Positions 1 through 16,923 of a stretch of DNA of 16,923 nucleotides are shown here, one piece after another. Numbering within the stretch: position 1 is the stretch's first letter; each line of letters opens with the position of its first letter. A program made the position numbers and the translations under genes. The stretch spans positions 1 to 16,923 of the forward strand of contig CAZPWM010000069.1 in the NCBI GenBank assembly GCA_964590575.1. The letters are read 5' to 3'. Origin of the DNA: an uncultured archaeon. Lineage in GTDB: Archaea; Asgardarchaeota; Thorarchaeia; Thorarchaeales; Thorarchaeaceae. The notes under the pieces were generated by a model. The model was given only the letters and a program-made list of their open reading frames with translations. It had not been told where the DNA came from and searched no databases.

Positions 1-42
1 CGTATCATTGATGCTTTCACCACGATGCGCAATGCGGATTAA
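1..42 (+). CDS. possible 3' end of a gene entering from the left (RIIDAFTTMRNAD*)
   Basis: Frame 1 is open from the window edge to TAA at 40-42 and is followed by AT-rich intergenic-looking DNA. Too short to assign a product. Confidence 0.3.
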   Translation, partial: RIIDAFTTMRNAD

Positions 43-159
43 ATTCTAATCCAGTTGAAATTATTAATTCGGAATATTTACGAAAGAACAGCTCAATAAT
101 GGGGGTATCTTTCTTAACCCCCTATCTTTTTTTCGAGATGAGGCACAACTAGAAGAAGA

Positions 160-182
160 TGGCGGGCCAGACGGGAATTGAA
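160..182 (-). repeat. tRNA 3'-end fragment, copy 1 (att-like)
   Basis: Minus strand reads TTCAATT-CCCGT-CTGGCCC-G-CCA (T-loop, T-stem 3' strand, acceptor 3' strand, discriminator, CCA), then TCTT. 19/23 identical to the 3' end of the tRNA-Lys at 8922-8998. Lies 3 nt past the stop codon of the 186-572 gene. Confidence 0.85.
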
Positions 183-185
183 TCT

Positions 186-572
186 CTAGCCAATAGTGTA
201 GGATTCTCCTGGAGTATTGCACACACGATGATAGAGTTCAATTATCTCAGTTTTCGTTGAAGATCCAGCGATGAAGTCATTTCCTATACATACTCGTGGA
301 ATGGGTTTTCCATTCAATCTTTCATTTATTCTTTGAGCCAGAGACAACCGAGTGGTATCAATCAGTTCGATGTCAATTCCAAGTTCTTTTGCTGCAAGTT
401 CAGCGGAGGATGCTAAAGACATTGCCTCAGGGGGTACAACTTCTCTTGTTTCGTTAGTCTTTCCGAGTCTCTTGTCACACGAGTAACAGACAGCTTCCAT
501 ACCCCTCCTTCCCTTGAAACCACCTACTGTTGAGGATGAGAAAAAGACACGGATACTGAACTCATCAGACAT
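186..572 (-). CDS. thioredoxin/glutaredoxin-like fold protein (~128 aa)
   Basis: CxxC motif (CYSC) and a glutaredoxin-like cis-Pro strand motif (PIPRVCIGNDFIAG). Start moved from 686 to ATG 572 (MSDEF) because the longer ORF runs through tRNA-fragment copy 2. Confidence 0.6.
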   Translation of the reverse strand: MSDEFSIRVFFSSSTVGGFKGRRGMEAVCYSCDKRLGKTNETREVVPPEAMSLASSAELAAKELGIDIELIDTTRLSLAQRINERLNGKPIPRVCIGNDFIAGSSTKTEIIELYHRVCNTPGESYTIG

Positions 573-656
573 GTTACAGACCTCAATTGTTACTCCTTTA
601 GTAATATCAAAGATAAGGTCTAATTTCACAGCAATATGTAGGAACAATATGCACAA

Positions 657-679
657 TGGCGAGCCAGAAGGAATTTGAA
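657..679 (-). repeat. tRNA 3'-end fragment, copy 2 (more decayed)
   Basis: Minus strand reads TTCAAAT-TCCTT-CTGGCTC-G-CCA with the same spacing as the other copies. 17/23 identical to the tRNA-Lys 3' end. Lies 19 nt past the stop of the 699-1556 gene. Confidence 0.75.
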
Positions 680-698
680 AAGACAACTGCTACTGTAT

Positions 699-1556
699 TT
701 ATTGGATGCTAGGTGACACTGACTGCTCAGTTTGGCGTATCAATATAATCAGTAGAAAAAGTGCAATGCCATATGTGATGATATTTTCTAGTCCTTGCAA
801 TGATATGTTAAATAGAATGGGAAGGAAATTTAGAACAGCATGAGTCACACCCACAAGGTAGAGTGATCGTGTTTTTTCATATAGTAGTCCTATGAAACAA
901 AATAGTAAGAAACCTGAAATGATTCCTATGGGTGTCAGGGTTTGAACTAATCCATGAAAAATTACAAAGACCAATGTAACAGATATGATTCCAAATAGCC
1001 TACCATATTCCTCAACAGCCCGGGTTTGCAAATAGCCTCGAAACACAATCTCTTGCCAGAAACTATTCAACACATAGAACGTCATAGAGCTGACTAATGC
1101 ACTCAAGACTGGCCATTGACTGAAATTGGGAAAAATTGGGAGCGCTTGTGTGTCGAGAAATATTCCAAATATAATAGATCCAAAAAAGAGGCTCCACCCA
1201 ATAGCCAATCCAAATATCACGAATAGAAGGGTATTGCGCCATAGATTCAAACCAATGTCAGACAAGTGAAACTCATTTTTCTCAATGCGTGTAATTAAGG
1301 CGGCAACAAGTATGAGCATTAAGAGAATATCCAATGAACTCGCAATCGCCTGACCCTCTGATGATTCAGCTACAAAGATTTGCGCATTCTGAAAAGCAAC
1401 AGAAGATGACACCCCCTGCAAGATGAAGACCTGCTGGACTACAAGTATCAAACTGAATCTACTAATGACAATTAGCACAATGATCAGTATGAGAGTAATT
1501 GCAAGTTTCCATAAAAAGCGGATTTGTCCCGTATCTGTTCTGAGTACCCCTTCCAT
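699..1556 (-). CDS. CPBP (CAAX protease/Abi, Rce1-like) intramembrane glutamic endopeptidase family protein
   Basis: Multiple hydrophobic helices. CPBP motifs QEIVFR (normally EExxxR), FVIFH and HAVLN. Confidence 0.85.
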   Translation of the reverse strand: MEGVLRTDTGQIRFLWKLAITLILIIVLIVISRFSLILVVQQVFILQGVSSSVAFQNAQIFVAESSEGQAIASSLDILLMLILVAALITRIEKNEFHLSDIGLNLWRNTLLFVIFGLAIGWSLFFGSIIFGIFLDTQALPIFPNFSQWPVLSALVSSMTFYVLNSFWQEIVFRGYLQTRAVEEYGRLFGIISVTLVFVIFHGLVQTLTPIGIISGFLLFCFIGLLYEKTRSLYLVGVTHAVLNFLPILFNISLQGLENIITYGIALFLLIILIRQTEQSVSPSIQ

Positions 1557-1626
1557 GTTGATTAACCAGATGGTCTACATTGTTGTGATATAATAGACAA
1601 TAGGATTGAAGCAAGCTTTAGTAAGA

Positions 1627-1655
1627 TGGTGGGCCAGGGGGACTTGAACCCTCGA
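1627..1655 (-). repeat. tRNA 3'-end fragment, copy 3 (keeps T-stem 5' strand)
   Basis: Minus strand reads TC-GAGGG-TTCAAGT-CCCC-CTGGCCC-A-CCA, then TCTT. One base short in the T-stem 3' strand; discriminator is A. Confidence 0.85.
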
Positions 1656-1706
1656 ATATTTATTTCCAAGAGTATCTTCAAGTCAACAGGTAAGGAATTG
1701 ATGTGA

Positions 1707-2453
1707 ATGGACAAATGGAAGTACTATGACATTACACACAAGCATCATGTACTCTGTAATCCAATGCGTGAAGAGAAATTCGAACGATTTTGTCAACTTC
1801 TCAACCTACCAAAAGATGCTCGAATTCTTGATATCGCATGTGGAAAGGGAGAAGTCTTAGTCAGACTAGCAGAGAATTATGAAATTTCAGGGGTGGGAGT
1901 TGATCTATCTCCATTTTGTATCAATGATTGTAAGAAAAAACATCTCGAGAGAGTTCCTGAATCCGATTTAACCTTCATTGATTTGGATGGTGCAAAGTAT
2001 CGACCTGAATCTGGAGAACTATTTGATGTTGCAATGTGTTTGGGAGCAAGCTGGGTCTTTGAAGATCATGCTGGAACATTGAAAGCACTCAAGCAGATGA
2101 CAAAATCTGGAGGTCTTGTGATTGTTGGTGAACCTTTTTGGTTGAAGGAGCCTGATACTGAATATCTTGAGGTGACCAAAATGACTCGTAATTCTTTTCG
2201 ACCGCATGAAGATAATGTGTATCAAGGTGAAGAAATGGGACTCACATGCCTCTATACACTTGTGTCTAACAAAGATGATTGGGATCACTATGAAACTCTT
2301 CAGTGGTGGGCTGTTGACAATTATATTCAGTCGCATACGGATGATCTCGATAATCAGGAGCTTCTCGAGAAAACAAAGACTGCAAAAGATATCTACCTAA
2401 AATGGGGTAGAGATACTATCAGCTGGGGAGTATACATCTTCAGAAATCCGTAA
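1707..2453 (+). CDS. class I SAM-dependent methyltransferase, YjhP-like
   Basis: Motif I ILDIACGKG, motif II GVGVDLS, then FDVAMCLGASW and KSGGLVIVGEPFW. The N-terminal HH-VLCNP segment and 248-aa length resemble the E. coli YjhP family (from memory). Confidence 0.9.
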   Translation: MDKWKYYDITHKHHVLCNPMREEKFERFCQLLNLPKDARILDIACGKGEVLVRLAENYEISGVGVDLSPFCINDCKKKHLERVPESDLTFIDLDGAKYRPESGELFDVAMCLGASWVFEDHAGTLKALKQMTKSGGLVIVGEPFWLKEPDTEYLEVTKMTRNSFRPHEDNVYQGEEMGLTCLYTLVSNKDDWDHYETLQWWAVDNYIQSHTDDLDNQELLEKTKTAKDIYLKWGRDTISWGVYIFRNP

Positions 2454-2461
2454 AATCAAGA

Positions 2462-2484
2462 TGGCGGGCCAGGGGGGATTTGAA
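2462..2484 (-). repeat. tRNA 3'-end fragment, copy 4
   Basis: Minus strand reads TTCAAAT-CCCCC-CTGGCCC-G-CCA, then TCTT. 20/23 identical to the tRNA-Lys 3' end. Starts 8 nt after the methyltransferase stop. Confidence 0.9.
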
Positions 2485-2542
2485 ATCTTTGTTCCCTAAT
2501 AGAAATACAAGATGTCCTGCGTGATCTACTTCTAGAAGATTG

Positions 2543-2980
2543 TCAGATTTCATCTGCTATTTTGAGATGTTCCTTAGCTTCATCCATATCAGATTGATAC
2601 TGATTTGCTAAATCTATTTTTCCTTCCGACAGAGCAAGTCTCTTTCGTTTCCGGAGTGATTCAATGCGCATTCTATAGAGTACATCAGGAGTGTACTGAG
2701 GATTTGTGCCAGAAGTGGCAAAGTCTACTTGCATATACCTATCCTCGATTCCATACCATTTGTTCCTTCTCAAATCCCACTCCAATCCAATGAATATAAC
2801 CGCCAGAAAAAGAGTGAGTGCAGCAAATCCTTGAAACCAGAGAAAAGTAGTTTCACTGATACCTGAAATTCCAGACCAATTAAGTAGTAGAGAACCGAAT
2901 GATCCAATGCCAGAAAGAATTGCCATGATTAATGTAATATTACTCTTAATACTCGATTCTTCTCGAACTTCCTTGGTCAT
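2543..2980 (-). CDS. hypothetical membrane protein (2 predicted TM helices plus charged C-terminal helices)
   Basis: Two hydrophobic segments (about residues 15-35 and 47-67), ATG start, TATA-like box about 31 nt upstream. Confidence 0.7.
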   Translation of the reverse strand: MTKEVREESSIKSNITLIMAILSGIGSFGSLLLNWSGISGISETTFLWFQGFAALTLFLAVIFIGLEWDLRRNKWYGIEDRYMQVDFATSGTNPQYTPDVLYRMRIESLRKRKRLALSEGKIDLANQYQSDMDEAKEHLKIADEI

Positions 2981-3010
2981 AGTAACTCGTTTGAGTTATG
3001 TATTGAAACA

Positions 3011-3017
3011 ATATAAA
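3011..3017 (-). promoter_or_regulatory. putative archaeal TATA box (TTTATAT) for the 2543-2980 gene
   Basis: About 31 nt upstream of the ATG at 2980, which fits a leaderless or short-leader archaeal promoter. Confidence 0.45.
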
Positions 3018-3090
3018 TTGCAACCAAAGATTAATGACAATCTAGAGATAATTTGTTGCTAACTATCTGGAGTTAAAATCCACCAATTTT

Positions 3091-4179
3091 TCATTTAAAT
3101 TCGGGCCAAGGATAATCAGCTCTATCAAGTAATCGAATCAAGTCTGCAATAAACAAAATCAGGTATATTACAATCCTATCAACTTCATCCTTGGTAATTA
3201 TACCCATCGGTTTGTGTTTTGTTTTTTCAGTTCTTGCTTTCAGCGATTTGAAATACTCGATTAGATAATCGTGGCCTGCCTTTATTCCATGAATTTCTTC
3301 ATCACCATGACCTATTCCAATTCTTGATTTAATCCATGCTATTACCAGAGCTACTTTTCCAACTGTATCATCCTCCCTAGGTCGCACTTGCTCGTCAGGT
3401 AACATATCTTGTATTAGTAATATCTCGGTAAATCTTTGGAGTGTGTTTCGACAGGCATCTGCAGTAGCACGCCATTCTAGTTCGTTATTTGTTTCTTGCT
3501 GCCTAAGAACCATTTTTGTGATTTCATCAAATAATCTCGGATCAATGCGGGCTAACCTATTTGAAACCAAATCTTTTGTTTCGTCAAAGATATGTTGAAG
3601 AATTGGATGGAATTTAAGGGCAATTTGCTGAGTAATTAGATAATCATTAATCCTAGCACGTACTATGTGCAAGATTGAACGTAACCGATTTCTATCAATA
3701 ACGGAAGTTACTCTAATTTGGTCATCTTGTTGTTCTGGATTCTGTATAATTCGGAAAAGGGAAGGATTTTCTTTCAAATCCTCAATATATCCAATAGGAA
3801 ACGTAACATAGAACGGAACCTCGTATGGTATAAATCTAAATAACGCTCTCCAGAAAATGGAACGTTGTTCGATTGTGTCTAAAGAAGAATGTTTTTCAAT
3901 CATATCAAGAGGACCAAGGCCTATTGGCTTCCAATCATTAAGGTCATAACATCTATATTTGGGGATGAAGTGGTTTGTTGATTTTTGCCCTATAATAGAG
4001 GGATTTGGGTAGCCATTTAATTCAAAATTAATCCATTCTTCTGCATCTTTTGAGCCTATCAATTTTGAAATGTTGGAACATCGTAGAAGGAGTCTTGATA
4101 CTGAAGCCCCTTCAGTGTAAATTTCCTTTAATGTTTCCTCGATGAGGCTTAGGGCTTCGTCTATTCTATCATCTGGCAT
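3091..4179 (-). CDS. AbiTii-like N-terminal domain protein with a helical HEPN/Abi-like C-terminus (putative anti-viral)
   Basis: N-terminus VSRLLLRC..ISKLIG..DAEEWINFELNGYP...IPKYR matches the AbiTii pattern. C-terminus ADACRNTLQ...RTEKTKH (R-x5-H) is HEPN-like. Confidence 0.7.
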   Translation of the reverse strand: MPDDRIDEALSLIEETLKEIYTEGASVSRLLLRCSNISKLIGSKDAEEWINFELNGYPNPSIIGQKSTNHFIPKYRCYDLNDWKPIGLGPLDMIEKHSSLDTIEQRSIFWRALFRFIPYEVPFYVTFPIGYIEDLKENPSLFRIIQNPEQQDDQIRVTSVIDRNRLRSILHIVRARINDYLITQQIALKFHPILQHIFDETKDLVSNRLARIDPRLFDEITKMVLRQQETNNELEWRATADACRNTLQRFTEILLIQDMLPDEQVRPREDDTVGKVALVIAWIKSRIGIGHGDEEIHGIKAGHDYLIEYFKSLKARTEKTKHKPMGIITKDEVDRIVIYLILFIADLIRLLDRADYPWPEFK

Positions 4180-4295
4180 GGTTATATCGATTGAAACTGG
4201 ATGTCGTAATCAAACTTCCGATGTTTCACTTAAAAGATATTTTAGGCACTCTTCAATTCTATCACAAAAGGAATTCTTTTCAAGATTTCGAGCTA

Positions 4296-5246
4296 TTAAA
4301 AATAATCAACTAAATACAATTCAGATACTGCATCGAGTATACTTATTGGTAGAACAATGAGAAGCGGTATTGAAAAAATCACTGCCATTGTTGACAGGTG
4401 CTTCTTGAACCAGTTGCGAATAATTCCAATCATATTCACTAGTTCTGGAGGAATATTCTCCTCTTGCCATAGCATACTGATTGATTTCTCTAACAAATCC
4501 TTAATCTCTGAAAATAACTCATGATCGAATTTTCTAAGTGAAGGTTCAGGATTACCATGGGCAATCTTTCCTCTTAGTCGAACTAAGTAGGTAAGGAATT
4601 TTCTGTATCTCTGAATTTCAGATTTCATAAATTGATTTTGACAAATTTCTTCTATATTCAATGCATCATACAATGTTTGAATAAGTTGATTTGAGCCCAA
4701 ACGCCAAACATGACTGATTTCTGTAACCTTTGTTCTATCTCTTCCGTTCACTATTTCGTTATCAGTGATGTATTTCCCTATTAATCGTAAAATAGTTTCA
4801 GATTCTTTCAAACTAGATATTCGAGAATCTAGATAAGCATCAAGATATGCAGAGCTAGAAAGTGTTAGTAATGCTAGCAGTCTACGTATTTCTCTTCTCC
4901 CAAAAACTTTGGAAAGGTCTACTTCTTGATTTTGATCTGAAATAGAACTCATCAGTTTCAGAAACAATTCTAGTTCTTCGAATCCCTCGGTGGATTCGGA
5001 TTGTTTTTTCAGCTTTGGAATCTCACCTTTCTTCCATATACTAATCCATTCGTTTTGTACGAGGTTGATAGGCCAGGTCATGAAGCTCATTGCATTTACA
5101 AAATTCATTACATCTCCTATTTGTCTACCAAGTTTCTTCCCATTCTCGCTTGAAAAGAGAGCAGTATATTGGATTTCTTCCTTTGAACTATCGATAAATC
5201 TACGTATTTTACCTAATTTTTTCTCAAGAGCATTCGTCACTATCAT
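4296..5246 (-). CDS. HEPN-domain protein (putative RNase effector)
   Basis: R-x4-H motif in LVRLRGKIAHG (RGKIAH at 4557-4574), preceded by an acidic amphipathic helix (SAYLDAYLD). All-helical character. Confidence 0.65.
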   Translation of the reverse strand: MIVTNALEKKLGKIRRFIDSSKEEIQYTALFSSENGKKLGRQIGDVMNFVNAMSFMTWPINLVQNEWISIWKKGEIPKLKKQSESTEGFEELELFLKLMSSISDQNQEVDLSKVFGRREIRRLLALLTLSSSAYLDAYLDSRISSLKESETILRLIGKYITDNEIVNGRDRTKVTEISHVWRLGSNQLIQTLYDALNIEEICQNQFMKSEIQRYRKFLTYLVRLRGKIAHGNPEPSLRKFDHELFSEIKDLLEKSISMLWQEENIPPELVNMIGIIRNWFKKHLSTMAVIFSIPLLIVLPISILDAVSELYLVDYF

Positions 5247-5350
5247 CGCTCCTACAGTTTCCCAATGTAAGCAACGTATTTCATAATTACGAAATTTAGT
5301 GATTCTGTATCTCTGAAATCTTCAATTCTGTATGTGATAGAACCATCAAG

Positions 5351-6577
5351 TTAGTTTGATCCAATTTTATCTTGACTTTTCTTAGATACATAGACGGTTT
5401 TGTAATGATCCTTTTCGCGACGCCATTCCATTTGTATTGGAACCTGATCTTGAATTGGAGTAGATACAGCTGTTCCTAGTTGAATCGGTATAAGAAAATC
5501 TGAGAATCTTCTCTCATTTTCCAGTAATTTCGGAGCTGCTTTTTCAAGAAAGAACTCTCTAAGTTTGGTAAGAGCCTTAATACCATTTTTAATGATTTCA
5601 ACTTCGTTTTCTGTAATTTTCTTCTGCTTATGTACAATATCATTTCTAAGTAGCCATAGACAGGCAACTTCTTCACATTCCTCAGCCAAATTGGGAAGTT
5701 TAAGAGACCTTAACCATGGAGCAAACCCACTCTTCCTTTTTTGTCCCACATACTCTAGATAGATGTGAGATATTGCTTCAAGGGTTATTGCTGCGTTTAC
5801 AAGAGCTTCTTGATATCGTTTCTCTCTATTCTGATTTAATGCCCTTGCCCATTGAAGTTGGTGAAAATCGGGTTCTCCACTAGTTTGAAGTAAATCATTG
5901 AAAACTTGTGACTCGCCAATTTTCTTGACTCTTAAACGAGGATATGGAAAATCAGCCATCCTCTCGTCAGGTGTTATCTGAGTGGGATATAGATAATGTA
6001 TCCCGCCTGAAACCAAAGCAACAAGCAATCTTAACTTTGTTTCATAGAAGCTTACACTGCGTACTTCTCTGGTTGGATTGGATGGACTGATGAGAGTACA
6101 ATATTGGTCAAGAAATGAATTGATATCATTGAGAAGCTGATTGCATCTATCCTTGGAAACATGATGGAACACAATTTTATCCAGTTGTCTTTGCCATTCT
6201 TCTGTACCTGCCTTTGCAGATATCTTAGCTTGACTGATTGTTATTCCTCGTGTAATTGTTGTTTTCATCTTCCTCTTATGATGATAGATTTTTGATTTTC
6301 CAGTAATTCTATTTAGGAACTTGTGGTAGTATTTTCTAGAATTTCCTGTTATGCGATCTAAATATTCCTGATCATCTACCTGTGTTTCATTGACAATAAA
6401 TTCAAACGGTCTATCAATTGGTCCGTCAATTAAGTTACCTGTTATGACTAACCAGAAATCATTTCTAAACGAGAATTCCCGATTAGAGTCTAGGGAGTAT
6501 GTTCCTGATTCAATTGAAATCCAGAAAGGTAGTTCAATGGTTAGGTATACCGTTATGTCGGGTGAGTCGCTTGACAT
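5351..6577 (-). CDS. C-terminal HEPN-domain protein (ApeA-like architecture, putative RNase effector)
   Basis: HEPN helix YQEALVNAAITLE and R-x4-H motif RNDIVH (5630-5647) after a beta-rich N-terminal region. ATG 6577 preferred over TTG 6601. Confidence 0.7.
   Translation of the reverse strand: MSSDSPDITVYLTIELPFWISIESGTYSLDSNREFSFRNDFWLVITGNLIDGPIDRPFEFIVNETQVDDQEYLDRITGNSRKYYHKFLNRITGKSKIYHHKRKMKTTITRGITISQAKISAKAGTEEWQRQLDKIVFHHVSKDRCNQLLNDINSFLDQYCTLISPSNPTREVRSVSFYETKLRLLVALVSGGIHYLYPTQITPDERMADFPYPRLRVKKIGESQVFNDLLQTSGEPDFHQLQWARALNQNREKRYQEALVNAAITLEAISHIYLEYVGQKRKSGFAPWLRSLKLPNLAEECEEVACLWLLRNDIVHKQKKITENEVEIIKNGIKALTKLREFFLEKAAPKLLENERRFSDFLIPIQLGTAVSTPIQDQVPIQMEWRREKDHYKTVYVSKKSQDKIGSN
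6275..6364 (-). repeat. intragenic 45-bp (15-aa) tandem duplication
   Basis: YLDRITGNSRKYYHK / FLNRITGKSKIYHHK, 9/15 residues identical. Confidence 0.8.
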
Positions 6578-6672
6578 TTTAATCACTATACTAATGTTCA
6601 ATTGACATCATAAGCTCGAAATCCTATATACACTCTGCTCGGATTGTAATCTAAAAATTAATGAAAATTAAA

Positions 6673-6691
6673 TGGCGGGCCAGGGCGGATT
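6673..6691 (-). repeat. tRNA 3'-end fragment, copy 5 (T-loop truncated)
   Basis: Minus strand reads AAT-CCGCC-CTGGCCC-G-CCA. 16/19 identical to the tRNA-Lys 3' end. Intergenic. Confidence 0.8.
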
Positions 6692-6742
6692 TTTGGGCGA
6701 CTAATTGAGAAGCCATATATGATTTGATTATTCACTGCTGTT

Positions 6743-7025
6743 ATGGTTGAATTTGATGCTAAACTGTTTTCAGTACTCACAGAGAAGGTAGTTCACGATG
6801 CTTTGCAGGGGAGACCAGTACAAGACCACGAAACAGTATTCCTCGATTCTGCTTTTTTTGGTTAGTTTCTTTGATATTGGTAATGAATCGATGAAAAAAG
6901 CAGAATTTAAAGAAGTACTAGTTGCAATGAAGGATTATGGACTTACCGGATGTCAAGTTATACAACTGACTTCATTCGGTCTTGATGAAAGTGATTTGAC
7001 AAGAGAGAAGATAATTGTCATGTAG
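6743..7025 (+). pseudogene. frameshifted small gene, PIN/VapC-like N-terminal motif
   Basis: ATG 6743 frame (MVEFDAK...ETVFLDSAF) stops at 6865. Removing one T from the T7 run (6853-6859) joins it to the 6798-7025 frame, giving TVFLDSAFLVSFFD, similar to the PIN first-strand motif. TATA-like CATATAT about 25 nt upstream. Confidence 0.4.
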
Positions 7026-7110
7026 CTTGTTGATGCTTTTACAGTCCCAAAGAAAGGAGAGAACAAGGTCAATCATTCATCTGTGGTGAAGTGAGGGATT
7101 TGGATTATTC

Positions 7111-8034
7111 TCAGGTCGTGCTGTAAACTAGTTGAAGAAAGATATCCAAAAGGAGGTCCACATTTGCTGCAACAGTTGCAGTAATAGAAATTGGCTGGTT
7201 ATCCTTCAAGTGAGAGGTGTTTTTTCTCACCTTGTTTAGCTCACTAGCTAACCAAGATTCCAATGTTCCCTCTTTCAAAACTCTCAACTGACGTGAGGCA
7301 CCGACCAACTGTCCAAGTGTGAAGTCATCTAGGTTTTTCCCTTGATAATTAGCTTCTCGAATTTCATTCCATTTGGTTTCATCGAGGATTGTTATAGGCC
7401 TAACTTGATCTTTAAGCACTTCTTCAAGCAGCAGGGATGCACATCTTATGGATTCTGACCAGTTACTTTGCCAGAGAGCGATTTTGTAATCTTGAACCTT
7501 ACTCCAAAGGTGTGCGGAAATATTCGATGCAAAGAGAGGCGCGGGTGCGTTTAACGCATCTCTTCCTCTTGAAGTCAAATACATCTCTTTGAACTCATTT
7601 TTCTTGATTAAGCCTAAGACCGTCAATTTCCTTAGTCTATTTCCTAATTCCAAACGTGATGGAAGAATATTTTCTTCTAGAACAATTTCATTAAGTTTGA
7701 CCAAGTTTCCACATACATCATCTAAGCAATCCAGAAGTTCCCTATCTATCGAATCAATTAGAACATAGGTGGGTTTTCGTGAAGATATCATTTCGAGAGT
7801 TTTGTCTTCTGGAGGAGAGAATATCGATTCTAACAGTTTTTTCTGTATGCGCCAATTCATTCCCTCAAATATTATTACAGACAAATCCCACATACCAACA
7901 ATAATGAGGAACAATGGTCTGAAATCAATTTCATAAATTAGCAATGGGTTCGACCCCCATAGGATAATGAATACCATGGTCAAAATGAATGCCCAGACGG
8001 TATAATCTCTACGGACCAATTTCCTATTACTCAT
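7111..8034 (-). CDS. 2xTM + winged-helix + HEPN-like protein
   Basis: Two N-terminal TM helices. wHTH signature LGNRLRKLTVLGLI...MYLTSRG. HEPN-like ESIRCASLLLEEVLK...TLGQLV...RKNTSH (7210-7227). ATG 8034 has a GAGGA RBS and is preferred over TTG 8055. Confidence 0.7.
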   Translation of the reverse strand: MSNRKLVRRDYTVWAFILTMVFIILWGSNPLLIYEIDFRPLFLIIVGMWDLSVIIFEGMNWRIQKKLLESIFSPPEDKTLEMISSRKPTYVLIDSIDRELLDCLDDVCGNLVKLNEIVLEENILPSRLELGNRLRKLTVLGLIKKNEFKEMYLTSRGRDALNAPAPLFASNISAHLWSKVQDYKIALWQSNWSESIRCASLLLEEVLKDQVRPITILDETKWNEIREANYQGKNLDDFTLGQLVGASRQLRVLKEGTLESWLASELNKVRKNTSHLKDNQPISITATVAANVDLLLDIFLQLVYSTT

Positions 8035-8113
8035 TGAAATTCCTCTAACTGCCAAAGACCTAGGCTTTCCTTAAAACTTCCACAGCTCGAATTTTCCGAG
8101 ATAAGTCATTATC

Positions 8114-8650
8114 TCACTCGGGATGATTTTGTTTCAGTCTTTCAATAGTTGCCCATGACTCTCTTGTCGTATGCTCAGAAGCCAGCCAGTCATAAAGAAC
8201 ACTATCCTGTACAAGTCGAAATGTTCTCTGTAGTAAGTTGATTGGAATTGCTATCTGGAATTGATGATCTGAAACAATGTGTTTCAGCATAACTCTCCAT
8301 GATGTCCTGAGGTTGATTCCCTTTTGCCCGGCATGTTTGATTCTATCAATTACACCAAAATCTTCGAGTAGTCTGAGTTGACGTCTTGTGCTCCTCTCAC
8401 CCACGTCTGAGAGTCTATTGATGTGTTGAAGAAGTAGAGGTCGATTATTGGTTAGCAAAGCGGGTAAAATGCCGCTCTCCAGTGTTATCCTTAATATACG
8501 AAAGAGGTCAGTAGTAATTTCTGACTTAGTTGCCGAACTTGTTCTATGATGTTCAATGATGTAGTGAAGGAGATACTCTATTCGAAGTATCTCATCTATG
8601 GATTTCTGCCCACCTTTCCAGCCTGCAATCGATGTGGTTTCCTTTTGCAA
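8114..8650 (-). CDS. winged-helix DNA-binding protein (putative regulator)
   Basis: HTH-wing pattern LSDVGERSTRRQLRLLEDFGVIDR. The TTG start is uncertain. Confidence 0.55.
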   Translation of the reverse strand: MQKETTSIAGWKGGQKSIDEILRIEYLLHYIIEHHRTSSATKSEITTDLFRILRITLESGILPALLTNNRPLLLQHINRLSDVGERSTRRQLRLLEDFGVIDRIKHAGQKGINLRTSWRVMLKHIVSDHQFQIAIPINLLQRTFRLVQDSVLYDWLASEHTTRESWATIERLKQNHPE

Positions 8651-8880
8651 TCAATATTCCTTGATTCTTGACCACAGGTTGCACGAACACTAACAATTGA
8701 TGATACTATTAGGTTAGGTATCTTCGCTCCACCTAACGATTTCAAGAAGAGAGCCGTTCTGAAACGATTGATGGTTAACAGACCATTGCTTGTTGCTAAA
8801 GCTGTAAGAAACCTAACTAAGGATAACGTTGAATTTGATGTGTGGTGGAATTGAGTTCGAATTACATTCTTGGAATATTC

Positions 8881-8894
8881 CGAAACCTCTATAA
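8881..8894 (+). promoter_or_regulatory. putative BRE/TATA promoter of tRNA-Lys
   Basis: CGAAA (BRE-like) followed by CTCTATAA, about 28 nt upstream of the tRNA 5' end. Confidence 0.55.
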
Positions 8895-8921
8895 CATGAA
8901 ATGGAGCAGATGCGAAAACAC

Positions 8922-8998
8922 GGGCCGGTGGCTCAGTCAGGTAGAGCGACAGGCTCTTAACTTGTTGGTCGCGGGTTCGAATCCCGCCCGGCCCGCCA
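8922..8998 (+). tRNA. tRNA-Lys(CTT), intronless, encoded CCA
   Basis: Full cloverleaf: acceptor GGGCCGG/CCGGCCC, D-stem GCTC/GAGC, anticodon stem ACAGG/CTTGT with loop CT-CTT-AA (anticodon 8956-8958), T-arm GCGGG-TTCGAAT-CCCGC, discriminator G, CCA. Confidence 0.97.
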
Positions 8999-9003
8999 TT
9001 GAC

Positions 9004-9010
9004 TCTTTTT
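9004..9010 (+). terminator. possible oligo-T terminator of the tRNA
   Basis: TCTTTTT begins 5 nt after the CCA. Archaeal intrinsic terminators are oligo-T tracts. Confidence 0.4.
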
Positions 9011-9063
9011 GCAGCTCCTCTTCAATCTGGCTAAGCCACTGGTCGTTCATTTTCAGATAGACT

Positions 9064-11214
9064 TCAACTAGTCCGTCCAGGAACGACACTGGATTGTTGA
9101 ACATGAATTATATTACGTGCTGCATTGATGTCAGCGTGGAAATGTTCATCACATTTTGAGCAGTAGAAGAACTCTCCTCCTTTTTTCTCGGATTGAGAGG
9201 CTACATCCACAACTCGAATCCCTCGTTCACCGCACTGATGGCAGGTCTGACTGGTGTATCTTGGGTTCACAGTCCACACACTGTATCTACAGTGGCCAAG
9301 GGACTCTCTCATGTATCTCACTGTTTCGATGATTTTTCCCCAGAGGTTCACTCCTAGAAACCAAGAGAGATTGTCCATACCTCCACGAGCTTGAAAGCTC
9401 CGAAGGTCTTCGAAGAACAACTTCTTTACTCTATGTTCTTCACAAAACCAGACAGTCCTTGAAGCAATCTGTCGGGCAATCTCTCGATCAAGACGACGAA
9501 ACTTACTCCACAGTGCACCAACATGTCTATCTCTCTTGAGAACAGGTGCTGGGTGTGACTGTCCTGACCGTTTCTTGTCCCAGTTATTCTTCTTTCTGTC
9601 CAGTTCAGAGGTTAGTCTTGAAGCATGCTTCCTGATTCGTTCTCTCTTCTCAACCAGATTTCCTACTGTGATGAGCATATCAACAAAGGAAGCATCTTTC
9701 TCAACAGACAGTGCCACAGGAGCTCGTATACCCCTATCAGCTCCAGCATGATTGTCATACTCTCGCTTCCCCATGATTAATGAGCTAACCTCACCATTAG
9801 GAGAGAGAAAAGGAATCTGGAGAGTGACTCTATTACCCCTGAGAAGGAGTCGTGGCGGAGCACTCCTGCGGGCATTCCTCAGTTGACTCACCCTTTGCTG
9901 TAAGAGGGTTATTTCTTCTGTGTCTGATTCGCTTCTTCCCTTCATCTTTGACAACTGATATGCAGAGTGTTGAAACTCAATCGTGTTCATCAGCTGATTA
10001 TACATGTCTTCGAACTTTGCTGCTCTGAATCTTAGTTGTTCTACTCTTTGACTGGCGCTAAAGTTCATTGCATCATCAGCTTTTTTCTTATCTGTAAAAC
10101 TTGCTCTTGGAAGCCAGTTCAAGAACCGAAACGTTAGTGTCCTTGAACCATATGGAGATTGCTCGTTATCCACTCCATCAATTCCAGGTGGGATCTTGAG
10201 ATGGAGGAGAATCTCGTTTTCCTTCTTCTCATCAACAGTGAACCAGTAACCTTGACTCACTGTATTCTCAGTTGATGCAGAGAAGTCCAAGCTGTAGTTC
10301 CTGAGTATTGGTACCGTGGACGGATACCCGTTCTTTTTCCAGCTTTGAACCTGACTCATAACGAGCTTTTCAACACTCTGCATCTCAGAGGAGTTCTCCT
10401 TCAATAGAGAGATTATCTTGGTCCGCTGATGTCTTCGCTGGTGAGTTTTGATGCCATGATGGTCGAGAATGTGACAATCGAGAGCAAATCGAATCTGCCG
10501 AAGAACTCCGAGAGCATAGTGGTATCCCGCACCATTGTTCCTCACAGCTTCGCACCGGTCCCTCACCTTTCTCAGTAGGAAGTTCGGGATTCTCTTCTTA
10601 TCTAGAAGAGATAGCACATTGTTGGTTGATTCACTCAGATAGGCGATTGCAGCCTTGACAAGTTGTCTTCTAGTCCAGTCTGTGAGGATGATCCTCCCAG
10701 CTTGTTCCAGGGCGTTTCTGTGGAGTCGACCATAGGTCAACTCCTTGAAGTCTTGGTTGTTCTGATAACAGATGTCTGGCTCACTCCTCAGAAGGTTGTA
10801 TGCACGACCTCGATATTCCGAGAGCTTCTTCCCAAGTTGTTCTGCATACTCTGTATTCTTGTAGACCTTCTCAAGAACAAGGTTGACAGTAGAAACATAC
10901 TGTTTGAAGGTTGACTCAAGGATACTAAGGTCGGTTTCCCGTACCTTCCTTCCTGTACTTCCAGCGATTGAGAGAATCTGTTGGGCACTACTTTTGCTCT
11001 TCTTTGAGAAGGAGGGGTCTGGTCGTCGGTTCTTTCCTTTTCGAGAGATGACTCTGTCAGAAGAATTGAGAGAGAATGACTCGACGAGGTACTTCAGACC
11101 AGTCTTCGGTGTTCCTGATGATGAGTATATAAATTTGTCATCAATTGTCTGTTGCTCTTCAGCCATAGACTGAGTCTGCTTCCGGTGATGACGCCGGATT
11201 GTTTCTTTTGTCAT
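9064..11214 (-). CDS. tnpB: large TnpB/Cas12-like RuvC nuclease (716 aa)
   Basis: RuvC-I AGADRG (D493), bridge-helix-like basic coiled segment, RuvC-II LFFEDL (E602), zinc ribbon VNPRYTSQTCHQC...CSKC, RuvC-III HADINAARNI (D695). GGTGA RBS at 11218-11222. Confidence 0.9.
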   Translation of the reverse strand: MTKETIRRHHRKQTQSMAEEQQTIDDKFIYSSSGTPKTGLKYLVESFSLNSSDRVISRKGKNRRPDPSFSKKSKSSAQQILSIAGSTGRKVRETDLSILESTFKQYVSTVNLVLEKVYKNTEYAEQLGKKLSEYRGRAYNLLRSEPDICYQNNQDFKELTYGRLHRNALEQAGRIILTDWTRRQLVKAAIAYLSESTNNVLSLLDKKRIPNFLLRKVRDRCEAVRNNGAGYHYALGVLRQIRFALDCHILDHHGIKTHQRRHQRTKIISLLKENSSEMQSVEKLVMSQVQSWKKNGYPSTVPILRNYSLDFSASTENTVSQGYWFTVDEKKENEILLHLKIPPGIDGVDNEQSPYGSRTLTFRFLNWLPRASFTDKKKADDAMNFSASQRVEQLRFRAAKFEDMYNQLMNTIEFQHSAYQLSKMKGRSESDTEEITLLQQRVSQLRNARRSAPPRLLLRGNRVTLQIPFLSPNGEVSSLIMGKREYDNHAGADRGIRAPVALSVEKDASFVDMLITVGNLVEKRERIRKHASRLTSELDRKKNNWDKKRSGQSHPAPVLKRDRHVGALWSKFRRLDREIARQIASRTVWFCEEHRVKKLFFEDLRSFQARGGMDNLSWFLGVNLWGKIIETVRYMRESLGHCRYSVWTVNPRYTSQTCHQCGERGIRVVDVASQSEKKGGEFFYCSKCDEHFHADINAARNIIHVQQSSVVPGRTS

Positions 11215-11391
11215 CAGTCACCACTCTCAATTTCTGACAGGATATTATATTCTCATTTAGTATATAAATTTACCAAGATTATGAAAAATAAAAGGTTAAA
11301 AATGGCATATTTCAGCAAATAGATGAGACTCAATAAGATAAACAAAATAGACATTACTCAATAAAATCAATATATATAAGATAATAATTCA
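11215..11391. promoter_or_regulatory. AT-rich divergent promoter region
   Basis: TTTATATA on the - strand (11261-11268) for the RuvC gene. TATATATA on the + strand (11371-11378) about 26 nt before ATG 11404. Direct repeat ACTCAATAA at 11328-11336 and 11356-11364. Confidence 0.65.
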
Positions 11392-14300
11392 ATGTTTGTT
11401 TTAATGAAAAACGCTGAATTCCCAAAAAACCCAGGGAGGGTTCTCACCAAAGCCCTCCAGTTAGGCCTCACAGCAGTGGCATATCTAGCGAGAACAAGAG
11501 TGACAAAGACCACAAGACACCTCTACTGGGGTGGGAAGGGGCGAAAGGGAATCAGACATATCCTGAAGGAAGGTCTCTCAGAGTACCGACAGTCTGTGAG
11601 GGAGAGAAGACCCGATGCAAAATACCTGCAACGAATCGAAAACAACGTCCGACGCAGCCACAACAAGATTGTCCTGAATGCATCGGTCCGTTATGGCAAT
11701 GTGGAAGAGAAGCGGAGGAGAAGGAACGAGGATCGAAAATACATCAATATCCTTGCAGATTACTATGGAGCAAAGATTAGAAACATTGGTGCAGTGGAGT
11801 TCTCCTTTCCAGAACCCATGTTGATGGAAGCCAGCGATGGCAGTAAGAAACGAGTCTACCCAGGAAACACTCGCGTGCCAGAGTATGTGCCGACCCACAC
11901 TGCTCCTGAGCTCGACTTCATGGATATGATCAGGGGCTACGGTATCGAACTCGCAAGACAGTGTATGAGATACTCTGTTCCAATGAGAGAGGCAAAGCGA
12001 TACCTTGACAGACTCATTAATCGCCTCATGCCATACCTCGAGTATGTATACACTGAGGGAAAGAGGGGAAAGAAGGGGTTCATTCATGGAGGTGCACAAG
12101 AGCTCAGGGAGATTGTCAGAGAGATTCAGGCACTCTACGGGGGTATGAATGGTAGACCACCATCAATCACTGGAGAGGTTTCAGGATATAGGCAAGTTGA
12201 AACATCAAAAATGCCTGATGCTTTGGATGTTTCAATTCCTGACGAATTCTTTCAATCATCCTTGGTAGAGGATGATGAGTCAAGGGAGGCGGATGTTTTA
12301 GATCCAAAGGATAAAAGTGAGGATGAGTTAGACACCTTCTTCTCTGATATCATATCCAAGTGTGATGTGAACCTGCATCCAGAGTGGAAACCGCATGTGG
12401 AAAAGATCCAATCACTGATTGATGAGAGGATACTCACTCGGACTGATGCGGAGAATGTGTTACAGAAACTGCTGGAAGACAGTAGGATGATGGGTTCAGC
12501 CTTCCATGACTTCATTGCTAATTCTGAATTCTCAGTCAGACCCTTCTCACTTTTTGCTCCAATCAGGCACGGGGACCAGATGGTCACTGAAGAAACCCCC
12601 TTCCTGTTCACTTGCGAAGTGACTATAGCCAACGGAAGAGGGCGGGTCGACATCCTCGTCTTTCGGAAAAAGAACCTAGAGAAGGCTGATGAGTCGAAAG
12701 AAGACACCATATGGGAACCGTTCATTCTCATCGAAGTCAAGACCAAGTGTTTCTATCAGCTTGATTTGTACGCGACAACGACGAGGTCTAAGGACAAGAG
12801 CTGTCGAGTCATAGAGCCAGTCATAGAGAGAAGAAAATCAGACGATTCTGAGTGGGAGGAGGTTATCAACTCAACACCGGATGACTATGGGAAGGACCAA
12901 CTGAAGGCGTACGAGAAAGAGGTGCTTTCTGCATACAATAGATTCGCACGGAGCGATTCCAACCCTCCTGATAGACTAATGAAAGGAGTGCTCATCGTTG
13001 ACCTGAAAGAGAACTGGGAAACTCTCAGGACGTGCATTAGAGATTTCATTCTTGAGGCTTATCACAAATATCAGAATGATGGTGATTCAGAAAGACAGTT
13101 CTTCTTTCCCATTTTTGAGGGGAGCAGTCCAAGAATGGGGCTTGTATTATACAGCGGCTGCAATACCAGAGATGCCACTCTAGTTGAGAGAGTTCAAGAG
13201 TTCAATCCCGTTCTATATTCAAGACAACGGGATGATGACAGAGAGTTTATTCTGTATCTCACAGTATCAGGGAAAGGGTCTCCCTCCGCATCTGCAGCAG
13301 GGATTGCAGCCAGATGGCATGGACTAAGTTTCATTCATGAACGAGTGAAAGGGAAACATAGAGATGTTGTGTGGTTTGATTTATCTGGCGAATTGAAGAA
13401 TCGGACATTAAGGAAACAAAGTTTTCGCGCTGGGCTTCAGTCAAAGAGTGTCCAGAGATTTCTGAGAGAAAGAATAACCTTTGCTGATGTGTCAGAGTCC
13501 TTCTCATCTTATGCCAATGGGATGCGTGCCCTTAATGCAATGATTGAAGAGATAGATGAAAATCTCAAAAACAAGAGTAAGCCCTTTATCGTTGTTACAG
13601 GTATGGATAGAATTAGAGCGACTATTCAAAGACAGAGGTTGCCTCTGCTTGATGAGTTTTTGTCTTGGATTCTCGAAGGACTGCCTTCTCATTCAACGCT
13701 ATTATGGTTTGACAGTCCTGTACCAGTGAGTAAGACGAGTCAAAAGTATGACACCCGATGCGTGGCACCATTCTATCCAAACAGTCCATGGGTTCGTTTC
13801 GTCGATGAGGTTGTCTACAATCTTCCTATGGCTCCAAGGAGATACGGGTCCTATGTTCCTGTAGAGGATGACATCAGATGGCTAGCGATTGAGAGTATAA
13901 ATAGCATCCAGATTGATTCTGTGTTGATTCCACCTCTATACAAGTGGGGAGAGAGATTCAGACCTGATAGTAATCGTGAAGAAAATATCGACAGTCGACA
14001 GGAGTTCTACTTGAGAGGCAACTATGCTTCCATAAGGCAGGGATATCGAACACACTACAGTGAGTCTGATCAAAACGAGATATTGGAGCTAGTCCCACAT
14101 CTTAGAAGGTTCTATCAGACATATGAACGGGAGGAGAGAAATATCACTATTCAGCAGAGAAAACTCCCGACAACAATCTCTAATGCACCATCCCTTCTTT
14201 CGAGGATCGTCTTCAGACCATATCAGTATTTGACCTCTGTTGATGCTGATGACCGTATCAAGAAACTTGACCCGTTAGCGAAGGTGAATCACGCACGAGA

Positions 14301-16797
14301 ATACAGAACGACTCGCCTATTTGAAAGATCTCCAAAACAGACCACGCGACCGCCGCATATCGGTCTATTACATTTCCAAGGCCTTGATAGGTTAGCCATA
14401 GTGAGAAAGGAACTTAGTGGGATCAGGCGGACATCCAAGATCATCACTAAGCGCTATGGCGAGAACAAAGAGTGGAAAGAGTTTCTCGACTCACTTGCCA
14501 GCCTTACTGAGAGAAAAGTGATTGACGAGTATTCGGAGAACGACACGTTCAATGTTCTGCGTGAGATCCGAGTGTTTCTTGAAACTCACGACTTTAGCAA
14601 TAGATTGTGGGTCGCTTTAAAGAAACAAAGGTCTTGGATTCCAGAGGGTCTATTAGAGGACCAAAAGACAGAACTGAAGAAGCTTCTTGATAAGGACCCA
14701 GACTTGTTGTTGATATTTGGCAATCATCTATTTCTTCTTCTCCTTACATCGCTATATGAGTCCCGAACATTAGATGTGCCAACAAACTCGTTGGAGACCC
14801 TTTGGCATTATCTTCTACCCTTTCAGTTGATGGGGATTGGGTTTGTTGCGAGGTATCACTCATATCATAACACAGGAGTGTCAATTCTTCATAGATCGAA
14901 ACTCATTGATCGCATGAAAACGAGATACGAGAGTTTGAAGCAAGTCTTTGGAGAAGAGCAAGTATCTGAAGTTCTCTTTGGTCGGGTGTGTCTTGTAGAG
15001 GAGCACGATAATGAGAGTCCGCAACACATCCTTCTCGCATTCCAAACAAGACCCAATAGCCTTGAGATGAATGTGATTTATCTCAAACTTCCACACGAGA
15101 TTAGTGGATCAACATATGAAGTTCTGAGGAGTTTCTGCAAGGATAGACCTTTCTGGGGAGCTAGCGACCTAATCCTGCTCAGAGAGTTGTCGGAGAGGGT
15201 TGAACCAGAAAGAGGCATAGATATCATGATTGCAACTCAACGAGGGATTCGAGGTCTTTGGGTCCATGATGATAAGACTCAGACTTGGCAACCAATAGGG
15301 AGAGTTGACTACTACACACGAAAGCATGAAGCAGTCACACTTCTCATGTCGATGATTTTGAGAGAAGACCCAACTCTTATTCAAGTGGCGAGAGCTACTG
15401 TCAGGGAACCACCTGGTAATCTTGAAGATTCGATCAGAGTTGGACTGGGTCTTATTTCAACAGTATATCGTGATGTAGTTCATGTCAAGTGTTGTGTTCA
15501 TCTTGAAAGTGATACCCGAATGTTTAGACTCTCAATAATGGACTTGGACAGTGAAGATGAGATAGCGCATTTGATGATTTCAGACGCTGTGGATGTGCTT
15601 GAACTTCTTCGACGACCCGATTTTTCATGTGAGCCAGTAGTGATTGATGGGAATCACTATGTATGGAACAGGTTTTCTGACATCGAATTCGATGAGGAAA
15701 CAAAAATCCTACGGCCTTTTGTTGTTAGGCAGGACCCTTTTAAAACTAAATCGATACTATTTCCTCCTACAGCTGAATCATTCCATGAGATTGAGAAGAG
15801 CACTTCTCTAAAAGTCAAAATCAGTCATGATTACCATGTTTGCCCACTTAGAAATCGAAATCTTGGAGCAATAACTAAGCAATCCGATGCTACTGAGAAG
15901 ATTGTTGAATATCTAGAAGATACGGATGGTCCCCCGGGACAACCAGAGTCACTATTCAATGAGTCAATATTCAGACATGGCTCCTGTTGGAGCATATCGT
16001 TCCATCCTGATGACCAAGCCCCGAAAGAAATCAAGGAACTAGAAGAAATCAAGTTCACTGGTCCAATACTCGCCACATTTCTTGAAACCGGTGCAATCTC
16101 ATATCGTACTCAGGATGACCAGTGGGTAGTGCATGATATTCTGATTCCAGAGTCTAAAAACTTGCCAAAGGAGTTCAGAGAGTCGATATATCTAATGCGG
16201 TGGAGAAGAGAGAGAGCTGCATATCCCGGTTTATACCTTCTTGAGGGATGGAGTCCTGAAATATCGATTTTCGAGGAAAGAGTTGAGTTCAGACTTGTAT
16301 CCGAGCTCACACCCCAAAAGAAAGTTCACACGGTATTCAGACCGAGAGTTGAGATGATCGAGAGAAACCATCTGTATCAGCTCTTAAAAGAGGGTATGGA
16401 GGTAGTACTTGATCAAGCGGGGTTCTCTGATAACACTCTAATGAAGCAGCTTGTTGAAGAGGAGATTAGAAACCATCTATCACTGATAGAAGAGAGGCCC
16501 ACTACAAAACTTCAGCTGGAATCGGTTGATATCGCAACTGACAATGCTGGAGGGAAAGTAGTAGAGGCAATCTTTGTCACTGACGAGGGAGAGTATGTTT
16601 CAATTCAGGTGACTCAATGGATACATGTCTATCAAAACTGGACAGAGATGGCAGGAGGGATTGGTGCTGATGTGATAGAGGGGGAAGTTGAAAACGCCTT
16701 AGATGGTCGAGGCATTGGGATTGAATTGATTAATCGAATCATAGAAGACGTGAAAGATATACTGATGGAAAAAGGAGTAGTCATCCTCGAATCATAA
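11392..16797 (+). CDS. giant multidomain protein: PD-(D/E)XK (RecB/Cas4-like) nuclease + degenerate RecA/KaiC-like domain + unknown regions
   Basis: Uninterrupted 1801-codon ORF. Nuclease motifs in canonical order: GSAFH (368-372), E409, GRVD420, IE448VK450, Q503LKAY. ATPase-like remnants: LTVSGKGSPS (~627), VVWFDLSGE, FIVVTGMD (~732). The true start may be ATG 11404. Confidence 0.75.
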   Translation: MFVLMKNAEFPKNPGRVLTKALQLGLTAVAYLARTRVTKTTRHLYWGGKGRKGIRHILKEGLSEYRQSVRERRPDAKYLQRIENNVRRSHNKIVLNASVRYGNVEEKRRRRNEDRKYINILADYYGAKIRNIGAVEFSFPEPMLMEASDGSKKRVYPGNTRVPEYVPTHTAPELDFMDMIRGYGIELARQCMRYSVPMREAKRYLDRLINRLMPYLEYVYTEGKRGKKGFIHGGAQELREIVREIQALYGGMNGRPPSITGEVSGYRQVETSKMPDALDVSIPDEFFQSSLVEDDESREADVLDPKDKSEDELDTFFSDIISKCDVNLHPEWKPHVEKIQSLIDERILTRTDAENVLQKLLEDSRMMGSAFHDFIANSEFSVRPFSLFAPIRHGDQMVTEETPFLFTCEVTIANGRGRVDILVFRKKNLEKADESKEDTIWEPFILIEVKTKCFYQLDLYATTTRSKDKSCRVIEPVIERRKSDDSEWEEVINSTPDDYGKDQLKAYEKEVLSAYNRFARSDSNPPDRLMKGVLIVDLKENWETLRTCIRDFILEAYHKYQNDGDSERQFFFPIFEGSSPRMGLVLYSGCNTRDATLVERVQEFNPVLYSRQRDDDREFILYLTVSGKGSPSASAAGIAARWHGLSFIHERVKGKHRDVVWFDLSGELKNRTLRKQSFRAGLQSKSVQRFLRERITFADVSESFSSYANGMRALNAMIEEIDENLKNKSKPFIVVTGMDRIRATIQRQRLPLLDEFLSWILEGLPSHSTLLWFDSPVPVSKTSQKYDTRCVAPFYPNSPWVRFVDEVVYNLPMAPRRYGSYVPVEDDIRWLAIESINSIQIDSVLIPPLYKWGERFRPDSNREENIDSRQEFYLRGNYASIRQGYRTHYSESDQNEILELVPHLRRFYQTYEREERNITIQQRKLPTTISNAPSLLSRIVFRPYQYLTSVDADDRIKKLDPLAKVNHAREYRTTRLFERSPKQTTRPPHIGLLHFQGLDRLAIVRKELSGIRRTSKIITKRYGENKEWKEFLDSLASLTERKVIDEYSENDTFNVLREIRVFLETHDFSNRLWVALKKQRSWIPEGLLEDQKTELKKLLDKDPDLLLIFGNHLFLLLLTSLYESRTLDVPTNSLETLWHYLLPFQLMGIGFVARYHSYHNTGVSILHRSKLIDRMKTRYESLKQVFGEEQVSEVLFGRVCLVEEHDNESPQHILLAFQTRPNSLEMNVIYLKLPHEISGSTYEVLRSFCKDRPFWGASDLILLRELSERVEPERGIDIMIATQRGIRGLWVHDDKTQTWQPIGRVDYYTRKHEAVTLLMSMILREDPTLIQVARATVREPPGNLEDSIRVGLGLISTVYRDVVHVKCCVHLESDTRMFRLSIMDLDSEDEIAHLMISDAVDVLELLRRPDFSCEPVVIDGNHYVWNRFSDIEFDEETKILRPFVVRQDPFKTKSILFPPTAESFHEIEKSTSLKVKISHDYHVCPLRNRNLGAITKQSDATEKIVEYLEDTDGPPGQPESLFNESIFRHGSCWSISFHPDDQAPKEIKELEEIKFTGPILATFLETGAISYRTQDDQWVVHDILIPESKNLPKEFRESIYLMRWRRERAAYPGLYLLEGWSPEISIFEERVEFRLVSELTPQKKVHTVFRPRVEMIERNHLYQLLKEGMEVVLDQAGFSDNTLMKQLVEEEIRNHLSLIEERPTTKLQLESVDIATDNAGGKVVEAIFVTDEGEYVSIQVTQWIHVYQNWTEMAGGIGADVIEGEVENALDGRGIGIELINRIIEDVKDILMEKGVVILES

Positions 16798-16865
16798 TGA
16801 ACCGCATATCCATGATATCGATTATACGTGTCTTCAGTTCATAGGTGATTTTAATGAAGACCCAG

Positions 16866-16922
16866 CTATTGCTTCCTTTTTATGTCGTATTCTTTTAGAA
16901 CAAGCACTCTATACAAGGAGTG
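16866..16922 (-). CDS. possible 3' end of a convergent gene (HSLYRVLVLKEYDIKRKQ*)
   Basis: Minus-strand frame is open from the window edge to TAG at 16866-16868. Too short to assign. Confidence 0.3.
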   Translation of the reverse strand, partial: HSLYRVLVLKEYDIKRKQ

Positions 16923-16923
16923 G

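Follow-up and report, generated by a model that had tools for sequence, protein, structure and literature searches.

The tRNA 3′-end array and its neighbours in the window

The window, by which we mean the whole stretch of 16,923 nucleotides that was analysed, is a contig of an uncultured archaeon of the Thorarchaeaceae and contains copies of a tRNA 3′ end at positions 160, 657, 1627, 2462 and 6673. All five copies are co-oriented and the spacings between successive copies are 497, 970, 835 and 4211 bp, as an earlier note on this DNA had described. A search of the window for TGGYGRGCCAG, allowing up to one mismatch, returned six matches, a number that was reached in none of 200 shuffled windows (mean 0.34, maximum 2). 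Five of the six are exact, lie on the + strand and correspond to the array copies, which places the tRNA sense of the copies on the − strand; the sixth is part of a real tRNA-Lys(CTT) (8988–8998) on the strand opposite to the array copies. The motif is not scattered over the genome but confined to this locus, CTGGC[CT]C[AG]CCA giving eight matches, five of them on the window's contig. A weight matrix detects two further, weaker copies on another contig of the same genome, C90, whose final 55 bases are window positions 1–55, indicating that the array continues on C90.

Judged from their sequence, the repeats reproduce the final 20–23 nt of this lineage's tRNA-Lys(CTT) gene, a segment that begins in the T-loop and includes the encoded CCA, and both the repeats and this origin are established directly. 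The copy c1 (160–182, − strand; weight-matrix score 35.2) corresponds to tRNA-Lys(CTT) positions 54–76, comprising the T-loop, the 3′ strand of the T-stem, the 3′ strand of the acceptor and the CCA. Copy c2 (657–679, −) scores 31.2, and the best copy, c4 (2462–2484, −), scores 43.4. In c3 (1627–1648, −) one nucleotide is deleted, and the copy is preceded in the tRNA sense by GAGGG, the T-stem 5′ strand, which travels together with unit 3. Copy c5 (6673–6715, −) consists of the 3′ exon (positions 57–76; 6673–6692) and the relic of a T-loop intron (6693–6715); compared with the intron-bearing tRNA-Lys genes of two relatives (L011, L012), the 5′ part of the T-loop is absent and the intron relic is in place, which marks c5 as the displaced end of an intron-bearing tRNA-Lys gene. 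The repeat copies vary in decay (weight-matrix scores 14–45), and each is followed by a pyrimidine-rich tail resembling a tRNA terminator.

The three small units between the copies hold one gene each. That of unit 1 (186–572, −) encodes 128 aa from an ATG, or 166 aa from an upstream TTG that reads through c2; no protein family was found for it, and it belongs to a family (F4) present in arrays of relatives, while the unit as such has homologues of 66–84% identity in seven other loci. The unit 2 gene (699–1556, −; 285 aa) belongs to the Rce1-like/CPBP membrane protease family (PF02517, 2.2e-13), and homologues of the unit with 69–79% identity are present in 11 loci; unit 3 carries a SAM-dependent methyltransferase (1707–2453, +; 248 aa) with a dN/dS of 0.12–0.51. 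Units 1, 2 and 3 have their stop codons at distances of 3, 19 and 8 nt, respectively, from a repeat, so that the earlier description of single genes ending 3–19 nt from a repeat holds for all three. Unit 4 (2485–6672, −) is larger, with 4.2 kb, a GC content of about 0.35 and four co-oriented genes, namely an AbiTii gene (3091–4179, −), a weak match to HEPN RiboL-PSP (4296–5246, −) and two genes to which no family was assigned (2543–2980 and 5351–6601, both −). No homologue of unit 4 was found in any locus examined from relatives.

Between the array head and the window's only intact tRNA-Lys lie 2.2 kb (6716–8921) with ORFs at 6798–7025 (+), 7111–8055 (−) and 8114–8650 (−), the last of which has a weak HTH match; no family was assigned to these ORFs, and no homologue was found in the loci examined from relatives. 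The intact, intron-less tRNA-Lys(CTT) (8922–8998, +) is on the strand opposite to the array. Its acceptor is GGGCCGG/CCGGCCC, the 3′ strand differing from the CTGGCCC of the array repeats, and the 50 nt upstream of it are common to the tRNA-Lys genes of relatives. Tail-to-tail with this tRNA is a gene for a TnpB/Cas12f-like protein of 716 aa (9064–11214, −), followed by a giant ORF of 1801 aa (11392–16797, +) with no Pfam match, and the trio of tRNA, TnpB and giant gene recurs in three other loci (L060, L015 and L119). Both are taken here as neighbours of the array, and the TnpB/Cas12f-like gene is not counted as part of the cassette system.

Parent tRNA genes and unit exchange in relatives

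In relatives, an intact tRNA-Lys(CTT), ending in TTCAAATCCCTCCTGGCCCGCCA, heads co-oriented arrays of this kind. The frame is conserved in the genus, with eIF2alpha-MazG-SHMT, then the tRNA, then the array and finally Fur-peroxiredoxin-amino-acid kinase-GT4, and the length of the array part varies between about 0.5 kb (L098) and over 15 kb. The repeats are the joints of a hypervariable insertion zone between tRNA-Lys(CTT) and the Fur/peroxiredoxin flank. The parent tRNA that the earlier note proposed to seek at the array end is thus intact in relatives, where the direct repeat is the 3′ part of a tRNA gene standing at one end, but in the window the head is an intron-plus-3′-exon relic and the tRNA, 2.2 kb away, is inverted. 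The block shared by the repeats coincides with the 3′ exon (positions 57–76) of those tRNA-Lys genes that have a T-loop intron, and unusual T-arm introns, at 53/54, 56/57 and 58/59, occur in exactly the array-bearing tRNA genes. Long tRNA pieces or intron relics are found at some of the repeats (c5; C90 at 12428; L016 at 5608; L126 at 6207 and 8844).

Units 1–3 recur in other species in a different order and neighbourhood. Their BLAST matches in relatives begin at the first base past a CCA and stop at the next CCA, and in column-identity profiles built from 8, 9 and 11 full-length instances of units 1–3, mean pairwise identity rises from about 0.3 to 0.65–0.8 at the upstream repeat and drops past the downstream repeat. 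In the tRNA sense, the unit order is 3-2-1 in the window, 3-1-2 in L059, 2-3 in L019, 1-3 in L030 and 1-2 in L018. The boundaries at the repeats and the varying order and content of the units are direct observations: gain, loss and reordering occur exactly at the repeats, and synteny across them is not fixed. With the motif confined to one locus, neither of the two outcomes that the earlier note had named as refuting its view was observed.

Unit 3 is 95–97% identical at the nucleotide level to copies in at least nine other loci, whereas the flank genes (Fur, Prx, F26, kinase and GT4) are only 72–88% identical to those of the closest of the sampled unit-3 loci, which indicates that unit 3 has spread recently between species as a one-gene unit. 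At ten loci it could be ranked behind an intact tRNA, being first in six, second in three and third in one, and its GAGGG T-stem strand goes with it even where the T-stem of the host differs. In an independent sample (run X7) unit 3 had a depth of 33.7, compared with 4–6 for its neighbours in the window, and its contig there leaves the window sequence at c3 (1639) and c4 (2488).

The 83 distinct units of 53 loci have a median length of 938 bp, and 60 of them are no longer than 1.5 kb. Fifty hold a single ORF (of at least 70 aa), the gene facing '<' in 34 and '>' in 16, and units keep 30–110 nt upstream of their own gene. Integrase-less, mostly one-gene modules are thus the rule, as the earlier note had proposed. 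Their cargo includes GNAT, DinB and methyltransferase genes, small membrane proteins, a membrane protease, hydrolases and Abi/HEPN defence genes.

The phenomenon is wider than was first noticed; it extends to tRNA-Leu, is genus-wide and reaches at least two further genera. Lys-type core matches are present in 28/28 genomes of the genus and, among the matches listed, at least 18 of these genomes have a contig on which two or more Lys-type copies share one orientation. A tRNA-Leu array with five perfect 20-mers lies on contig C19 of the window's own genome, where units of 627, 475, 510 and 422 bp hold one ORF each. The same architecture as in the Lys arrays was seen in 22 of 23 tRNA-Leu stretches, which had been chosen for multiple matches; their cores are mostly perfect, and the Lys and Leu repeat blocks begin at the same tRNA position, about 55–57. 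Of 31 tRNAs tested, only Lys, Leu and perhaps one more have extra 3′-end copies. When the 179 ORFs of the tRNA-Leu stretches were compared with the Lys-locus set, 20 had any match, and for the 56 ORFs within arrays the number was five, all at 28–71% identity. Such scant overlap is expected if the att site of a cassette binds it to one tRNA.

The search for an enzyme and comparison with known systems

No recombinase was found in or near any array, including the tyrosine integrase that the earlier note proposed to seek at the array end. Apart from TnpB, the 74 array and flank proteins scanned with Pfam contain no integrase, resolvase or transposase domain. In the window's own genome (91% complete) there was no match to PF00589, to PF16795, at the level of XerA or to the Cas1 (PF01867) of casposon-type systems, and the only match is one small resolvase, on contig C123. 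Over the 28 genomes of the genus, PF00589 is present in nine, a resolvase in eight and neither in 17. Among 15 stretches that contain a tyrosine recombinase, not one includes a tRNA or a tRNA-3′-end-like site, and no viral contig searched for the core holds it. In a set of 39 full-length metagenome contigs no overlap between the ends was found, and excised circles joined at the repeat, which had also been suggested, were not seen in the contigs of four public runs, nor was any other excision joint, although contigs cannot reveal rare forms.

No crossover point emerged from the linkage of T-stem variants to the genome or to the upstream or downstream unit. The T-stem variant of a core matches that of cores at the same locus with a frequency of 0.34, against a background of 0.16, both being confounded by genome relatedness. 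Most cassette-side arms are without the T-stem 5′ strand that would be expected in a symmetric core site. Repeats of higher rank, counted from the tRNA, tend to score slightly lower (Spearman −0.23, p 0.18, n 35); as this trend is not significant, it provides no argument against maintained sites.

The earlier note had suggested an archaeal integron analogue. The likeness holds for the small, mostly one-gene cassettes (50/83 with a single ORF, median 938 bp), each ending in a recombination-site-like repeat, for their content and order, which vary among close relatives, for the horizontal spread of single cassettes and for the flavour of the cargo (GNAT, DinB, methyltransferase, small membrane proteins, defence genes). 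It does not extend to the integron family. No IntI stands beside the array: PF00589 is absent from the window's proteins, and the arrays of relatives are flanked by housekeeping genes. Instead of attC palindromes (R''/L''-L'/R') there are tRNA 3′ ends, consisting of the 3′ strands of the T-arm and acceptor, most of which appear to lack the complementary 5′ strands. Nor do the cassettes look like promoterless, co-oriented units under a common Pc, as they face both ways and keep their own upstream regions, and the insertion point is a functional tRNA gene. We therefore rejected an integron in the family sense. Classical integrons, using IntI and attC, have reportedly been described in archaeal MAGs by Ghaly et al. 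in 2022.

Integrase-less, att-flanked elements that are mobilised by a helper are known as CIMEs, which grow by site-specific accretion, and as IMEX, which use Xer. Like these, the modules here are bounded by att-like copies, lack a recombinase of their own and stand in tandem at one site, so that they would be mobile only with an enzyme acting in trans; unlike these bacterial elements, which comprise several genes and depend on a known helper ICE or on XerCD/dif, they are mostly one-gene units, and no helper or Xer was found. Gene capture by integrating elements in archaea is said to have been described by She et al. in 2001. In the disruption of archaeal tRNA genes described by Sugahara et al. 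(2012, PMC3293823), the genes likewise serve as integration sites, pieces of them remain behind, and the gain of introns or the scattering of fragments is connected with the integration events, but the integrating elements are single ones with a recombinase, in contrast to the genus-wide multi-unit arrays without one described here, in which T-arm introns lie exactly at the left edge of the repeat.

The islands made by tyrosine integrases at tRNA genes share with our arrays the direct repeat from the T-loop to the 3′ end, the intact tRNA at one end (in relatives), the displaced 3′ fragments further out and the serial insertion. The differences lie in the array units, which are of 0.4–1.5 kb with one gene and no integrase and recur in different order between species, and in the genomes of the genus, most of which have no detectable tyrosine recombinase. 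Tycheposon islands of Prochlorococcus (bioRxiv 10.1101/2020.12.28.424599) likewise lie next to particular tRNA genes with scattered partial tRNAs; older elements are displaced deeper into the island as new ones arrive, and the genes carried serve niche adaptation and defence. Tycheposons, however, bring their own tyrosine or large serine recombinase, often replication genes and several kb of cargo; no such recombinase or replication domain was present in the 74 scanned proteins, and the typical unit is a single gene. The best reading is of a cassette system that is integron-like in its working, stands outside the integron family and comes closest to tRNA-island accretion.

Proposed mechanism, alternatives and implications

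It is probable that the units are cassettes with att sites derived from tRNA 3′ ends, which were inserted serially at the tRNA gene by a putative trans-acting recombinase. The zone is built of small modules, most of which comprise a single gene, facing either way, together with the region upstream of it, and each of which ends in a copy of the tRNA 3′ end. A module may exist transiently as a DNA circle with an att site that imitates this 3′ end, and a trans-acting recombinase would join the circle to the tRNA gene by a crossover in or just 5′ of the T-loop. The tRNA would thereby be regenerated, the displaced 3′ end would stay behind the module, and older modules would be shifted outward. Any stretch between two copies could in principle be excised. 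We infer the circular intermediate, the enzyme and the crossover point, and the stacking in trans by one recombinase, proposed in the earlier note, is likewise a deduction. Tyrosine integrases that target the T-loop sublocation within tRNA genes, as Williams reportedly described in 2002, classically leave a block of identity that starts at the T-loop and runs to the 3′ end, and the span of our repeat block fits this footprint.

A different origin of the same arrangement would be the decay of ordinary islands, in which serially inserted, integrase-carrying viruses or plasmids lost their integrase and most other genes, leaving partial tRNAs and stray genes. Partial tRNAs in tRNA-adjacent islands, with old elements pushed outward, are described for Prochlorococcus (bioRxiv 10.1101/2020.12.28.424599), as are tandem integration and integrase loss for archaea in a review; the long tRNA pieces and intron relics at some repeats look like the outcome of long-att integration, and unit 4, with its four genes and low GC, resembles a small foreign island. 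Nonetheless, one would not expect random decay to arrive at the same single-gene remnant, bounded by the same two ends, across many species and in different neighbourhoods, and it leaves unexplained a one-gene unit that is 95–97% identical across species whose core genes differ by 12–28%. Since, in addition, the median unit is so short and the scanned proteins contain no integrase fragments, we regard decay as distinctly unlikely. A role at the RNA level, with the copies serving a split tRNA-Lys as 3′ exons, either alternative or joined by trans-splicing, or acting as processing or termination signals, would account for the coincidence of the shared block with the 3′ exon of the intron-bearing gene, the terminator-like tails and the closeness of stop codons to the copies. 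The sequences 5′ of the copies are mutually unrelated, however, leaving no evident common splicing-motif helix, the genes face both ways, the copies are degenerate, and the reordering and horizontal spread of units would go unexplained; no matching 5′ piece was found in the window, which does hold an intact tRNA-Lys(CTT). This role is highly improbable.

It is also conceivable, although unlikely, that no classical site-specific recombinase takes part. Units might be moved, deleted and inserted by short-homology recombination of the 20–23-bp copies with the tRNA gene, one route being the Campbell-type insertion of circles that arise between two of the copies. Alternatively, an integrase making staggered cuts at tRNA 3′ ends might duplicate 20–22 bp of the host at each insertion, much like casposases and Cas1-Cas2, whose targets are shorter or similar. 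The absence of canonical recombinases from 17 of 28 genomes that all contain core matches is in line with this, as are the same architecture and block start at two tRNAs, the mostly perfect Leu cores and the sharing of T-stem variants within loci, which host-derived duplication or conversion would give, though relatedness confounds those figures. Against it, tRNA-like sequence beyond the shared block (GAGGG with unit 3) points to an att carried by the cassette rather than to duplication of the host, the Lys and Leu cassette pools barely overlap, and Cas1 is missing from the window's genome. Homologous recombination would have little to work on in a match of 20 bp, and a general process of this kind should not favour the 3′ ends of so few tRNAs.

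We tentatively suggest, with more doubt than belief, that a subset of Thorarchaeota possesses a dedicated gene-capture system, whose site is the tRNA 3′ exon (T-loop to CCA) of several tRNAs (Lys-CTT, Leu), whose one-gene cassettes move between species, and whose enzyme lies outside the known tyrosine and serine recombinase families or is replaced by a recombinase-free route, the T-arm introns being scars of this system or shields against it. If this were true, it would put to a direct test the long-standing idea of tRNA introns shielding genes from integration.

Little is known of gene exchange among Asgard archaea, the closest known relatives of eukaryotes. The locus described here is a place where species differ by the gain, loss and reordering of individual accessory genes at fixed joints of 20–23 bp, an integron-like flexible gene pool built on tRNA genes. 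As a known recombinase is missing in most genomes, either MAGs miss many episomes or an unknown enzyme is at work. Finally, the concrete recombination junction is tied to non-canonical T-arm introns, which makes hypotheses of integration protection and intron gain testable on natural variation.

Repeats, parent tRNA and chromosomal frame

The five co-oriented tRNA 3′-end copies claimed in the earlier note (c1 to c5, at 160, 657, 1627, 2462 and 6673) were confirmed in position, and their number was reached in none of 200 shuffles. On the minus strand they correspond to tRNA positions 54–76, that is, the T-loop, the 3′ strands of the T-stem and of the acceptor stem, the discriminator and an encoded CCA. 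One base is missing from c3, and c5 is without the 5′ part of the T-loop, in place of which stand 23 nt matching the 3′ part of the T-loop intron in relatives' tRNA-Lys genes. Genome-wide scatter of the motif, the outcome that the note had set against an array, was not seen, five of the eight loose-form matches in the genome (3.40 Mb, 194 contigs, 91% complete, GC 0.435) falling in the window, which is the complete 16.9-kb contig C69. Contig C90 carries two weaker copies, and as its last 55 bases are those of window positions 1–55, the array continues there, ending at a Fur/peroxiredoxin flank. GC is 0.34–0.40 in the left 8.9 kb of the window, as against 0.42–0.47 to the right of the tRNA.

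The CTGGCCC-R-CCA end was found on none of the 32 tRNA matches in the genome; the window's own tRNA-Lys(CTT), at 8922–8998 on the strand opposite to the array, ends in CCGGCCC. The parent tRNA that the array called for was located in genomes of the same genus as a tRNA-Lys(CTT) starting GGGCCAG and ending TTCAAATCCCTCCTGGCCCGCCA, and co-oriented copies of this end follow the gene there. The Lys pattern, which also matches two other tRNAs, had matches in 28/28 genus genomes, and by our reading of the match listing, in at least 18 of the 28 a single contig holds at least two Lys-type copies in the same orientation. The chromosomal setting is conserved, with eIF2alpha, MazG and serine hydroxymethyltransferase on one side, followed by the tRNA and a variable zone, and Fur, peroxiredoxin, an amino-acid kinase and a GT4 glycosyltransferase on the other. 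The variable zone is nearly empty at three relatives' loci (L098, L118 and L040) and elsewhere reaches more than 15 kb.

The inverted intact tRNA-Lys(CTT) has an acceptor stem unlike the CTGGCCC of the array repeats, GGGCCGG/CCGGCCC in the window and GGGCTGG/CCAGCCC at loci L060, L074 and L119, from which it follows that the array has lost its matching intact target. The window tRNA shows no hybrid junction such as an inversion with c5 would leave: it is self-consistent, its acceptor and T-stem both pairing. Nearly all tRNA genes found in the genome encode the 3′ CCA, many have introns of ∼30 nt, and a tRNA-Sec is present on contig C120.

Beyond this tRNA, within 8999–16923, a TnpB/Cas12f-like gene (716 aa) lies tail-to-tail with it and ends 65 nt away, followed by an 1801-aa ORF that matches nothing in Pfam. 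The trio of tRNA, TnpB and giant ORF recurs at three relatives' loci (L060, L015 and L119). With its giant gene and tRNA site, this neighbourhood recalls the Heimdallarchaeum 'aloposons', for which PMC8813620 describes giant genes and integration at tRNA sites; the likeness seen is one of layout. The idea that TnpB takes its guide from the strand opposite the tRNA 3′ end was dropped, since the block conserved among TnpB-linked loci stops ∼28 nt before the CCA, and a guide of 16–20 nt would therefore fall in the spacer, outside the tRNA.

Units as cassettes

Units 1–3, the one-gene modules between c1 and c4 (a 128-aa gene, a CPBP-like protease and a methyltransferase), are matched in other species by homologous stretches that start directly after one CCA and stop at the next. 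Over units with 120-nt flanks (8, 9 and 11 instances for units 1–3), mean pairwise identity is ∼0.3 outside the unit, 0.65–0.8 from the upstream repeat, and falls after the downstream repeat, an edge blurred by alignment gaps. Unit order and neighbours vary between species, so that the choice posed earlier between shuffling at the repeats and fixed synteny falls to shuffling.

The methyltransferase unit reaches 95–97% identity with at least nine other loci, and 25 loci have it at 90% identity or more; the flank core genes have just 72–88% identity to the closest sampled genome. All 18 ORFs (248 aa) of its gene are intact, and dN/dS is 0.12–0.51 in the 16 comparisons made. In arrays headed by an intact tRNA (10 loci) the unit ranks first in six, second in three and third in one. 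In metagenome run X7, from an independent study, the unit 3 contig has a depth of 33.7 versus 4–6 for the window neighbours, and it diverges from the window at two points, 1639 and 2488, which fall within c3 and c4 or at their edges.

The 53 loci at which at least two copies share an orientation yielded 83 distinct units (median 938 bp). Of these, 50 contain one ORF of at least 70 aa, 12 have none and 21 have two to five. Genes of the one-gene units run against the tRNA sense in 34 cases and with it in 16. The genes carried are of accessory type: methyltransferases, CPBP protease, beta-helix surface proteins, GNATs, DinB-like proteins, S41 and M29 peptidases, acyl-CoA dehydrogenase, arginase, a beta-lactamase fold, old yellow enzyme, a protein kinase and, from our reading of the sequence, a nitronate monooxygenase-like protein, together with defence genes (AbiTii, AbiV, HEPN, OLD-like). 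Unit 4 (2485–6672; 4.2 kb, four genes), the unit nearest the array head, is without a homologue at the fetched loci. It looks like a small defence island, encoding AbiTii (PF18864, 2.2e-14), a weak RiboL-PSP HEPN below the Pfam cut-off and two proteins without an assigned family. Defence-type proteins of other arrays comprise AbiV-HEPN, an OLD-like ATPase-TOPRIM, Schlafen AlbA_2 and PD-(D/E)XK.

Contigs of runs X2, X4 and X5 deviate from the window at two points. Those matching unit 4 rightwards from 2472 have other, hairpin-like sequence leftwards that replaces the acceptor part of c4, and those matching rightwards from 499 carry different sequence to the left, within the unit 1 gene. Both could reflect strain variation or fold-backs in the assembly.

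Other hotspots and the search for a recombinase

In a search for extra copies of tRNA 3′ ends (terminal 20 nt; 31 tRNAs of the genome), that of tRNA-Leu stood out. On contig C19 (22487–24650, minus strand) an intact tRNA-Leu(GAG) with an intron between positions 53 and 54 heads four one-ORF units of 627, 475, 510 and 422 bp, each ending in a perfect 20-mer, the contig holding five perfect copies altogether. A tRNA-Leu 5′ fragment ending precisely at position 53 lies ∼190 nt upstream of the intact gene. A single extra copy follows another tRNA-Leu on C4 (7541–8438), and on C11 (51530–52800) a tRNA with an odd T-loop region, possibly a third hotspot, has a copy of its 3′ 20-mer with two mismatches 1.2 kb downstream on the same strand. 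The Leu 20-mer, common to several tRNA-Leu genes, has matches in 28/28 genus genomes, and co-oriented clusters occur in 22 of 23 stretches chosen for multiple matches. In our reading of chosen stretches the shared block is 22 nt, from T55 to A76, with position 54 variable. Matches to the Lys-locus set were found for 20 of 179 Leu-stretch ORFs, and for 5 of 56 in-array ORFs (28–71% identity). Arrays of the Lys type were also found in two further genera of the family, in g22 (G063:C7, three copies) and g25 (G071:C47, three; G077:C82, five; G085:C5, three). Most other genera show one Lys-type copy at the search stringency used, with 72/87 genomes of the class having a match overall.

Profile searches of the 91% complete genome gave no PF00589, no PF16795, no XerA-level match and no Cas1; one small resolvase is present, on C123. 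A weak XerA-like match on C42 was rejected as an integrase, the 234-aa protein matching at its N-terminus only. Among 28 genus genomes, nine have a tyrosine recombinase match, eight a resolvase match and 17 neither, and none of these matches is on an array contig; conversely, none of 15 tyrosine-recombinase-bearing stretches has a tRNA or tRNA-3′-end-like site. PF00589 is lacking in 19/28 genus genomes and in the window's own, and the searches showed no evident means of resolving chromosome dimers. No integrase was found by Pfam scans of array and flank proteins, by PADLOC, in 53 metagenome stretches with the shared repeat core (which again showed arrays and housekeeping flanks), among three mutually unrelated ∼375-aa Leu-array proteins compared pairwise, or by protein-atlas look-up of a 314-aa ORF (best score 0.80, a lead only). 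The core pattern had no match in viral contigs, and 0/39 full-length metagenome contigs were circular. No excision or circle joint appeared in contigs of runs X2, X4, X5 and X7, which cannot show rare forms; both joints listed from run contigs are in the tRNA-Lys region and derive from a relative's contig. Since episomes are often lost from MAGs, a trans-acting integrase may reside on an unbinned element.

Proposed mode of insertion and T-arm introns

An identity block from T-loop to 3′ end, with the tRNA regenerated, is what tyrosine integrases that target the T-loop are known to leave. Crossover would occur in or just before the T-loop of the tRNA gene; insertion would regenerate the tRNA, and serial insertions would push older units outward. 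Serial insertion at a tRNA with outward shift of older units is described for tycheposon islands (bioRxiv 10.1101/2020.12.28.424599) and, in a review, for tandem archaeal elements. The present arrays differ from both in that the unit is a single gene plus att, without recombination genes, and recurs shuffled; in this the units behave like integron cassettes or CIME-like modules. We consider it probable that they are att-bearing cassettes moved by a putative trans-acting site-specific recombinase. Of the integron analogue proposed earlier, what stands is that the locus works like an integron; it is not a member of the integron family, and its recombinase is only putative. In the literature searched, supplementary files aside, such arrays are not described for Asgard archaea.

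Insertion with no classical recombinase, either by short-homology recombination or by a target-duplicating integrase, would sit with the empty searches and is unlikely. Plain decay of larger elements seems improbable, and an RNA-level role of the copies scarcely credible. Cores share their T-stem variant at a rate of 0.34 within one locus, 0.43 when the upstream unit is common to them and 0.28 when the downstream unit is, over a background of 0.16, values confounded by relatedness; repeat score shows a weak, non-significant trend with rank from the tRNA. Two other schemes were rejected. tRNA-primed reverse transcription, in which the 18–22 nt copied from the primer would look like the repeat, predicts genes antisense to the tRNA and transcribed sequence only; 16/50 one-gene units have the opposite orientation, and upstream regions are part of the units. 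An SSV-type partitioned integrase does not fit unit genes that are a methyltransferase and a CPBP-like protease rather than integrase halves, and PF16795 is absent. ORFs do run through c1–c3.

The tRNA-Lys(CTT) genes of the genus carry one to four introns, which lie in the D-loop, anticodon stem, canonical 37/38 site, variable region and T-arm; intron-bearing loci of relatives include L011, L012, L016, L019, L022, L031, L059, L064 and L067. Read by us against the intron-less gene form rather than with a splice-site program, a T-arm intron is present in 16 of 21 distinct genes, at 56/57 in ten, 53/54 in four and 58/59 in two, and tRNA-Leu genes heading arrays likewise have T-arm introns. It is at these positions that the repeated block has its left edge. 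Within arrays, relics that carry an intron lie at window c5, C90 12428, L016 5608 and L031 10402; in some insertions, therefore, the crossover was 5′ of the intron, which fits crossover in or just before the T-loop. Introns have been proposed to shield tRNA genes from integration. PMC3293823 proposes that tRNA introns arise through integration. The intron positions tie the locus to both ideas, of introns as integration shields or as integration products.

What the first reader, a model, noticed from the sequence alone, without database searches (positions are those of the whole stretch)
8976..9120. Possible TnpB guide RNA that reads into the antisense tRNA 3' end (an att-site-targeting guide)
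Seen: the RuvC gene stops 65 nt from the tRNA CCA. On its own (-) strand the downstream sequence contains a small hairpin (TGGC-TTA-GCCA) and ends ...GAGTCAA immediately before TGGCGGGCCGGGCGGGATTCGAA, the exact antisense of the tRNA 3' end. Established: TnpB omega/reRNAs come from the gene 3' end and right end, the guide is the flank just outside the element, and IS608/ISDra2 right ends finish in TCAA. Inference (speculative; a 4-mer can occur by chance): the guide would be a tRNA 3' end, the sequence that integrating elements carry in attP and that the five local repeats resemble (17-20/23 for copies 1, 2 and 4). The nuclease could therefore police or exploit tRNA att sites.
Basis: partly seen in the sequence, partly recalled or inferred. 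Interest (0 to 1): 0.7.

Follow-up and report, generated by a model that had tools for sequence, protein, structure and literature searches.

The report
TnpB guide copies tRNA-Lys 5' end

Summary
The sequence facts are correct, but the proposed guide is in the wrong place.

- **Scaffold.** The 716-aa gene (9064-11214, minus strand) is a TnpB/Cas12f-fold protein with the putative RuvC D-E-D triad and zinc finger intact. Its 3' end carries a conserved, covarying omega-RNA-like scaffold.
- **Boundary.** The scaffold ends at ...AAAATGAACG (G9044). That is 45 nt before the tRNA and not at TCAA. Two filled-versus-empty site comparisons place the element/host junction at this point.
- **Guide.** The guide is therefore about 9043-9024. 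It resembles tRNA-Lys(CTT) nt 3-21 in the sense orientation.
- **tRNA link.** Nine loci in this group of Thorarchaeota repeat the layout scaffold, tRNA-like guide, variable spacer (22-104 nt), inverted complete tRNA-Lys. Four of them share an identical 19-nt guide while their spacers are unrelated.
- **Insertion site.** In one relative the other end of the element abuts a tRNA-Lys promoter plus nt 1-10. The roughly 8-kb element (an 1801-aa unknown protein plus the TnpB-like gene) therefore sits inside a tRNA-Lys gene copy.
- **Targeting.** The window guide matches a relative's tRNA-Lys allele at 16 of 16 nt. It mismatches the neighbouring resident tRNA at 3 of 16 nt.

This is a new variant of the TnpB/omega-RNA kind. 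No RNA 3' end, cleavage or TAM was shown.

The parts
9064..11214 (-). TnpB/Cas12f-fold gene, 716 aa (P0001). Putative RuvC residues D493, E602 and D695, and a CxxC...CxxC zinc finger.
   Evidence: Pfam Cas12f1-like_TNB E 2.3e-14. NCBIfam guided_TnpB 59.7 bits, below its cut-off of 100. PADLOC Cas12u3/Cas12f. AF2 model pLDDT 78.2; Foldseek top hit AsCas12f 8j3r_A E 1.7e-12, TnpB 8h1j_A E 1.3e-6. Catalytic and Cys columns invariant in 21 of 21 full-length relatives.
9044..9092 (-). 3' part of an omega-RNA-like scaffold overlapping the last codons and the stop. Helix 1 is 9092-9077, the helix 2 arms are 9074-9071 and 9062-9059, and the terminal motif AAAATGAACG is 9053-9044. The 5' limit of the RNA is unknown.
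   Evidence: 30-locus alignment A1. RNAalifold helix with UA:16/CG:14 and GC:24/CG:5 exchanges. 90.3% of cells paired against 27-46% for slid controls, 9 of 14 pairs with changes on both sides, 0 of 500 shuffles reach the covariation score.
9024..9043 (-). Predicted guide, about 19-20 nt (ACCAGTGGCTTAGCCAGAT + T). It is a sense copy of tRNA-Lys(CTT) nt 3-21, of the allele type GGGCCAG...
   Evidence: Information content falls to about 0 bits from flank position +3 across 57 distinct flanks. The element/host junction was mapped here in two filled/empty comparisons. The 19-nt block is identical in L001, L052, L053 and L054 while the spacers differ. The 8 distinct tRNA-linked flanks compared have 12-16 of 18 identity to tRNA-Lys nt 4-21; the 48 other distinct flanks have 1-10 of 18.
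8999..9023 (-). Non-conserved spacer between the guide and the tRNA. On the plus strand it carries a T5 run (9006-9010) directly after the tRNA.
   Evidence: Not alignable among the 9 tRNA-linked loci; length 22-104 nt by my reading of the sequences. Reading the T5 run as the tRNA terminator is inference from recalled archaeal biology.
8922..8998 (+). Complete resident tRNA-Lys(CTT), convergent with the TnpB-like gene. Its nt 4-19 differ from the guide at 3 of 16 positions.
   Evidence: ARAGORN. Rfam RF00005 71.2 bits. Mismatches read.
11392..16797 (+). 1801-aa partner gene, divergently oriented. Family found only in Thorarchaeota, no recognised domain. A conserved motif ...GRGRVDIL...W.P..(I/L)E(V/I)K(T/S)K resembles PD-(D/E)xK.
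   Evidence: No Pfam, PDB, PADLOC or Atlas hit. 23 relatives, all unnamed or from Thorarchaeota. Paralogues sit beside TnpB-like paralogues. It lies inside the 8.2-kb insertion in G015:C49. The nuclease reading rests only on the motif and on recall.
16838..16866 (+). Tentative left-end region of the element. TTCATAGGTGATT (16838-16850) resembles the second-type tRNA-Lys promoter seen just outside the left end in G001. The contig ends at 16923.
   Evidence: Comparison by eye of the sequences printed and aligned for G001. Weak.
6664..6695 (-). Nearest of four tRNA-Lys 3'-end-like fragments (allele CTGGCCCGCCA). The others are at 2461-2484, about 1626-1646 and 159-182. All are sense on the minus strand, so they are co-oriented with the guide.
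   Evidence: Locus L054 has the same arrangement about 45 nt beyond its tRNA promoter.

Best explanation
The 3' end of the TnpB-like gene encodes an omega-RNA/reRNA-type scaffold that ends at G9044. The next 19-20 nt (9043-9024) are its guide.

This guide is the start (nt 3-21) of a tRNA-Lys(CTT) gene copy into which the element inserted. The element is about 8 kb and carries the 1801-aa protein plus the TnpB-like gene.

By the established TnpB logic, the RNP would recognise uninterrupted tRNA-Lys genes of the matching allele next to a GG-ending 5' motif and cut them. That would favour retention or homing of the element. The complete tRNA-Lys gene next door (8922-8998) differs from the guide at 3 of the first 16 positions and would be spared. 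The antisense tRNA 3' end is not the guide; at most it is read-through sequence.

Shown here: protein family, scaffold covariation, the boundary, the tRNA-like guide and its recurrence.

Inferred: that the RNA is made and bound, that cleavage occurs, the TAM, and homing.
For: 1. **Family.** TNB domain, TnpB/Cas12f profiles and Cas12f/TnpB fold. D493, E602, D695 and four Cys are invariant in 21 of 21 relatives.
2. **Scaffold.** In 30 loci with 43-100% protein identity the nucleotide sequence is conserved past the stop codon. It forms three helices with 9 of 14 pairs showing changes on both sides, and 90.3% of cells paired against 27-46% in slid controls.
3. **Boundary from conservation.** Information content is 0.6 bits at +1 and 1.05 bits at +2, then about 0 from +3, across 57 distinct flanks.
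4. **Boundary from empty sites.** For G015:C49, homology to the empty sites G024:C109, G008:C377 and G023:C36 starts at flank nt 2. These contigs carry no TnpB match. For G000:C193, homology to four empty sites starts at flank nt 1.
5. **tRNA-like guide.** The 8 distinct tRNA-linked flanks compared have 12-16 of 18 identity to tRNA-Lys nt 4-21, against 1-10 of 18 for the 48 others; the ninth locus, L090, was found later. Four loci with 69-76% protein identity share an identical 19 nt followed by unrelated spacers.
6. **Left end.** In G001:C3 the left end abuts a tRNA-Lys promoter, leader and GGGCTGGTGG, while the right end abuts CTGGTGGCTCAGCAGG. The same promoter type drives complete tRNA-Lys genes in G010, G009 and G003.
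7. **Allele match.** The guide's 16 nt (+2 to +17) equal tRNA-Lys nt 4-19 in G024:C221, and differ by 1 from the allele in 7 of 8 tRNA-Lys genes without a detected element.
8. **Related strain.** A 243-nt contig from a metatranscriptome run, 93% alike, spans 8906-9148. It has no listed difference in 9016-9055 and four in 9003-9015.
Against: - No RNA ends or strand are known. The only RNA-library evidence is one contig, which may be DNA carry-over.
- No perfect or near-perfect second target exists in the window's own genome: best 3 mismatches in 20, inside a coding region. The same holds for G001 and G016.
- The element has no TnpA-type transposase.
- In G015:C49 the element is flanked by a 68-nt direct duplication of the target, and in G001 by about 7-8 nt. 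Canonical IS200/IS605 elements do not do this.
- The rest of the interrupted tRNA (nt 22-76) is missing in all 9 loci, and a complete tRNA lies inverted beside it. I could not explain this arrangement.
- tRNA-linked copies fall in two protein subclades, so either a single ancient insertion or repeated insertion is possible.
- The TAM rests on 7 empty sites at two targets.
- Single-sequence folding is unremarkable.
Confidence: 0.7

Rival explanations
1. The scaffold ends at TCAA (9002-8999) and the guide is the antisense tRNA 3' end (8998-8976). The nuclease would then police or exploit tRNA att sites.
For: The antisense tRNA end does follow GAGTCAA. tRNA-3'-end-like repeats are present in the window. 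A tRNA-Lys follows the gene in 9 loci.
Against: - Conservation and covariation stop at G9044.
- Empty-site comparisons put the junction there.
- TCAA precedes the tRNA in only 2 of 9 loci.
- The spacer length is 22-104 nt and its sequence is unrelated between loci.
- TCAA occurs within 120 nt in 41 of 57 flanks.
Confidence: 0.03
2. An immobilised, repurposed TnpB, like the nuclease-dead TnpB-derived repressors or other fixed-guide systems. A fixed guide would bind the tRNA-Lys gene or promoter region to regulate it or a neighbouring gene, without homing.
For: - The guide is conserved across species while the adjacent spacer is not.
- tRNA-Lys, TnpB-like gene and giant gene are syntenic in G000 and G001 at 49% and 55% protein identity.
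- Exapted TnpBs with conserved partners are described in Altae-Tran et al. 2023 (PMC10691335, passages read).
Against: - All three putative RuvC residues and the zinc finger are invariant, unlike the inactivated exapted groups described.
- Other family members have 48 other distinct flanks, and insertions are mapped against empty sites, so the family is or recently was mobile.
- The guide has 3-8 mismatches in 16 to the adjacent tRNA.
Confidence: 0.12
3. The 19 nt are a passive relic of the insertion site with no function in trans. Their similarity across loci would reflect common descent of one old insertion, and the similarity to the tRNA would reflect slow decay.
For: - The element does sit in tRNA-Lys-derived DNA.
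- The differences between guide and tRNA are mostly transitions, as in ordinary divergence.
- In canonical TnpB systems the guide is simply whatever flanks the right end.
Against: - In loci with 69-76% protein identity the 19 nt are identical, while the sequence immediately after is unalignable.
- The related-strain contig has four differences in the 17 spacer positions 8999-9015 and none in the 40 positions 9016-9055.
- This sharp contrast over exactly one guide length argues for constraint.
Confidence: 0.12
4. The segment 9043-8999 is part of the tRNA-Lys transcription unit: a 3' trailer that pairs with the tRNA 5' region for processing. It would be conserved for that reason.
For: On the plus strand, 9024-9043 is complementary to tRNA nt 3-22 at most positions if G-U pairs are allowed in the window (my reading).
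Against: - tRNA-Lys genes without the element show no such trailer within 170 nt in 7 of 7 empty loci that have enough downstream sequence.
- In L039 the differences fall in the direction that does not pair.
- The block directly abuts the element end in every case.
Confidence: 0.03

Closest known systems
IS200/IS605-family TnpB with omega RNA/reRNA (ISDra2, IS608 type; OMEGA systems)
   Same: - RuvC plus zinc-finger nuclease fold.
- An RNA scaffold that overlaps the 3' end of the gene and the element's right end.
- The guide is about 16-20 nt of flank immediately outside the right end. The rule is as stated in PMC13565253 (passages read); shown here.
   Different: - The protein is 716 aa with a roughly 480-aa N-terminal region, against about 400 aa.
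- No Y1 or serine TnpA was found. The partner is an 1801-aa protein of no known family.
- The right end finishes in ...ACAATGAACG(G), not TCAA.
- Target duplications of about 7-8 and 68 nt were seen at two sites.
- In one lineage the guide is a conserved tRNA-Lys 5' copy.
aCas1-associated TnpB groups of Asgard archaea (Cas1H-Asgard-1/-2; Altae-Tran et al. 2023, PMC10691335, passages read)
   Same: - Asgard host.
- TnpB with a large conserved neighbour, and loci flanked by repeats.
- A hypervariable guide-like region after a conserved T. Here position +2 is T in 43 of 57 flanks.
   Different: - No Cas1 domain was detected in the 1801-aa neighbour.
- The GTTCACTCA motif they report downstream of the variable region is absent: GTTCACT in 0 of 57 flanks.
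- Their supplementary figures and files could not be opened, so identity with one of their groups cannot be excluded.
Type V-K CRISPR-associated transposons with a dedicated homing guide for tRNA genes (listed; titles and abstract starts only)
   Same: A Cas12-family protein, a fixed guide that matches a tRNA gene, and an element that resides beside that tRNA.
   Different: - The nuclease residues are intact here, whereas Cas12k is inactive (recalled).
- No TnsB, TnsC or TniQ.
- The distance from guide to tRNA is variable.
- The guide copy is inverted relative to the adjacent complete tRNA.
Tyrosine-integrase elements that integrate at tRNA 3' ends
   Same: tRNA-3'-end fragments are scattered in the window, separating defence-like cassettes.
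   Different: - No integrase was detected among the window ORFs of 80 aa or more that were scanned.
- The sequence abutting the TnpB element is the tRNA 5' part, not the 3' att core.

Membership tests
TnpB / OMEGA (IS200/IS605-type RNA-guided nuclease) | RuvC-like domain with a D-E-D triad, plus a zinc-finger (TNB) domain | tested here: met
   Pfam PF07282 E 2.3e-14. Foldseek hits to Cas12f and TnpB. D493, E602, D695 and 4 Cys invariant in 21 of 21. I assigned the triad from motif position; one search aligns ADINAARNI with the Cas12f motif.
TnpB / OMEGA (IS200/IS605-type RNA-guided nuclease) | Whole-protein score above the curated family threshold | tested here: not met
   NCBIfam guided_TnpB scores 59.7 bits against a cut-off of 100. 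Only residues 487-703 match. Pfam OrfB_IS605 scores 16.9 against 30.5. The N-terminal 480 residues are family-specific.
TnpB / OMEGA (IS200/IS605-type RNA-guided nuclease) | Conserved structured RNA scaffold overlapping the gene's 3' end and the right end | tested here: met
   covariation in 3 helices, 0 of 500 shuffles reach the observed score.
TnpB / OMEGA (IS200/IS605-type RNA-guided nuclease) | Guide is the host flank directly outside the right end | tested here: met
   Two filled/empty comparisons. 57 distinct flanks.
TnpB / OMEGA (IS200/IS605-type RNA-guided nuclease) | Associated Y1 (TnpA) or serine recombinase; no target duplication | tested here: not met
   No such domain in the window ORFs scanned. 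The 8.2-kb insertion in G015:C49 holds only the giant gene and the TnpB-like gene, and is flanked by a 68-nt duplication.
TnpB / OMEGA (IS200/IS605-type RNA-guided nuclease) | TAM 5' of the target, identical to the sequence 5' of the left end | tested here: inconclusive
   Six of 7 empty sites have AGG and one has AGA immediately 5' of the target. The tRNA target is preceded by ...GG. Only two targets are available, and the left ends carry partial target copies.
TnpB / OMEGA (IS200/IS605-type RNA-guided nuclease) | RNA is expressed, processed and bound; RNA-guided DNA cleavage | not testable with these tools
   Only one contig from an RNA library covers the region.
aCas1-associated Asgard TnpB (Altae-Tran 2023) | Adjacent Cas1 homologue | tested here: not met
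   No Cas1 family at E up to 1 in any of 16 members of the giant-protein family. No PDB sequence hit. A very remote Cas1 domain cannot be excluded: the model has low confidence and the C-terminal half was not modelled.
aCas1-associated Asgard TnpB (Altae-Tran 2023) | Hypervariable region after a conserved T, followed by a GTTCACTCA motif | tested here: inconclusive
   T at +2 in 43 of 57 flanks, but GTTCACT in 0 of 57 within 120 nt.
Nuclease-dead exapted TnpB (TldR-like) | Loss of RuvC catalytic residues or a C-terminal truncation | tested here: not met
   Triad and zinc finger intact in 21 of 21.

The most novel reading that the evidence does not exclude
A natural 'cleave-and-rescue' arrangement. 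An RNA-guided nuclease element is aimed at the 5' part of the host's tRNA-Lys(CTT) gene. It interrupts one tRNA-Lys copy and always travels, or is co-selected, with an adjacent complete tRNA-Lys whose 5' part and compensating 3' strand have changed so that the guide no longer matches.

The observations behind this reading:
- None of the 9 element-bearing loci carries the common allele CCAGTGGCTAAGCCAG at tRNA nt 4-19.
- Seven of the 8 tRNA-Lys genes without a detected element carry exactly that allele.
- The guides of the window's subclade are 0-2 mismatches from the alleles of the empty loci, but 3-4 from their own neighbour.

This would be an arms race between a selfish guide and an essential tRNA gene. 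Relatedness among the genomes was not controlled, so the contrast could be phylogenetic.
Probability: 0.15. Interest if true: 0.9.

Novelty: new variant of a known kind. Interest (0 to 1): 0.62.

Why it matters
- **A fixed, conserved guide in a TnpB family that still looks active and mobile.** In known TnpB systems the guide is whatever flanks the element. Here one lineage keeps a guide copied from an essential tRNA gene, and the element sits inside a copy of that gene beside an intact, mismatched copy.
- **A directly testable case of an RNA-guided nuclease aimed at a host tRNA gene.** Possible consequences are homing, addiction, and faster evolution of the tRNA.
- **A new gene pair.** A 716-aa TnpB-like protein is paired with a 1700-1900-aa protein of no known family. 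The pair was seen only in Thorarchaeota here, and it inserts as an 8-kb unit without a recognisable transposase.
- **A practical point for annotation.** In this family the guide boundary (...ACAATGAACG | guide) can now be read directly from sequence.

Tried and rejected
- **Second targets of the guides.** The window's own genome has no match with 2 or fewer mismatches in 20. The 3-mismatch hit at C141:5587 lies in the N-terminal coding region of another, distant TnpB-like ORF and is taken as chance. G001 and G016 have nothing closer than 3 mismatches for their guides. An exact 16-nt scan of viral contigs gave 3 hits, none in a tRNA.
- **Trailer-pairing idea.** I considered plus-strand complementarity to the tRNA 5' part with G-U pairs. 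It fits the window and L052/L053 but not L039, and empty loci lack the block.
- **Terminal inverted repeats.** Only short, weak resemblance was found between the outward-reading ends, plus one 14-nt inverted match in G000:C123. Left open.
- **Left-end copy of the guide in the window.** None can be seen; the contig ends 126 nt after the giant gene's stop codon.
- **Direct repeat of the flank in G015:C189.** Only a weak, gapped alignment. I do not count it as a second case of duplication.
- **Synteny around tRNA-Lys between genomes.** None beyond the tRNA and its promoter.
- **Identity of the giant protein.** No Pfam, NCBIfam, PADLOC, PDB sequence or profile hit and no ESM Atlas hit. The AF2 model of residues 60-640 from a 7-sequence alignment has pLDDT 57.8, and Foldseek gave nothing at E up to 0.001.
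- **Single-sequence fold of 9024-9150.** z = -0.59.
- **RNA evidence.** Run X24 gave one contig. Contigs cannot show ends or strand, so this is not used as proof of transcription. The DNA runs X2, X3 and X5 were laid as well and add nothing to the question.
- **Literature.**
  - TnpB + Asgard: 14 papers hold both terms.
  - TnpB / omega RNA / tRNA gene: 75 papers hold at least two of the terms.
  - Cas1 homologs + Asgard archaea: 13 papers.
  - TnpB + Thorarchaeota: 0 papers.
  - TnpB / guide / tRNA genes / homing: 12 papers.
  - None of the listings or passages I read describes a TnpB guide derived from a tRNA 5' end.
  - Read as passages only: PMC10691335, PMC8730458, PMC13565253.
  - Makarova et al. 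2020 (PMC7307682) is not held.
  - Supplements are closed; the SI of PMC10691335 (Fig. S4, additional files) may show whether this family is one of their Asgard groups.

Full report
**1. What is in the window**

ARAGORN and Rfam place one tRNA, tRNA-Lys(CTT), at 8922-8998 on the plus strand. A 716-aa ORF on the minus strand (9064-11214) ends 65 nt from the tRNA CCA. These are the small TGGC-TTA-GCCA hairpin, GAGTCAA at 9005-8999, and the exact antisense tRNA 3' end at 8998-8976. The window is a whole contig (C69) of a 3.4-Mb genome in 194 contigs. Names attached to homologous proteins and contigs place it among Thorarchaeota, which are Asgard archaea. G+C rises from about 0.35-0.40 left of the tRNA to about 0.43-0.47 right of it.

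**2. The protein**

- The C-terminal third (about 487-703) matches the Cas12f1-like TNB domain (E 2.3e-14). It matches TnpB and Cas12f profiles below their curated whole-protein cut-offs.
- An AlphaFold model built from 22 relatives (pLDDT 78.2) matches Cas12f, Cas12g, Cas12k, Fanzor2 and TnpB structures. The top hit is 8j3r_A at E 1.7e-12; TnpB 8h1j_A scores E 1.3e-6.
- The residues I assign to the RuvC triad (D493 in GADRG, E602 in FFEDL, D695 in HADINAARN) and the four zinc-finger cysteines are invariant in 21 of 21 full-length family members. The protein looks like an active nuclease.
- The family is abundant but narrow. Using this query, 9 of 24 other genomes of the genus have matches at E <= 1e-20, and 0 of 16 genomes outside the genus do. 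All names that sources give to the listed database relatives are Thorarchaeota or Promethearchaeota.

**3. The scaffold and where it ends**

The window's genome holds five further paralogues (43-70% identity) and one distant relative. I aligned the last 190 nt plus 25 nt of flank from 30 loci of the genus.

- Nucleotide conservation continues past the stop codon and ends abruptly at ...ACAATGAACG.
- RNAalifold finds a hairpin (CCAG...CTGG) with UA/CG and GC/CG exchanges.
- A three-helix structure that I specified is paired in 90.3% of cells, against 27-46% when the partners are slid. Nine of 14 pairs show changes on both sides, and 0 of 500 shuffles reach the covariation score.
- In the window, helix 1 is 9092-9077, the helix 2 arms are 9074-9071 and 9062-9059, and the terminal motif ends at G9044.
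- Across 57 distinct flanks, position +1 is mostly G or A and +2 is T or C in 55 of 57. From +3 the information content is about zero.

**4. The boundary is the element/host junction**

- The flank of the copy in G015:C49 is the 3' end of a conserved host gene. Three genomes carry the uninterrupted gene and have no TnpB match on those contigs. Their homology starts at flank nt 2.
- In the filled site, the first 68 nt of the flank are repeated (79% identical by BLAST) 8.2 kb upstream. The repeat sits just outside the stop codon of a 1925-aa gene, and the left copy keeps the host reading frame open.
- The window genome's own paralogue on C193 gives a second case. Four empty sites align from flank nt 1.
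- Immediately 5' of the target, the seven empty sites read AGG (six) or AGA (one).
- The rule that the guide is the flank outside the right end, established for TnpB (PMC13565253, passages), therefore applies here. The guide of the window copy is about 9043-9024.

**5. The tRNA link is real but differs from the proposal**

In the window the flank is ACCAGTGGCTTAGCCAGAT. This resembles tRNA-Lys nt 3-21 in the sense orientation on the TnpB strand. It is therefore inverted relative to the neighbouring tRNA.

Nine loci share the layout scaffold, tRNA-like block, spacer, antisense complete tRNA-Lys(CTT), then the same tRNA promoter. They are the window, G001:C3, G016:C227, G012:C58, two GTDB contigs and three metagenome contigs.

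- The 8 distinct tRNA-linked flanks (the ninth locus, L090, was found afterwards) have 12-16 of 18 identities to tRNA-Lys nt 4-21, taking the best of six alleles. The other 48 distinct flanks have 1-10.
- Four loci with proteins 69-76% identical to the window's share an identical 19 nt, and their sequences become unalignable directly afterwards. Spacers are 22-104 nt by my count from the printed sequences.
- TCAA precedes the tRNA only in the window and its closest relative.
- A related strain's contig from an RNA library has four differences in the spacer and none in the guide or scaffold end.

**6. Where the tRNA-like guide comes from**

- In G001:C3 the DNA just outside the left end, 14-70 nt past the giant gene's stop, reads on the TnpB strand as a tRNA-Lys-type promoter, a leader and GGGCTGGTGG. 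The right end abuts CTGGTGGCTCAGCAGG.
- The same promoter type (ACACCGCAATCTCTATAAAC) drives complete tRNA-Lys(CTT) genes in three other genomes.
- A copy of that promoter followed by GGGCCAGTGGCT and then unrelated DNA lies on contig C8 of the window's genome.
- The element therefore sits inside the 5' end of a tRNA-Lys gene copy, with about 7-8 nt duplicated.
- The window's left end cannot be read, because the contig ends 126 nt after the giant gene. Only a weak promoter-like remnant is visible.
- The four tRNA-3'-end-like repeats left of the tRNA carry the acceptor allele CTGGCCC, which pairs with GGGCCAG. That matches the guide and not the resident tRNA (GGGCCGG). They are co-oriented with the guide, and locus L054 shows the same layout.
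- I could not explain why nt 22-76 of the interrupted copy are missing in all nine loci, or why a complete tRNA-Lys always lies inverted beside it. Empty tRNA-Lys loci show no inverted 5' fragment.

**7. Guide against tRNA alleles**

- Over 16 nt (guide +2 to +17 against tRNA nt 4-19), each guide differs from its own neighbour tRNA at 3, 3, 3, 3, 4, 4, 5, 5 and 8 positions.
- The window guide equals the allele in G024:C221 at 16 of 16, and differs by one from the allele CCAGTGGCTAAGCCAG.
- Seven of 8 tRNA-Lys genes without a detected element carry that allele. One of the eight (L102) has too little downstream sequence to be called empty.
- None of the 9 element-bearing loci carries it. Their changes lie in the acceptor and D stems, with compensating changes on the partner strand.
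- This fits a nuclease that would cut naive alleles and spare the resident one. The genomes are related, and I had no species tree, so the contrast may be phylogenetic.
- No near-perfect target exists within the element-bearing genomes themselves.

**8. The partner gene**

- The 1801-aa gene (11392-16797) is conserved with the TnpB-like gene in G001, at 55% and 49% identity.
- Its paralogues (about 25% identity) sit divergently beside TnpB-like paralogues on C6 and C123. Deletion remnants lie on C25 and C49, and another paralogue lies beside a more distant TnpB-like ORF on C141.
- It lies inside the mapped 8.2-kb insertion.
- It matches nothing in Pfam, NCBIfam, PADLOC, PDB or the ESM Atlas. 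A model of residues 60-640 was too uncertain to search with.
- A motif conserved across paralogues (E...GxG(R/K)(V/I)D(I/L)...W.P...(I/L)E(V/I)K(T/S)(K/R)) looks like a PD-(D/E)xK nuclease core. That reading is mine, from recall, and untested.

**9. Comparison with what is known**

- The system works like a TnpB/omega-RNA element in its nuclease fold, its scaffold at the gene's 3' end and its guide from the right flank.
- It fails the membership features of a canonical IS200/IS605 element. It has no TnpA, target duplications are present, and it scores below the curated whole-protein thresholds.
- Altae-Tran et al. 2023 describe TnpBs in Asgard archaea that are linked to large Cas1 homologues, flanked by repeats, and followed by a hypervariable region after a conserved T (PMC10691335, passages). 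The conserved T fits. Their downstream GTTCACTCA motif is absent (0 of 57 flanks) and no Cas1 domain was detected.
- Type V-K CRISPR transposons that home to tRNA genes with a dedicated short guide are the closest functional analogy (listings).
- My searches found no paper describing a TnpB guide derived from a tRNA 5' end.

**10. Verdict**

It is wrong on the boundary, on the guide and on the att-site idea.

The best reading is a large Thorarchaeota TnpB-like element whose guide is a conserved copy of the tRNA-Lys 5' end, inserted in a tRNA-Lys gene copy next to an intact, mismatched tRNA-Lys. Expression, processing, TAM and cleavage remain to be shown.

Noticed in passing
window 159-182, ~1626-1646, 2461-2484, 6664-6695: There are four tRNA-Lys 3'-end-like fragments (allele CTGGCCCGCCA), all sense on the minus strand and each in an intergenic gap. 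They divide the left 8.9 kb into cassettes. The cassettes hold an AbiTii-like gene (3091-4179), a HEPN-like gene (4296-5246), a methyltransferase (1707-2453, 81% identical to a gene about 5 kb from the tRNA in G001) and a CAAX-protease-like gene (699-1556). No integrase was detected among the ORFs scanned.
   Followed up: partly
G000 contig C8, about 1030-1110, minus strand: A second-type tRNA-Lys promoter and leader are followed by only GGGCCAGTGGCT and then unrelated DNA. This looks like another tRNA-Lys copy interrupted after nt 12 by something that is not the giant/TnpB pair.
   Followed up: partly
G000 contig C141, 5513-6428: A more distant TnpB-like ORF starts about 290 nt from a paralogue of the giant protein, in divergent orientation. 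The giant-protein family may therefore pair with more than one TnpB lineage.
   Followed up: no
L016, L038, L052, L053, L094, L095 and other tRNA-Lys loci: tRNA-Lys(CTT) genes of this genus carry one or two introns, including one in the T-arm region. ARAGORN without intron mode misses them: 0 tRNAs were reported in 13 loci, although L038 and L039 contain one.
   Followed up: partly
L043 (about 70 nt after the boundary); L072 and L059 (about 115 nt after): Other family members lie close to other tRNA sequences. One is near a sense tRNA-Leu-like 3' fragment and one near a tRNA-Gly(CCC) gene. This hints at a wider tendency to sit near tRNAs.
   Followed up: no
G000 contigs C25 (29308-31204) and C49 (5500-7033): These are deletion derivatives in which the C-terminal end of a giant-protein paralogue abuts a 5'-truncated TnpB-like gene. 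They look like decaying copies of the two-gene unit.
   Followed up: no
window 9955-9975 and 10368-10388: A 21-nt inverted repeat, 95% complementary, lies inside the TnpB-like coding region with 392 nt between the arms (pair I8).
   Followed up: no

Follow-up and report, generated by a model that had tools for sequence, protein, structure and literature searches.

The window, i.e. the whole 16,923-nt stretch of DNA that was analysed, carries two large genes in head-to-head orientation, one for an enlarged TnpB-type nuclease and one for a giant partner protein (Table 1). A host gene for tRNA-Lys(CTT) lies next to the insertion and is convergent with the TnpB gene. The ORF of 716 aa from which the earlier note had started is real and is encoded on the minus strand, which had been left unstated. 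The divergent intergenic region was 73% identical over ~300 nt to the corresponding region of a related locus (L008). As stated before, no CRISPR array is present in the window: Tandem Repeats Finder returned 9 rows for the whole stretch, all with at most 2.4 copies and a period of 14 or less, and a repeat search of positions 8000-12000 yielded two-copy direct families only. The defence-rich island that had been proposed beside the gene proved thin; one AbiTii match was obtained, and a HEPN match scored below the Pfam cut-off.

Table 1. Features of the locus, with positions counted from the first letter of the window.
Feature	Position	Strand	Basis or remark
tRNA-Lys(CTT) gene, intact, intron-less	8922..8998	plus	ARAGORN; Rfam tRNA 71.2 bits
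Flank directly after the RE terminus	9020..9044	minus	expected 9-bp duplication (GACCAGTGG) and would-be guide
Right end (RE) and candidate omega-RNA scaffold	9045..9221	minus	conservation, covariation, target duplications
RE hairpin TCCAG...CTGGA	9076-9093	minus	covarying
Enlarged TnpB-type nuclease gene	9064..11214	minus	ATG-started ORF, 716 aa
Divergent intergenic region, TnpB gene/giant gene	11215..11391		177 nt; putative promoters
Giant partner gene	11392..16797	plus	ORF head-to-head with TnpB gene, 1,801 aa

The catalytic triad of TnpB consists of D493 (HAGADRG), E602 (LFFEDL) and D695 (HADINAA), and the zinc ribbon of Cys658/661/685/688. None of these residues varied when 30 members of the family were aligned, so that the intact RuvC triad and four-cysteine ribbon described earlier are confirmed, as are the ~490 aa in front of RuvC-I. 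The Cas12f1-like TNB family PF07282 matched residues 625-702 with 53.7 bits (Pfam cut-off 26.3). Pfam and NCBIfam matches on the 716-aa protein were confined to residues ~485-705, and every NCBIfam TnpB model scored below its own cut-off (IS607_TnpB: 17 bits, cut-off 350). PADLOC models for Cas12u3 and Cas12f matched the C-terminal part; like the NCBIfam matches, these were limited to the shared RuvC/TNB core.

An AF2 model of TnpB (pLDDT 76) showed a disordered N-terminus followed by WED strands, a helical REC lobe and RuvC-I/II/III with a Zn-ribbon (TNB) insert. The oversized N-terminal region of the earlier note corresponds to an expanded, mostly helical lobe at residues 93-295. AsCas12f was retrieved with Foldseek (E 2e-11) and was also the best structural match (8dzj_A; Z 18.4, rmsd 3.9; VIA), with 381 of 416 residues aligned over model range 42-708. 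Z scores were 15.8-18.4 for Cas12f proteins, 14.5 for Fanzor2 (9b0l_P) and 14.1 for ISDra2 TnpB (8h1j_A). The bilobed WED-REC-RuvC fold is present both in the model and in its structural matches, and the closest matches of the predicted structure agree with the TnpB/Cas12-like nuclease claimed before. The protein is thus apparently a catalytically competent RNA-guided nuclease of TnpB type with a predicted Cas12f-like fold. Its gene is under purifying selection (dN/dS 0.14 against the syntenic L008 copy).

The giant partner is predicted to contain a Cas1-like catalytic domain (~3-236), a PD-(D/E)xK-like motif, a RecA/KaiC-like domain (~612-900) and a C-terminus of ~800 aa. H169, D175, D178 and R181 of the Cas1-like domain were invariant, as were E409, D420, E448, K450, Q503 and Y507 of the PD-(D/E)xK-like nuclease motif. 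Residues 1-1000 were modelled with AF2 at pLDDT 79 and pTM 0.75. Among the 50 structural matches listed for residues 3-236, 7 were Cas1- or casposase-titled chains, all aligned over the Cas1 C-terminal domain, with Z scores of 8.7-11.1 (9.4 for casposase 6opm_A); a Z of ~11 is below the caution line of ~13, and with a largely helical domain such a match can be a common arrangement. By sequence, Pfam Cas1 did not match the giant at E <= 5, the sole Pfam match being a meaningless BrxL_N at 0.086, and Pfam Cas1 was absent throughout the own genome. Comparison with 9 true Cas1 proteins by hhalign gave only Prob 15% and E 0.0018, with 56 columns aligned. When PDB sequences were searched with a profile built from 22 giants, no match was better than E 0.17; a single-sequence PDB search gave nothing meaningful, the ESM Atlas no usable match and PADLOC no family. 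The N-terminal ~240 aa are therefore probably, judging from the model, a very divergent Cas1-like integrase domain whose homology is weak by sequence. The earlier statement that the window is free of cas genes does not hold in this form, because the N-terminal part of the divergent neighbour is predicted to fold like the Cas1 catalytic domain.

Altogether 23 homologues of the giant were found (~1,650-1,950 aa across the family), and all named ones were labelled Thorarchaeota. TnpB and giant were paired in 3 of 3 full-length own-genome copies with upstream sequence and at 28 of 38 eligible loci; the other 10 were without a full divergent giant gene. The dN/dS of the giant gene against its syntenic L008 counterpart was also 0.14.

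Related TnpB proteins were numerous: of 7,998 candidates that were scored, 262 reached E <= 1e-3, most of them ~700 aa in length. In a 50%-clustered library, 215 proteins were retrieved at E <= 1e-3, with residues 1-480 matched by close relatives only. From 466 confirmed genomic stretches with the family, 80 loci were kept, of which 79 had archaeal titles. Named homologues of TnpB and of the giant were labelled Thorarchaeota or Promethearchaeota, which supports the Asgard host assumed earlier. As far as sampled, the transposon family is restricted to Thorarchaeota. The own genome has 6 copies of the element, with TnpB identities of 43-70%, and two other MAGs have 9 loci apiece. Internal-deletion derivatives that keep both 3' gene ends and have lost the intergenic region and the 5' parts of both genes were found in the own genome (C25 and C49) and at L051, L055, L082 and L084.

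Insertion was read directly from empty sites. In at least 15 of 27 sister genomes, the sequences on either side of C25 are directly joined, and four empty-site junctions, read base by base, gave GATAAATGA as target duplication. The full-length copy C6 has an empty site in 3 sister genomes and is flanked by GATTATGAA; its insert of 7,364 nt comprises the giant and TnpB genes only. The copy in G001, which is of the tRNA-Lys type of the window, has exact GGCTGGTGG at both ends and is regarded as an insertion because a perfect 9-bp duplication remains. In these three unrelated insertions 9 bp were duplicated each time, and the right terminus was identical to the base. Across five sites compared at their insertion junctions, the one shared feature was a G immediately 5' of the duplicated 9 bp. 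An exact upstream copy of the 9-mer was present at only 5 of 58 right ends, against ~2 expected by chance, which is a point against the main reading. The element is a multi-copy transposon with real insertions and 9-bp target duplications.

The left termini of four duplication-flanked copies had no common sequence, which is odd for an end-recognising transposase. Terminal inverted repeats around the whole module were rejected: one 36-nt pair was obtained, at L039 only, and it was discarded because it belongs to the promoter region of the tRNA and has no counterpart in the close relative L033.

Two forms of the element can be distinguished. Type 1 consists of TnpB, the giant and an IS607-family serine transposase inside the left-end motif, with GG at both termini. 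The transposase gene (tnpA; at least 194 aa aligned) was located directly inside this motif in 9 copies, 2 of them with one internal stop, and partial copies or remnants were seen at 9 further loci. The product is composed of a MerR HTH and a Resolvase domain and scored 174-182 bits against NCBIfam NF033518 (cut-off 110). Copies with the left-end motif have the termini (G)GGT... and ...AACGGT. GG at both termini is also described for IS607 elements (Chen et al., 2018, eLife, PMC6188088), and copies with the 'GGGT' left end fit an IS607-type GG exchange. A general target duplication at this motif was rejected: among the 16 copies listed with both ends, a 10/10 match was found in L062 only, partial shifted matches in 3 and none in 12.

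Type 2 consists of the two genes only, flanked by 9-bp target duplications, and the right junction of its duplication-flanked copies has no GG; in C25 and C6 it reads GAT. Neither the contig of the window nor the copies C6 and G001 gave a serine transposase match, and the giant gene is intact in the latter two copies. The sole serine recombinase match of the own genome lies inside element C123. The absence of a transposase reported in the earlier note accordingly stands for the window, where Pfam detected neither a Y1 nor a serine enzyme in the 10 neighbouring ORFs scanned, and does not extend to other copies, some of which have the IS607-family enzyme. Likewise, domestication of the TnpB gene is not supported: the 6 copies in the own genome, conserved ends, deletion derivatives, empty-site insertions and the IS607 transposase of some copies are those of a transposon. 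Multi-copy insertions, ordinary ends and a link to IS605/IS607, which had been named as speaking against that proposal, are in substance what was found.

The RE comprises the last ~155 nt of the TnpB ORF and 19 nt after the stop, and in the window copy terminates with ...AATGAAC at 9045. In 65 right ends, conservation extended up to the terminal motif and was followed by random sequence over 25 flank positions; the terminus is fixed to the base by the target duplications of C25, C6 and G001. Within the RE, the hairpin and a GGAC/GTCC stem covary (40 sequences); pair 138-155 occurs as CG (20 sequences) or UA (19), and pair 142-151 as GC (33) or CG (7). Rfam searches returned the tRNA as the only match. 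Conservation and covariation make the RE region a candidate omega-RNA scaffold, which would be transcribed from the 3' part of the ORF through to ...ACAATGAAC; the flank next to it, with the duplicated 9 bp in first place, would be the guide. In the only RNA library among 24 runs listed, two 151-nt contigs were obtained for positions 8600-11500 (10715-10865 and 10974-11124) and none over the RE; both are located inside the 5' part of the TnpB ORF.

In the window copy, one of two subterminal repeats of the RE has been lost, and the right junction reads AAC|GAC. By its right end this copy looks like type 2. The contig ends 126 nt past the stop of the giant gene, too early for the left end of this copy to be seen in the window. 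In 16798-16923, the expected duplication was absent as reverse complement; the left end is therefore probably beyond the contig, and the type and duplication of this copy are inferred from relatives. The flank after the RE terminus resembles tRNA positions ~2-21 (acceptor stem and D arm), and agrees at 17 of 20 positions with the tRNA-Lys gene of the relative G035, in its 5' part. A tRNA-like flank was also found at L008, L009, L033, L039, L054 and G001, and these ~20 nt have stayed beside the RE even between lineages with TnpB identities of only 47-49%. The arrangement of TnpB and tRNA-Lys recurs at L033, L039, L107 (from G012) and G001, and the synteny of the window copy with L008 extends past the module. 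Within the genus, TnpB lies next to tRNA-Lys in only 3 of 28 genomes, the own genome included, and at least 8 of 28 have the tRNA-Lys promoter and 5' half without TnpB. A second target of the would-be guide was not found in the genome at <= 3 mismatches. The window copy is thus lodged in tRNA-like sequence beside tRNA-Lys(CTT), in a position common to few close relatives, with both genes intact.

The closest known kind of element is the Asgard aCas1-TnpB transposon, which is already catalogued. In the literature on Asgard/Thorarchaeota TnpB and aCas1, as far as it was searched, only one paper bears on this kind of element (Altae-Tran et al., 2023, PNAS, PMC10691335). According to its text, TnpBs occur with aCas1 in two Asgard groups (Cas1H-Asgard-1/-2), aCas1 is proposed as transposase, and the linked tnpB is followed downstream by a conserved T, a hypervariable stretch and then GTTCACTCA. 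With the elements as described there, the present family shares an Asgard host, an intact-site TnpB beside an extremely divergent Cas1 homologue, the lack of a CRISPR array, and a multi-copy, transposon-like locus flanked by repeats. The conserved T followed by hypervariable sequence probably has its counterpart in ...AACGGT followed by random flank. Unlike in that description, GTTCACTCA was found downstream of tnpB in only 4 of 65 copies and at scattered positions. The passages covered of PMC10691335, whose supplements may have such details, do not mention a ~1,800-aa partner with Cas1-like, PD-(D/E)xK-like and RecA-like parts, copies with an IS607 serine transposase, 9-bp duplications and empty sites of tnpA-less copies, the exact right terminus or the tRNA-Lys-side subfamily.

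With IS607 elements, type 1 shares a TnpA above the NCBIfam cut-off and tnpA and tnpB on the same strand, and most copies that have the left-end motif are without target duplications. Short subterminal repeats, a left junction rich in G and GG at either terminus are further likenesses to IS607 as characterised in PMC6188088. The family differs by a giant gene of ~5 kb that lies in opposite orientation between tnpA and tnpB, by a TnpB of ~700 instead of ~400 aa, and by many copies, probably including that of the window, which are without tnpA and have 9-bp duplications, whereas IS607 makes none. An IS200/IS605 element was rejected, as PF01797 (Y1 TnpA) was absent from the own genome (91% complete) and from the scanned window ORFs; insertion in IS200/IS605 style, which is 3' of a fixed short motif and without target duplication, is contradicted by the duplications of C25, C6 and G001.

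TnpB shares the WED-REC-RuvC-TNB fold, the D-E-D triad and the CxxC...CxxC ribbon with Cas12f, ISDra2/ISFba1 TnpB and Fanzor2. Compared with Cas12f, ISDra2 TnpB and Fanzor2 it has ~290 extra residues, mostly the helical expansion at 93-295, and sequence similarity is limited to residues ~485-705. In contrast to Cas12f there is no CRISPR array, and in contrast to Fanzor the host is archaeal, not eukaryotic or viral. Casposons likewise combine a Cas1-family protein as putative integrase with target duplications, and some insert at tRNA genes. Their target duplications measure 14-15 bp, compared with 9 bp here, and the present elements have no family-B DNA polymerase (the C6 insert consists of two genes) and no long terminal inverted repeats, and they contain TnpB.

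Taken together, TnpB and the Cas1-like giant probably constitute an Asgard aCas1-TnpB transposon with a catalytically competent, enlarged TnpB as its nuclease (probability roughly 0.8). IS605/IS607 TnpBs have been shown to promote retention or homing of their elements; by analogy, TnpB would cut sites without the element and thereby promote its retention or homing, and the giant may integrate copies without tnpA at a 9-bp stagger. It is highly improbable that the protein is a Cas12f-like type V CRISPR effector with an array that has disappeared or lies outside the contig. Cas12f proteins are indeed the best structural matches, ahead of ISDra2 TnpB and Fanzor2, and the PADLOC models for Cas12u3 and Cas12f point the same way; these sequence matches cover only the shared RuvC/TNB core, however, no array was found in the window or around the gene, the stop is followed in 65 copies by a conserved transposon end that gives way to random flank, and the own genome is without Pfam Cas1. 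It is also unlikely, if less so, that the window copy itself is now a domesticated host nuclease at tRNA-Lys, with a tRNA-like guide used, for example, for defence or tRNA-gene surveillance. Such a role would fit the synteny with L008 and the tRNA-Lys arrangement in G012 and G001, the intact genes with their dN/dS of 0.14, the lost subterminal repeat and the retention of the tRNA-like flank across distant lineages. Purifying selection, however, is equally expected of an active selfish element, TnpB is still linked to the giant transposon gene, the site is occupied in few genomes of the genus and unoccupied in at least 8 with the tRNA-Lys promoter and 5' half, G001 retains its perfect duplication, and the would-be guide lacks a second genomic target.

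For the movement of the Asgard aCas1-TnpB transposon, two engines are conceivable. The giant might be a working transposase which makes the 9-bp stagger and whose insertions programme the TnpB guide. The RE would then be fixed at the boundary of omega-RNA scaffold and guide, so that the guide of each insertion would begin with the duplicated target. Under the same doubtful reading, the subfamily of the window, L008, L009, L033, L039 and G001 would have settled on tRNA-like acceptor/D-arm sequence beside tRNA-Lys. Conversely, the giant might be cargo or an accessory (e.g. for repair or defence), with canonical movement purely of IS607 type by the serine TnpA, which would serve tnpA-less copies in trans, and the 9-bp duplications resulting from capture; this, too, is somewhat unlikely. 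A linear copy would in that case be captured at a staggered break (e.g. made by TnpB) and the overhangs filled in; Cas12-type nucleases leave staggered ends. Capture would also account for the lack of a common left terminus in duplication-flanked copies, and this reading would agree with the weak Cas1 homology of the giant, the tnpA genes or remnants inside the left-end motif and the GG at both termini of canonical copies, which fits IS607. Against it, tnpA-less copies have kept an intact giant gene on which purifying selection acts, the only serine recombinase match of the own genome is inside C123, and GG is missing from the right junction of duplication-flanked copies. The uniform 9-bp duplications and terminus of C25, C6 and G001 are a further point against capture, since exactly 9 bp with the same right terminus look enzymatic rather than like haphazard repair.

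Cas1 is known to carry out integration in CRISPR adaptation and in casposons, and Cas12 is descended from TnpB. A transposon with both a Cas1-like protein and TnpB in Asgard archaea therefore bears on how integrases and RNA-guided nucleases were joined. aCas1 reportedly goes back to Makarova et al. (CRISPR J, 2020), and we know of no bench test of elements of the aCas1-TnpB kind. For such experiments, the exact right terminus, empty sites together with the 9-bp duplications, a putative guide-RNA scaffold with covarying pairs and candidate catalytic residues in the giant are now supplied, and the IS607 transposase of some copies makes the two possible engines separable. With its ~700 aa, the TnpB of this mesophilic archaeon is also a candidate for a compact nuclease in genome editing. 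If the proposed reading is true, the family would represent a natural partnership of a Cas1 integrase and an RNA-guided nuclease that is not part of CRISPR and occurs in the archaea most closely related to eukaryotes.

In the window, the TnpB gene supplies the nuclease for an IS607-related transposon of the Asgard Cas1-TnpB kind. The earlier note had read it as domesticated, with no transposase; this was overturned by a multi-copy, mobile family in which TnpB is paired with a giant gene and some copies carry an IS607-family transposase gene (tnpA). The genome that the window comes from (3.4 Mb in 194 contigs, 91% complete) has five further copies (43–70% identity) plus one distant TnpB. A giant ORF lies head-to-head with every full-length TnpB copy having upstream sequence (the window, C123 and C6); the three giant proteins (1,801, 1,644 or 1,683 aa) are mutually homologous. 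Two short copies, C25 (435 aa) and C49 (457 aa), miss the TnpB N-terminus, and of the giant gene just the C-terminal 70–200 codons remain, directly upstream. With both 3' gene ends retained, these copies are internal deletions. Comparable derivatives occur in other genomes (L051, L055, L082, L084).

Pairing was counted in 80 related loci from species-representative genomes; many of the loci end at contig edges, and two MAGs supply 9 loci each. 38 loci were eligible (intact TnpB N-terminus, at least 3 kb upstream). The divergent giant gene was present in 28 of these; small remnants were found in 2, a same-strand homologue of the giant in 3, and no giant gene in 5. One locus of the set, L075, is a 3.4-kb contig titled as an Anaerolineae bacterium MAG, and its TnpB fragment shares 88% DNA identity over 777 nt with L029; a binning error is more likely than a bacterial host.

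Insertions with empty sites in sister genomes were found for C25 and C6. Of the 27 other genomes in the genus, at least 15 have the two flanks of the C25 site joined directly. Four junctions were read: the empty site has a single copy of the 9-mer GATAAATGA, and in the occupied site one copy lies on either side of the insert, which is 2,246 nt long and has the terminus ...TTCAATAAAC. For the full-length copy C6, the site is empty in three sister genomes. Its 7,364-nt insert contains the giant gene and the TnpB gene only, terminates in ...ACAATGAAC and has GATTATGAA on either side. From the duplications flanking the inserts, the right terminus of the element (TnpB 3' side) is thus ...ACAATGAAC, and the following G(G/A)(T/C) is the start of the target. 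An exact upstream copy of the 9 nt past the right terminus was found for 5 of 58 right ends (10 matches for about 290 control 9-mers). The duplications of C6 and C25 were verified by the empty sites, and those of L058 (7,194 nt) and L062 (8,609 nt) are plausible. The match in L031 lies within the giant gene and is probably due to chance. No common sequence was found among the left termini of copies with 9-bp duplications. At L062 670–685 and 9286–9301, the 11 nt after the right end ...AACGG are identical to the first 11 nt after the left-end GG of this element. This may represent either the trace of a circle junction or a 9-bp duplication at a canonical left end.

No Y1 transposase match was obtained in the window's own genome. 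The single serine-recombinase match lies inside the C123 element, between a conserved left-end motif of ~100 nt and the stop of the giant gene. This motif starts with (G)GGT and includes an inverted copy of the right-end repeat. By tblastn, the C123-type ORF (at least 194 aa aligned) was found in C123 and 8 related loci, two of which have one internal stop each, and as partial copies or remnants in nine further loci; the window contig, C6, L008 and many more lack it. With MerR-type HTH and Resolvase domains and 174–182 bits against NF033518 (cut-off 110), the ORF is an IS607-family transposase. According to PMC6188088, IS607 elements use a GG insertion site, have GG at both termini and short subterminal repeats, and insert without a duplication. 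These features fit the copies that have the left-end motif ((G)GGT... and ...AACGGT). The family thus comes in two versions: one of IS607 type with three genes, and one with two genes that lacks tnpA and has 9-bp duplications. Lone matches of the left-end motif, with no TnpB copy near, occur in the window's own genome on C143, C84, C82, C57, C10 and C45 and may be solo ends or miniature derivatives.

The right end was delimited by comparing copies. Between near-identical copies at different sites, homology stops 29–57 nt past the last aligned TnpB codon. Among 70 3' ends, nearly all canonical copies have, 3' of the stop, a ~10-nt repeat twice (TGTCCAAGTT, TGTCCAACTT) and then ACAATGAACGGT, beyond which the copies have unrelated flanks. 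The TnpB ORF of some subfamilies reads through to a TGA within ACAATGAACGGT. Across 65 right ends, conservation holds for the last ~25 positions and gives way to random sequence in the 25 flank positions beyond. When 40 right ends (picked from 50 canonical ones plus the window) were aligned, a hairpin within the 3' end of the TnpB ORF was seen to covary cleanly (pair 138–155, CG in 20 sequences and UA in 19; pair 142–151, GC in 33 and CG in 7), as was a second stem, GGAC/GTCC, spanning the stop codon. Such stems would be expected of an omega-RNA scaffold that shares sequence with tnpB at its 3' end, and the region is considered a candidate.

The 716-aa ORF noticed earlier was confirmed, with D493, E602, D695 and Cys658/661/685/688 all within expected motifs and invariant in a 30-member alignment; also as noticed, no CRISPR-like array was found in the window. 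Cas12f1-like TNB (Pfam) matched residues 625–702 above its cut-off (53.7 vs 26.3 bits), and OrfB_IS605 stayed below (16.9 vs 30.5). NCBIfam guided_TnpB matched residues 487–703 (59.7 bits, cut-off 100) with its C-terminal half only (profile positions 195–387 of 389), so the first ~480 residues lie outside every catalogued family. A word-index search (7,998 candidates scored) gave 262 relatives at E ≤ 1e-3; most of the 120 listed have ~700 aa and 50–82% identity, and the named ones are labelled Thorarchaeota or Promethearchaeota. When 1.84 billion cluster representatives were scanned exhaustively with HMMER, 215 proteins reached E ≤ 1e-3; only close relatives matched the N-terminal 480 residues, and all more distant matches were restricted to residues ~485–705. 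An AlphaFold2 model built on the 30-member alignment (pLDDT 76, pTM 0.67) had AsCas12f as top Foldseek match (E 2e-11). With VIA-align, AsCas12f 8dzj_A scored Z 18.4 (rmsd 3.9, 381/416 residues aligned, model residues 42–708), Fanzor2 9b0l_P 14.5 and ISDra2 TnpB 8h1j_A 14.1. Residues 93–295 are helical throughout the model. From the fold matches, the protein is therefore predicted to be a complete TnpB/Cas12f-type nuclease with roughly 290 extra residues, which in the model are mainly a helical expansion of the REC lobe; the oversize claimed before is borne out. Between the window and L008, its closest relative, dN/dS was 0.140 for TnpB; for the giant gene it was 0.144 over the first 1,536 codons. 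Selection on the element was observed, as were its anatomy and mobility.

The window's right end reads ...GAAAATGAAC, then GACCAGTGG..., with a single subterminal repeat and the GG missing; for these two reasons the window copy is likened, by sequence, to the two-gene form. The contig extends 126 nt past the stop of the giant gene, and this tail lacks the left copy expected for the 9-mer. Beyond the right end lies a tRNA-Lys gene (see table), and the ~20 nt directly past the terminus resemble tRNA positions 2–21, agreeing at 17/20 positions by count with the 5' part of the intron-containing tRNA-Lys gene of the relative genome G035. In L008, L009, L033, L039 and L054, too, the right end is followed by a similar tRNA-like flank. 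The same arrangement occurs on a long contig of genome G001 (TnpB 49%, giant 55% identical to the window's; no tnpA in this copy), with exact GGCTGGTGG at two places, directly behind the right terminus and ~20 nt past the stop of the giant gene. TnpB adjoins tRNA-Lys in 3 of 28 genomes of the genus, the window's own included; the tRNA-Lys promoter and 5' half occur without TnpB in at least 8 of 28. The window is syntenic with L008 beyond the TnpB/giant module, except for ~6.1 kb extra (roughly 2463–8920) between tRNA-Lys and a methyltransferase gene. This region, with six minus-strand ORFs that include the AbiTii homologue and the HEPN match of the table, has the look of a variable island beside a tRNA gene.

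Features of the window, with supporting matches
Feature	Position	Strand	Remarks
AbiTii homologue	3091-4179	minus	Pfam 2.2e-14, PADLOC 5.4e-15
Weak RiboL-PSP HEPN match	4296-5246	minus	23.5 bits, below cut-off 28.4
tRNA-Lys(CTT)	3' end 65 nt beyond TnpB stop		intact, intron-less, convergent with TnpB
TnpB ORF	9064..11214	minus	ATG start, 716 aa
Giant partner gene	11392-16797	plus	divergent from TnpB

In G035, an element-free sister genome, the tRNA-Lys(CTT) gene (L112, about 1553–1740) is apparently broken by intron-like inserts and was not called by ARAGORN; the promoter region is 91% identical to that of the window. In three loci of another subfamily (L023, L034, L036), a convergent tRNA-His(GTG) gene lies about 100–200 nt past the TnpB stop, and in L034 and L036 the flank past the right end resembles the antisense of a tRNA 3' end. 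A pair of direct repeats of ~26 nt each, 77% alike and 28 nt apart, lies between the divergent TnpB and giant genes (11317–11370) and could be promoter or operator elements.

The giant protein gave no Pfam, PADLOC, PDB-sequence or Atlas match. It has 23 homologues, every named one labelled Thorarchaeota; for several of them and of the TnpB relatives, the longest contigs are equal in size. In an alignment of 22 N-terminal segments of 1,000 aa, two groups of residues are invariant. E83, E105, N119, H169, D175, D178 and R181 resemble the Cas1 pattern E...H...D-x-x-D/E-x-x-R, and E409, D420, E448, K450, Q503 and Y507 a RecB/Cas4-type PD-(D/E)xK nuclease with QxxxY motif. Foldseek on the AlphaFold2 model of residues 1–1,000 (pLDDT 79, pTM 0.75) indicated a RecA/KaiC/RAD51-paralogue-like domain (E 5e-5), and an independent search of 48,161 chains placed it at residues 612–900 (KaiC 9ofh_A, Z 12.4). 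In the latter search, residues 3–236 matched the Cas1 C-terminal catalytic domain in at least seven Cas1/casposase-titled chains: 4n06_B was best (Z 11.1, 188 residues aligned), and the others were 4w8k_A, 8flj_A, 6qxf_I, 7kft_D, 6opm_A and 8d3p_A. An eighth chain, 2yzs_B, is presumably also a Cas1, and only one unrelated chain covered these residues among the matches listed. When the giant's first 270 residues were compared by hhalign with nine bona fide Cas1 proteins of relatives (Prob 15%, E 0.0018, 56 columns), E83 and N119 fell opposite conserved Cas1 positions; sequence support for homology is thus weak. From predicted fold and motifs, the giant is read as a Cas1 homologue, and as the Asgard Cas1 that Makarova et al. 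in 2020 reportedly called 'extremely diverged'. In Altae-Tran et al. 2023 (PMC10691335), Asgard Cas1 adjoins TnpB in two Asgard groups and is proposed as the transposase.

The 9-bp integrations would be the work of the Cas1-like giant; the main alternative is that the giant is cargo and that the 9-bp duplications arose from capture at staggered breaks. The gene encodes a genuine, enlarged and probably active TnpB; under the preferred reading of a Cas1-TnpB transposon, the right-end region would be transcribed as omega-RNA, and TnpB may cut empty sites as directed by the guide.
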